A stretch of DNA of 64,000 nucleotides, from NCBI GenBank assembly GCA_010909165.1, contig MU008161.1, forward strand, positions 930,001 to 994,000, written 5' to 3'. Both the position numbers and the translations under genes were made by a program. Of this stretch, positions 1 to 64,000 are shown piece after piece (positions within the stretch are counted from its first letter, which is position 1; each line of letters opens with the position of its first letter). The notes under the pieces are model-generated. The model worked only from the letters and a program-made list of their open reading frames with translations, searched no databases and was not told where the DNA came from. This stretch comes from Anthoceros angustus (taxonomy: Eukaryota > Plantae > Anthocerotophyta).

Positions 1-44
1 CCGCCTGCCCTATGCATCGTCACCGTTACAGTGCTCGTGTGCAG

Positions 45-3000
45 GTCGCTCATTGCCCTTTCTGCGAGAAAGTCTTTGAGTCGGCTTACTTCCTTGTAAG
101 TAGACGCAATGCTATGGTTTCTTGCTCTTGAAGAAGCTGTGGCTAAGGTTTACGCCTGTTTAACAACGCTGGGAAAGCTTGCCAGGACCTTCACATGTCC
201 AGAAGGCATGGCAAGTCGGGGGGCAATCACAGCACGGAAGAGAAGATCATCGCAGTGGTCACCAAGGAGGAGTCGAGACCAACACAAGTGAGCTTTCCTT
301 TTGTGAATTCGGATCCTCGCATAAGCGCTTGGTTTCTGATACAGGATAACGCCTGCAGGTAGCAGAAACGTCAGCCCTTCATGCTGAGTTGCAGCAGCTG
401 CGCATTACCTCTCAGGTGGGTGGATGGGGTTCTGCCTTTTTAGTTTCCTGGATGGCTGTGGCACTACTCGAATTGACCTTGTCCGCACAAGTATATGCTT
501 ATTTTTGCGTCGCTTCGGGCTCAGGCTGAGTTTCAACGAGCAGAAACCGCAGCGCAGGCGCAGGTGCAGACCGAATGAAGTATCTTGCCCTTGGTTCTCA
601 CTTTGGTATGCGTCATTAACATGGGCATCCATCATTTGGTGCTTGGAAGTCAGATAGCTTCCCTTCAGTCAGCTCTGAGAGACAGTAACTACAAGCTCTT
701 GGAGGTGCAAAGCAGGCTCGACTCTATCCAGACTCAAATGCAAGCCTCTTCAACAGCTGTGGGCATTCTCCTCCTGTGTCCCTCCAGGCGTGCTACCTTT
801 TCTCAAATGCTTCACCACATAAGCTCTGTTTGGTCAACACATGTCTTGGGTTTTGCAGGAGGTTCATCATCGTCTTGAGAACCTTCAAACTCAGATCATT
901 GCATCGTCCTCTGTAGGTTCCCACTTTTCACTCCTGTCTATTGCTGTTTCTGAGTAATCGCCTAGTGCCTCAACGGTAGTTTGCATTATACGCCCCTTCT
1001 TGTGTTCATAAGGATCGCTTTCCTTTCCAGCAGGGTTTCAGGCCCAAAGACATTCCCACAGAGAGGCCAACAGACAAGGACTTCTATTCTGGACAGGAGG
1101 TACGTTCTGCTCTCTGTGAAACAACAACTGGGAATCTCTTGAGAGAGTCCTCTTTGCCAGTCCTTGAGCTTAACTTTGATCGTTCGTTGCTGCAGAAACT
1201 GAGGGAACTGGAGCTAAAGTTCGTAACCCTTGATCAACAGCTTAACAACCTGAATAATGTAAGAGATGTGGACATCTCATTATCTTTTTATTAGATGATT
1301 GCTGGCAGGAGTGAGTCTCACATTAAGCTTGCATCCAGGAAAATGCAAGATTGGTGAAGGAGCTTGAATCTGCATACCAGGAAGTAAACAAGTCTAGACC
1401 TAACATTCCTCCTTCCCGTCAGCTCCAGCATGCTTAGTAAGTGCACGTCTTGTCCGACTGCAGGTGCATGGTTTGAAATCCGAAAAAGACGAACACCCGT
1501 CCTCACATGAAAATCAGGAGAATCAGATCTCCACTGTGACTACTGTATCTGTAAAAGGACGTGCGCGCCTAGCAATACCGCAAGCGCAGTATCAGGAGTA
1601 CGAGGTTTGAAAGTTCCTCGCCAGGTGCTTCGAGAAGTCGTCATCTTTTGACGCTTGGACATTTTTAAGTCTTGGTGTGTTGGCTTCTGTGCAGGTAGAA
1701 GAGCTGGAAAGGGGAAGTCAGCCGGCAAGAAGGCCTATCCGAAAGGTGCTTCCCTTGCATATGGAGGAGGCTGGAACACGCAAGCTAAGTTTGTTACTAC
1801 ATCATTTACCGATCAGTTTTTCTGCTGCAGGAGCATGGCAGAGTTAAACTATCACCGGACGCTCACAAGAAGCCAAAGTCACTGAAGGTTTGCACGAACG
1901 TCTCACTGTTGTTTTAGTGAGACTAGCTCAAGAATGGAGGAATCTGACGGATTTGAAATCACAGAACTGGTTCAGCGAGGTGGGCCAGGAAGAGAGAGCT
2001 CAGGCTCGGGAGCGATCAGATACTGAAGGCGGAATGGCAACTGTCGATGATGGAGAAAGGTGTTCATTGATCTTCAGTTTTGTTATGAAGGCATTCCGAA
2101 ATAGAGCATGGTCAGTCTTCACTGGTTTGTGTCACATCAATTGTTTCTGTATGTGGCAGACATCAAACTGAGGAACAAGGATCTCGACGATCTATTGGTG
2201 CACAACTAGAAAGGAGAGAACCGCATTTCAACGTAAGTCATTGTGGATGGGGCCATCGAGGAAAACTGGCTTTCTTTTGTGTTCCAAGGTCTGAAATTAG
2301 TCCATGAAGGCCCGGGACTTCCTGCTCTAGAGCTCAGGAACGTAGTTTTCTCCTTCTTGCGTCTCACTGCTTTTCGTCTTCAGTTGCAGGAGGATCCGAG
2401 AACCATTGCGCAGCAGGTAAAATTTGTGGCCCCTGTGAATCTGTTGGGTTTCTGCAATCATTATGACGCTTCTATCAAACTCCTGGTGCTGGCCCTGAAC
2501 GTTATCTCAGAGATTGACAAAGGATGCGGTGACTGAAATTGGAGAAGCAGCACCATGGATGTCAATACCAGAAAAGGAGCAATGGTTAAAGGAGCATTCT
2601 TATGCACCCGTCCCCTTTTCGTAAGAGAGGCGACTGGTAATATGCTGGTTGGGTGCAAATATCCAGTATTTTGTTCTGATGTTTGTTCCATTGATTACCA
2701 CAGGCCATTTGCGGTTGCCAAATACCCACATTCATCAGAAAAGTTCAAAAGCAAGCACGAAGAGCTTGCTCAGGTCACATCCGAAACCATGTGTGCCCAA
2801 ATCCAGTGTCCATCCTGCGCGGTGTAACAAAGCTGAATGAGCTCTTCCACCTCTGTGGATTTTACAGGCCTTGGATACGCAATTGGAGAATGAGATGATG
2901 AAGTTTGGCGTGCAGGGTTCATCAGACGGGTTGAGGTGTAGTGCCAAGGCCGCGAGCACTGTCAGAATGCACGTGTTCCGCTGATGTTCGTGGAAGTAAC

Positions 3001-4431
3001 ACCTTTTCTGATCCTTGGATATGCAGTGACGCCAAGTACTCGCAGGTTGCTGCCGCTCTGGAGAAACAAAGGGCTATGCGTTATGAGCAAGCCCGTGCAA
3101 GCGAGCGCCGTGTTATGGAGAGTGAAAGGGGAGCAATCCTTTGGCATACAGATGTGATGCTGCTTCAGACCCATCTTCTGGTTACATGTTTCTCTCCGCT
3201 GGCCGCAACTGACTCAGCACGGTGGGCTTTGCAGAGGGCTATCCACACCCGAGATGTTCAGCAAATAGAAGCCAGTTTTAATCCTAGCTTGTCCAACTCT
3301 CGCATGAGCGACTGCTCCAACTCTGATGCATGCTCTGATGACGATGGAGGAGGAGGTCCACAGGTTTGCATTGGAATCCAAGCTCCTTAAAAAGAAACGA
3401 TTTCTTGGTGAATCAAGTCACCACATGTTTGCTGTGTTATGCGCAGTGTTGGCAGGAGTGTTCGAGACGACCGATGAGCAGGGGGATGCATGATGGAGCA
3501 AGCTCGGATATCAGCGACCATGGTTACCGCAGCGAGGAGTCAGATGCATTTGCAAGAAGGAGGCAGCAAGCAAGCTCCTCGGACAGACGCGCCCCTTTCG
3601 CTCCTAAGCCGTTTGTAACCAAGCATGGCGAAGAATCCCAGTTTATGCAACAGGCAAACGGTTACGGGCTGTTCTCAGAGACGCTTGAGGAAGAATTGGA
3701 GGAGGCGGAAAGTCCTGGAAAGGAGGGCCCCGGCCCCGGAACTGTGAGCTCCGGGGTACCAGAGGACCGGGACGAGGTGGAGCTGGGGCTTGGCAACTGG
3801 GCCAGCGACGACGAAGAACAGGAGGCAAGAACACAAGGCTCTGATAGGTAAGTTTCTCCATCTCGACAGGCAAGGCAAGCATGGCGATCAGCGTCCGGTG
3901 ACTGCTGCATAATTTGTTGCTGGTTGCAGGAGGAATATAATTGACAAGCAGCTGACAGAACGGGCATCACTTGCTCTGTCGCAGCCGCAGACTCCTAAAC
4001 ACGCTGGTAAGAAGAACATGCAAGTTAAACTTCTACCCACAACAAAAGAACCCACCCTAGCTAATAAGTCCCTAACAAAACAAGTCGATGCATATTATCC
4101 GGCAGGATTCTCAAGGTCTCTCAGCAGCCCGAGTAGACTGCGGGGTAGCCCGTTGTCACTCCATCAGCCGAACGGATTCGGCAAGTCCAGCCCTCTGAAG
4201 CAAAAGGCGAAGGCCCCGTCACCATATCCTTCCATCTCAATAATTTCTCGAACCGTCTATGACTGCTTGAAACAATTGCCGGCTGGATTGCCTGAAACCA
4301 CTGCTCTCTGGAAACAGGCTTCCTTAACAGCAGCCTTCACTAAAGGTAAACCAGATGACGGCACCCGCAGTGAGGACAGCAGGATCTTGGACGAGCTTGG
4401 CGGGGAGATCGACGAAATCATCAGGCTGTAG
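45..4431 (+). CDS. DZIP1-like: DZIP1/DZIP1L-like ciliary basal-body zinc-finger and coiled-coil protein; multi-exon, 5' part lies upstream of the window
   Basis: Spliced exons 45-95 and 186-287 (AG/GT bounded) give VAHCPFCEKVFESAYFL|DLHMSRRHG, a C2H2 finger like that of DZIP1. Coiled-coil exons follow (IASLQSALRDSNYKLLEVQSRL), then a segment ALDTQLENEMMKFGVQG...LEKQRAMRYEQ resembling the DZIP1 C-terminal region. Last exon ends IDEIIRL* at 4431. Intermediate exon boundaries were not all resolved. Confidence 0.7.
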
Positions 4432-4641
4432 CCCTTGAAGTACCATTTCGGTTCATGCGTAAAGCACAGAACAGTCGAAGGCGGCCTCACTGAAGCTTGA
4501 TCTCTCGAATTGATCCTCCATCCCGCCTTGCTAACGCCGTACCTCGACAGGAATCCGGTGATCTGTCATCTCCTGGTCACCATCCCAACCTGAAGCAGTA
4601 ACTTCACCTTTTGGAATTGTGCAGACCTCCAGTCTCCCCTT

Positions 4642-5760
4642 CTAGAGTGACATCCCTGCAAAGAGAAGCTCCAGCTCCTCCGCCTGGGATGCCGTTCTTG
4701 CCTGCAGACACGAGAGGTAAATCACACACTTCCAGCATTCAAGAAAGTAACAGAAAACACAAATCGAGGAGCGCCAGACCTCGGGGTGGACGGACAACAA
4801 TTCCAACATCTTATTGAGAACACGAAGACGATGAGTGGCGTAAGCGCTGCAAGGGGGCAGCTTCTTCACGCGCTCCACCTCCGCTTGCACCTGAGCCACC
4901 TTCCGCTTCTCACTCTCCTGTTCCGACTCCATCCATTCGCTGGCCCTAGAGCTCTCGGCAATTGCAGTCTCGAGCAGGTCGACCTCGCCCGCTGCCGCTG
5001 CTGCAATTGTAGCACCCGCATTCTGCAGAATTACATCGGTTCCCATGGCATGACTTTTTCAACTGCAGCAAGCAAGCACATGCACTTTGAAGCACAACAA
5101 ACAGCAGGGTGACTGCATCAGAAACTCGTTTCTCACCTACTCCTGCCACGGTGCCAGCAAGAGCGACGGGCGTCGCCTGCCAGCTGCAGTCAAGTCTCAA
5201 CCTCAAGCTTGAACCGCATACAGACCCAACTAACTTATGAAGGTTATGACGTGCCAACTTTGCGTATGCAACCTCGCAGAGCAACCCTACTGGAAGGTTC
5301 TGCGATTTGCCCCCGCGCCGGGCGGCACGCCCGCTTTTGTGTTCCTGACCTCATGTTTGTCGTCGTTGGTTTCACTTTTGTGGCAACCATGCGGCGCAGG
5401 ACATTTCTTGGTTCATGGGGGCCAACTGCAAGCTCAACCCCCTGGGCCCGATTACTCCATGTGGGAACCTTGGGTTAGAGGAGGGTCGATTTTTGGCACG
5501 CCCATGCCACCCATGACTGATAGTAGTTGCTGCCGGGTCTGCACAGGCCATTGCTTGGAGCACTCTGCCGAGGATGTCTGCTCTCTTGTCCTCCTGGTCC
5601 GTTGCTGCCCAGCTGGTCACTACAGAGTTGGGTATGAGCAGCGGCTGTTGAATGGAGACTTGTTGGTGGGAGATATTGTAAGGAGCTCTGTTGCCTGCTA
5701 CCAAGTTCTCGTGTTCAGGAAATTGCAGGGCGATCTTACGTGTTGCGTTTGTGTGCACGT
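4642..5760 (-). CDS. Uncharacterised plant protein; C-terminal exons clear, 5' structure unresolved
   Basis: C-terminus SEKRKVAQVQAEVERVKKLPPCSAYATHRLRVLNKMLELLSV...RTASQAEELELLFAGMSL* is protein-like, with a GT..CAG intron at ~4706-4783. Upstream frames contain stops or shifts. Confidence 0.5.
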
Positions 5761-6522
5761 AGGTGCGACATCAGATGTGGTGGTGAAGGACCTGGAGAGA
5801 TGCAAGATGCAGCCTTGTTTCTGCATATGCAGCGTTTGGGAGCTGTCGCCACGCTGCTAAAGCTGGAGGTCTGAAGTGGGCAGCTAAGGTATCATTGGTG
5901 TGCGCAGAAGCATCGATGCTTGGATTGGCTTGTATGTGCTTGGAGGTGGTGAGGTTGTGCTTGACTCTGGTAATTTTGGAGCAGAGTTTATGGCATCCAC
6001 GGCGAGGGCCGTAATGCTGGCTGTCTGGAGACAGCAAGCATGATCTCAGGCTTGATGTTGGAGGAAGGATCGCCTATGTCTGCGGGCCCGCCCGAGGATT
6101 CGATCGGAGGCCTGCAGCTTCTTGTTGGTCGTGATGGCCATCCAAGGGTTTTTGATCTTGTGTCCAATGCTGGCGTAGGCTTCAGCTGCTGCAACCCTAT
6201 GGACAGTCTGCGGGTAAGAGTATTTGCAACTATTCCTCATTGTGTCTGTGCTGTGAAGTGCTTTATTCGGAGATATTTTGATTGTTCCGTGTTGTTGACT
6301 GTCAGTTCAACACTTCCCAGTATTTGGATGGCGGCCTCTCCCATTGACCTGTAGTGGGGTGCTTTTCCCGAAGCTACAGCGGACCACGTTCCGCCTTGCA
6401 GTGAGCCTCATAACTTGTTTCACCTCAGTAGGAAATAATTGATAGCTTGCCTCTCTTTCTCTGACCCGTGCGTAGGTCAGCTGTTGTTCAGACCATCACT
6501 CTTTCCACTTTCGTTGCAGATT

Positions 6523-9315
6523 ATGATTCGTCCAAAGCAGCTGCTTCCCCTGTACAAGGGTGCACGAACTTGGCTGGTAGCTGGATCATCCTGTGGGGCA
6601 AGAACTAATACCAAAGAGGGTAGCCCTGCAAATCACCCATGTGATGACCAGACACCTACCAGAATACGGGATGATGTCCCAAATAGACCCCTGACTGGTG
6701 TTTTGAAGCCTGAGCCAGCCGTTGAAGGTTCTGACTCCTTTGTACAGGTTAAGTCAGCAGATGCTTATTTAGCACATGGATCGGTTGATCACTATTTGTA
6801 CAAAACTCTGCCTATACGAGCATATGCAGGATGTTCCGCTGGGGGAGAGCTTTTGAATGAAAGGACGGGTGAGCACACACAACCAGCTGTAGAACATGTC
6901 ACATCAGACCTCACCTCCTCTGCAGCACGTTCTAAATTCCCTGGGTTGCGGAATAGCAGAGAATTTGCACCGCTGGAGACTCAAGATCGGGGAAGAGGAG
7001 TACAGGGTGGTCAGTGTGCAGCAAATCCAATCGAGAGCAGGAAATCTGGTTTGGCAGATATAGATGGGTTGTCCAGGGAACAATTACCCACTGTGTCAAG
7101 TGGAGTCAAACCTGTTAGTACCCCTGGGCTGCAAAACATCAACACCCGTAGTGGGTACAAGGAGCTTGGGACCCTTCATACCAGCGCTTCACCTCACAAG
7201 AAGCTAATTGGTGATTCTCGGGTCCATGATGGTGCACCTTGTTCTATGTATGAAAGTCGAGGCAATCGTGTTTTTTCTGGCGGCACAAAATCTGTTGTGC
7301 CATCTACGAACAAATGCTTCCAAACGGTTAATTTTGGAAGTACCGAAACCAATTCAAAACAGGTGAGCAATATTTTTTCTCAGACGGAGGTGCCTCTGGC
7401 TGACACAGTTGTTGGCTTACATGCCTGCAAGGAAGACAACTCTAGTCCATCCTTCAATGGTTTATTGTCAACCGCCGAGCGGAAAAATGAAATCTTGGCA
7501 GTGGTGAAGGATGATGAATCCATTTGGCAGGGTTTTGGCTCTTCTGGAATGTTGCCGGAATCCACAAGAGCACCTAAAAGGCTACCAAAATCTCATTATC
7601 GGGCCAAGTTAGGGTCAGGTAGCAGGAATATGGTGGTGGATGAGGTATGTAGCATTTTGAAAGAAACACACTCGGAACTGTACACCAATGCTGCACTGGA
7701 TAATTTGACTTCCCGGCTCACTTCTTATCAAGTGAATGAGATTCTTAAGAATCAGAATGAAGTAGGAGTCGCCATGCAGTTCTTCCAGTGGGTCAAGCGA
7801 GATGGCACCTTGAAACATGATCTTCACACCTACACAACAATGATCGGCATACTAGGCAGAGCAAAATGTTTTGATGCCATGGAGCTTCTGCTGGAAGAGA
7901 TGAACCAGGATGGCATCAAACCAAGTGTGGTGACATTCAACAGGCTTATTCACAGCTATGGGAAGGCTAGTCTGTTGTTGGAAGCTCTTTCCATATTCCG
8001 TCACATGCAAACAGTTGGTTGTGAACCTGATCGAGTGACTTACTGCACCCTCATTGATTTACATGCAAAGGAGGGACTCCATGATACTGCTATGCAGATT
8101 TACAAGCAAATGCTGCAGGCTGGTCTACAGCCGGATACATTCACCTTCAGTGTTATCATTCATTGCCTAGGAAAAGCAGGTAAGTCGAGTGCTGCACACA
8201 AGGTTTTCCGGGAGATGCTCGAGCATGGATGCAGTCCCAACATAGTAACACACAATATCATTCTTGATCTGCATGCCAAGGCTGGCAATTGGCGTCTGGC
8301 TATGAAGCATTACAATGACATGCAGGATGCTGGATTTCGACCAAACAAGGTGACATATTCTATAATGATGGAGGTTCTTGGAAACTCTGGCCACATTCAA
8401 GAGGCAGAGCAAGTTCTCTTTGAGATGGAGCAAGGAGGCTGGGATTTGGACATGCCAATGTATGGGCTTATGATCGACATGTGGGGAAAAGCCGGGGATG
8501 CTGACAAGGCTTGTCAATGGTACCGCCGAATGCTGGATTCTGGTATGACTCCGAATGTGCAAATTTGCAACTCTCTGGGGAGTGCCTTCCTTAGGCTGAA
8601 CAACTATGAAGCAGCCAAGACTTTGCTTAGCGGAATGTCACGGTTGGGTCTTGTGCCGAGTTTGCAGACATATACTCTCCTCCTCAGTTGCTGCACAACA
8701 TGTAAGGAGAAAGAGCACTTGGACACTGTCTTGCATCTTTTGGGCAACACAGGTCAGCCTGCACATTCCTTTCTTTGCAAGTTGCTGGAAGCAGAGCTTC
8801 AATCGGATGAGTTGCATGCTTATGTAGAAAAATTCTTTGCTACTTTACGGAGTGAGGATTCAGGTACAAGGCGAGGATTTGCTGATGCCTTGATTGATTT
8901 TTTGCACAAGCTAGACTGTCGAGCAGAGGCTGGGTGTGTTTGGGAGGTTGCCCTAGGCAACCACCTATATCCTCTTGCAGTGAAGGAAAAGGATAGGAAT
9001 TTTTGGTCTGTTAACCTTCATGTCATGTCAGTGGGAACAGCCCTGACTGCACTTGCGAAGTCATTAATGGGCTTCAAAGATACAATGCTGCGAACTGGGC
9101 ATATTCCACAAAGGGTTGAAATAGTAACAGGATGGGGGAAGCGCAGCAAAGTCACCGGGTCCTCTCTAGTCAAACACGCCGTTGAGGTTAAACTTGGGGG
9201 ACTGGGCAGCCCGTTCAAGATCCAGGATGCAAATGTCGGGTGTTTCATAAGTGAAGGTGTACAGGTTTACAATTGGCTTCATCAGCCTGAAGTTGCAGAG
9301 AGGCTTGCATCGTAG
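6523..9315 (+). CDS. P-class pentatricopeptide repeat protein with C-terminal SMR domain (At1g18900/At1g74750-like)
   Basis: Intact single-exon ORF; ATG at 6523 (MIRPKQL...) directly after a ttgcag acceptor. Tandem 35-aa PPR motifs (YTTMIGILGRAK, FNRLIHSYGKA, YCTLIDLHAKEG) and an SMR signature (NLHVMSVGTA...IVTGWGKRS...PF...NVGCF). Confidence 0.95.
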   Translation: MIRPKQLLPLYKGARTWLVAGSSCGARTNTKEGSPANHPCDDQTPTRIRDDVPNRPLTGVLKPEPAVEGSDSFVQVKSADAYLAHGSVDHYLYKTLPIRAYAGCSAGGELLNERTGEHTQPAVEHVTSDLTSSAARSKFPGLRNSREFAPLETQDRGRGVQGGQCAANPIESRKSGLADIDGLSREQLPTVSSGVKPVSTPGLQNINTRSGYKELGTLHTSASPHKKLIGDSRVHDGAPCSMYESRGNRVFSGGTKSVVPSTNKCFQTVNFGSTETNSKQVSNIFSQTEVPLADTVVGLHACKEDNSSPSFNGLLSTAERKNEILAVVKDDESIWQGFGSSGMLPESTRAPKRLPKSHYRAKLGSGSRNMVVDEVCSILKETHSELYTNAALDNLTSRLTSYQVNEILKNQNEVGVAMQFFQWVKRDGTLKHDLHTYTTMIGILGRAKCFDAMELLLEEMNQDGIKPSVVTFNRLIHSYGKASLLLEALSIFRHMQTVGCEPDRVTYCTLIDLHAKEGLHDTAMQIYKQMLQAGLQPDTFTFSVIIHCLGKAGKSSAAHKVFREMLEHGCSPNIVTHNIILDLHAKAGNWRLAMKHYNDMQDAGFRPNKVTYSIMMEVLGNSGHIQEAEQVLFEMEQGGWDLDMPMYGLMIDMWGKAGDADKACQWYRRMLDSGMTPNVQICNSLGSAFLRLNNYEAAKTLLSGMSRLGLVPSLQTYTLLLSCCTTCKEKEHLDTVLHLLGNTGQPAHSFLCKLLEAELQSDELHAYVEKFFATLRSEDSGTRRGFADALIDFLHKLDCRAEAGCVWEVALGNHLYPLAVKEKDRNFWSVNLHVMSVGTALTALAKSLMGFKDTMLRTGHIPQRVEIVTGWGKRSKVTGSSLVKHAVEVKLGGLGSPFKIQDANVGCFISEGVQVYNWLHQPEVAERLAS

Positions 9316-9927
9316 CCTGGTTTACCAGGTGGCTATCTTCACTTGTATGGCTTGAGAAGACTCCTTCTTTTCAAGTACGCTCTTCCCCATCACTTTCGTT
9401 TGTATGCCCGTTCTGTTTCCTCTGGTTGGGTGCATGCCATAACTGGCATTGCATCTTCTCCTCGGCGGCCGGCTTCATCAGCTTGGCCTTGGTACAGGGC
9501 AGTAGATTTTGGTTGAGGTTATGCTTGAAAGGAACGGCCAATGGTTTATCTTTGTGTCCATTCTGTTCTTATGCATGTGCAGGATCGAGCCTGTTAACAC
9601 ATGAGGATGCACGTGACAGCTTGCCGCCATGTTCTGCGTCGATGTCGTGTCCAGTTGCTCTGGCGTCGCGCCCTTAAATCTAGGGTAGAGGGTTCACAAG
9701 CGATACCATCCGATTGATGGCATTAGTCGATTAGGTTAGGTCGCTGTTAGCGTGTGGAACCTTTCGCTGGCCTAATTTGCTCCATGAGGTGAGATTTTCG
9801 CGTGTCTTTCGGAAAGATCGAGTGGCCCTTTGACTGAGTTTTGGTTTGACAGGTCATCGATGGGATTTGTTGTACAGAGGAAATATTTATGTGCAATGTC
9901 CCCTGCAAACCTACTACACTAATCAAG

Positions 9928-12900
9928 CTAAGCTCTACGACCCTGCTGGTGCTGTTGATGCGCCCACTGCTGCTGCCTCGCTGTCTCCTCTCGAATTCGC
10001 TCAGCATACATGGGGAGCTTCAATATTTCTGTGATTTCGTTTAAAAGTACCTCCTCCGTAATATTGTCGGCTATACTTCCCATGACCTACGGAGGAACAA
10101 AAATCATTCCAAAATAGTCCTAAACGCATCACCGGCAATGACACTTGAGAGGATCATGAAACTCACCTTCTGGTACACGTGATAGGCATTGGGCATTTCT
10201 TTATCATAACGAATTCGCATGTATTGCCATGTGTTTTCCTCTTTATTCAAAGCGCACTCTACGATCTTGCCATTGCACTCTGCTGGGTCGACCGTGTCTG
10301 CAGGAAAATTGACGGATCAGAGAGGTAGCGCAGACTAACTCTCACGAGGTCGACAACCACCAGCGTGACAATCCAATCAGAGATGATCTAGTCGGGAAAG
10401 ATATTAAAGCACCTGGGAAAGTGACACGTGCGCCATCCAACTGCTTATACTTCCCTCCCTTTTCCACCAAGAAAAGCAGCTGGGCTCCACTGCCTGAAAT
10501 CTGTGAAACATAACCACACGAATTGACCTTAAGAATCCATTCGACAAACCTAGAACGTCTAGAACAAGAGACCAATGTGTCTGGGAACTACCTTGAAGAG
10601 AAAGTCCACAGAGTTCATGTGCGCATATTTCCATTTCAAAAGGCCTTCATGTGTTCGTGGGATATACTCATCTTCCCAGTCCTAACAACAGATGAAATAT
10701 TAGGAAACCGAGCAAGAGTCTGCGATGCCCACTAAACACAGTGAGCGTTAAGAAGCAGAATGTAAAGTAGCGAACCTGAAATATGAGCCCATCAGCTTCA
10801 TGTGAAAGAGTAGGAATGAAGTTTTCGAGGAGTTTCTTGACTGTTGATAACATCCAAAAATTCTTTCGCCTCACCTGCAATGATTGGATTCAATTTTTGA
10901 AGGCTATTTACATATAAAAGGTTGTCGTTCTCAGCTTGACATTAACTGACTTGTAAAAGAACTGAAAGTATTCTTGATGGGGTTTACCCTGAAGAGTTCT
11001 GACTCATACTTGTAACGCGTATTTGAGGATCGGTCGAACGCTCGTGGCTTTATGACATCCTCCTCAATATGCTTCCACCGCTTGTAGAAAGGAATCTGTC
11101 ACACATGAAAATGATACGCGTTTAGCCAAAGCTCAAGCAAATTTCTTGCTCGCAAAGCTTCAGGGCTCAGAGTGCTGATCAATGATCAGAGCCTCTCTCC
11201 AGAAGTATCCGAAACAGAGTCTGTCTCAAAACCTGGCCCAAACTCGTGATTGGTATCAGTATCCCTGACACTGTTTGTTACCTTGCTGAGATGCACCTGA
11301 TTCAACATCATAATATCATACACCAGATATCTCCTTTCTTGGCCTCCAGTTTCAGGATTTTTGTCAATGACCATCTCCCCATCAAGCAAAGTACCATGCT
11401 GAGTATCCAGCGATCCCTGTTAAGGCAACCACAAAAGTGTGAAACCCACTGCCTTTCGATGAGTTTGCAGACCACCACCTACCAAAGATCTACCCAGCTT
11501 ACCTTCAGTGGGAAACGAAGCTGAACTCTTCTGAATGTGAAGTTACGGTCTATCAAATAGCATCCTTGTTTGAATATTAACAGCATGTACCGTGTTCCAT
11601 CTGCCTTCCAAGTTGCATAATAATATCGCTGGCGTAGAAGTTGCAGGTTTTTCCTGTACAATCAAGCACCCCACTACAACATTTAGACCTGAGGTGGAAA
11701 CAAAGGCAAAAAGAAAGAGGACACAGGCAACTGCAAGGGTGCACACCTGTCTAGGGACACAGGCTGTGAGCCCGGAAATCGAAGAGGCCCATGGCCACCT
11801 GTTTTCTGCATAACCCAAGACAAACTCATTAGCAGATAAGTTGCACCAGGAGAGAAGCTGCATTACCCTCAACCCAGACAAAAAGAGATTTGAGTTCCTC
11901 GTTCCCGCTCGTGGCCTCCGACTCATTTCCAGCAGAAACAATAGGTTGGGATACGATGATTACCACACCTAGCCCCCAACAGCATATCTTCTGCAGCTCA
12001 AGCTGATTCTCCTCAGGAATAGCGTCACCTAGGACATCATCATTTGTCATCTCACCAGGAGGTTCTTGTGTGGCCTCCTATTACCAAGACACTTTACTTG
12101 TGGTCAGAAAACAACGTCAAAACAGCTGCAAATAATACGCCTACTTGTCAACAGATCATGAATCTATACCTGCAGAGCTGCCATGATGCCACCATCATCT
12201 TCACCATCATCATCAAGCTCCACTTTAGCCTCCCCATTCAGGTCCACGTCTTCTCTCTTCCATTCTGGTGTATGAGGACAGACAATACTTTCTGGCCTTC
12301 GTTCATGATAGAAATTGAAAAGGCTCTCAATGTATTCCTGCTTGTAGATACCAGGTGGCCTCGCATTTGCAAATGCCTGGATGGCCTGAAAATGGCAGAA
12401 TTTGTCAGAGCGGATGCAACACCAAAACTCAATGACAAGTTTGAATTGACAGTCTTCATAAGCAGCACCAGCACAAACCTTCTCAACACTGAAATTCTTC
12501 GTCCTCACCAAAAAGTGCACAATCATGAAGCCAGTCCGGTTGTGACCATGGGTGCAATGCACCAAAACCAACTTGCTAGTCACATTCTTTACTTGCTTCT
12601 GGCAGAAATATCGGAATACCTGCTCAGCATCAGATAGTCAGCCGACCACTTTCGAAGTCCACAATGACATCTCAGCGAGAAAGGGTAGCACTGCTGCAGT
12701 TCCACTCACTTCAAAAACAAAAGTGTTCACAGACTCTGGGTCTGGCACTTCGTCCCGTCCTCTGCAAGCTATCTACACAAACATAAAAGAGGATAAGAGC
12801 AGCTGTGGCTGTGAGACTGCCAAGCATAGAATGTCTGCAAAGAAATAAAAGTTATTCTTACACCACCACTCAATTATCTACACGGGACAAAACTATTTGC

Positions 12901-13844
12901 ACCAAGCACCTTTGACAGAAGAAAGAACACTTGCGGCCCTTGATGTAAGATACTGACCTTGACATGTTTTACGCCAATTGATCGCCACTCTTGTGGAGAG
13001 TAGTAGCGACTTGTATTCGTGAGATCAATTACCATGCCAATCTGTAGAGCAAACAGACCTGACAACATGAGTTGGGACCCAAAGATAAATTGCGCAAATG
13101 ACCACTTAGCTCTAACACCTCAGGAAAGTTGTCTGACAGTCTTACCTCACGGCCTGCAGTTCTCTGCTTCCGGATTACGTGTGACTTAGAATAACGCATT
13201 CCAGCATCCAACAGCTCATTGAAGGAGTCAGACAGAGGTACTTTAGAAGGAATCATTCCCTCGATAGGTTCTCCCGCAGCGGGACAGTCCACCCAACCTG
13301 GGTAAAAGCATGTGAAAACGCATTGATGCCTTCACATGTAGGAAGCCTTTGGACTGGAATCCTTCAGCGAAACAAATATCAAACTTCACCACAGGATCCT
13401 GCTGGCCCCTACTGTAACTCAGATTAGACAACAACCTTGCGGAAGAGGCCCTGCAGCTCTAAGCCTGTCTGAAGATGTGTAGGTTGGAATAGCAGCCGAA
13501 GGCTTTGCAACCTTTGCTGCTGGCGAGTTGTTCTCCTCCTCCTCACGCAACCTTTTCATCTTCAACCTGCGTTCTTCTCTCTCCTGCCAACTCCCCAGTG
13601 TCAATGATACGTCTCGCTGGAATTTTCACCAGACAGCAAGAACAAATCCATCCACTACGCAAGACTCTCGGCGCTTGCGGCCAATGGAGTCGAGCTGGAA
13701 GTCATGATACAACAGCAGCAATACACATACACGGCGAGCAATTTCCAGGGCCGACTCCTGGTGCTGATCTGGCCTCTGCTGCTGATCTAGCTCCTGGTGC
13801 TGGTCATCTTCATCCTCAGAGGGCGCCGGAGCATTGAGATCCAT
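9928..13844 (-). CDS. mRNA capping enzyme (RNA 5'-triphosphatase plus guanylyltransferase), multi-exon
   Basis: Start MDLNAPAPSEDE...ESALEIARR at 13844. Motifs IDLTNTSRYY, triphosphatase loop VHCTHGHNRTG, GTase motif I YATWKADGTRY, LDGEMVID, HEADGLIFQ. Final exon ILKLPMYAERIREE...GRRA* stops at 9928. Confidence 0.93.
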
Positions 13845-14446
13845 CTCCCTGATATTCCAAACAGAACACTTGACCAATAAAATTCCGCAAGTAATTCGGT
13901 AATCAGCACCTACATGCCCCTCACATTCCAAAGCTATCCTGAGATACTCCACAATCCTGTGTCACCACAGACATATCCTGTACCTGGAACTCCTTATCCG
14001 CTCAAATGCACAGAGCTGCTCAAGCTGCCCACATTGCGCAGAATTGCCTCAGGTGAGATTTGTGTCAACACCACCTTGCCACCGTGACACCAAAAAGAAG
14101 TGATCGAGCTAGGGCCGGCCTTGATTGCCCCTAGCGTCCCTGAACCCCCAGGCCAACGACTAACTTCCAATTCGATCGTTTTCCCCAGTCAAGAGACTGA
14201 TGAGCTTGGGCGTCTTCCGTCTTCCCACTAGCCACACGCAGAGCATTAAGCGCCTGGTTTGCCTTTTTTTGAGGCTTCGTCAGGAAGCTAGCTATACGCG
14301 CTTCCTCACGGCAGGAGTCTGATGGAGGTAATGCAGGATATAGTCCCTTCCACAAATAATATTCACAGACAACACAACCGCATATATAGCCTACAACTAA
14401 CGCAGTCGCGTCGAAGATCTCCAAACAGTGTGGCTTACTGATTAAT

Positions 14447-14454
14447 TAGGGTTT
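14447..14454 (-). promoter_or_regulatory. Telo-box (AAACCCTA) in the divergent promoter between the capping enzyme and CDK5RAP3
   Basis: TAGGGTTT at 14447-14454, ~230 bp upstream of the CDK5RAP3 ATG. Confidence 0.4.
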
Positions 14455-14681
14455 AGCCTGGTCAGGCATAAGATCCCAACTGGAGACGTTAGCACGCTAC
14501 ACATACAGTCGCTGCGAGGATGAATGAAGTTGAGAGCCGAGGATGGCATATATTGGGTCCGAGATCGGAATAGACCTAAGACTTCGAGGACCGAGGATGA
14601 TGTGATGTATCAATTGGTCACAATGCATGGTACATAGAGAAGGACGTTGGCAGAGCAGTACTGTGGTATGATCAGGATTCA

Positions 14682-17469
14682 ATGGATTCCTCGGCAGCAG
14701 GAGGACTTGGAGCTGGAGTTGATCAGCTGCCCATTGATATTTCCTATGCGAAGTTAGGAGGTGCTTGCTCGTGCTGGCTGAGTCGTCGTGCATGTGGTGT
14801 TTTTCGCCAATTGGGTTGCTTGGAGGGGCACACCTTGACCGTGCAGGACCTCATGGACGTTAAGATTTGAAAGTTTCGGGTGGCAGATTGGCTTGTTGAT
14901 CGGAAGAAGCTCCCGGCAGACTGGCGGAAGAAGCTGGTGCCCATCCAGGCTCGGATACTGGCGGCTCTCTCGACCCTGTCTTCAACTGCAGATCCCTGGC
15001 TTCGTACTCTGACCTCCGATTGTAAGTTGCAATCTGAGAACGTCAGGCGGTTGCGAACGTTTGGGACATGCGGTGACGTGATTTGGATTATGCTTCTGCA
15101 GCAACAGGATATCTCGAGGCAAAGCGTACGAGGGAGTTGTTGGTGGACGGGAATCCAGATGCTCGAGGTCTCTTCGGGCGACTTTCGGGAGCTGCTGTGA
15201 GTGGGCAGGGTTTGTTGGGTTATCACGACGCAACGGGAGAGCAGTTCTTGTACTAGGCAAATGAGCTGATGGTTGACAGTTTTGTGCTGTGGGCTGTGGT
15301 TGTAGGGTGAGTGGGATGCTGTGGTTCGAGCATATGAGAAAGACCTTCTTTTTCTGGGAGAAAGTGCCCAGATAATGGTGCAGAACATCAACTATGAGAT
15401 GTAAGATTGGTCTTCGTTGTTTGTGGGATCGTGGATTTTTCCTCCTTTTGAACTGTGTTTTTAGCCACCAGTCATAGACTCTGTTGCACGTTACGAGTTG
15501 CTATACTTGTTCATTTGGGGATGGCTTTTTTGGTTGTGTCGGGCCAACTTGAAGTCCTTATTACAAAAAGCAGATAGCTAAGTTGCAACAGCAAGCTGCG
15601 GATTTGGACCACAAAGAAGCTGAGTTTAAGCGCAATGCTGCTGCATCTGCTCTCAAGTACCAGCAAGCTTGCCAGGAACTTGGTATTTCGGTATGTTGTA
15701 GGCCATGTCGACTGCCTAGTGCAGAAAGCAGCTTGTGAAGTTTCTCCTTCCTGGTCTACGAGGAGGTTTAAACTTTGAATTTAATGAATGGGATGACTCC
15801 AAGGGAAAATCGTTCGTAATTCCTGTCCTGAGTCACTGTCTTGCACGGTTGATAATAGGGTATCAATGTCAGAGCAGAACTTCTTGGTCTTGTCCGCACT
15901 CTGCCAAAGCTATTTGCGGAGATCACAGATGCAATTTGCACTGACAAAATCGGGCAGGCTTTGGATTGTTATCAAGCGTTTGTCAATTATGCCCACACAG
16001 AGCCTCAGGTAAGCCATCTCTGAGGGGATGCTACAACCTGTCGCTGGGTGTACTCAACTCATGGAAAGACTACCTTGTTAGGCATAATGCTGAACGCAAC
16101 TGGTGGATGATTTCAGGGTCAACCTAGAGCAGTTCTGGCCACTCTGAGAGAGCTCCGTGAGAACCCAGAAAGTGTGGTCCTGAATGATCCTGTACAGACT
16201 GGAATCTCTGCAGAACCGATTTATGGCTCGCTGGATGTGTTGCCAGTGGTCAACGGTACTGACTCGGAAACAACTATCATTGATTGGGATGTGAATGAAG
16301 GCATAGCGGACGGGCAGGCTGAAGAAATCAACTGGGATGTAGTGCCATCCGAATTTGAAATAGGCGAACCAATTGCAGAAGTGGTGGATGACAGAAGTGT
16401 ATTGAGAGAAGGGGCAATCAACGAGACTCAGGATTCTGGAGAAATCTGTTGGGATATTGATGTGGAGGATGCTGCAGATGCCAGAGCTAGTCTGGAGTCA
16501 CAAGCAGGTACAGGGGAGGACCCATCCCAAGTGGTGGATGGCAACTTTAGTGTGAAGAGTTCGCTGGTAGATATAGAACATAGGAATCGGCTGCTAAATG
16601 ATTTGTTCGAGGTGCGCTTCCAAGCCATTCCCTATAGACCTGCAGTTCGTCTTTTATGCCACACAGAGTTCGGCTCGAGGGTGTGGAATGTTTCCAGAAG
16701 GGCAGCAGTGCGAGGGACACTAACCATTTGTACTTGTGTAACAGGCATTTCACATGTAGCATGAGTAATGTATGGTATCAACTGACCTTCCACGTCACTC
16801 ACTGCTTATTGTGTGTTCCCTTCCAGCTCAAGGCATTTTTGAAGCAGAGACTAGAGGAAATGCACAGCGACGAAACTGCAGCTTTGCAAGATCAGGTCAG
16901 GGCTGTTGCACCCCCTGATGTTCAACAACACGGCTCTGACTCCATAAGAGAAATCGTCCAGAGCGTCACCGGGATCCTGGACCTTCTCATGAACGACAAG
17001 ACACGGAGCCTAATCATGATCCTTACTTCTTCAAGGTAAGCACGAAGCTGCACACGTTCATCATCCGATCCTTTGACCTAAAGCCGTTGGGAGGTCCGTG
17101 TCCATCTGCTGACTGTACTACCGACACTTTGGCTCAGATTTCTGGACAGAGTAGAAGCTTCACTCAACCAGAAGAAGCAGACGGAAATAAAGTTGTCTCA
17201 AAGTCTGGCTGAGTTCGGTCGGAAGCGGTTGGAGCTTCGAAACACCCTGTCTGCCTTGTGGCCGAAACAGGTACCTATCTCCTTTCGGCCAACCTAAACT
17301 CTTGCAAAACCTGAAATGCATTCTAACATGCCTCCATGTCGTGCAGGAGGCGGCAATGACCAGGACACGGGAGGTGAAGAAGTTTGTGGAATCCGTACTG
17401 TCGTCTCAGTACGGTGGCAGACGCGTTAACATAATCGGAGAGATCAACACGGTCTTGGGGTACGCCTGA
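14682..17469 (+). CDS. CDK5RAP3: CDK5RAP3/C53 (UFMylation-linked ER-phagy receptor), multi-exon
   Basis: Segments [50 protein letters not shown]; acidic linker with IDWD/INWD/ICWD; [23 protein letters not shown]; ends [18 protein letters not shown]. Confidence 0.92.
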
Positions 17470-17574
17470 TCTGAGGGCTGTTAGCGGGATCTCCACCTGA
17501 TTCCGCACTTCAGTCAGTCTTGGATGTACAATTCAGTGTGAAACGTTAATGCAATAGAGGCTGGAGTTGTTGAA

Positions 17575-17730
17575 TTTCGCGCTTCCCTTCCGTTTGAACC
17601 TGCGCGGGAAGAGTACGCGAGAAATCCCGCGCGTCCGAGGAGAGATGGGTGCCGTCTTCGATCGAAGGCCTGGGGGACGGGCCAGTCTGGCGCGCTGCCA
17701 AGTGCCCCACCTTCCCCGCTTTCCAATCAG
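17575..17730 (+). promoter_or_regulatory. E2F-type sites and CCAAT box upstream of the SLBP-like gene
   Basis: TTTCGCGC at 17575-17582 matches TTTSSCGC. GCGCGGGAA at 17602-17610 is a near-consensus site on the - strand. CCAAT at ~17723. Confidence 0.45.
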
Positions 17731-17738
17731 AGTGAAAC

Positions 17739-18905
17739 ATGGCCCCTGCTCAGGAGTGGGATTGTGGCCTAGACGGATCGCCCATGTCAGGGCTGGATGA
17801 GTTCGAGCTGATTGATGACGACCCGCTCTTCATCCAGGAAATCTTCAGCCTGCAGCAGGCGATAGGGGATGACGCCATGGCCATGAGTCCTTGCGGCGCA
17901 GGGACACTGGAGTTTGAAGGCTCGGACGGAATGGATTTGTTCCTGTTTGAGGAGATCGGGAGTGCCGTTGCGGGGGAGGAGCCTGAAGCGTGTGTGACGA
18001 TTCCAAGCGGCTTTGAATCTGCAGGGGAAGATGACAGCCTGACGGATGCCGGCGAGGTGCACGATGGAATGCTCAGCCCTGGAGGAGGAGGAGAGGGCTT
18101 GGGTTCCGGAGCTTCAAGCGTAGCTCTTGCCTGCCGCCTGGAGGAGGCGGGCGGGCTGGGAGAGGCAGCGATGGACATGGGCATGGACAGGCCGTCTCCA
18201 GATCCCAACCTGAGGAGAAAGGAGGGACGGGGTCAGGCGAGAGAAGAAGAGCCTCGGCTGGATAAGAGTTCTCGCGGGAGCACGGGCTCAGGATTTGGAG
18301 ACTCCCGACGACGGATTGGCAGCTCTGAGTGCCGGGGATCCCGGGCTGAATCCGGCCAGGGAGGAGGGGGAAGGGGGAAGCTCGGCTCTCGCGGGGACGG
18401 CGGGGGAGATGTGAAGCGGCGACGGATTGAGAGAGTGGCGAACGACATCACCAACGTGGGCAGCAAGCGGCTCGGGTGTGTCGGGAAGGGCAGGATTGCG
18501 GAGCCTGCGCTCAGGAAGAACCTCTTCCATGTGGCGAAGGAGAATCTGGTGGAGTGGTGCGGGGGGAGGAAGGAGGATGCTGTTGTGGATCTGAGTGATA
18601 AGTTCGTGCTGCCTGCGCCCAAGGGCGGCAAGCCAGAGGCCAAGTGCGCAGAGGAGTCGGACCCTCACCGGTTGCAGCAGAGGCAGAAGCAGATCGATTA
18701 CGGGAAGAACACGCTCGGGTACGAGCGGTATCTGGAACAGGTGCCCAAGCACGCGAGGAAAAGGACAGACCCTGCGACGCCCAGCATCCGCCAAATCTGC
18801 AGCAAGCGCAGCTGGGACGGGCAGATCAGAAAATGGAGAAGGCTGTTGCACGAATTCGATCTACCGGTGCAGGAGGAAGAGGAACTGGCGGAAGTTTTCT
18901 GCTGA
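17739..18905 (+). CDS. SLBP-like: Histone RNA hairpin (stem-loop)-binding protein domain protein; intronless, 388 aa
   Basis: C-terminal ESDPHRLQQRQKQIDYGKNTLGYERYLEQVPKHARKRTDPATPSIRQICSKRSWDGQIRKWRRLLHEFD matches the SLBP RNA-binding domain (RQKQIxYGKNT...P.TP...SxRxWDxQIxxWRxxLH). Long acidic, disordered N-terminus. Confidence 0.9.
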   Translation: MAPAQEWDCGLDGSPMSGLDEFELIDDDPLFIQEIFSLQQAIGDDAMAMSPCGAGTLEFEGSDGMDLFLFEEIGSAVAGEEPEACVTIPSGFESAGEDDSLTDAGEVHDGMLSPGGGGEGLGSGASSVALACRLEEAGGLGEAAMDMGMDRPSPDPNLRRKEGRGQAREEEPRLDKSSRGSTGSGFGDSRRRIGSSECRGSRAESGQGGGGRGKLGSRGDGGGDVKRRRIERVANDITNVGSKRLGCVGKGRIAEPALRKNLFHVAKENLVEWCGGRKEDAVVDLSDKFVLPAPKGGKPEAKCAEESDPHRLQQRQKQIDYGKNTLGYERYLEQVPKHARKRTDPATPSIRQICSKRSWDGQIRKWRRLLHEFDLPVQEEEELAEVFC

Positions 18906-19394
18906 CTGCCCAACAACTGAGGTGTGCAGTCCCTGTCTGGAGAGCCGTGACCACCTGTCCGTCACTTCATTCCCGTATGCTTGTAGTGGGTCCAAGTGCA
19001 CCGGTTGCAGGCGCTACCAGCATGGAGGAAAGTAATAGGTCCAAGGAGGGCGTGAGGAGAGGGTGGAGGAGCATACTCCCATGACTTTCCGTGGGGTCTG
19101 ACCGAGAATCCGCTGGCAGCTGAAAGTGGGAGGACGTCAGTGAAGGAACCACGGTGGCATGAATGCCACTGGAACGGACATGACTACGTGCAGCCCGAGA
19201 TGACAAGGGAGGACGCGCTTTCATTCTCCGTCCTGTTGGAAATGTCGTGCATCAAAATCCTGGGGAATTTCACCTTGCACCCAGGCTTCTCTGCACAGCC
19301 CTTATTGATGGAGGGGGTGCACGACTGCTCCTCTGATACAATCAAGTCGACAGAGGTCTAGGTCTACTGAGGCGTCAATGACTCAGGCACTTCG

Positions 19395-21060
19395 TGGACC
19401 AGGAAGGTGCTTCTGGCTCGCTTGAAGTTGCACGGGCATCAATATCAGATGCCAGTGCAAAAATACCTCATAGGTTTTGGCGAACAGCGAAATGGTTGGT
19501 GCATGCAGATAGGCTATTGTGTAGTTGTAAGTCAGGATTTTCATTCCTGAACCTTGCTCGTCTCAGCCTTCTGTAGATCGGTGAAATGGAAAGTGATGGT
19601 AAAACGTCCGCAGTCCCACATGGTTGCAAAATGAAGATCTTGTGCATGTTGTAAGGTGGTTAGTTCTGTATGTATGTATAGTATAGGGTTCACACTTCAC
19701 ACACTCGCAGGCAATGGAAGCCACGAAGCCACAAGAACCTGTCCAGGTACTCGTCGGGATGCAGCTGAGTTTCGCATCTGAAGGCACCCCGGAGCTGGTT
19801 TGGTCTCCCTTGACGAAAAGAGGGCACCTAGGGAGAAGCGTTGGAGATGTCGGTAGGAAAAGACGATTCTGAGAGCCAGGTAGAACAAGCTTAGGCTGTG
19901 CTCTGCTTCGAAGTTAGGCGGGTAGGCCGCTCGCAGTTGCGAAATTGCAAGGCGGGTAGGCCGCTTGCAGTTGCCAAATTGCTAGGCGGGTAGGCCGCTC
20001 GCAGTTGCGAAATTGCTGGAGGAGGACTGCTGGATACCCTAGTGTTAGGGTATCTGGTTGAAGCAGGTGGCTGTTGTGCAGAGCAGGGGGTGTATAAGTC
20101 ACTTGACCGACCCTGTTACTTGCGCTTGCCTTCGAAAGACACCTGGAAACCCTTGTTCATTACAAAGGGAGAGGCGGCCAGCTGCATTTACTGGCTGCTG
20201 AGACGAGTGCTGGAGAACGTAGTGACTGCCTAATGACCTCCCGGAACAACCCGGAAACAGAGCCCAGGACGGGGCTTAGGTGTGTGAACCAGCCTGAGCT
20301 CGTCAAGGACCAGGAAGATGCTTCTGAGGTGCTTTGAAGTTGTCCGTAGCGGACGCAAGTGAAAAATACCTCAGCTTTTGGCGAAGAGGGAAACCTCTTG
20401 TGATCCTTGTTTGTATCACAAGAAGCTGGTTTGATCTCCCTAGACGAAAAGCGAAGCCGTGATGTCGGCAGGGGAACACGATTCTGAGAGCCAGGTGGAA
20501 CAAGCTTAGGCTGGAAACATACAGAAGGATCGGGAGTTACTTGGAGGAAGAGGACGTCCTGAAGCGGGTGAACGGTATGAATGTGTGAGCCCTCTCGTAT
20601 CGCAGACACAGCTCCACTAGCTCCGGATGACTCAGTTTGCTGCTGGCGCGCCTGAGGTAGAGCACCTTGTTCTCAACTCAGGGTCGACCGCAGCCCTGAC
20701 TGTGTAGTTTGCAACGTCCTCGTCTCTACTGCCAGCACAATCAAGAATCGACCACAGCTGCCAGGGCTTGCTCCCTTCCCCTTAATGTTTCCCACTTGCT
20801 TGGCAGCCTCTGTCAGCCTCAGCTGTGGCTTGGTAATGTCGACCATGTCCTTCACGCCCGCCGCGCCTCCTATAACGGAAATCATCACGTCTACTTGCTT
20901 CAAAGCTTGGATGAAATTCCCCTGCCAAAACCCCGCAGCTTCAAAACCCTGCTGCCCTAGTCTGCCAGCTGGCGCCTGGGTCACGGAATGCGATTAGTTG
21001 CAATGTCAGTGAAACGCGTTTCAAGGCACGCCCCATGGCTACCCACTTGAAGGCCTTGCG
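19395..21060 (-). pseudogene. Decayed isoflavone-reductase-like (IRL/NmrA) gene copies, at least two 3' ends
   Basis: Nucleotide similarity to 60950-62300: 20760-20950 gives FIQALKQVDVMISVIGG...KQVGNIK; 20410-20700 and 19790-19900 match the last exons; 21000-21110 matches the intron-1 and ATG region. Stops, shifts and deletions present. Confidence 0.8.
19917..20018. repeat. 34-bp tandem repeat x3
   Basis: Unit ggcgggtaggccgctYgcagttgcSaaattgcWR, three consecutive copies without spacers. Confidence 0.9.
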
Positions 21061-21625
21061 GATGTTTTCGTCATGAAATGCTCCCGTGAGATAGATCAGC
21101 GCATTCTGTAAGGAGGACTGCGTCATCTCATTACAACATGAGACTCCGAAACACCGCATTGCACCAACTTGGCGCCACCAAATGTACACTTGTCACGAGA
21201 TTTCACCAAGATGCTGCAATCGCAAACGCTGAACATCGCGGACGTGGGAAGAATCGCGTACGAAAACGCATAGTAAATTTTCAAGGATCAAGTAAGGAAG
21301 AAGCGGTTCCAATTCCGCCACGACACTATGAGAGCACATAACAAAGCCCCTCATCAAAGTAAAATCCTATACTAACCACACATAACTAACAACATAATAG
21401 TCATTAAGGTCTCTCGAGTTTTGAATCACCACAAATAATTGGTGATGGCCTAAGGTGGCCATGAATCCCCACACCATGGGTCGCATGTTCTCATTGCCTC
21501 TTGTCCACTTCAAACGCCCTTACACATGATGTGTCTCTTTGGAGTATTGCCTAAGGGTCAGAGACTTGTTCTTGCCTCAAGCTCTGCGAAAGTGGGGCAC
21601 CTGATTCCTAACTATCTCCCAATAC

Positions 21626-22477
21626 CTAACTATCCTCACTATAATGGACAAGGTTTTCAATCAGAATTCTTGTGAGGCACACTGGGAATGCACACCCTAT
21701 AGTCGCAACTCGTTGGCGTCCTAGGACTTGTGCTCTTGACACGACAAGTCTTTGCACCAGAAAAAGCTTGAAATCTTGGATTATTTTCCAGGCATTATTC
21801 CTCATAGTTAAATCTTCAGGATTTTTGAAATCGAGGCCGCATCCTTCCATCATTGTTGCCAGAACTTCTTTCATAAGTAATATATGTTGTGCAATAAGTT
21901 TAGGACCCATATTATCAGGTACTGCATTGTTGAATGGATTATTAACCATATCTTGTAGCGTGCGACCCCCAAAAGTAAAACATGTACACTCGGGTGCATA
22001 ACGCCTACGCACAGCCTCCATAAAATGTTGACGATGTCCAAAAGTTGATGTTCGTTCTCCTAAATTATACCACCATTGTACTACGTCCCGCATTTTCTTT
22101 GAAGAGTGTAGCTGATCATCTTCTTCCACTACCACATCCAAAGCATACTTTGTGGCAAAACTTTCTAGAGCTTCGAGAGTCTCAGCCTTGCTTCTCATTG
22201 TACGAAGATCTATATCACCCTTCGATATCCCATAGAAATTAGCTATGGCAAATTTGTTAACATCTTCAAGGGCCTTAGCCTTCTCTTTCATTATATGAGA
22301 AGATACACAATCCATCAATACCCAGTTGAAGCTAAACAAGACACTTTGTACATGCTGCAACTCTTCATCGTATAGACTTCTACCAAACATGAGAGTCCAA
22401 AGCATCATTGTTTGTAAATAATATTCCTTGATAAACTCGGTAATATTTGTTCTATGACCCGCTTCCATAATTGCCAT
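21626..22477 (-). CDS. Orphan 283-aa ORF in an AT-rich island
   Basis: Uninterrupted ORF with globular, helical-looking composition. No family recognised. A possible upstream exon or intron lies at 22490-22640. Confidence 0.5.
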   Translation of the reverse strand: MAIMEAGHRTNITEFIKEYYLQTMMLWTLMFGRSLYDEELQHVQSVLFSFNWVLMDCVSSHIMKEKAKALEDVNKFAIANFYGISKGDIDLRTMRSKAETLEALESFATKYALDVVVEEDDQLHSSKKMRDVVQWWYNLGERTSTFGHRQHFMEAVRRRYAPECTCFTFGGRTLQDMVNNPFNNAVPDNMGPKLIAQHILLMKEVLATMMEGCGLDFKNPEDLTMRNNAWKIIQDFKLFLVQRLVVSRAQVLGRQRVATIGCAFPVCLTRILIENLVHYSEDS

Positions 22478-22698
22478 GATATATTTGCTTACCCTAGTAT
22501 AGATAAAATAAAGAGATTAGATCATAGGAAGTTAGACACATGTAGTAATTTCATCTAGGAATTACAATGAAAGTAAATTGATATAATGTCCACATCAATA
22601 ACATAATCAAATCTCACCTTGATGTAGTAAGTAAGAATTTCACACTTAAAGATATGATCAAAAGTTCTTAATATCTGATAAATATGAATTCACATACG

Positions 22699-22719
22699 AA
22701 CAACAACAACAACAACAAC
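22699..22719. repeat. (AAC)7 microsatellite
   Basis: Read directly from the sequence. Confidence 0.95.
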
Positions 22720-23192
22720 GAAGATCGATAAGCACTTTAGGTACAGTATCTAAAACAATAAAAATATTATAATTTTTAATATATGAAGTACTATAAACAT
22801 ATAAATTATAATAACACTCGCCTTTGAACAACCACTAGCGCCGACAATGAAATTGATATACAATAATTATTCATGACACACGTATATAGCCAGAGGACAA
22901 AACCTAGCTCGATGATAACGCTGGGTGGGTTAGCTGACGATGGGAACCTGCCGCGACATTTGGCGGGAACTATTGTTGTTATATTTACTAAAATAAATTA
23001 AAATAATTGAAATTACTAAAAATAAATTTTATATATCAAATAAAAAACTAGGCGCATACATGAAATGCTAAACTATTACTTGGTCTTTTTCTCTCATTTA
23101 TAAATAGTAAAAAAAATGACATGTCAAAATAAATTGTGCTATATCTTTTGTTTGTATATGAAAAGGAGCAGGGGTTCGGGGTCCTTCGCACC

Positions 23193-23450
23193 TGTACATA
23201 CACACCACCACGCGTTAGGGTCCATCACCAGGACCTGGATCAGTCTCTCCGAAGTAGTCTTGCCCGCTCAGTGACTCGGGACTTGCCTTAGCAAGGGACA
23301 CACAAAGGGCCTGCAAGGATAACGCGGTATCAACCCTAAAAGAAAGATCGCTTTAATGGAGTGGCAACCGCCCTCTTATACTACGTCATGAGGGAGCGCC
23401 TTTATTACACCCCTGCCCTAAGCTAATGTCCAGCTCATTATGCCTTAGCA
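23193..23450 (-). repeat. 3' LTR (258 bp) of a minus-oriented LTR retrotransposon remnant
   Basis: TG...CA ends (TGTACATAC...CCTTAGCA). A polypurine tract AGGGAAAATAGGGAAGAGAGAGGGGC abuts it on the - strand (~23453-23478). TATAAG inside. No partner LTR in the window. Confidence 0.7.
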
Positions 23451-26400
23451 AGTGCCCCTCTCTCTTCCCTATTTTCCCTACCTACGTCTACGGTGGTGGG
23501 GCTGTGGTTGACCCGGATTCCTTCTTGGCACTGGCAGCCCAATCCCCAGCTCTGGCATTTGCGGTGCACCCAATCGGATGATCCGCGACCCCCGGAGCCC
23601 CGCGGAGGCTCTTCCTCTGCCTCGGATTCTGTCCGGCTGCGCCACTGGAGGTGGATTGATAACTGCGGTGACCACCAAGTCTTCCTCCTCGCTGTCCATT
23701 GGCGCGCTGGTGGGTCCCCATTCTGCGGATCCGTCTGGAGCCCGTTCTTCCTGGGTGGGTTGAGACTGACTCTCATCCACACCTACCCCTACTCCCTGGG
23801 TTAGAGCTTCTGGACTCGCTCCCCCCTCCTGAGTCCGGACCTCGGGATCCGTCCTCACCTACTGAGTCCAGACCTCGAGGTCCGTCCTCTCTAATCTCCG
23901 AACGTCCAAGTCCGAAGCATCCCCCAAGGGTCCGTCTTCCCTAACCAGACCCCCCCTTCCTTCATCCCCCTGTACCGGTTCCCGCGCTTCCTGGACCTCC
24001 CCTTCCGCGTTCTGCTTCGGAGCTCTCTCTTTCCCTCCTAACGTTGGGTGCGACGGACTTACCTCTGGCCTTGTTGTCTCCGCCGCATCCCCCTCCTCCG
24101 GTTGTCCTTCCTCCTCTAGGCCCTCCCCACTGCTGCTCTTGTTGCCAAACAGGGCTCCAGATTCCCTGTGGCAGTGCTCTCTCCCAGGCCCGCGTCCCTC
24201 CAGACTCCCTCCGACTCCTCTGGTAAACCTTTGATTTCAGCAGCGTGGTGTGGTGCCTCCACCGCCTTAAGGAGCTCCCCGTGATAATACGCGAAGTCGG
24301 AGTCGACTTGCTGGATGGCCTCCTCCACATGGGCGCGAAGCACTCGATATTCCCGCCTCCAGAGGTTCTCCGGCAGCTGGGCGTGCCTGGTTGCCTATTG
24401 TGCCGTCCCCATCGCGAGGTCATCCAGCCGGGACCTGGCCGAGTCCCTAAAGCCACTAAGGCGGCCTCCGCCACTTCCTGGAGTCATTGCCTCTCCTTGG
24501 CGCACTCCTCCTCTTGCTGCTTTTGCAGCTCGGCCACCTTTCTGGCCATGGACCGGAGTTCCCCTTCTGCCTTCCGTAGGCGGATCAGCAACTTCTGCTC
24601 TTCCTTTAGAGCCCTCTCCTGCCTTGCCATCTACTTCTTCAGGGCCGCCATATCTTGTTCCAGATGCCCCAGCAGCTCCGCTCGATGCCTAGCGTTGTCC
24701 AACACCCTCTCCAGTTCGGCGACGTCTTGCTCCTTGCTACGCCGGCACCCCTCCTCCACCCTCAAACAGAGCTGGAGACGTTCTATTTCCCACTCATGAT
24801 CCTCAATTCGCCCTTGGAGGAGACCGTTCCGCTCTTCCACCAACCGGAGTCGCAGCTCCATAGTCTCTTTCTGGCCTTCCAACTCCTGGCACCTTTCTTC
24901 CAAATCATGGAGCTGTACACGGAGATCCCCCAACTCTCTGGTGTTTGCTTCCATCTCCTCTTCATGGACCACCCGTGCTTGCTCTGCGGCCGCCTACTCC
25001 GCCTTCAGGCTTGCCGTGGCCTCTCCTACCACTTCCCTCCACCGGTTTTGATCTCGACAGTAGTGGTCTCTATCTGTCTTGGCAGAGGCCTCCGCCTCTC
25101 TTGCTCCCTTTAGCTCAGCCTCCCATGCCTGGCTCTGCTCCTGTCGGGCAGTTTTGGCCAACTCTTTGGCCCTCTCGCGATACGCGTGCTTCCTCCGCTT
25201 CAGCCACCTCCTTCTTGGCATAGGTCTTCCGCCGTCTGCGCCTCACAGGCGTGCTTGGCGATGCCAGTTGGAGCACTGTCCTACTAGGCGGACCTTGCCT
25301 CTGACTCGGCCGTTCGGCGCTTCTCCTGCTCGATCCTAGCGAGGGATTGCTTCCTCTTGGCAGCACTGCTGCACCGCCTTGGAGCTCCACCATTCGCCTT
25401 CGGGTGGCCTCCACTTCCTGGGTCTTCTCTGCTGTCCCGTCGAGTCCCCAGAGCATACCGTCCATAACGGCGTAACCAAGGATGTGTCTCTTCTCACAGT
25501 GGCTGGCGGCCCCAGAAGTCCGTCGAGGGCGTAGGTATCTCCCGGTCTATTAAGGACCGCCATACCGTTGTCCGGAGTGAGTCCGGATTAGGGACTCCAG
25601 ACCCAATCAGGACCGTCAGATCCTGTCCGTTTTGAGCCGGCCCTTCCACCTCCTTGGCTCTCTTCGCGGGTAACTCTTTCTCTGCCCGCCTTCGCTTGGG
25701 GTCCGAAGGTGGTGAGGGGGTCCGGGAGCTGGCCCGCTTTCCCCTCCGCGTAGGTGACAAGACTGGCTCGGGGTGGGGTTGCTGCCAGTGTCCCCCGGCG
25801 CCTTGGGCTGCATCGCGATCCGCCCTCCTCACTGCTTCTTCCGCCTCCTGCCACTCCGTTAGCAAGGGTAGGGGCACTGGAGCTGTCCTTGGGGCGGTGG
25901 TGGTGGGTGTCGTTTTCCTCTTCTTTGCTTCTCTCCTAGTCCGGCGGGGCTCGGCGGCTTGGGCCGGAGCAGGTTACGGGGTTGCTTGGGTAACCGCCAC
26001 TATCTCCCTCCCTCTCGTAGTAGCCTCCGGGGATGGTTGTTCCGATGGAGGGACCAAGAGGAGGGAAGCGGGAATATCTTCCGATACTTCCCTTGGCGGA
26101 GACGGGGTCCGCTCCAGACGTATGGAGTTCGGAATTCCCTCCCAGTTCTCGTCCTCCTGAGCGCGCCTGGACTTGGGTGGGCGACCCTCCGGTTCCTGTG
26201 TTCTGTCCTCCCGCTCCGCTTCGGGCAGGGTCGCCAGCCCTTTTCGGAGCACTCGCTCCTCTTCTCCTTCCTTCAGGAGGTTGAGGTGTCCCCACACATG
26301 GACGATGAACGGGGACAGCGCTGATGGGGGGTAGCCTCTCGTTCCTCAACTTCCTTGACTCCTGGGCCACCCCGGCGAAGATGATCCCAATCCGCCCTCT

Positions 26401-27408
26401 TGCCCCTCTGAAGGGCGTGAAGGAAAACTAGCAGATTGTCACCAAGGTGGTCCACCTTGGTGAGCATGTTCCAGTGGACGATAATCTTCGCCATTGTCCG
26501 TATCCGTCAGTCCAATAGGTCCGACATGAGCCACCCGTTAGAGGACCGCTGCGTCCCCGGCCTCAGGAGTGCCACCTTCGCGGCCTCCACCTTCCCTTTC
26601 ATCTTTAAGGGCTCTGGCACTACCCCGGGGCCCTACCTCTTCCGCTGGGCGATCGTAGACCGCCTTAAGGACCTCCACGGTCCATCTCCTCGGGTCCTCC
26701 CGCAAGCTCTTAGAGCGGACGGACTTGGTGGCCGCCGCCAACATCTTCCGGGTGTATTCCCGGATCAACGCCACGCTGTCGAAGGTCCACACTACTTGAA
26801 AGATGTCCAGGTGCCACTCCTGCACCAGCTCCTCCGCCTCCGCCAGCCAGGGGCCGAAATCTGGGTAGCGCCTCGTGACGATGTTCTTCTCCACCAAGCG
26901 CCAGGGCTCCCAGACCTTTGCCGCCTTCTTGGGTCCCATCCTTGCGCTCTGGTTGGTCCACTGCTGAGGGGTGGTGGGCAAGGATGTCCCGCTAAGTTCC
27001 ACAGCAATGGGCGCGCAGTTCGAAGGCGATGGCCGCTCAGAGGTACGCTTGGGCGTCGGAAGAGAAAGCGCCAGAGAGCGGGATGTCTGAGTGCGAGTGA
27101 CCGCGAAAACTGCCGGGAAGTCGGTCAAGAGAATGGCCTTCTCTCAGCGTCGGAGCCTCGGGAGTAATTGAAGCGCAGGAAGACGTCCTTTCGCTACCAA
27201 TAAGCGCAGTCACATCGTACTCTAGCCTTCACGCCGCCTTCTTGGCGCATGTCCTTGGTCGGTTACCGCCCATAACGGCCGACAACCCATGATCCTGGTC
27301 CCTCGCATGCCCATCCTCCTCTCAGCACCGTACACGTGGCCCCCTTGCCTATTGCGCTCCACCCCTTTTCCGAAGTTACTTTTCCTGGCGGACTTATTGC
27401 GTTCTACT

Positions 27409-27496
27409 CCGGAGTTTGGTCTGGAGTGGCCTACTTCGGAGTTTGGTCCGGAGTGGCCCACTCCGGAGTTTGGTCCGGAGTGGCCCACTCCGGAGC
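27409..27496. repeat. 27-bp tandem repeat x3
   Basis: Unit ccggagtttggtccggagtggcccact, three copies. Confidence 0.9.
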
Positions 27497-27665
27497 TTCC
27501 TGCTACCCGACCCCATCGCTTCCTGCCGTCCATCGCCATTCCCGTTATTCAACCTTATTTCTCCCTTTTCTGCCTTATTTCCCACCCAACACTAACGAAA
27601 ACAAAAAAAAAAACGGTCTATTACCTTCCTAAGGGGGGGAGTCCACAGTTTTCTCCTTGTCCACA

Positions 27666-27688
27666 CATACCAAAGAGGACAGAGGGGA
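27666..27688 (+). repeat. Left inverted repeat CATACCAAAGAGGACAGAGGGGA
   Basis: Exact reverse complement of 51506-51528; imperfect similarity continues into GGGC-ATTTTTTT. Confidence 0.85.
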
Positions 27689-27959
27689 AAGGGCATTTTT
27701 TTCACGCGCAAAACTTTTGCTCACATGTGAGCACACGTCTTTTTGGTGTCCGTTTTGGTAACCCGACCGAAATGGGGTAGCCCAAAGCGACGCACAGCCA
27801 CGCCCGCTCAGAGGTGAGCAGAAGGGAACTTACTTTTTTTCCCGCACTCATTGTGGTTTTTTCTCGCGCGCGCACCAAGAAAATTTTTTTCTGCCCACGC
27901 TGTCTTCCACTTTAGGGTGCGCCAGGTGGCATATGCAAGCCACCTGCCCGTTTTTAGGG

Positions 27960-28560
27960 TTCATGTCCTAGGAGGGTGGAGCAGGGCGAGGAACACCGCC
28001 TTGGCGAGGCTGCTTTGGGCGGCGCGAGGCGGTGCTCGGGGCGACCGGCGGGCGGCGACAGGGCAGGCGGAGGCGAGTCGCGCAGGCGGGCGGCAGTGCA
28101 AGCGGCGAGCACATCGAGCGGCGGCGGCGAGCACATCGAGCGGCGGCGGCTGCGGTCAGGCGGGCGGCAGGCAGCGGGCAGGCGGGCGGGCGAGCCCGGC
28201 CCGCTACTGACGGAAGTTGGGGCGGGGCAGCGGCGAGCAGGCGGATCGGGTTGGGGCGAAGTTCTCTGGCAGGCAGGCGGGCAGGCGGGGCAGTCGGGGC
28301 AAACACGAGGCTGGGCAGGCGGGCTTGATCGGCGGGGCGGAGGTGGGCGGCGGGCGGGCGGGCGGCGGCTGAGCTGCGGTCAGGCGGGCGGGCGGGCGGG
28401 GTGGGTCAAGGAAGGCGGGCGGGCGGGCGGGCGGGCGGCGGCGGGCGGGCGGCGGCGGGCAGGCGGGCGGGCGGGCGGGCGGGCGTGGCGTGGTGTGGCG
28501 AGGTGAGGCGGTCAGGCGGGCAGGCGGGCAGGCGGGCAGGCGGGAGGAGGCACCGCAGTG
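27960..28560. repeat. GC-rich low-complexity (GGGC/GGCA)n tract, G-quadruplex-prone
   Basis: Runs such as ggcgggcgggcgggcggcg and gcgggcaggcgggcagg. Confidence 0.85.
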
Positions 28561-30177
28561 TCGACCCTCCCCATCCACCACACCAAGCACCTATTAACCT
28601 CGTCCCCATTTCTTGTTGCCCATGGTGATGCCGAATTGTTTGATGCTCCTTTTCTTGCAAATGGCTGACATCCACACGGCTGCCTGGTGCCACTACAAGT
28701 AGTTTTGCAGGCATATTGCGGTTGTGGGCGGGATGGCAGGCACTAGCCCACCCTCTCCTCCTCACATGCCGCAAGCCCCGCAGCCTGCAGCCACAGCGTG
28801 TGCGGGCCAGCTGTGGAGGTGGGTTCCACGCTCTCCTCCAAGCTCACCCGATCCTAATATGTGGAGTGCGTTGTTTTACAGGTCTTATGACCCGAAGAAG
28901 CCAATGGATCCTCTGTCCTACGAGGAGCTTGATGCGCTGTTGCAACATGCGGAGGACCACAACGAACACGATAATTTTTGAAGGGGGTTAATAATCTCGA
29001 AGGGGGTTTTCCGCAAATAATCTCGAAGGGGTTTTGATGGGCCCTAAAAGCGTTTGAAGGCATTGCGCGACTCGAAAAAAGGTGTCACCGGTAAAGTTAC
29101 TACTTTCCATCCGGCAATGTTTGTGTCGAATGGTGGTATGACTCGAACCTAGGGAATGATGCAAAGTAGGAGCGGTGAGGAAGGCCGTTCTGCGGGCGGG
29201 GCAGTAAACTCGATTTTGGGATGGAAATGTGGTTTTGTTATGACACCACAAAAGCCACGGACGGTATTTCCTAACACGAAACATCGACGGACTTACAACA
29301 TTAACTCGGGACCCGGGAAAAAGCAGATTTGATTTCTCATCCCGAGTTCAATCCATCGTCATCACTTGGTCCGACTTCTCCTCCATTGTCATCACTATCT
29401 TGACACTTTCACTCGCGGGTTGTATGAAGCCACGCAACTCATGAGCTTATCCCTTATCGCTTTTTGTCCACCGTGACATGACAGATGTTTCCGCATGCTC
29501 AACACAAACCCATAATACAGGATGACTTTCATCTACAAATACCTCGTATGTTTTTAGGTAATGGATCTTATTCCCTTTTTCCTCGGCATTGGACGGATGG
29601 GTTACCACTCGGCGGACTATGTTCTGCACATATCTCCTTCATACGCATCTGTGCTCGGTCCGATACTAGTGGATAAGAAAGTGAGGTCGTGGTGCGTTTA
29701 GCTTCACGTCAATGACCTCCCAATCCGAATGGCTGTATGCGTGTCCGTATTGCACGCGAAACATCCTCTCGGTTCCGTTATGTCCCCATTCATCCGTGCC
29801 ATTTCCACGTTGCCTTCCCGCATTTTGATATGCCCCAAATACATATCACGCGTGGAGGTCCCTCAATAATGCCTCATCTAGCAAAGCTTCATCCGCACTT
29901 GAAGTGGTCAGTCAGTATGATCCACTTCTGCGTGAAAACCACTTCCAAGGACGTGTAGCACTAGCCCAATGTTATTCTCCACAATGATAGCAATCTCCTT
30001 CCGGTCCACCCAAAAGGCTTCCCACCACTTATACTCTTCATCCTATGGATGCAAATCTTTTAACCCTTCACGCAAATGGGCCACACCTTCCATCGGTGAT
30101 AGGATACCGCTGCCCTTCTTGTCCCCCTAGCTTCACCCGCATGCACCGTAGGATGGTGGGAGGGAGCGCGCGCCGAC

Positions 30178-30510
30178 CGGCCGCCTCCCCTAGCACTCAT
30201 GGCTGGCCGGCCGCCGCCTCCCCTAGCACACCGCCATGGGCCGGCCGGCGCCTCTAGCACACCGCCATGGGCGCCGCCGGCGCCCAACACGCCCGCCGCA
30301 CGCCGGCCGCCGGCGCCTCCCCTAGCACACCGCCCATGGCGCCGGCGCCTCCCCTAGCACACCGCCCATGGCGCCGGCCGCCTCCCCTAGCACACCGCCC
30401 ATGGGCGCCGCCGGCGCCTCCCCTAACACACCATGGGCGCCGGCCGCCCCCACACGCCCATGGCCGGCGCCTCCCCTAGCACCCTGCCCCACCCATGGGC
30501 CGGCGCCCCT
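30178..30510. repeat. GC-rich minisatellite, ~33-bp unit, about 8-10 degenerate copies
   Basis: Recurrent ccggcgcctcccctagcacaccgcccatgg. Confidence 0.85.
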
Positions 30511-33169
30511 CCTCCTAGGCTGTCTTCAAGAAAATATATTTAGCGCCTCAAGAGTTGCAACTTGGGATTGTTGGTCAAGTGTTTGGGAAATAAGTGTAGT
30601 AATGAATAGGTTGCGTGTTCAAACCCGTATCTTCCTAACAACTCAATTTTGTTGATTTTAAGGATGCTTGCATGGGCGCATGGGCAACTAACTTTGTTCA
30701 TTTTAAGGACGCTAGCATTGCCTTAAAGCCCAAGTGGTTGCATTGAGTGCCGAAGGTTGAAGACCACATTGGCGACCTTTTGGATGAGGGTCGGACCCTA
30801 GATCTTTGTGTGGATCGACCGTCGACTGAGCCCAAGAATGATACTATTGAAGGCAGCAAGCAATGGAGGAGAACGACAACTTCGAGGCGGAGGATATGGA
30901 CCGCCTCGAATATGGCGGTGGTACTTGACTCGATTTGGCGCAAGGCATGGATGAGTCGCCGCCGCACTCTTGAATGACTATTGTCGATCGATGACCACTT
31001 CCTCCTTAGTTGTTTGTTGCAATGTTCTCACGACCATTGAAATAAGACTCCGCTAGTACAAGATTGTTTTCATTGTGTTCCACCACTTGAAAGTAAAAGT
31101 TTTCGGTTGTAATAAACATATGAAAATGGCAGCCCTCTATGCATTCTACTAAAACGCAACGGGCCCACACCCTACTGTGCTCCAGTTCTCGGGTGTAGAC
31201 TTGAAAGTGCATCTTTTATCAAAGGTATGACCTCAGAAAGGGTGTGTGCATTATCAAAGTAGGGCACATATCTTTGTTCTAGGAAAGGTGTTCTTCGTGA
31301 CAAGGGGTCTTGTCTCGGCGAAGGTCGATATATCCCCCTTCAAAATTATCGTGTTAACGACCTCATCCGCCACATAGAGAACTACCCTCGGACTTGAGTT
31401 CTTTTGAGGGCGATAATTCATAGTATTTGGTGGACTGGACTTCATCTTTGCGAGAGTGCCTTCCAGGCTGAGCGCACTATTTCATGCATACTCATTTTGA
31501 TGGATGGCTATTAACAAGGTCTCCTTAGAGTGGTGGCTCACTGGTCACTAGTTGGAAGGGTGTACACGGGTCGAAAGGTATACAAAAGCCACCCAAAACC
31601 ATGTTTTCTGATTTCATTAAAAAAACCCCTAAACCTAGGAGCAAATCATAGAGGAATCTGTTTTCCCGTGTTGTATGTCCTCATCTCATATTAGTTTGGC
31701 TAACCAGGGTACATTACCTATAAACGCAGATTTGAAAATCGAGGCAACTTTGTATGGACAACAAAAATACAAACGCGCAATGGAAAATCCATATGTGTTG
31801 AGTCGGTGTCCACCGTCATGGTCACCCCTCTACATTAGTGGGGAGGGTCGTGGTGGCACCGGACGTTCTGTGCATAAACCTTGCATCTCCTGCCCAATGT
31901 CGGCGCAGGAGTGGAGGAAGATTTCGGACTGCCTTCCGCTCATGTCTGTACCCCCGCGAGCCGCGACCCCCGTCTGCGAATCGTTTGGAAGTGGCTTGCC
32001 ACTGCCTCGGAATATTTGCATGCGATGGAGACCTCACCTCCGACGGTGACTAAACGAGAATTCCACATGGGCGATGGAAATTGGAAGTTGACGCACTGGT
32101 GGCAATCACAACATGGGCGGGTTCCTTTCAATCACGCTGGAGTGATCCGCACCTTCATTGCTTGGTCCTTAAGGAATTTGGTTGAGGCGGGGAGGCGGTG
32201 CAAACTCGTGACCTTTGTTGCAGCGTGTTGATCAACACACGGATTCCACTCGGGGTTGGAGGCGGTGTGAATGGTGTGGAGGGCAAAGGAGCACGACATG
32301 TCGGTGTACTTCTTGGTGGTCAAGGATAAAATTGGAGAAAGTCATATTGCTACATGTGTGTAGGCGGTGTTAGTGCACTATGTGAAAGCGATTGAACATC
32401 GTGTGTTTGATTGGATTGTCACATGACATCCATTGTCATCTTCATACACCATTTTATCTCGTGGGTTTACAACATACATAGTCTTCCCTAGCGAGGAGAT
32501 TAGGAAACGATTTGGCGATTGTATTGATCGCTGCATGCATGCGAATGGGCGCGCCGCGCTTCTTTGAAATCGGTCCGTTGTTTACGAAATCCATACCTTG
32601 CACGGTTGTGCGACGCGCCCATGATCTCGCTCATCAAATACCCGGCGGCAATCAGCGAACACATTCTCCACCACTCCCATGCTTCCTAGCTTGCGTGCTC
32701 CACCAGCACCGTGTTCGTTGTCTAGAGTGCCTCCGGGGACCTTGCCGCTGATGTGTTTGTTGTGTTCATAGCACTTTGCTTGCATGCGTTCTACCAGTGC
32801 GAGATACCACCATCCGGTGCTTAAGACCCACGGTTCCTCCTACGAATCCTCGAAACAAACACGTAGCCTATCCACGTACGACACACCTCGATCGTGAAGC
32901 AAAGTTTTCCAATCCTACATCCCCACCATCGGGCCAAGCGGAGGGTGCTCTTCGCCTCCTTCACTTCTTGCTCCGCATCCCCAAGGACCATTGAGTTGTC
33001 GCTGCATGCTTCACCACTTGCCATATGACCCTTGGTCTCGGGCTTCCTCGTTGGTCTCGCTTCACGACACATATGAACCCGGGCACCACCATGTTGTTCA
33101 CCATGGGCTCCTTATTGAACGTCTTTCCGCCTCCATAGCCTCCTCGCCCACCTCCTCCTCTTCCGGCCA

Positions 33170-33800
33170 GTGTCCATGGAATTGATTCGAAGGTCCATGA
33201 ATTGGCACACGGATCCACATCAGCGAAATGACATTACGGCATAAGCGAGCAATGCTATCATACCCGACCCCGATCCTGCGCACCGTCCAAAGACCCAATC
33301 TCCCTCTCATCATTGAATCAACCTCTTCAAGAGTCTTAGGGGCTTGATGGAAACAACCCGATCATCCGCGGTGTAACACAATTTTAGTTCCTTTGCTCGT
33401 TAAAAACACAGTTGTCACTCCACCGCCAAGTTGCGTCGGTTCTCGAGCACAAGCGGTTGAGGCACACAATCCTTATCCAAGCTCCTGCGCAAGTGAAAAG
33501 TCCCACACATCGGCTGTCCTCGACAATGTCACATTGGTTTTATGCCGGTAACATGTCGTAAAGCACCCGCGCTTCCATCGGACTTCTCACCATAGATGTG
33601 TCATCCGAGAATGGAAGACCACAATACGAAATACAGGATGTGGTGATGCCTTTGAACGCATGATGACCCCTTCAAACTACGCCTTGGTAAATCTTGTGTC
33701 ATACTCTCGTGATTGGGGATCTAGATCCAAGCCTGGGAGGTCTAACAACAACAAAGCATACGGTCGGGGCTCTACAAACCGGGCCATGTTCACTATGTTC
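33170..33800 (-). pseudogene. Beta-class N6-adenine/N4-cytosine DNA methyltransferase domain (frameshifted as assembled)
   Basis: Catalytic motif IV-like ALLLLDLP-G (33734-33742). Then (H)QKPLRLLKRLIQ (33313-33349; HQ needs a frameshift), EGDWV(LD)xCAGSGSGMIA (SAM motif I, ~33255-33305) and RNVISL(D)VDP. The order IV then X/I defines the beta class. Confidence 0.8.
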
Positions 33801-34799
33801 CCACATATCCCGACCTTGGGTTTTTCGGCTTGGAGTCGTTCACGATTGTCATCACTTATCCTCGGTGTGGTCGATTTCAAGGCACGTTGACTCCTCCATC
33901 GCTTCCAAGCTCGCCTTGAATATGTGCTCCTTGAAGTTCTCGGTAGGGCACCCCACTCAAGGCAAGTGTTGGCACGCACATGAAAGACACATCCCCACCG
34001 GTCAAATGCAAGCGGCGTTCTCGTTCGATATGCGGTGTGAATGCCTCCACTTTCCATGACTTATAAGGACAAGAAGCGGCCTGAGAAACTACGATTTGGG
34101 TATAGCTAAGTGTTCATCGAGGGACCCGGTTTTTGAAGTGGAAGTTACTAATTTGATTCACCATGCATGTCGGGATATCGTTCTGAACCTCTTCAAATGT
34201 CTCACAGTGCAAATGCTTGGCAGTCACATGGATGAGGTTGAGTTTTTGGCCTTGTCCACCCACACGAACATTTGTTTCAATGTCAATTCTCGGCCGGGAC
34301 TTTCATGCATCTTGTCTTCAAGTTGTTGTTCCAGCATTCGATGCCACGAAACACTTCCATACCCTCACTGGTATACTAAGCTCCTTTGTGTCAATGACCA
34401 AGTTTGCTCTAACCGCGGCTGTTGTCTTCCTTGAATTCCTGCGGGCCTTCGACTGTTTGGCTGTGAGAGCCCGAGCTGCTTCCACCTGCTCAGGCAACTG
34501 TTTCGTCTCCCACTTCTCAAAGATTTCATCCACGTACTTCCACACCTCATCATCAACCTTCGCAACACAATAATCCAGTGTCCGGTTGTCCACGAGGCGG
34601 TGATAACTGACCTTAGGTCCATGCTTGGCTGCATCCCACTTAGGAACCACCTTGACGGCATATATCTCCAACTTCGTCTAAGTCACACTTGACCCATCGC
34701 TAGGCCTTCATCTCGATTCGATGTACCTCACACGGTCGATGAAAGTAAAAGTCTTCACGGCATCCGCAATGGTGTTGTGATCGTGGCAACTAACCTCAT

Positions 34800-35100
34800 C
34801 TCCTCATTTGTGAGGCCAGAACATATGCATCCATCCACTGTACTCTTGAACCAATGGATACAAGTCGGCTAGTCTAGATCGCTGGAAGGAATGATTCCTC
34901 CCAATACATAAAATTTGTACACCCCGATCCACCTTATCCATGTCAAAGAAGTTCTTGTTGGGACAGGCCGGGTCTACAATGACAATCATGGGCAGCACAC
35001 CACCCGTGGAATGCTTCATCTTTTGCATCAAAGCCTCCACCCAAGCGAGTCTAGCTTACGTACCTTGCCCGACATAGTTCTTCCGAGGTCTACAACGTGA
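34800..35100 (-). pseudogene. ParB/sulfiredoxin-like domain, same reading direction, upstream of the MTase domain
   Basis: KVRKLDSLG-EALMQKMKHSTGGVLPMIVIVDP...VQILCIGRNHSFQ resembles the ParB-N pattern (R.LD...V..L...I...G.L.PI.V...Y.II.G.HR). Confidence 0.6.
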
Positions 35101-36319
35101 TGGACAGCTTTAACGTGGACTCCCATACTCTCTTTTCCGCAATTGCCTCCTCGCAACATCTCTCCCCTCGGCCCTCGTCGTAGCTTCGTCATCCGTGGCT
35201 CTGACGCATCCTTGGCCTTCTCTATGAACTTTGGGAGCTCTTGGCCCCTCTCGGACATCATGTGCCATTCGTTGCTTGCGCGCACTTGTTGACCTTCCCA
35301 CCCGCCGTCCTCCACGCGATTGGGCCTCTCAATCCCTTCCCTCTTTTCCTCGATTGTCTACATATGGCGGCTTGAACCCTTCGCGTGCCATGGGACCAAA
35401 TCCCGGTCCGTTGCATCCACCTCGCCCCATCGTCATCTTCCACGTCTTCGTCGTCGGGGCGGATATGATCCACGGCCTGGGCCATCGGCGAATGCCATCG
35501 CCAAACCCCTCATTGTCCTGGTCCCCACCCGCATCCTCATCTTCGTCTTCGTCGGCTAGAGAGGTTAGGGTGACATCATCGCTGACCATGGGCTAGGAAA
35601 AACCAGCGGCTAGTGTGGGCGGACTGCTTGGACTCGAAGCCGGACGTCCGTGGCTGCAACCCCTCTTACCGGGCTTTCATTTCGCAAACTAGTTCAAACG
35701 TGTCCCGCGAATTATATTTTGTGCCACCACCTTTTGTTGCGGTTTCACTTGGCGCAGATCATGCATATCGATGGCGGTTGCCAGCGACACACTGCGGCGG
35801 ATGGATTTACTGATCCCATTAGGGCACTAGGAGTTGCCATTTGATTTCCACTCGGCGGATGCCATGCTAGGGGCCTTCTCGCAGCAGATGCCCTTTCGAT
35901 GTAAGCAATGCATCATCCGCACACCTTCTAAACATTCGGTGCAAAGCCTTGTGGAAGACACGATGTCCATCACCGTGTCGCAATGCCTCCAAAAGTTCTT
36001 GCCTTTTCCTCTGGTTGTACGCCACAATGTCAAAGTTCTTCACCGCAACCTTGTATACTCTAATCCATTGCGGGTCGACGAAGAGGCTCCTTGTGCTTGA
36101 GCGGATCGGCAATATAGCGTACACACTCATCCTTCATGGTGCGTGAAAACAAGCGCTCCGCACATTTCTTTTGGCTGGTGTGGTTCGCATCATCCTCCAT
36201 CGACACATACAAGAAGAGCAAGTCTTGATTGGGTCGCTGTTGCACTGTCCAACTTCTCTTTGTAATGTCAAATGGCGAGATCATCTTGTACATCTGGTGG
36301 ATTAAGTCAATATCGGACC

Positions 36320-36569
36320 TGATGAAATAGGTCTAGCTTAGGGCACTATTCATTAGGGCCTCATTACTTAAACATTAATTTAGAGCTAGGGCTTTAGGTA
36401 GTTAGTTGTTACAACAACTTATAGTTGCAACAACTTATGGTTGCAACTTCTTATGGTTACAACAACATATTGTTGTAACCACCCCCACCTATTTAAAGGC
36501 TTGTACTTTACTCATTAATCAATTCATTCCATTGTTTCTCTTCTATCTAAGAGCTATTGATTCTCATCA
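36320..36569 (+). repeat. 5' LTR of copia 1 (250 bp)
   Basis: About 5-6 differences from 44160-44408 by eye. Confidence 0.97.
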
Positions 36570-39500
36570 TGGTATCGAGCATTTAGCTCTTTGTGCTTGA
36601 GCACCTCGCTTCCTTATGCTCTAGGCAATTTACTCTCCAATGCTTTTGCGTTTGTAGTACTTCAAATGAAGATAATGCGTGGAGATTTCGCCTTAGCGAA
36701 TCATCCGGTGACCAGCGCAATGATGCACACATTGTGCATCAATTTCTTATGCTCTTCATGGATTCCTTTAATCCAAGCAGAGAATTTAGGAGGAAGATCA
36801 AGGCTTCAAAGAAGAAGAAACAACATCAAATCAAATCTTCTTACATTCGGAGGAGTTTGACCTCAATTCTCCTCGATTGATGTTTTAGAGGCACAAGTAT
36901 GTTGTCTCATTGAAGCCCTTTTGTCTAAGTCGAGATAGAGTACAAGATATCATTTATGCTCGTAAAGCTCTCCTTTCTACATTTAGCCTTTATCAATATA
37001 GTGCTATAGAGTCGCCATCTCTAAGTACATAAAAATAAGGCTAGTATCTTCGCTCCTAATCCGGATCATCAGCAATCTCTTGATTCCATTAGAGCGTAAC
37101 TTAGAATAAATCACTCGCTATCAATGAGAAATTGACTTACAATACACAACAAATCAATATTATCTCGATAGACTTGTTGACCGAGACCTTTCACAAGGTC
37201 TCTTCTCACTTGATTGTAAGTCTGCAGATTCGATTATGATGCGAAATTCATAATTTGAAGAAATGTTGTACTGCTGCGCCTCTTTCCGCAAAACAATGCA
37301 AGAAGGCGTGTCAACCACGGCATAACCTGCATCATTAAAATTACTTGCAATGGTGGGGTCGGACGATCTCGACGTGGATATTGATGACTGCAGAGCAAAA
37401 TTTTGGCGCCCAAAAGACCAAATGGCTTGAAGAACAACAATCTATATGGCGAGATGAATGGGAGCAATTTAAAAGGGAAGAAAAGGAGAAAGCTAAAAGC
37501 GTAATGAATCCAAGCCTCAAGTGATTCAAGGTGACAACTTTAAAGACAAAGATAGATTCAACGGCAGTACGATGTGGCAACACCGTGCCCAAGGTGTCTC
37601 CGCGCGACTTATGGAATATTGTCAGCAGTGCGGAAGAATGTTCCACTTGGGACTCCGACTTATAGATGAATGGGAAGCCAAAGATCGGAGGCACGTTTTA
37701 ATGAACGGACTTACAAGCGATGGTACTCCAAGTTGCGCAAAACACCAGTAGAGATGTGGGAGAAGTTAGCTCGACTTTATGCCTCCAAAGATGGAATGAG
37801 CTTATTGACGCCACACGTCACTTATATACTATAAGGATGAAGGAGGCGATTCCTTACAACAACACTTGAGCAACTTCCGTATTGCAAAGAATAATTTCAA
37901 TGCATCCTCAAGAAAACTTACGGAGAAACAAACTTTTATTGCTCTCCTCGCTTGCCGCCCTCCTATAGGCCCTTTGTGACAACGCAAAATGCGGTCCTTA
38001 GAGCTGCACAAAAGCAGAAATTAACGGCTCCACAACGGATATCGGTAAGTGAATTAATTGGAGCACTTATTGAGGAGGACGCAAGCCGTCAAATGAAAAT
38101 CCCGATCAGCCCGCCCAGTAATGTACACGGGGCCGGCGAAGGGGAGGGCGTGGCCGAGGCGCGGAAACTTCCCTAGGCGACTCACTCAAAATTTTCAAGG
38201 ACCATCCACTTCTTCATTTAAACCTTCAAAAGGCATGAAGAAGGCTGGAGTTACCGCAATTGGTGCAAGATGACCAACCATATGGAGAAGGATTGTTGGA
38301 AGAAGAAAAATGGTGAGCCAAAGAAGGAGGTCACCAGAGCACATGTTGCCGTTAAGAAGAAGCCCTCCACGGCAACTCCATCACTTCGCTTGGCAAGTTC
38401 CAAGCCATCAAACCAAAATTGGTATTTAGACAGTGGTGCAACATCTCATATATGTCACGACATTAACTCTTTTGAGTCGTATTCGCCATCAAAAGGACAA
38501 CAAACAGTGCTCCTAGGCGACGACCATAACCTCACCATATTTGGTGTAGGTTCCGTGGCATTAAAGTGCTCCACCGGGCAGGTGCTTACTCTCTCCCATG
38601 TCCTTTATGTACCCTCCATGTGCAAGAATCTAGTGTCAGCCGCTAGTTTATGTCAAGAACATAACATGCAAATTATCCTTGAAGCCGATTTGTGTCTCCT
38701 TTACTATCATACTAATAAGTATCACACAATGCTCGGCACACTAGAAGATGGACTCTATAAACTCTCGGTCAAGTGGGTCCGTTACACCTCATCAATGTAG
38801 CCTCCCATTCCACTCTTCAAGCACCATGCTTTGGCCTCGTTTAGGTCATCCGAATAGCCAAAAGCTTATCCAAATGTCTAAGGAAACTGTATAGAACTCC
38901 TGTATTCCTAAACTTGAACCTCTCCCTGGTGAAGCTTGCGTCATAACCAAACGTCATCAAGCTCCATTCCACAATCCATCCCTCGGAGGGCTAAGGCACC
39001 CTTAGAGTTGGTTCACACGGACATTTGTGGTCCGATATCGCACCTTCATTTAGTGGTTGTAGATATTTTTAACCTTCATCGATGATTATTCGGTTCGTCC
39101 TCACCTACATCCTCCGCCATAAGAGTCGCCTTTTCTTTCTTCAAAGAATATATGATGTGGGCGAGAGACTTCTGCGAAGCTTAAAACTCTTCGCTCCGAT
39201 AATGGAGGAGAGTTCACTTCAATGAATTTGCTGAATTTTGCCTTGAAGGTATAGCGCAACAACTTAGTGTGGTACACACCTCAAAAAATGGCGTGGCGAG
39301 AAAACAAAATTTACGCCTCCAGAGATCACGCTGTTTGCTCACCCAAGCTACATTATCTAAAAGTTATTGGGTGAAGCTATATTGACAACATATCTCCTTA
39401 ATAGACCGCCACTTCCGTCAAGGCATGACTCCATATGAAGCTTTTCGAGAAAACCTTCATTGATCATTTACGAATCTTGGATCCCCATGTGTTCATCCCC

Positions 39501-42500
39501 AAAGTACAACGCAAGAAGTCTGGATCCCAAGGCAAATATACCTTTATTGGCTACACAGAAGGCATTAAGGGTTACAAGTTATTTGACCCATCTACCCGAA
39601 AGCTCATTTATGCCAGGAGCGTGACCTTTCATGAATCTCATATTCTTTCTCCTATTATGGGGGCATCTGCTCCCATTACTCCTGATGCCCCTTCCTCTGC
39701 GCATCCGGAGCCTTCCACTTTGATGACGATGATTTTGTCATCATACATTCACTCCCTCCGCAGCAAGCTCCTATGGTTGAACCTCTGTTGCAGGAGGAGG
39801 AGGAGGAGTTAGAATATATTCCAAGACGACCAACTACACCAGATCCTGATTTAGAAGAACCTCAACATTTAACTGATGATGAAATCGACTATGATGTTGA
39901 AATTCGTGAGGAGGATCGTATTCCTTTCGAGGATGAACTCGACGACGAGCCAGAACAAGAGCCTGCGTTACCTGCACAGGAACCAGCTCAACAAGTGGTC
40001 GACATTGAAGAACACATTCAACAACCTGCACCAAGGTACAATCTTAGGACTAGACCCGCTGTTGCAGGACCTGCTGGATGGAAGGAACCACCTTTGGGAT
40101 ATCTTGTCACTTCTGATGACCCCATTTCTCCTCTCACACCTTATTATCAAGCTGTTTACAAAGCCACAGTTGATCCAGAGGAACCGCTAACCTTGAAACA
40201 AGCATTTTCCTCTCCGAGAAAGACACATGGAAGGTAGCGAGATTGATACAACTCTTTAGTAGAAAACTCCACATGGGAATTAGTTAAACCACCCAAAGGG
40301 AGAAAAATAGTGGGAAGTAAATGGGTATTTAAAATCAAACGTAAGGGTGATGGTTCTATTGAGCGATATAAGGCAAGGCTGGTAGCCAGAGGGTTTACCC
40401 AGATACCGGGTTTAGATTACATACCCTGGGCTACCTATGCACCAGTAGCAAAGTTTGCCTCCCTCAGAATTATAATAGCCTTGTCCGCTCAACATGACTT
40501 ACATCTTCACATGATGGACGTCAAAACTGCCTATCTGCATGGCCGAATCCAAGAAGAAATATACATGAGACAACCTGAAGGCTATGAAGTCAAAGGTAAA
40601 GAAGACCATGTATGCAGGCTCATTAAAGGCATTTATGGCCTTAAGCAATCGAGCAAGGAATGGAATAATGATATACATGACAAGCTTACAAAATATGGTT
40701 TTGTTCAAAGCAAAGCAGATGCTAGCATGTATATCCCCAAGACTAAAGCATACACAATTTACCTCTTACTATATGTGGATGACTTATTTTTAGCTTCATC
40801 TTCACTCTCCCATCTAGTGAAATTAAAGCATGGTTGAGAAGTCATTATGAAAATGACGGACACAGGAGACCTTAGTTATGCCCTTGGCGTTAACATTATA
40901 AGAAATAGAGGTAATAAATCCATTTCCTTGGTTCAAACAAAATATATAAAAGAAAGCTTAAAGAAGTTTGGACTAGAAGATGCTAAGCCGGCACACCATT
41001 TCCAAGTGGCACAAGGCTTCTGAGATATGAGCCCTAAAAGCAGATCTGAGAGAAAGCGAAATGTCAGCAGTACCATACGGACATCTTTGTTGGCACCTTA
41101 ATATATTTAAGTAACTTCACAAGACCCGATATATCTTTTGAAGTTAGTGCGATCTCACAATTTTTGAGAATCACGGAACACAACATTGGCAATGTGTCAA
41201 GAGAATATTCAGGTATTTAAAAGGGACTATGCACAGGATTGATGTATAAACATGTTCCCGGCATATCTAAGTTACAATTAAACTTATCTTGATGCCGACT
41301 ATCTTGGAGATCCCGATAGCCGCAAATCAGATCCGGCTATGCATTCGCTAGGAGGTGCACCCATTTCATGGTCAAGTAAGAAACAACCAACCATTGCTTT
41401 GTCAGACAGTCGAGTATAGGGTCCTCACCTCGTCTCCAAGGATATAGTGAGTAGGTTAGCATTGAGTGAGTTGAATTATCCCCAAGATGGACCTACACCT
41501 CTCTACGGTGACGTGGGGCTATTGCCTTAGCTAGGAACCCTTTTCCACTCGAACTAAACATATAGCGATCAGTATCATTACATACGGAAATGTTAGAAAA
41601 TAAAACAATAGATATCAATTATATACCAACTCAAAACAACCCAGCTGACCTTTTAACCAAGTCATTAGGAAGAGATTTGCATTTAAAACACATGAAAATG
41701 TTAGGAGTACAAGAGGTTAAGCCACTAGCTAGTGGGTATTTTCCAATTTTACAATCCACAAAGTTTATCTAGCATGTTTATTTCCTCTTCTATTTCCAAG
41801 TAATCATCATGTACTCCTTCTCTTCTCTCTCTCTAATGCCCAAAAGGACCTACAAAACACTCCATGGGTTACGGGAAGAAAAATGGTGTTGAGTTAGTCA
41901 TTCGAGTTAGGTCACTTACTATACAAGTGCTTGGTGTGTCCTTCGTACTCTTCACATGGATATGCACCTAACCACATCATTTTTATCCCTTTTCTCACAT
42001 ACATATTCCATGGGGACTTCGTGGTCGTCCTTTCCTCCGGAAGCACCATGTATGTTGCTGCATAGGTTTCAATGGCAAATAGGAGTTTGGTATTTTCCTT
42101 TTTGTTTTGTTATAGGTTGTAGAGGTAGGGCAAACCTCACATGGCTTGTGCCTACCCTTTCTCCACATCGCAAAATAGATGTAGATTAGCTTATCATTAG
42201 CATAGGTTACACTAGTTACTAGCCCCTAACTATAGGTTTTACACCTACTCACTTTTCTTTTCCCTAGCCCCTACTTCTCCTATGTCGGCTAGCATATGCT
42301 CTCCACTTGGGCTGCCCTCACACTGACTGGGGCCTCCTCTCTGTTTATGGAGTCCCACTCCTCGACTCTTCTTCTATGTTGAAGTCGTCATACCAGGACA
42401 CTCAGGATACAGCTCCAGGCCCTCGGTAGTTGGATTATCTACATCAACAATCATTAGTATTTTTATGCAATCAAATTATTTATTGCAATTTATTTTGCAT

Positions 42501-42659
42501 TATTGGCTTACCAGCCCCTCGACTTCTTTGATGACAACATCGGTTTTCCGGTGCTTGTACCACCAAGACGTCATCTCTCCATCGGCCATTTCTCCACTGT
42601 TTTACCTCGGCACATGCTTGCGAATTCATAAGAGAAATTAGGATCTTCCATGTCCTTTC

Positions 42660-43620
42660 CTATATTACGGCCGGGGCCCGACATGGGATCTCTTCACCCG
42701 TGCAAGTGCATCTCTATACCACAAGATGCACAGGCGGCTTCCGCTCAATATATCCTTTCTCCACGGCAAGTTTTCTTCTTCTTCTTGCTATCGGTTTGCT
42801 CTTTTCATTTTCTTATGGCCTCGTCCTTTGGAGCATGGGGGGCACGGCCTTCCTCCGCACGAGGACCTGCCACCACATTAGGTATATTAGTCGTATTCAA
42901 ACATGCAAGAGATATGAAAAATGCACAATTGAACAATGGAAAAATATGAGGAAAATGTGCAATGGCAAATGGACATGGAATCTCACCCGTTATGAGTCGC
43001 GTCATATTATCTGCAACAATATGCATACACAAGACAATCATGCGTGCTGGAGCAACATCAGCGGGTTCACATCAAGGAGCGCAAATCCATCTGCATTTTT
43101 ATGCAGGAGGGAGCGCACCACAAAACCCGCGTCCCGAGGCCGCCAATTACGGCCGGGGCCCGACATCGGATCTCTTCACCCGTGCAAGTGCTTCTCTATA
43201 CCACAAGATGCACAGGCGGCTTCCTCAATTTTCCTTTCTCCACGCGCAAGTTTTCTTCTTCTTCTTGCTATGGTTTGCTCTTTTCATTTTCTTATGGCCT
43301 CGTCCTTTGGAGCATGGGGGCCGGCCTCCTCCACACGAGGACCGCCACCACATTAGGTATATTAGTCGGTATTCAAACATGCAAGAGATATGAAAATGCA
43401 CAATTGAACAATGGAAAAATATGAGGAAAATGTGCAATGGCAAATGGACATGGAATCTCACCCGTTGCGTCATATTATAATGCAACAATACGAGACACAT
43501 CACAGCAACAATCATGCGTGTCACAGGAGCAACGCATGAGTTCACATCAGCGCAAATCCATACGCATTTTTATGCGGAGGGAGCGCACCACAAAACCCGC
43601 AGCGTCCGGCGAGCGGCCAA
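42660..43620. repeat. ~480-bp tandem duplication in the 3' non-coding region of copia 1
   Basis: attacggccggggcccgacat...cacaaaacccgc begins at ~42664 and again at ~43146. Confidence 0.9.
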
Positions 43621-44159
43621 TTCACGAGTGCGGCGCGGGCGCGGGCGTAGCGGCGCCCGGGCGCGCGGCGCGGCGCAGCGGCGGCAGCGCGCGATGCGCG
43701 GCGGCAGCGGCGGCGCGCGATGCGCGGCGGCAGCTCGATGTGCGCGAGGCGCGTGCGAGGAGGAGGAGGCCACAATCGGCTATCCTCCACACCCCGCCTT
43801 CGGGCGGCTGCGGAAATTATGGCCGTCACGTGCCTCGTCGGTGGCCGGGGGCGGCCGATTTAGGATAAGCCGTGTGGGCTTATCCATTTAAAGTTTTTGG
43901 GCCTTTTTTCGGGCCCCTGATTTATTTATTTATTTTAGGCCTCTCTTTTAAGCCTATTTGGAGCTATTATTTGTCAACCTTATTCTGGTGAATATTTTGG
44001 TGGACATATTAAGTTTTCTATTTCAGGCTTACTTATTCATCAAGCGACTTAAGTTAGCATTTTCTTAGGCTTATAACTTTTGATTAAGTGGGAGTCTATC
44101 TATGATTTAGACATCATTTTGAAGCTAGAATTCACCCCTACATTCATAGTGAGTGGGAG

Positions 44160-44408
44160 TGATGAAATAGGTCTAGCTTAAGGCACTATTCATTAGGGCC
44201 TCATTACTTAAACATTAATTTAGAGCTAGGGCTTTAGGTAGTTAGTTGTTACAACAACTTATAGTTGCAACAACTTATGGTTGCAACTACTTATGGTTAC
44301 AACAACATATTGTTGTAACCACCCAGCCTATTTAAAGGCTTGTACTTTACTCATTAATTAATTCATTCCATTGTTTCTCTTCTATCTAAGAGCTATTGAT
44401 TCTCATCA
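44160..44408 (+). repeat. 3' LTR of copia 1 (249 bp)
   Basis: TGATGAAATAG...TTCTCATCA followed by GGACC. Confidence 0.97.
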
Positions 44409-46299
44409 GGACCGCTTGTAAGGACTCTGGAAAGATGCCTTGGTCGGCGGGGATGCTCTTGTGGAAAGACCGCATCGGTGGCGATTTGAGTTGTCCTTGG
44501 AGTCAGGTGAGTGCAGGCTCGTCGCCTCGTTCAAGGCACATGAGTCTGTTCCTTAGTCGCGCCTTTTTTTCTCCAGGCGTCCTGCGATTTGTTGGAGTCA
44601 TTCTTCGCTTGAGCCCTTGGAGCCATTACATGCAACTATGAAAGAAGTGAGATCACGAAGTGTTTAGATTGTTAAAAGGCGATACTGCATGAGCGCAACT
44701 TCTCGAAACAGGGGCGATCGTGAGCGGGAGTTGGAGTTGATGCTCACAGACGACTAGCCCACTGCTGCACCTCGAAACAGCAATTGCAGCTGGCGATGAG
44801 GAGGTCGGCGGTGTCACGATATCTGCATGCCCGGCCGATGGACAAAGTGCGGTGTGTGTGAGAACGACCCGTTTTCTCCGGTCGGCAATCTCTTGCTTTT
44901 CCCGCCCACACATAAGCTAGATGGAAATACACATCTTCCCGCCAAAGCGAGAATGAATCTATACCATCCAGAAAGGGGAAGGTGGGGTCGTTGTGCCGTC
45001 ATGAAGGAAGACACAGGGCAAGGCAGGCTCTGTAATCAAGCAACTCCTTAAATGCTTTGTCGCCGGCGACCGTGTTTTGCCATTGTCCCGGCTAATGTGG
45101 CAAATGCAAATTTGAGCATATTCTAAGGTATATGCTAGTTATGCCACGGCTAAAATTGTGTTCAGCGGTGGCATAACGTTGGGCACCTAGAGTGATTCAG
45201 CATCCACCGACTAGCGGTGTACCACCGCGTTTCCTACCGCAAAGTGGGCACCTCGACTTCATTAGCATTTAGTGCGAAGGCTTATTTCGCACAGCCCGTA
45301 TCGAGTCTTGCGCATCCACTTCTCATCCACCTTGCGCATCCCTCCTCCTCCCTGACGCCACGCCCCTCGTGTGAGCAATGGCCAATGACAGCGGCGTGTT
45401 CGATTTTGCAAATTTCGGGCGGCGGGTCGGATGCATGTCATTACCGAACCGGGTGGCCATGAGTCTGACGACTCAATTGTTGATCTCGGCGGGCGGATGC
45501 CGCACAACCGCGTCGTAGTTTTAGAGGATGATTCACGAGGCTATGGCGGCGTCGGCGGGCATAGTCCTTGAAGAGACACGGTGGCAGACTTCACAACGGT
45601 GGAAGCGATGGCGATGTGCGTGTTCCGAGATATGGAGAGCGGAGGATATGGTTGCCGATGGGGACCTTTTCATGCGATCCGGTGCGATGCGGGCGGAGAG
45701 GATCGCACAAGAGGAGCTCGTGCGACGTTTAACCGGATGTCCGGTGCTCGGCCGACCGCGCGGCGAGGCCGTGTGCCACCACGAGGCGGCACGGCACCAT
45801 CCATCCGGACTTCTTGGATCACCGATGGCGGCGCATCGCGAAGATGTACCTCGGCGCATTTGGGCGAAACCCGGATAACACCGGACGCCCTGCCGGACAA
45901 GGTCGGCCCCTCCGGCGGATCGTGGGCGGGTCCAGAATACTATCGAGAATGTGCTACACCGTGGGAACCGGCAAGACTACGATGTGGAGTGTTGCGAGTC
46001 TCCGGACTTTGGTGAGAAGATCCACATTGTTGATTTTGGGCTTGGCTTGGAAACAATATCGCACGCGGGTGATGGCGGAGTTGCAATCTTGGGAGTCGTC
46101 AAGAGCTAATGTGGTCCGTGGTCCCGGATCTTTGTTTGGTGATTGTGATGCCATCCAGCTTGGAGTTGCACGAGATGATGCCTCGCGCACATCCAAAGGT
46201 GAGGATCTGCGTGCAACAGCCGCGCGTTAGCGTAAAGTACCTCCGGCCGAGCTAGAATGGATTTGGTCTTAGAGAAGCATTGTTCAGGCCAAGTTGTGC

Positions 46300-48560
46300 G
46301 CCGATTTAAAGCGGCATTGTTGTGACAAAAATGTTTAGGCGTGTTGGCCATTCAAATTGAAGGTGATTCGTAGCATTCTTCCGCATGACAAAAGGAGGCG
46401 AGGCGCATTTGCAAGACCATCTGGATCGATCGAAGACGAAGGAGTTGTTGCCCATAGTATGGATAAACCGGATTCCACATGGGAAGAAAGCAGTGTGTGT
46501 GAGGGCTTTACGGGTTTTCGCATTGGGTCACTAAGATACAAGAATCGCAAACCAGGTAGTGAAAAATGTTAGATGGACCGTAGGCTACGGTCAAAGCAGC
46601 CAACGCCATATGGATTACACGTCATGTGGATGGACGTTTTCTTCAAAGGTCATGCGGAAAGGCGAATCGGAAGTCTTCAACTTGCGACTCGTACGAAGAG
46701 GAGATCTTCATTGAGTATGCCAGCGGCGGAAATTGTGCTCCACGTTTATTCTGACTACTTTTGCAAGCTTTGGATGAAGTATTTCCATTAAAATACTGCA
46801 ATACCGGTTTTCGATCAGATGCGATGACCTAAAGAGGAAAATAAAAGGCGGTCGGATCACGTACAAGGTGAGATGGCGGTCCTTATTCCAGTGTCACGGA
46901 TGTCCCGAACTTTGGCGCAACCCCATGGCCTCATACCCTTTTCTTGCGAATGAAGGCGGGGCTTGAAACAAACCGTGTGCACATTCGACGCCCTTATTGT
47001 TGCGTGTGCGGACAAGAATGTGGCTCGAGACTCCACAGAGAACAACAACGAAGGCGAAAATGGCGCGGCACAAGTGCTTGGGCGGCTAAGTTCATTGGTA
47101 TTGCCATAGATGGTATGGACCAAAAAAGCAGTTGCCCCATTACAGATTGCCAAAGACGGTTGATTCCGGAGCCCTTGTCGGGCTTCACGTTCTAGGTGTC
47201 TGGTGTTCAACTACTTGGTGCGCACAGTGTATTTGAGTTTCCGAATGTGAGAAATGATCCGAAGATGTAGCCGTGATTCAAGATGTTATCAATACAGGAG
47301 GCCGCTCCCCTATTCTATACTTGCGGATGGACAACACACTGCTCAAAACAAGAATCGGAGGTATTGGCATATCATCCATGCTTGTGGCGAAGGTATCTTC
47401 AAAAATCAAGGTGGGGTTTCTTCTTGTTGGCCATACCCACGATCGATTGACCAAATGTTTTCGAGGTTCTCGGTTGTGCTAGGGTTGAAGGATGCTTTCA
47501 CATTGCGAAAATGATAGGGTTCTTTGGAGCGGGCGTACACCCCATCACCGCAGATTCACATATCAAGGAGGTGCGGACTTCAAGACCTATCTATGGCCGA
47601 AGGGGATCTGCCGCAACGTATGACTTGCATAATCACGATTTTCAACACCGGTTCAAAATAACAAGGAGAAGTCGCTATCGGAGAGGGCGTGGCGTGCTAA
47701 GATGCAAGGAGTTTTCAAGTTCGATCACCGTCACCGGAGGGTGGTGTGCGCTATTACGTTCGGTGCCACCACGGGTGATTGTGGCGCTCCATTGTTGCCG
47801 TTGGTCCCATCACATGCCCAAGGTAAAGGAAAGGGACATGCAAAGCGGAAGGATGCCCCGATGTCCGTGTCGATGACGATAGTCTCAAGCGATGGCGGTA
47901 GTGGTAGTGTAGTGGCGGAGTCCATGAAGTAAAAGCGGGCCTAGAACGCACCAGGCGACATATGAATGTGGAGCAACTAGCATGGTGGGATACGTTGGAT
48001 GAGCAGTAGCAATAGCCGAGAGACTAGCGGTGGCATTCCATTCCGTTGGAGAGAATGGTCTTGGTACACTCGCGATGAAGAAAACGAGGTACCACAGACC
48101 CTCCAGACTCAACTTTGGTTGATCCCGCAATGGCAGACGGATTTTTGGACATGGTGGAGGTGTACAGGGCACATCAGTGCGGAGGGAGGGCAAGGCGAGG
48201 CTCGGTCGAGGTTGTGTGAAGGAGATTGAGGAGGGAATGATGGTTGCTGTCCAAGCTGGGGATGATCCAGGCAGACCATTCTGGCTCGCAAAAGTGGTGG
48301 AGGTGGACCATGATCGGGTCCCTTTCATGATAGTTCATTGGTGGCGGACGAGAGAACAATGATGCATTCGAGGGAAGGTACATGGAGGAGTTTGTGATCT
48401 GAGCGCCCACCGTGTCGAGGGAAAAAGTGCGGCGATCAAAGAATGGAGGCGAGGGCGTCGGGAGAAGCATTTGCAAAGCCTCAACTTCCGAGACAAATGT
48501 GCTGGCCTATGATTTGTGACAAGGAACAAGGCGTTGCGAGGGCGACAATGAAGCGATAAA
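46300..48560 (+). pseudogene. Sola-type DDD/E transposase (probably Sola2-like), frameshifted, with a C-terminal Tudor/BAH-like module
   Basis: YFCKLWMKYF...RCDDLKRKIK (46750-46850); IAIDGMDQK (47109-47126); LYLRMDN + AQNKNRRY (47315-47365); VGFLLVGHTHD + IDQMFSRFS (47410-47470); GMMVAVQAGDDPGRPFWLAKVVEVD...VHWW (48230-48350). The 5' start may lie near 45500. Confidence 0.75.
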
Positions 48561-49299
48561 GACCAAAGTCTTTGAGTTGCGTCGAGCCGGTGATGAACCG
48601 GCGAGACTTCCGCCGGTGACACGAATGTCATGCCCGAAGACATGATTGACTCGGAAGACCTCGACAATGTGGAATCAACGGATGAGTCCACGCAGGCGTG
48701 GTGGTGGACCGGTGGATGGTGGACTGGAGAGGAGCCGGACGGTAGGCAACCTAATATTGTCAACTTTCCGGTTCCTTGTACCAGACCGTTATGTCCCCTC
48801 GGGCTTGAATGCGTGGATTGTTTTCGTCTTTTCGTGGAAAGGTTTAACTTGCCATCGGCATCATCTCTTTGTAGGAAGTTGACGGTGTGATAATGTCCGG
48901 AGCATGTAAACGGCGACTATGTCGAAACCGGATCCCAATGTGGTGCTCTAATTTTCTAACAATGTTCGGTGGTTTTGTCCGATTGAGGCGGCGAGGCCAA
49001 TGGTGATCATGCGTCATCTATGTTCGACCTTGCGGTGTGGCGAAGTGTTCCCGGAGGATGGTCACACCACAGGATGTCCGTGGCAAGGTATGTATGCCGC
49101 AGCAAGTGCGCCAATGTTTGTTTTCGGTTCTAGTTAGGGACCGCCTAATGACTATGGGGTGGAACGGACGGGTCGATCTCGGTGGCGGTGGCAGTTGACG
49201 GACGCACAAAAAGCGGCGTACGACGGGCTCAAGCAGCGTCTTCCTCCTGCCACGAGGTTGTCTTCCACCTCCTTTGTGGTTTGTGCACGCGCTCATCCC

Positions 49300-49440
49300 C
49301 TCCTCGGCGGAGGCCGTCCTCACGCCATGCTCCTCCACCTCCTTCCGACCTCGGCTGTATGGGTTTTGCCCTTTTGTCGCCCCTCCTCGGCGGAGCCGTC
49401 CTCACGCCATGCTCCTCCACCTCCTTCCGACCTCTGTATG
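49300..49440. repeat. ~83-bp direct repeat x2 (plus partial similarity)
   Basis: cctcctcggcggag(g)ccgtcctcacgccatgctcctccacctccttccgacctc at ~49300 and ~49383. Confidence 0.85.
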
Positions 49441-51505
49441 GGTTTTGCCTGTTTGATGTTGCCCTCTCCTTACGTCCCATCCATCCAACCTTCCCTTGAA
49501 CTAACTGCTTTGCAGCCCTTCCGGATGAGGACTCGCAGAGGTGGCTACGAGTCACCACCTCGTATCACAAGGGAGGATGTGGAGGCAAAGCGAGCGGCGG
49601 AGAAGGATGGAAGTTGCCCATCCAGACTTGTGTGGAGGCCATTTGGGTCTCCAGTGCAGCGTGGGCGGGGAAAGGATGGCGTGGCCATCTCCTTCCATGC
49701 GGAGGGTGGCGGTGGCATCGTAGATTTTCCGGATCGCAGGCGGTAGGAAAAAGCCAAGGGTGGAAGAGGACTATAGGATAGCGAAGGAGGGGTTCACGGA
49801 GGCGAAGCGAAGGGTGCAGCAACTCCAGCACAGTCGCAGGAAGGAGGGTGAAGGAAGAGCACGAGGACTGTCCGGTCCCAATTGTTTAGAGCTTCCGTGA
49901 CCTTGCTGCCGTGAGTCCATGCAGCACTTACGCGAATGAAGGTTGCCGCAGAGGAGGCTGTCGCCGGGAGCGGGGGGGTGGAAGTGAAGGAGGAGGCGTA
50001 AGCACTTACCTCTACCTTTTCGGAGTTGAGCATGGTTGTCGCCGCATGCACTAACGGGCTGTTCATTGTGGCGAGGCAGTGATGGGGACACCCTTGGCAA
50101 AGCGGAGAACTGGAGATAGGAGCGTGAAGTGGGTTACCTAGGTTTTTTTGCAAGCGATCAGACTAGAAGCGGGGCGGGAGGAAGAAAGGGAGGGAGAGGG
50201 GTTGGATGCTTCGTAGCTTTCTCGTGGCTTCAAGTCGAGTTGGGGCGGCAATCACATGATTTTGTGTATGTCAAGTTTTAGCGTCGATGTGCAAGCCATG
50301 GTCTGCGCAGTGTGAAGCGGAAACGGGGTTTGAGTTTGGGGAATGCCGATTCGGAATGTTTTGTCCGTCATACGGGTGGCTATGAGCCAACGGTCAATGT
50401 CACATGGCATGGACTAGAGGCGGTTACATGTGAACTACACCATAGCGGTTTTCCAATACTTTATTAGCGAAATGTATTCATCAGATATACTTTGTACCTT
50501 GGGGATGTATATTTGAATAATATTATTCCATGTATTTTACATGAATAACCCTAAGGCCCTAGCAGTGAGCCGCTAGTGATGCATTCATCCAATTGTGTAA
50601 CATGACGGTGTACACTTTTCCATATGCCGGTTGTAAAGGTAGCTTTGGTCGTAATGTATCCCAAAAGTGACGATTGAAATAAAGCCTAAATAAATGTTCT
50701 AGTCTGCACGCCATAAATTTATAAGGATCTCTACTTTTCTCCCGAATGCCTCTTTTGTTTAACCATGAGACATCGAGGTGTGGAAATATTGCCAATAAAT
50801 TTCAAGTTTTGATGAAGTGGAATGGGTTTGGGTGTCTGTCGTTGTATTTTTAGCAGCCGTTTCCCACAAACCCTCAAAATCAACGTTCCGAGTTTTCTTA
50901 AGTGCAAATTTTGATGACATATTTGGCCCGTCCCCGGAAAGTGGAGTGTGTCACTAGCCCTAAGGAGACCCAATGATTGGGTCCTGACGATCACTGCGAG
51001 GCTTTGCGGTCGAAGCACCCGGAGTCACTGGAGGATTTCAAGCTGTGGATGGCCAAGTTTCACTCCGACGGCTTGACTCACAGGCTGCACGGCTGGCCCC
51101 GACGCTATCGCCCCCTCCTAGATTTCATCACAACCTCTTCTACGAACTGGACGCACGACAAACATGTCCTGTGGGAGGAGATGAACGACCTCTACATCAT
51201 CGAGGACAGTGATCATGGAGGTTAGGACTGGTGGTCAACGGCTTTAGGCACCTTGGAGCAGGGGTTTTGTTAGGACATGGTGGTGGAGGCCTTTAGCGTT
51301 TAGGTTTGTAGGTTTCATCATATCTCACAACCTGTTTTGAGGAGGAAAAGTGTGTGTCCCCTTTGGTGCTTGGCCGCTCTTGGTTAGGGCGCCAAAGCAG
51401 ACATAACATCATGTGCTGTGAGAAAACAATCCGTACTAGAATCTAGGGTATATTCCTCTACATGTCTACGCCTTTCATTGCTTTCACGAGAAAAAAAATG
51501 GCCCA

Positions 51506-51528
51506 TCCCCTCTGTCCTCTTTGGTATG
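51506..51528 (-). repeat. Right inverted repeat of the giant element
   Basis: TCCCCTCTGTCCTCTTTGGTATG is the reverse complement of 27666-27688. Confidence 0.85.
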
Positions 51529-53442
51529 CCATAATTACTTTGTTGTCAATATGTACATATTATTTCACCCGGATTCTTTCACCCAGTTAGGGTCAAGTTC
51601 TCTTAAAAGACTGATACTTTGCCTCATGGGTTGCTGGAATCCGGCGAAGAGTCCGCTGGCCAACTGAAAGTGCGAGGACCTCTCATTTTGAAGGAACTGT
51701 GGTGGCTTGTATTTCGCTTGAACATATATGACTAGATACTTGTAGCTTGAGGTGACAAGGAAGACGTGCTTCACATTTTCTGTCCTCTGGTGGATCAAAA
51801 TCCTGGGGATCACTCGTCTCCTTGCACCTACTCTGTATCACCCTAAATGATGACGGGGCCGCTAGACTGCTCCTCTGATACAATCAAACAACTCGACAAT
51901 GTGCGTAGACACATGAGAGCAAACACATGACGAAGAAGAGAGAATACAAATTGTGTATTGAATTATGAGAGTGTGCGAAGGCATAAAACATGTTTGTACA
52001 CGGAGGAGTCGTGCCTGTTTGGATCGTGTCTCTTACGATGGTGCCTATTCAGATTGACGAGCATCATGACATGAACTGGTTTCACACACCCCCCTTGGAG
52101 CGAGATGATCTGAATCTAGCTATCACAAGTCTACAAGTCCTAACTTCGAGCAAAAGCCCTCATGTTTGACCTTTCCCCAGGGCTTTGTCAGAATGTCGAC
52201 GAGCTAGTTTTCAGTAGGTACGTACTTCAATATGAGAGCTCCTAAGTCTACCTTGAGGCGGAGGAAGTGATAACGTACGTCTATGTGCTTTGATCCCTCG
52301 TGAAATCTGAGATCTTTGGATAGAGCTATGACAGCTGTATTGTCACATATTAATTCCAAAGGTCCTTCCTGTGGGTATCCAAGGTCTCGAAGGAGTTGAA
52401 CTATCCATAGACTTCTTTGGCTGCGGAGGCTACAATATATTGATTCGGTGAGCTCGAGCAATCAGTCTGTTTCTTGATTTCAGCCATTACCAAGCATAAA
52501 GACATAACCACTTGTGGATTTCCTAGTGTCCGGATCGCCTGCATAGTCTGCATCAATCCAACCTATAAGCTTGGTGTGAGCTCATTAGGACCTCCTTTAT
52601 ACTGAATTCCATGGGTTCTTGTCGGTTGAAGATATCTAAGGATTCTCTTAGCCGCCACCCAATGTAACTTTCCAGGATTGGACAAGAACTGAGAAACATG
52701 GCGATTAGGACATGCTACATCTGGTCTAGTGTATTGAGCTAAATCTTTGAACAACACCAACTATGCTGCATACGGGGCGGTGCATCTCATGACTTCAACA
52801 TCTACCTGAGGTGACATTGTTTTACTTAATCTAGGGCCTATTTGCATAGGTGTATCTACATGTTTGCAGCTAGACATTTCATACTTGGTAAGTAAATTAG
52901 AAACATATGTCCCCTGATGTAAGGTGATGGTATGATTAGATGGATCCTGAGTAACCTGAATGCCAAGGCAGTATGTCATGCTACCATTATCTGTCATCTT
53001 GAATTCCTTCCTAAGAGTAGACTTGCACTCAACTAGGTAGGCTTCATCATTTGAAACCATTATCAAATCATCCACATAAAGACCCATCATAAGCATTTTC
53101 TGCCCTCTGTTTCTTGTGAAGACACTAGAGTCTACAGAGCTTTTAACATAGCCGAGGCTGAGTAAATACCGTAGAAGACATTACGACCTCTGGGAGGCTA
53201 TTCGATCCATATGAGTTTTCTTTAGAAGGCAGACCTTGGATTCTTGTCCTTTCACTTCATATCCAGGAGGCTGTGGTACGTAGATTTCTTCCTTTAAGAT
53301 TCCATGTAGAAAGGCCGTCTCCACATCTAGCTGTTGTATGAAGAGACTGTACAAAGCAGCTAAGGCTATCATCACACGAAGAGAGGTCAGTTTTACTACC
53401 GGACTAAAAATGCTTGATTCAGAATAGTCGACTCCACTCTTT

Positions 53443-56400
53443 TGTGTGAATCCCCTTGCTACTATTCTGGCCTTGAACCTGGCTAGGGAGCCATCTGCAT
53501 TGTGCTTCTTCCTCAGAACCCATTTGCTGCCTACAATGTTTCTTCCTTGTGGTGGATCAACCAAGGTCCATGTTTCGTTAGAAACCAAGGATTGATATTC
53601 ACTTTCCATTGCTTGCTTCCAGGAGTTGGATTCTTGTCCTTCAAGTGCTTCCTTGGCAGTACAATCGATAGAGAAAGAGCATGAGCAGAAAGGCCTTGTG
53701 ATTTGTCAAAAGTGAGGTCATGGAGTTTTACTTGAGGAATCCCTTTGTTTGTCCTAGTAGATTGTCTTGGGTTGTTGTCAGAAGTACTTTGAAGTTGATC
53801 ATGTCCAGCAACTTAGGGATCAGTCCTATTCCCCATGGTAGGCGGGATCAAAAGTTCATATGGTTCAGTGTCCTCATCCATCTGCAACACACGGTTAGCA
53901 GGAAGGCTTGCATCATTCCCCATCATTGGGCCGTTGAGGTTGTATGGATTTGGAGGAGTAAGCGCGGTGGGTTGGTGGAGTTGAAGGAGTGACCACGGGT
54001 TTGGGCGCCGCAGTGTAATGGTAGGGTTGGGCAGCACCAGTGTGGAGGCGGTGGAAGACATCTTCCTCAAAGGTGGTAATTAAGCGGCGAAGTCATGTCA
54101 TGATGCACTTGGAGAGGATTTGGGAGGGGGCACCTAGATGAGCTTCATAAAAATGGCGTTCTCGTGACGAAAACTTCGGTTGTGGCAATTGAAGAGCCTT
54201 AAACCCTTCACGCCGTTATCTTCCCCATCCCTCTACGAAGCTTGATGGAGCAGGGGTCTAGCTTCTTCTGCGATCTCGTGGGACATACTTGTATGCGTGC
54301 ATCCAAGACCTTGAGATGGGCGATGTTCGGTTTAGTCCATCCGGACTTCAAAGGTGTTTTATCTGCAGAGTTGAAGTTCATAGCGATTTTGGACATAGGA
54401 ACCTGAACGGCTACCCTGCACAAGTAGGTGGGGAGGCCAGCGGTGTGAAGAAGGCTGCGAACATCGTCCATGATGGAGGCGATGGCTGCTTTGCAGTGGT
54501 GTGAATCCCTTGCTACTGGCCTTGAACACAGCTAGGAGCCATGCATTGTGCTTCTTCCTCGAACCCATTTGCCTACAATGTTTCTTCCTTGTGGTGGATC
54601 AACCAAGGTCCATGTTTAGATTAGAAACCAAGGATTGATATTCACTTTCCATTGCTTGCTTCCAGGAGTTGGATTCTTGTCCTTCAAGTGCTTCCTTGAC
54701 AGGTACAATGTCAGCACTGAAGAGAGCATGAGCAGAAAGGCCTTGTGATTTGTCAAAAGTGAGGTCATGGAGTTTTACTTGAGGAATCCCTTTGTTTGTC
54801 CTAGTAGATTGTCTTGGGTTGTTGTCAGAAGTACTTTGAAGTTGATCATGTCCAGCAACTTAGGGATCAGTCCTATTCCCCATGGTAGGCGGGATCAAAA
54901 GTTCATATGGTTCGATGTCCTCATCCATCGCAACACGGTTAGCGAAGGCTTGCATCATTCCCCATCATTGGGCCGTTGAGGTTGTATGGATTTGGAGGAG
55001 TAGCGCGGTGGGTTGGTGGAGTTGAAGGAGTGACCACGGGTTTGGGCGCCGCAGTGTAATGGTAGGGTTGGGCAGCACCAGTGTGGAGGCGGTGGAAGAC
55101 ATCTTCCTCAAAGGTGGTAATTAAGCGGCGAAGTCATGTCATGATGCACTTGGAGAGGATTTGGGAGGGGCACCTAGATGAGCTTCATAAAAATGGCGTT
55201 CTCGTGACGAAAACTTCGGTTGTGGCAATTGAAGAGCCTTAAACCCTTCACGCCGTTATCTTCCCCATCCCTCTACGAAGCTTGATGGAGCAGGGGTCTA
55301 GCTTCTTCTGCGAATCTCGGTGGGACATACTTGTATGCGTGCATCCAAGACCTTGAGATGGCTGATGTTCGGTTTCAGTCCCATCCAGACTTCAAAAGGT
55401 GTTTTATCTGCAAGAGTTGAAGTTCCATAGCGATTTTGGACATAGGAACCTGAACGGCTACCCTGCACAAGTAGGTGGGGAGGCCAGCGGTGTGAAGAAG
55501 GCTGCGAACATCGTCCATGATGGAGGCGATGGCTGCTTTGCAGTGGTGTGAATCCTTGCTACTATTCGGCCTTGAACAGCTAGGAGCCATGCATTGTGCT
55601 TCTTCCTCAGAACCCATTTGCTGCCTACAATGTTTCTTCCTTGTGGTGGATCAACCAAGGTCCATGTTTCGTTAGAAACCAAGGATTGATATTCACTTTC
55701 CATTGCTTGCTTCCAGGAGTTGGATTCTTGTCCTTCAAGTGCTTCCTTGACAGGTACAATGTCAGCACTGAAGAGAGCATGAGCAGAAAGGCCTTGTGAT
55801 TTGTCAAAAGTGAGGTTTTTACTTGAGGAATCCCTTTGTTTGTCCTAGTAGATTGTCTTGGGTTGTTAGTACTTTGAAGTTGATCATGTCCGGCAACTTA
55901 GGGATCATCCTATTCCCCGTGGCGGGATCAAAAGTTCATATGGTTCAGTGTCCTCATCCATCTGCAACACACGGTTAGCAGGAAGGCTTGCATCATTCCC
56001 CCCTGTCATTGGGCCGTTGAGGTTGTATGGATTTGGAGGAGTAGCGCCAGTGGGTTGGTGGAGTTGAAGGAGTGACCACGGGTTTGGGCGCCGCAGTGTA
56101 ATGTGTAGGGTTGGGAGCGGCGATTGGAGGCGGGTGGAAGACATCTTCCTCAAAGGTGGTAATTAAAAGCGGCGAAGTCATGATGCACTTGGAGAGGATT
56201 TGGAGGAGCACCTAGGATGAGCTTCATAAAAATGGCGTTCTCGTGACGAAAACTTCGGTTGTGGCAATTGAAGAGCCTTAAACCCTTCACGCCGTTATCT
56301 TCCCCGTATCCTACGAAGGTAAGCTTGATGGAACGGGGGTCTAGCTTCTTGCGAATCTCCGGTGGGACATACTTGTATGCCGTGCATCCGAAGACCTTGA

Positions 56401-56612
56401 GATGGCTGATGTTCGGTTTCCGTCCCATCCAGACTTCAAAAGGTGTTTTATCTGCAAGAGTTGAAGTTCCGCAACGATTTTGGACATAGCAGACACAAAC
56501 GGCAGCCTCTGCCCACAAGTAGGTGGGGAGGCCAGCAGTGTGAAGAGAGCTGCGAACATCGTCCATGATGGAGCGATGGCAGCGCTCTGCTTTGCCCAAT
56601 TGTTGGTGCGAA
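53443..56612. repeat. ~1.05-kb internal segment (integrase end to RT start) in three tandem copies
   Basis: tgcattgtgcttcttcctc...ccaaggtccatg recurs at ~53497, ~54542 and ~55590. Confidence 0.92.
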
Positions 56613-58719
56613 TACGGGACAATTTTCTAGTGTTGTATCCCCTGCGAGAGGAGATGTCCCCAAAAAATGGTGATGTAAGTTCTCCTGCATTGTCAGTGCA
56701 AAAAATTTTGATCTTCTGTCCAGAGTGGTTCTCCGCATAAGCTTGAAATGTCTTGAAACAAGGAAATGCCTCGGGTTTGTGATTGAGGAAATAAAGGTGT
56801 GTCCAGTGACTAAAATCATCGAGCAGGACAAACATGCATAGTTTGCCTGAAAACGTTGTTGTCTGCATAGGTCCGCAAAGGTTAGCATGCACCAACTCAA
56901 GGATACAGGATGTTTGAGAGTGTGATCTAGGGTAGGGCTTGCTAGCGTGCTTACCTACGACACAGCCAGGGCATAGAGGTAAAGCGCCCAACTTGGAAGG
57001 TAACCCTAAGATCAGATTGTTGGTTGACATCCTCTGCATGCCCTGCAAGTGTAAGTGTGCCAAGCGCAAGTGCCATAAAGTAGTTGTAGCATCTATATTG
57101 GAAGCTACTAAACTGTGTGTGGTGTGCGATGAACGTAGGGATTCTGGCAGGATGCCTGAAGCCACATAAAACAACTTACCATTTTGGGGATAGAACAACT
57201 TCACTATTTGCCCGGATGCGTGTCTAAAGGTGATCAGACAACCTTTGTGAGTGAAGGAGATTTTGCTGTTTTGAGATCTAGTAGCTTGTGTGACTGACAT
57301 CAAATTGTGTGTCAGTGTAAGAACGTGCAGGACGTATTTTATGAAAGCTACATGATTTTGAAGCTGCACATTTACCACTGCCTTACCAACAGCTATATGT
57401 GGAGAGCTATCTCCCATGTAAACAGGTTTGTGGAGTGGGCAAAGAGGTATATTGGAAGAACCAATCCCTCCTTGGAGACATGTGCTCAATTGCTCCACTA
57501 TCAAGAAGCCACAGATCTTGAGGGGGTTTCTCAAAAATCGCCTCTGGTGGCGGTGAAGACATAGGAAGGGCCTTGATCACTGCCTTGCAGTGAAATTTGG
57601 TCTTGTATTAGGGTTGTGAATTCTTGCAGCTTTGTCCCTTTTCTTTTTTCTACAGTCACGTGCTATGTGACCTGGTTTCTGACAATAGTGACATGTCTTA
57701 TTTTTAGGTGCAGGATTTGGAGGAGGTTGTGGGATCCGTTGGGATCCATAAGTGGAGGAAGAAGGTTTGGGTTTCCAGCGCTTCTTACTGCCTACATAGA
57801 AAGCAGAGGTACTCGTAGGAGTACTTGAAGTAAGGTGCGATTGCCTTAGCCTAGCTTCATGCATTATTGTAGGAATTAATGTCGCTAGAGTTAACGGATT
57901 GCTAGGTGTTGCACTATTTGATTGGCCTGAAATAAAAGGGCCCCATGATGGGGGTAAAGCCCTCAAAAGATGCATCACCTAAGTCTCATCATCCAGGGAT
58001 ACTCCGGAGGAGATGACTGAATCTAGAGAAGCTTGCCAATTTTCTAAGAAATCTAGGACTGAATTTCCCTCTATTAGTTTAATTGATTGTAACTGTTCTT
58101 GTGCATATAGTCTAAATGCCTCCCCTCTAAGTATGTGGATTTTAGTTTATCCCACATATCCTTAGATGTAGTTAATCTTTTGATGAGAGGTATTAACCTA
58201 TCTTCCACATGCAGCAGAATGTCTGATCGTGCTTGTGTATCCTTGGTCAGCCATGCAGGTAAATCAGCATGTCCAGATGCAGGCTGAGCTTTTGTGCCAT
58301 CAACTACAGACCATGTGGAGCTTCTCAAGAGAAGCATTTCAATGCGGGTGGCCCAATTCAACTTATCAATTTGATAAGCCCTGTTGTTTGAGGGAGTAGC
58401 CATTGTGCTTGGCAAGGGTAATTGGAATCAAAGATTTTTTGTCATGATTTCTAGTTGTGACCTAATCTTCTCTAGGATTTCATAGATATCATGCTGTCTC
58501 CTGTAAATATCATCCACATAAATGAAAAGGGTAGAAAGTTGGCATCTGTTTTCATGATTTCTAGTTTGAGCGTAGCTCATTGATTGTCTAATGAGTTTGT
58601 GGGCTGTTTTATGATGTTAGAGAATGATTTCTGGCACTCTAAGACGAGGCAATGAATTGTGTCTATAGGTATTTTTCTATGTATGAGGAGAGACTTCTAT
58701 CAATCTGTTTGTAGAAGTT

Positions 58720-58950
58720 CGTCTCTTATTTCCACGGCATTGTGGACGGAGTCTATCCATTTTGATATGATATTTCTGGATTACATTCTATCCATTATAA
58801 GGCCTAGCAGAATGCTAAGCATTTCATTTCGTCTCTTATTTCCACGGCATTGTGGACGGAGTCTATCCATTTTGATATGATATTTATCCATTTTGATATG
58901 ATATTTCTGGATTACATTCTATCCATTATAAGGCCTAGCAGAATGCTAAA
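58720..58950. repeat. ~110-bp tandem duplication in the 5' UTR of copia 2
   Basis: tcgtctcttatttccacggcattgtggacggagtctatccattttgatatgatattt...gcagaatgctaa occurs twice. Confidence 0.85.
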
Positions 58951-59816
58951 CATTTCATTACGTTCTATTACTGCACGAGCTCTGATACCATGTGCGTAGA
59001 CACATGAGAGCAAAGACGAAGAAGAGAGAATACAATCTGTGTATTGAAGTATGAGAGTGTGCGAAGGCATAAAACATGTCTGTACAAGGAGGAGTCGTGC
59101 CTGTTCGGATCGTGTCTCTTACGATGGCGCCTATTCAGAACGACGAGCATCATGACATGAACTGGTTTCACACAGACAGAGCTCTAGGTTTACCGAGGCG
59201 TCGGCGACTCCGGCGCTGACGTGCTTGAAATTGTCACGGCTTCACATGCAAGTGCCAAAAAAACGTCTTAGGTTTTGGTGAACAAGGAGAAGGCTGGTGT
59301 TTGCAGCGAAGCTATTGGTGTGTAGTTGTCAGTCAGCCTTACCTACAAGAAATGAGAGCCATGGCTTAGACTCACAGGCATCCCAAAAACTTTAAGAGGG
59401 CAAGAAGAGGCAACCACGATCGTCGTGCCAAGATCATACAATGAATGGACCGCTCGGTGGTGAGTCCTAATGCTTGTCCCACCTTCACAACCCACATTTT
59501 GTCTGAGAACCGGGATTGCTTCCACCTTGTCTACAACGGAAAATCAAGCGATTCGGCCACCCTATGACAAGGATGACAGTTTTCGGAAAGCAAGACCAGA
59601 TATTCCAAAGCCTTTTAAACAGAGGGAACAGTTCGGAAGCAACAAGAAGCGTCACTCAACTTGGCCGCATCAAGAAGCGAGATCTCTACCAGAAAGATAG
59701 AAGAAGCACCTCAGAGAGAAAGAAAAATGCTAAAGACGCTCTCCCGCCCGATGTTTACTTACATCCCCAGCCTAGCTCACAACAAGAGGTTTGTGACCCT
59801 ACGGACCGGGAACAGC

Positions 59817-60649
59817 TCAGTGCTTGGACAGCTCCAAAACCTTCTTCCAGGCAGGGCGGGAAGAGATGTCCTCCCACCAGGCGTTCACATGCTTCCGGCT
59901 CCTGATCGGATCAGGCTTCCCGGCAATGTTGATCAAGTAGTGAGTGTAAGGCAGGTGGGAAAGATCTGCCAAGCTGAAGAAGTCCCCGGCAAGGTACTTG
60001 CTCTTGGACAGGCGCTCCTCGTAGATATCCAGCACCTTCTCCAACTCGGCCAGTTTCTCCTCCACAACCTTCTCATCGGTCTGGCCTCCTCGCCACTTGA
60101 TAAACACGAGCTGAAAGACGATGCTGGAGACCAGAGGGTTGTAATTCTGCGACTCCACCTCCAGCCACTGCTCAGTCAAAGCCGTATCCACGATGGTCTC
60201 CCCGTACAACAGGGTCCCCTCCAGGGCGTGCTTGTGCGCAACATGCCTCGCAATGGCACGCGATTCTGCAACCACGCCCTAACCCGTCAGCCGCGTAAAT
60301 CAAACATTCATTCCAATGCCACCCCATCTGCCCCGATCGGTGCCTTCCAACACCAAACGCTGCTTCCCACGCACCTCTGAGCTACCCACTGAACTCGGAA
60401 CAATAACACTCGCTGCAATGCATGCAACACTCCGTCAAAGAAACACTGACCGTAAAGAGTGACGTCCTCGTCCTCGTAGACAGGGATCACACCGAAAGGC
60501 TGCAGCTTGAGAAACTCGGGCTTCTTTTGCTCGCCAGCTCCCAGATTGATAGGGACCAGCTCCACGTCCTCCACTCCCTTCTCGTACAGAGTGGCCAGCA
60601 CCCTGCCGGTGCAGGTCGATCCGGCCATTCCATAAACCTTGGGAGCCAT
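59817..60649 (-). CDS. GSTF: Glutathione S-transferase, phi class; 2 exons (60649-60451, 60265-59817)
   Basis: MAPKVYGMAGSTCTGRVL...KPEFLKLQPFGVIPVYEDEDVTLY|ESRAIAR...EQWLEVES...YEERLSKSKYLAGDFFSLADLSHLP...VNAWWEDISSRPAWKKV; GT-AG intron 60450-60266. Confidence 0.95.
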
Positions 60650-60948
60650 TTCCACAAGAAAGCAAGCGACGAGCGGAAAGGAGCTGAGGCAGCAGGCAGG
60701 CAGACACGCAGGAAGTCAATAATGCTACTCGACGCCGCGCAGCGGGATATATATAGTACTGCCTAGCTCAGGGCTCGGCCCTCTGTGGGTCGATGAAACG
60801 ACGGACGCTAAAATGTCCGCAGTGCGACGTAGTTACAAAAATCAAGATACAGTACATCTGATTAGCGAGTAAGTGTTGTGTGTACAGGGATGTGGTTCCA
60901 ATATACACACTGGCAGGCGATGGAAGCCAGCTCCAAAGGCTGCTCGAG

Positions 60949-62287
60949 TCACAAGAACCTGTCTAAGTACTTATCGACTGTGATGTACTGCACCTCGGGG
61001 TACAGCTGCGTTGCTTCTACCGCATCAGCAGGCACTTCGAAGCTGGTTTGATCTCCCTTGACGAAAAGAGAGTAGAGAAAAGCGGTGAAAATGTCGGCAG
61101 GAAAAGAGGACTCTGAGAGCCAGGTGGACCAAGCTTAGGGTGGAAACATGAAGAAGGTGCTGAGGTACGAGAGGGTAAAGAAAATTCTTACCGTTCACCC
61201 GCTTCAAGACGTCCTGTTCTTCCAGGTGGGTCTTCTCCAAGTGAAGCCCGGATTTCTTCTCCCACAGCTCCACCAGCTCCAGATGACTCAGTTTATTGCT
61301 GGCGGGCCTGATGTAGAGCACCTTGTTCTCAGCTCTGGGGTCGACCGCAGCCCTGACTGTGTAGCTTGCGATGTCCTCTTCCTCCACAAAAAAAGCTGCA
61401 CGACGGTTGGATCCCGACGTGGTTCAGCGTGAGCGGCCTGCCTGCCTGGCTTGAGCATATCATGGGCGAGGGTACGCGGTGACAGACCTTTGGCGTGGCC
61501 GTAGATCACGGCCTTGTCTTTAGGTGGTGCGGTGAGACCGTCTTGAGACAGGCTGGCCACAAAGAAGCCTTGAAAGGTGTTGCTGACAACGAAGGTGTAG
61601 GGCAGCCCTGACGCCTTCACCGCCTCCCGAATCTCAAGCTTGGCTCGCACCAGGGGTTGTCTGGGAGGCAGAGCAGTGGTTCTGGCGAAGTCGTCTCCAA
61701 ACTCCGAAGGAAGAAACCTCTGCATCCACGACACACCTTGAGACGGAGCCTAGCTGGTGGTGAACGCCACTCCACTGCCAGCACACTCAACAATCCTTTC
61801 ACAGGACTCCCAGGACTTGCTCCCTTCACCTTGATGTTTCCCACTTGCTTGGCAGCCTCAATCAGCTTCAGCTGCTGCTTGGTGATGTCGACCATGCTCT
61901 TCACCTCAGCTCCGAATCCTCCTACAAGGGAAATCACCACGTCCACTTGCTTCAACGCTTGGATCAAGCTCCCGTGGTCGTCCAAATCCCCCTGCCAAAA
62001 CCCCAGCCCGCTTCAAAACCCTGCTGCACCGCCAGGCGCATGCCATCACCTACAATGCCAGTGAAACGCGTTTCAAGTCATCCTGGAGTAACCAGCAGAA
62101 AAGTGACTCCAGCCTCTTCCAGGTCCCGCCGCACCGGGGCTTTTGCGGGATCCGAGAGGGAGGAAGGCCGGACGAGGGCGAAGGTAGGATGCCCCAGCTT
62201 CGCGCTGGCCAAGGAAATGTAGCGGCCAACGTATCCTGTGGCTCCAACTACCAGTATTTTGTCCGCCTTCTCCGAGCCCTGCCCCAT
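60949..62287 (-). CDS. Isoflavone reductase-like / PCBER-like NmrA-family reductase, 5 exons, apparently intact
   Basis: KILVVGATGYVG (NADPH binding), GDLDDHGSL..ALKQVDVVIS, RFLPSEFG, K(LEIR)EAVKASGLPYT, EEDIASYT, KGDQTSFE, LYPEVQYITVDKYL*. Confidence 0.9.
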
Positions 62288-62569
62288 CGCCACCCACTTG
62301 AATGCCTTCCGGATGTGATGCCGAGTTGTCGAATGCTCCCGTGAGATTGTTCAGCGCAGTTCATGAGAAGCCTGCCATGTAATCGCGACAGGGAACTCCG
62401 AGACACGACATTGCATCGAGTGTGCACCCGGCAGTAAACTTCACCAGGCTGCTGGAATCGCAGACGCTCAACATCACCACAAAGGTAAATGCGGCGTTTG
62501 AAGAATCTTGAATATAGTCTTCTATAAAAACCTCGTCCAACTGGCTCAGGCCAAATGGACATAAATGGA

Positions 62570-62760
62570 CAAACGACTTTCTCTTTCGGTCGTGCGGTGA
62601 GACGTCTTGGCCACAAAGAACGAGGCACTGAACGATGAAGGTGTAGGGCAGCCCCGACGCCTTCACCGCCTCCCGACTCTCCAGCGTGGCTCGAACCAGG
62701 GTATCTTTGGGAGGTAGAGCAGTGGTTCTAGCGAAGACATGTCCAAACTCTGAAGGAACC
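62570..62760 (-). pseudogene. Isolated IRL exon-3 fragment
   Basis: PSEFGHVFARTTALPPKDTLVRATLESREAVKASGLPYTFIV, near-identical to 61590-61720. Confidence 0.85.
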
Positions 62761-62954
62761 TCATTGGTTCTCATGTTTTGCTGTGCTTGGGATGGAAGGC
62801 AGGCCGGATGGCAGTTCAGATGTAGCAACATGAGAGGATGGGTCATGTCTGCTGATTGTGGTGGTGTTATTGTTTGCTCCAAAGCCCGCTCCTCTGCACA
62901 CAACAACTGAAGTGGAGAAGTGCACTCAGAAACCGGTGAACGAGTACGCCCATA

Positions 62955-63217
62955 TGCTGGCTCACGCTACTCCGCCTCTTCCAAAGTTCTTAGGGTACAT
63001 TACGTGAATTTGTCTGTGGTTGGTACGGTTCGGAGATGGGGAACAAGTGCCCTCTGTAGTCAGAAGAGAGCTGGAAAAGCTGCTAAGGTGGCTCGGGCTT
63101 GTGCACCAATATGGTCATACGATCGACAATGTTGCGCTCATTGTCACGGGAACTCTGCATAAACGGGATTTGCGGGAGCTTCTGGAGAAGTGTCATCCAC
63201 TGAACATGTTTGACAGG
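62955..63217 (+). pseudogene. VHA-d: V-ATPase subunit d gene fragment (two exons)
   Basis: LAHATPPLPKFLGYIT|gt and YGHTIDNVALIVTGTLHKRDLRELLEKCHPLNMFD|gtgag. The rest of the gene is not seen. Confidence 0.75.
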
Positions 63218-63689
63218 TGAGAAGCTGTTGCGGAGATGAAGTATTTGAGTCATTCTGTGGGACTTGGGTCTCTTTGATGGACTTCAGTGCCCCTGATGCA
63301 GTATTGGAACCCTGGCAATTGCTCAAAACAGGTGAGAACTGTGCCGCTTGGTGTTTGAGGGTTTCCCATCTTATGTGGATTCAGGGGTGCTCAGAAGTCA
63401 CGCATTCATGACGGCATACTGCTGATATTCTGAAGGCTGATGAAGTCATCGGCATCGTGATGATACGTTCGCATTTCTTTACTTTTCTGGGTATAAGGCA
63501 AGAAGAGAATTGTACGCCTCCTTCAAAGTTATGGAAGTCATTCACGTGCCCCCTCTTGCAAAGCTTGTTAATTCAAGAGCCATATGCCAAAGCCACTTTC
63601 CCCGCAAGCACACAACTCACAAAGAGAGTCCAACGCTGCACTTCCATCCACCTCCATCTCATCCTCCAGGTCCTCCAGGATAAGATAAA

Positions 63690-63915
63690 CGAATTTGCTT
63701 TTCCCGTTCATGTCGTTCCTTTGAGTCCCTTCGTCCCCTCGCGTCAAACAGTTTGTCTTCAAGATATCGCAGTCTACTCCACAGAGCACAGCACGAGAAG
63801 GAGCCATGCTGACAACAGCTGGCAACAGGCCCTTATAAAGAGAAGTAAATCCCTGTGTCATCTGCGAGGCACATCCAACACCACTGCTGTGGCCCTGCAG
63901 CGCCATATGGAACAC
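63690..63915 (-). pseudogene. Mitochondrial carrier (Brittle1-like family) gene fragment
   Basis: QGFTSLYKGLLPAVVSMAPSRAVLCGV-CDILK resembles the carrier repeat GFxSLYKGLxPxxxSMAPxxAVxYGVYDILK. Degenerate. Confidence 0.65.
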
Positions 63916-64000
63916 CTAGCCGAAATGCCCACACCGGGAAGAAATGCCCGCCCCTTCCTTCCATCTTGGACCCGGAATCAGGCTCCGCCCCCACTGTCAC

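Follow-up and report, generated by a model that had tools for sequence, protein, structure and literature searches.

The minus-strand segment 33096-36326 of the window (the whole 64,000-nucleotide stretch of DNA that was analysed) is, with high probability, a dead cargo gene from a cut-and-paste DNA transposon that carries two genes, in the nuclear genome of a land plant. This explanation is built on direct observations of homology, gene structure, pseudogene state, a transposase partner, protein fold and the replacement of a catalytic motif. The cargo gene combines an upstream region with a beta-class amino-methyltransferase domain whose motif IV reads DLPRG in all relatives that extend over it.

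The motif strings of the gene remnant lie on the minus strand at 33096-35049 and are split across three reading frames, as assigned from the coordinates modulo 3. An earlier note on this DNA had pointed to LLLLDLP-G, a QKP helix, a motif I and RNVISL in this region, and all of these strings were found. The residues that it had placed in brackets, (H)Q, (LD) and (D)VDP, are absent from the window and are carried by intact relatives. The motif IV remnant LLLLDLPGLDLDP (LLLLDLP-GLDLDP) was located at 33716-33754. A (S/H)P(Y/T)QKP..L..RLI helix and an AdoMet-binding motif I (GDWVFGRCAGSGSG) together occupy 33253-33393. The helix piece, ending in VVSIKPLRLLKRLIQ (33313-33393), runs directly into two TGA stops (33312 and 33309), beyond which lies the motif I piece EGDWVFGRCAGSGSGMIA (33253-33306), reading GRCAGSGSG. 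The strand after motif I, LCRNVISLMWIRVP (33203-33244), is frameshifted in the window and reads RNVISLMWIRVP. On the coding strand DLP(R)G thus stands upstream of GRCAGSGSG, the same order as in the related proteins P0122 and P0123, which indicates the beta-class permutation. The strings of the upstream set, described in the note as ParB/Srx-like, are likewise present: WVEALMQKMKH (35011-35043), GGVLPMIVIVDP (34969-35004), ILCIGRNHSFQ (34882-34914), GLTNEEMRLVAT (34782-34817) and HNTIADAVKTFTFIDRVRYI (34720-34779).

The likeness of these strings to other sequences is far above chance. A 127-aa piece of the window (33680-34060, minus strand) retrieved two relatives among 1.84 billion proteins, P0121 and P0122 (E 1e-4 and 6e-4), and P0123, P0124, P0126 and P0127 were found afterwards. 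All relatives come from one public run and most of them are interrupted themselves. When the relatives were compared with the window by tblastn, the upstream exon gave E 2e-52 and the methyltransferase parts gave E 1e-11 to 1e-15. The window is colinear with three contigs, L005, L006 and L011, along the whole gene (~2.6 kb). A metagenome scan with an alignment of the conserved "middle" domain of the upstream exon found nothing, and one with the methyltransferase alignment gave only three bacterial-looking motif I matches at about 30% identity.

In the diverged relatives L005, L006 and L011, a phase-0 GT-AG intron joins the upstream exon (exon A) and the methyltransferase exon (exon B) in frame. 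Since this intron is conserved and in frame, it supports a fusion gene, as the note had proposed for the upstream region and the methyltransferase. The exon A product of the relatives comprises an acidic N-terminus, followed by a putative ParB/Srx-like domain and then by a strongly conserved domain that matched no Pfam family; the exon B product has a beta-class amino-methyltransferase fold. In comparisons of the relatives with each other, synonymous sites proved saturated (pS 0.62-0.85), which prevents a proper estimate of dN/dS, and pN is 0.19-0.37. These values indicate that purifying selection acted on the protein, odd motif included, as the family diversified.

The corresponding parts of the window copy are all on the minus strand. 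The N-terminal region of exon A (35050..35676), acidic and basic and of low complexity, aligns in a single tblastn frame to residues 8-227 of L011 exon A at low identity and contains several stops (35595, 35331, 35112 and 35058). The remnant of the putative ParB/Srx-like domain follows at 34720..35049 (WVEALMQKMKH, GGVLPMIVIV, ILCIGRNHSFQ, GLTNEEMRLVAT, HNTIADA..FTFIDRVRYI); it shows 45% identity to residues 228-478 of the 488-aa L011 ORF (E 2e-52) and has two compensating frameshifts, at about 34820-34860 and about 34780. The middle domain (WDAAKHG..YHRLVDN.TL.YCVAKV..VWKYVDEIF..LPEQ..IPVRVW..KHLNCE.FEEV; 34126..34656, by tblastx and tblastn) is the best-preserved part of the window copy, with two stops (34320 and 34305), 58-70% identity to L005 and L006 by tblastx and E 8e-40 against L006 by tblastn. 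It matched no Pfam family. The intron remnant (33969..34125, 157 nt) keeps its GT donor at 34125-34124, and its acceptor has mutated from CAG to CAA at 33971-33969. The exon B remnant (33096..33968) comprises the beta-class amino-methyltransferase-like domain and a short C-terminal tail, matches P0121, P0122, P0123, P0126 and L011 ORFs by tblastn (E 1e-11 to 1e-15, 41-54% identity), and carries five in-frame stops (33959, 33679, 33589, 33312 and 33309) and five frameshifts. Upstream of the gene, a conserved segment at 36147..36326, a 5' or intergenic part of the element, was detected with residues 76-134 of L011:2528-3172 (tblastn, E 8e-9 to 6e-8). It has a weak colinear tblastx match to L006 2971-3084 and ends at a retrotransposon insertion point.

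As assembled, the gene copy has in total about 13 in-frame stops and about 7 frameshifts. Together with the mutated splice acceptor, these identify it as a pseudogene. The stops derive from point substitutions, and the combined damage is far above the rate of assembly error. The window copy cannot encode the protein; it is a genomic fossil and no working 6mA enzyme. In a public run, 411 short DNA contigs map on the stretch with 90-100% likeness and high word depth, so the stretch is multi-copy. The DNA-run contigs on the stretch are 80-170-nt repeat contigs only, and the stops are given as in the assembly. RNA runs containing the stretch were absent from the listing, and no contig from the single RNA run of this sample mapped to it.

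The remnant has a transposase partner. A decayed gene of the DUF7869 transposase type occupies 46516..48689 on the plus strand, divergent from and head-to-head with the methyltransferase gene. With the 619-aa ORF of L011 as the tblastn query, residues 4-173 matched 47123-47605 (E 3e-19) and residues 344-534 matched 48123-48689 (E 2e-15); the N-terminal ORF of L006 matched 46516-46785 (E 1e-3). Remnants of the ..MDN.. and ..LVGHTHD.. motifs of the DUF7869 gene lie at 47321-47449, and the window piece 47258-47479 matches PF25273 DUF7869 above the cut-off (E 2.9e-8, 34 bits). The same head-to-head layout is seen in L011, where the 619-aa ORF matches DUF7869 at E 1.7e-49. In both the window and L011 a transposase gene adjoins the methyltransferase-like gene on the opposite strand. 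The transposase was classed to Pfam DUF7869 only, a family of which we found no mention in the literature searched. Between the two genes of the window lies a Ty1/copia LTR retrotransposon (36320..44408, plus strand), called from repeat families D6 and D16 and from reading of the flanks. Its LTRs (36320-36569 and 44160-44408) are 97-99% identical, it has RVT_2 (E 4e-50) and Pol_BBD (E 5e-24) domains, and it is flanked by a 5-bp target-site duplication, GGACC, at 36315-36319 and 44409-44413. This insertion explains the 8-kb gap between the methyltransferase gene and the transposase gene. A blastn-short comparison of 29500-33300 with 48500-54000 for terminal inverted repeats or element ends around both genes gave chance-level matches of <=13 nt; the element termini may have been erased by decay. 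The transposon context had not appeared in the earlier note. The window also holds PPR, SLBP and copia genes.

The methyltransferase identity of the family was examined with profiles and structure prediction. PF01555 (N6_N4_Mtase) is matched by P0122 (E 4.4e-13), P0127 (E 7e-10) and P0123 (E 6e-7), and the window remnant at 33253-33393 aligns to the PF01555-matching part of P0122. P0122 also matches PHROG DNA-methyltransferase families, with PHROG_498 covering residues 69-312 (E 2e-14). The HMM search that the note had proposed thus bore out PF01555 for the relatives, but it gave no Pfam match for the window pieces and no ParB match for L011 exon A: nothing significant was found in Pfam with the stop-to-stop pieces of the window (10, then 85; 30.4-36.3 kb, both strands), and the window copy is tied to the methyltransferase family by tblastn alone (E 1e-11 to 1e-15). 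The 127-aa piece gave chance matches only (tblastn against 50,697 phage records; phmmer against PDB), and the ESM Atlas neighbours of the window methyltransferase piece were also at chance level. A profile of 114 phage ParB-methyltransferase fusions, run against the six-frame window, recognised the motif I segment only (E 0.28), and it recognises motif I alone in the plant relatives too. The AF2 model of P0123:55-345 (pLDDT 72.8, pTM 0.75, with the motif IV loop below pLDDT 50) is biased toward the bacterial methyltransferase fold because its input alignment contained bacterial methyltransferases. Foldseek against PDB with this model ranked CcrM best (1.2e-13), followed by M.BceJIV, MboIIA, M1.HpyAVI, RsrI, the rotifer N4CMT and PvuII. 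The AdoMet-binding motif I is intact in the relatives (DGC[SA]G[SA]GS ... RNV[IVL][AS]VD[VI]DP). For the gene family, these profile and structure matches support a beta-class amino-methyltransferase fold of the N6_N4 type that descends from prokaryotes or phages, and the note's class assignment and prokaryotic derivation agree with them.

Wherever a relative extends over motif IV, the motif reads DLPRG and neither DPPY nor SPPY. The relatives read LDLPRGL(E/N/S)(L/M)(D/E), and a MAFFT alignment placed the family LDLPRGL under xDPPYxx of the bacterial and phage enzymes. In all relatives covering the motif, the second Pro is replaced by Leu and the Tyr by Arg. The family therefore lacks the canonical (D/N/S)-P-P-(Y/F/W) motif IV as well as the (T)SPPY motif of eukaryotic 4mC writers, and with Pro and Tyr replaced the substrate is not readable from the D/N/S rule. 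Judged by this alignment, the assignment of the motif as "D-type, probably 6mA" is unfounded. The note had also remarked that the aromatic residue expected after DLP is absent as assembled; this is no fault of the assembly, for the family has Arg at this position, and the window copy, reading D-L-P-G, has lost the Arg codon. The wider warning is that 6mA versus 4mC specificity is not to be inferred from the first residue of motif IV once the rest of the motif has gone.

The ParB label of the upstream domain fared less well than the strings on which it was based, which are present as described. Neither the intact L011 exon A (488 aa) nor its 163-aa core matched ParB in Pfam, PHROGs, NCBIfam or PDB sequences. 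Comparison of L011 exon A with 21 phage ParB N-termini by hhalign gave a probability of 0.2%, from a shallow query profile (Neff 1.4) of low sensitivity. The AF2 model of L011 exon A had pLDDT 43.8, and a model of such low confidence returned nothing meaningful in Foldseek. In the ESM Atlas, the top matches of the intact relative were eukaryotic unnamed clusters (0.97), followed by DUF3723 (0.94) and a ParB_N cluster (0.93). The models near the top match are ParB, DndB and ParB-methylase proteins (TM 0.46-0.57). The 83-aa ParB piece of the window itself gave chance-level matches. The ParB consensus combines an L..SI..G...P(I/V).V-like segment with a G-x-(H/R)-R-x-x-A box that follows it after a beta-strand. 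The relatives read WVE.LM.KMK...G.LPMVV ... Y.VLGGNHSWQA and the window reads ...GGVLPMIVIV ... ILCIGRNHSFQ; in an unscored comparison with the consensus, we take these segments to fit the box pattern with the Arg absent. The motif pattern and the protein-language-model neighbours alone make a possible ParB identity of the upstream domain a lead only.

Other explanations of the locus were weighed against this evidence. The reading of the earlier note leads to a gene that might still be live, coding for a ParB-fused N6-adenine methyltransferase and damaged only by errors of assembly; it would be the 6mA counterpart to the 4mC enzymes of SPPY type, DN4MT1 and N4CMT. The fold and the motif order do match beta-class amino-methyltransferases, and motif IV still begins with Asp. 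However, the ~13 substitution-derived stops, ~7 frameshifts and mutated splice acceptor are not a state from which correction with accurate reads would rescue the gene, the partner transposase has decayed just as much, no RNA run or RNA contig was found for the stretch, and DLPRG in the relatives makes the D/N versus S rule inapplicable. We consider this reading very improbable. That non-coding DNA resembles the short motifs by chance could be argued from the lack of a Pfam match for any window piece and from the E of 0.28 with the phage ParB-methyltransferase HMM, but it can practically be dismissed given tblastn matches down to E 2e-52, ~2.6 kb of colinearity with three independent contigs, and a whole-library search at E 1e-4.

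The spliceosomal intron and the purifying selection would also suit a former host gene, a domesticated or horizontally acquired ParB-methyltransferase that was recently pseudogenised beside a transposase by coincidence. This is improbable, as the divergent pairing with a DUF7869 ORF recurs in the independent contig L011 and in the window once the copia element is subtracted, and the family is multi-copy and deeply diversified inside one run, as transposon lineages would be. An integrated viral genome, of a giant virus or another virus, could also have left the remnant: beta-class DNA methyltransferases and ParB-like nucleases are frequent in such genomes, and in L006 a RecQ-like helicase and a Ulp1-like protease (PF02902, E 5.5e-45) lie 6-10 kb away from the family copy. 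Against such an origin, which we regard as highly unlikely, the window showed no viral hallmark gene, the window piece matched no phage or viral sequence, the neighbour conserved between L011 and the window is transposase-like, and the spliceosomal intron is conserved. A DIRS-type retrotransposon methyltransferase was also considered and dropped, with no RT or recombinase nearby; the DIRS methyltransferase domain is Dam-like and not beta-class.

For the transposon cargo gene, the function of the protein in active elements is purely inferred. The N-terminal half of the cargo protein would bind the element's own DNA, and the bound protein may methylate that DNA with its unusual active site; alternatively, it may serve as an AdoMet-binding, non-catalytic DNA-binding factor. 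Either activity could benefit the transposon, for example by regulating transposition or by evading host silencing. The Ty1/copia insertion later split the cargo gene from its DUF7869 partner. A bolder proposal is that the land-plant cargo lineage is a repurposed rather than degenerate methyltransferase, with a new target or chemistry, or an AdoMet-dependent ParB-like clamp that marks transposon DNA. DLPRG is common to deeply diverged lineages, was kept under purifying selection and adjoins an intact AdoMet motif, which makes a new target or chemistry possible; we hold the proposal tentatively and think it rather unlikely. If it is true, it would represent a transposon-encoded self-marking system in land plants, undescribed so far. 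The single locus is a fossil and alone changes little. Its value is that of a dated, structurally informative copy, with genes split by a younger copia element, a conserved intron position and a decayed motif IV. At the level of the family, the question is whether a plant transposon uses a DLPRG active site to write or read a mark other than 5mC on the DNA of the element itself.

The closest described arrangement is that of Sola1-1_Ec32, a giant transposon of Ectocarpus (Dinatale et al. 2025, PMC12477816). Opposite its transposase lies a 1104-aa gene that is ParB-like and DNA methyltransferase in content, and this cargo has been proposed to bind the DNA of the element and mark it (PMC12477816). 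By published description, the two share a cargo gene on the strand opposite the transposase and an N-terminal domain of DNA-binding type, putative in the plant family, followed by a prokaryote-type N4C/N6A methyltransferase domain. In contrast to Sola1-1_Ec32, the element described here has a land-plant host, motif IV DLPRG, a transposase assigned to DUF7869 only and a dead copy. Transposons with a bacterial-type DNA amino-methyltransferase as cargo are already known from publications on brown, green and red algae (brown: PMC12477816), and no report of such cargo in land plants was found in the literature searched. An N-terminal domain followed by a beta-class methyltransferase is also the order seen in ParB-methyltransferase fusions at the ParB-terminase locus of phages and prophages (such as the methylase of Wolbachia phage WO and that of Streptococcus phage Javan320; PF02195 and PF01555, about 410 aa), and an HPTQKP-like motif and a GSGS motif I region are common to both groups. 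The phage fusions have DPPY and a Pfam-detectable ParB_N. The plant family differs in its DLPRG, in the lack of a detectable ParB_N profile match, and in having an intron and, in addition, the conserved middle domain of about 170 aa.

Among the bacterial beta-class N6-adenine enzymes, CcrM, M.BceJIV, M.RsrI, M.MboIIA and M1.HpyAVI are the best structural matches (E 1e-13 to 1e-11, TM up to 0.75 by target) and have the same motif order as the plant family. The identity to them is 14-20%, and in the plant family DPPY is replaced, HPTQKP becomes SPYQKP and DPF.GSGT becomes DGC.GSGS. Like the rotifer N4CMT (PDB 8s9o and 8s9m; Foldseek E 4e-11) and the Marchantia DN4MT1, the plant family places a prokaryote-derived beta-class fold in a eukaryotic nuclear genome. 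The catalytic motif of DN4MT1 is TSPPY (bioRxiv 10.1101/2021.02.12.428880). N4CMT and DN4MT1 are host genes with (T)SPPY and demonstrated activity, whereas the plant family is transposon-borne, has DLPRG and is a methyltransferase by predicted fold.

Stop-to-stop pieces of the window between 30.4 and 36.3 kb, taken from both strands, reached no Pfam family, and nothing was found with a 127-aa window piece in phage genomes, the PDB or ESM Atlas. A profile built from 114 phage ParB-methyltransferase fusions was run on the six-frame window and matched a single segment, the region of the AdoMet-binding motif I (E 0.28, not significant). Run exhaustively over 1.84 billion proteins with window:33680-34060 (minus strand), phmmer found two, P0121 (E 1e-4) and P0122 (E 6e-4), with 52-55% identity to the window piece over the region of the catalytic motif IV. 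Word-index searches added P0123, P0124, P0126 and P0127. The six relatives are encoded on contigs L004-L006 and L010-L012, all from a single public run. PF01555 (N6_N4_Mtase) was matched by P0122 (4.4e-13), P0127 (7e-10) and P0123 (6e-7), and P0122 matched phage DNA-methyltransferase PHROGs, one of them spanning residues 69-312 at 2e-14. The AF2 model of P0123:55-345 from a 20-row alignment had a pLDDT of 72.8 and a pTM of 0.75, with the caveat that the alignment included bacterial methyltransferases and that the motif IV loop was poorly modelled. Foldseek with this model against the PDB retrieved CcrM (1.2e-13), M.BceJIV, M.MboIIA, M1.HpyAVI, M.RsrI, rotifer N4CMT (4e-11) and M.PvuII. These matches establish a genuine lineage of beta-class amino-methyltransferases, and the earlier note's assignment to this class is borne out at family level. 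Chance resemblance of motifs was excluded, since the whole gene is colinear between the window and three of the contigs, and tblastn against the window gave E 2e-52 for the intact 488-aa upstream ORF of L011 (45% identity, 255 residues) and 1e-11 to 1e-15 for the methyltransferase parts.

To be a fusion, the upstream exon (exon A) and the methyltransferase exon (exon B) must belong to one gene. In contigs L005, L006 and L011, exon A ends at ..FQL(S/A)F.., and exon B starts with RVRSVGNL (L005 and L006) or the equivalent KAKDI.. (L011). The intron between them has a canonical donor (GTAAGT, GTGAGT or GTACGT) and a CAG acceptor, and the predicted junction is in frame, in phase 0. The window copy retains the donor GT at 34125, and its acceptor is mutated to CAA at 33971-33969. 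This predicted splice supports one gene for both halves in the better-preserved copies, against the separate ORFs that the earlier note had named as grounds for refuting a fusion. At family level, both the methyltransferase fold and the fusion find support.

The identity of the upstream domain is less firm. The intact exon A of L011 has the pattern WVE.LM.KMK..G.LPMVV ... Y.VLGGNHSWQA ... GL.E.EMR..AT.HN, which resembles a ParB/Srx N-terminal domain. No ParB match was obtained for this exon in Pfam, PHROGs, NCBIfam or PDB sequences, and hhalign against 21 phage ParB N-termini gave a probability of 0.2%. Its AF2 model had a pLDDT of 43.8, which makes a Foldseek search with it meaningless. ESM Atlas feature scores for the ParB-like region (L011:4035-4523) were 0.93 for a ParB_N cluster and 0.94 for DUF3723 clusters; the top score of 0.97 belonged to unnamed eukaryotic clusters, with unnamed sponge and mollusc clusters at 0.97 and 0.95. 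Predicted models near the top match are ParB, DndB and ParB-methylase proteins (TM 0.46-0.57). As every profile, sequence and fold test failed and ESM Atlas was the one source of support, "ParB-like" is kept as a plausible, undemonstrated label; of the ParB-methyltransferase fusion proposed initially, the joining of the two exons is supported and the ParB name of the first is unproven. DUF3723 is an auxiliary gene family of fungal Starship giant transposons, and its proximity, with that of the sponge and mollusc clusters, is a hint that these domains form a broader group associated with transposons. The ParB-like region is separated from the methyltransferase by a strongly conserved ~170-aa domain (window:34126-34656; L006:4647-5285; L005:3-572; L011:4400-4841) that matched no Pfam family. 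It is the best-conserved part of the protein, above both neighbouring domains, with the motifs WD..KHG, YHRLVDNKTLEYCVAKV, VWKYVDEIF, LPEQ, IPVRVW and KHLNCE.FEEV.

The window locus is a dead copy of this transposon cargo gene. By reading-frame inspection, the minus strand carries a motif IV remnant, LLLLDLPGLDLDP (33716-33754), ..VVSIKPLRLLKRLIQ (33313-33393, followed directly by TGA TGA), EGDWVFGRCAGSGSGMIA of the motif I region (33253-33306) and LCRNVISLMWIRVP (33203-33244); the upstream ParB/Srx-like motif set lies at 34720-35049, also on the minus strand. The motifs first quoted are all present, scattered across three frames, while the residues then bracketed are absent from the DNA. When each part is read in the frame of its relatives, stops fall at 35595, 35331, 35112, 35058, 34710, 34680, 34320 and 34305 in exon A and at 33959, 33679, 33589, 33312 and 33309 in exon B. 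Exon A also has two frameshifts that compensate each other, and exon B has five frameshifts. The suggestion that these defects are correctable read or assembly errors fails, because the stops arose by point substitution rather than by indels, and read correction cannot restore the gene. Among the RNA runs listed, none contained the stretch, and the contigs of the sample's one RNA run did not fall on it. A low-coverage DNA run yielded 411 short contigs on the stretch at 90-100% likeness and high word depth, which shows it to be a repeated sequence in that genome. Most of the relatives are broken too, so their source organism also has mainly decaying copies, of several deeply diverged lineages; in L005:3-908, two in-frame stops and one frameshift interrupt exon A, and the exon B ORF (P0123) is open.

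In a MAFFT alignment, the family's LDLPRGL lies directly beneath the xDPPYxx of YhdJ, phage ParB-methyltransferases and three bacterial enzymes; the W.K motif, SPYQKP (HPTQKP in those enzymes) and DGC.GSGS (DPF.GSGT) also align. DLPRG occurs in every relative covering motif IV (P0121, P0122, P0123 and L011:5635-5892), and the window has DLP-G, having additionally lost the Arg codon. The missing aromatic residue is therefore a trait of the family rather than an error of assembly. In amino-methyltransferases, the target amino group is positioned by the Pro-Pro backbone, and the flipped base is stacked against the motif IV aromatic residue. Given these roles, D-L-P-R permits no call between 6mA and 4mC, leaving the earlier "D-type, probably 6mA" reading unfounded, and the motif casts doubt on canonical catalysis by the family. 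Pairwise comparison of the relatives gave pS of 0.62-0.85 (synonymous sites saturated) and pN of 0.19-0.37, which indicates that the protein was under purifying selection while the lineages diverged, with DLPRG conserved. This active-site motif merits a test on intact copies.

L011 carries a 619-aa ORF with PF25273 (DUF7869, E 1.7e-49), which is oriented divergently to the cargo gene and is its transposase partner. The window has a decayed homologue on the plus strand at 47123-47605 (E 3e-19) and 48123-48689 (E 2e-15), with an N-terminal part at 46516-46785 (E 1e-3 against the L006 N-terminal ORF); the piece 47258-47479 alone reaches DUF7869 (E 2.9e-8). A Ty1/copia LTR retrotransposon (36320-44408; RVT_2, Pol_BBD) accounts for the 8 kb that separate the two genes; its 250-bp LTRs are 97-99% identical and end in TG..CA, and the target-site duplication is GGACC. 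The conserved upstream segment of the DNA transposon stops exactly at the copia insertion point, and the position of copia between the two genes indicates that the DNA transposon is the older. No terminal inverted repeats were found around the two genes. L006, a 16-kb contig of the other run, has a Ulp1-like protease gene (PF02902, E 5.5e-45) and part of a RecQ-like helicase, at 11918-12892 and 15394-15961, at a distance of 6-10 kb from a copy of the family; a larger element may carry both as additional cargo.

Comparable cargo is published. Sola1-1_Ec32 of Ectocarpus (21.5 kb) has a gene of 1104 aa, ParB-like plus N4C/N6A methyltransferase, on the strand opposite the transposase (Dinatale et al. 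2025, PMC12477816, citing Iyer et al. 2011 and Petroll et al. 2025). A red-algal preprint describes methylase and ParB-oxygenase as separate accessory genes, with inverted-repeat arrays adjoining the latter. Iyer et al. 2015 (PMC4738411) reported few N6A methyltransferases in land plants and assigned ParB-linked ones to haptophytes, chlorophytes and chytrids. The literature searched gave no account of this kind of cargo from land plants; what is new here is a land-plant member with the unusual DLPRG motif.

The window has GC-rich tandem arrays 2.6-6 kb downstream of the methyltransferase gene, at 30177-30489, 27406-27495 and 28268-28551. One has a 32-nt unit repeated ~9 times with the palindromes GCCGGC, GGCGCC and CCATGG, another a 27-nt unit repeated ~3 times with CCACTCCGGAGTGG-type palindromes, and a third is a GGGC microsatellite. 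These could be binding arrays of the element, comparable to the inverted-repeat arrays beside ParB-type cargo in red algae, or unrelated repeats. The window is plant nuclear DNA, with copia elements and two intact host genes, for a 958-aa PPR protein (6439-9315) and a 388-aa SLBP-domain protein (17739-18905; PF15247, E 2e-32). At 53496-56573, ~3 tandem copies of a ~1.04-kb unit (repeat families D2-D5, D8, D11 and D15) overlap a copia-type gag/integrase ORF at 56341-57534 (minus strand).
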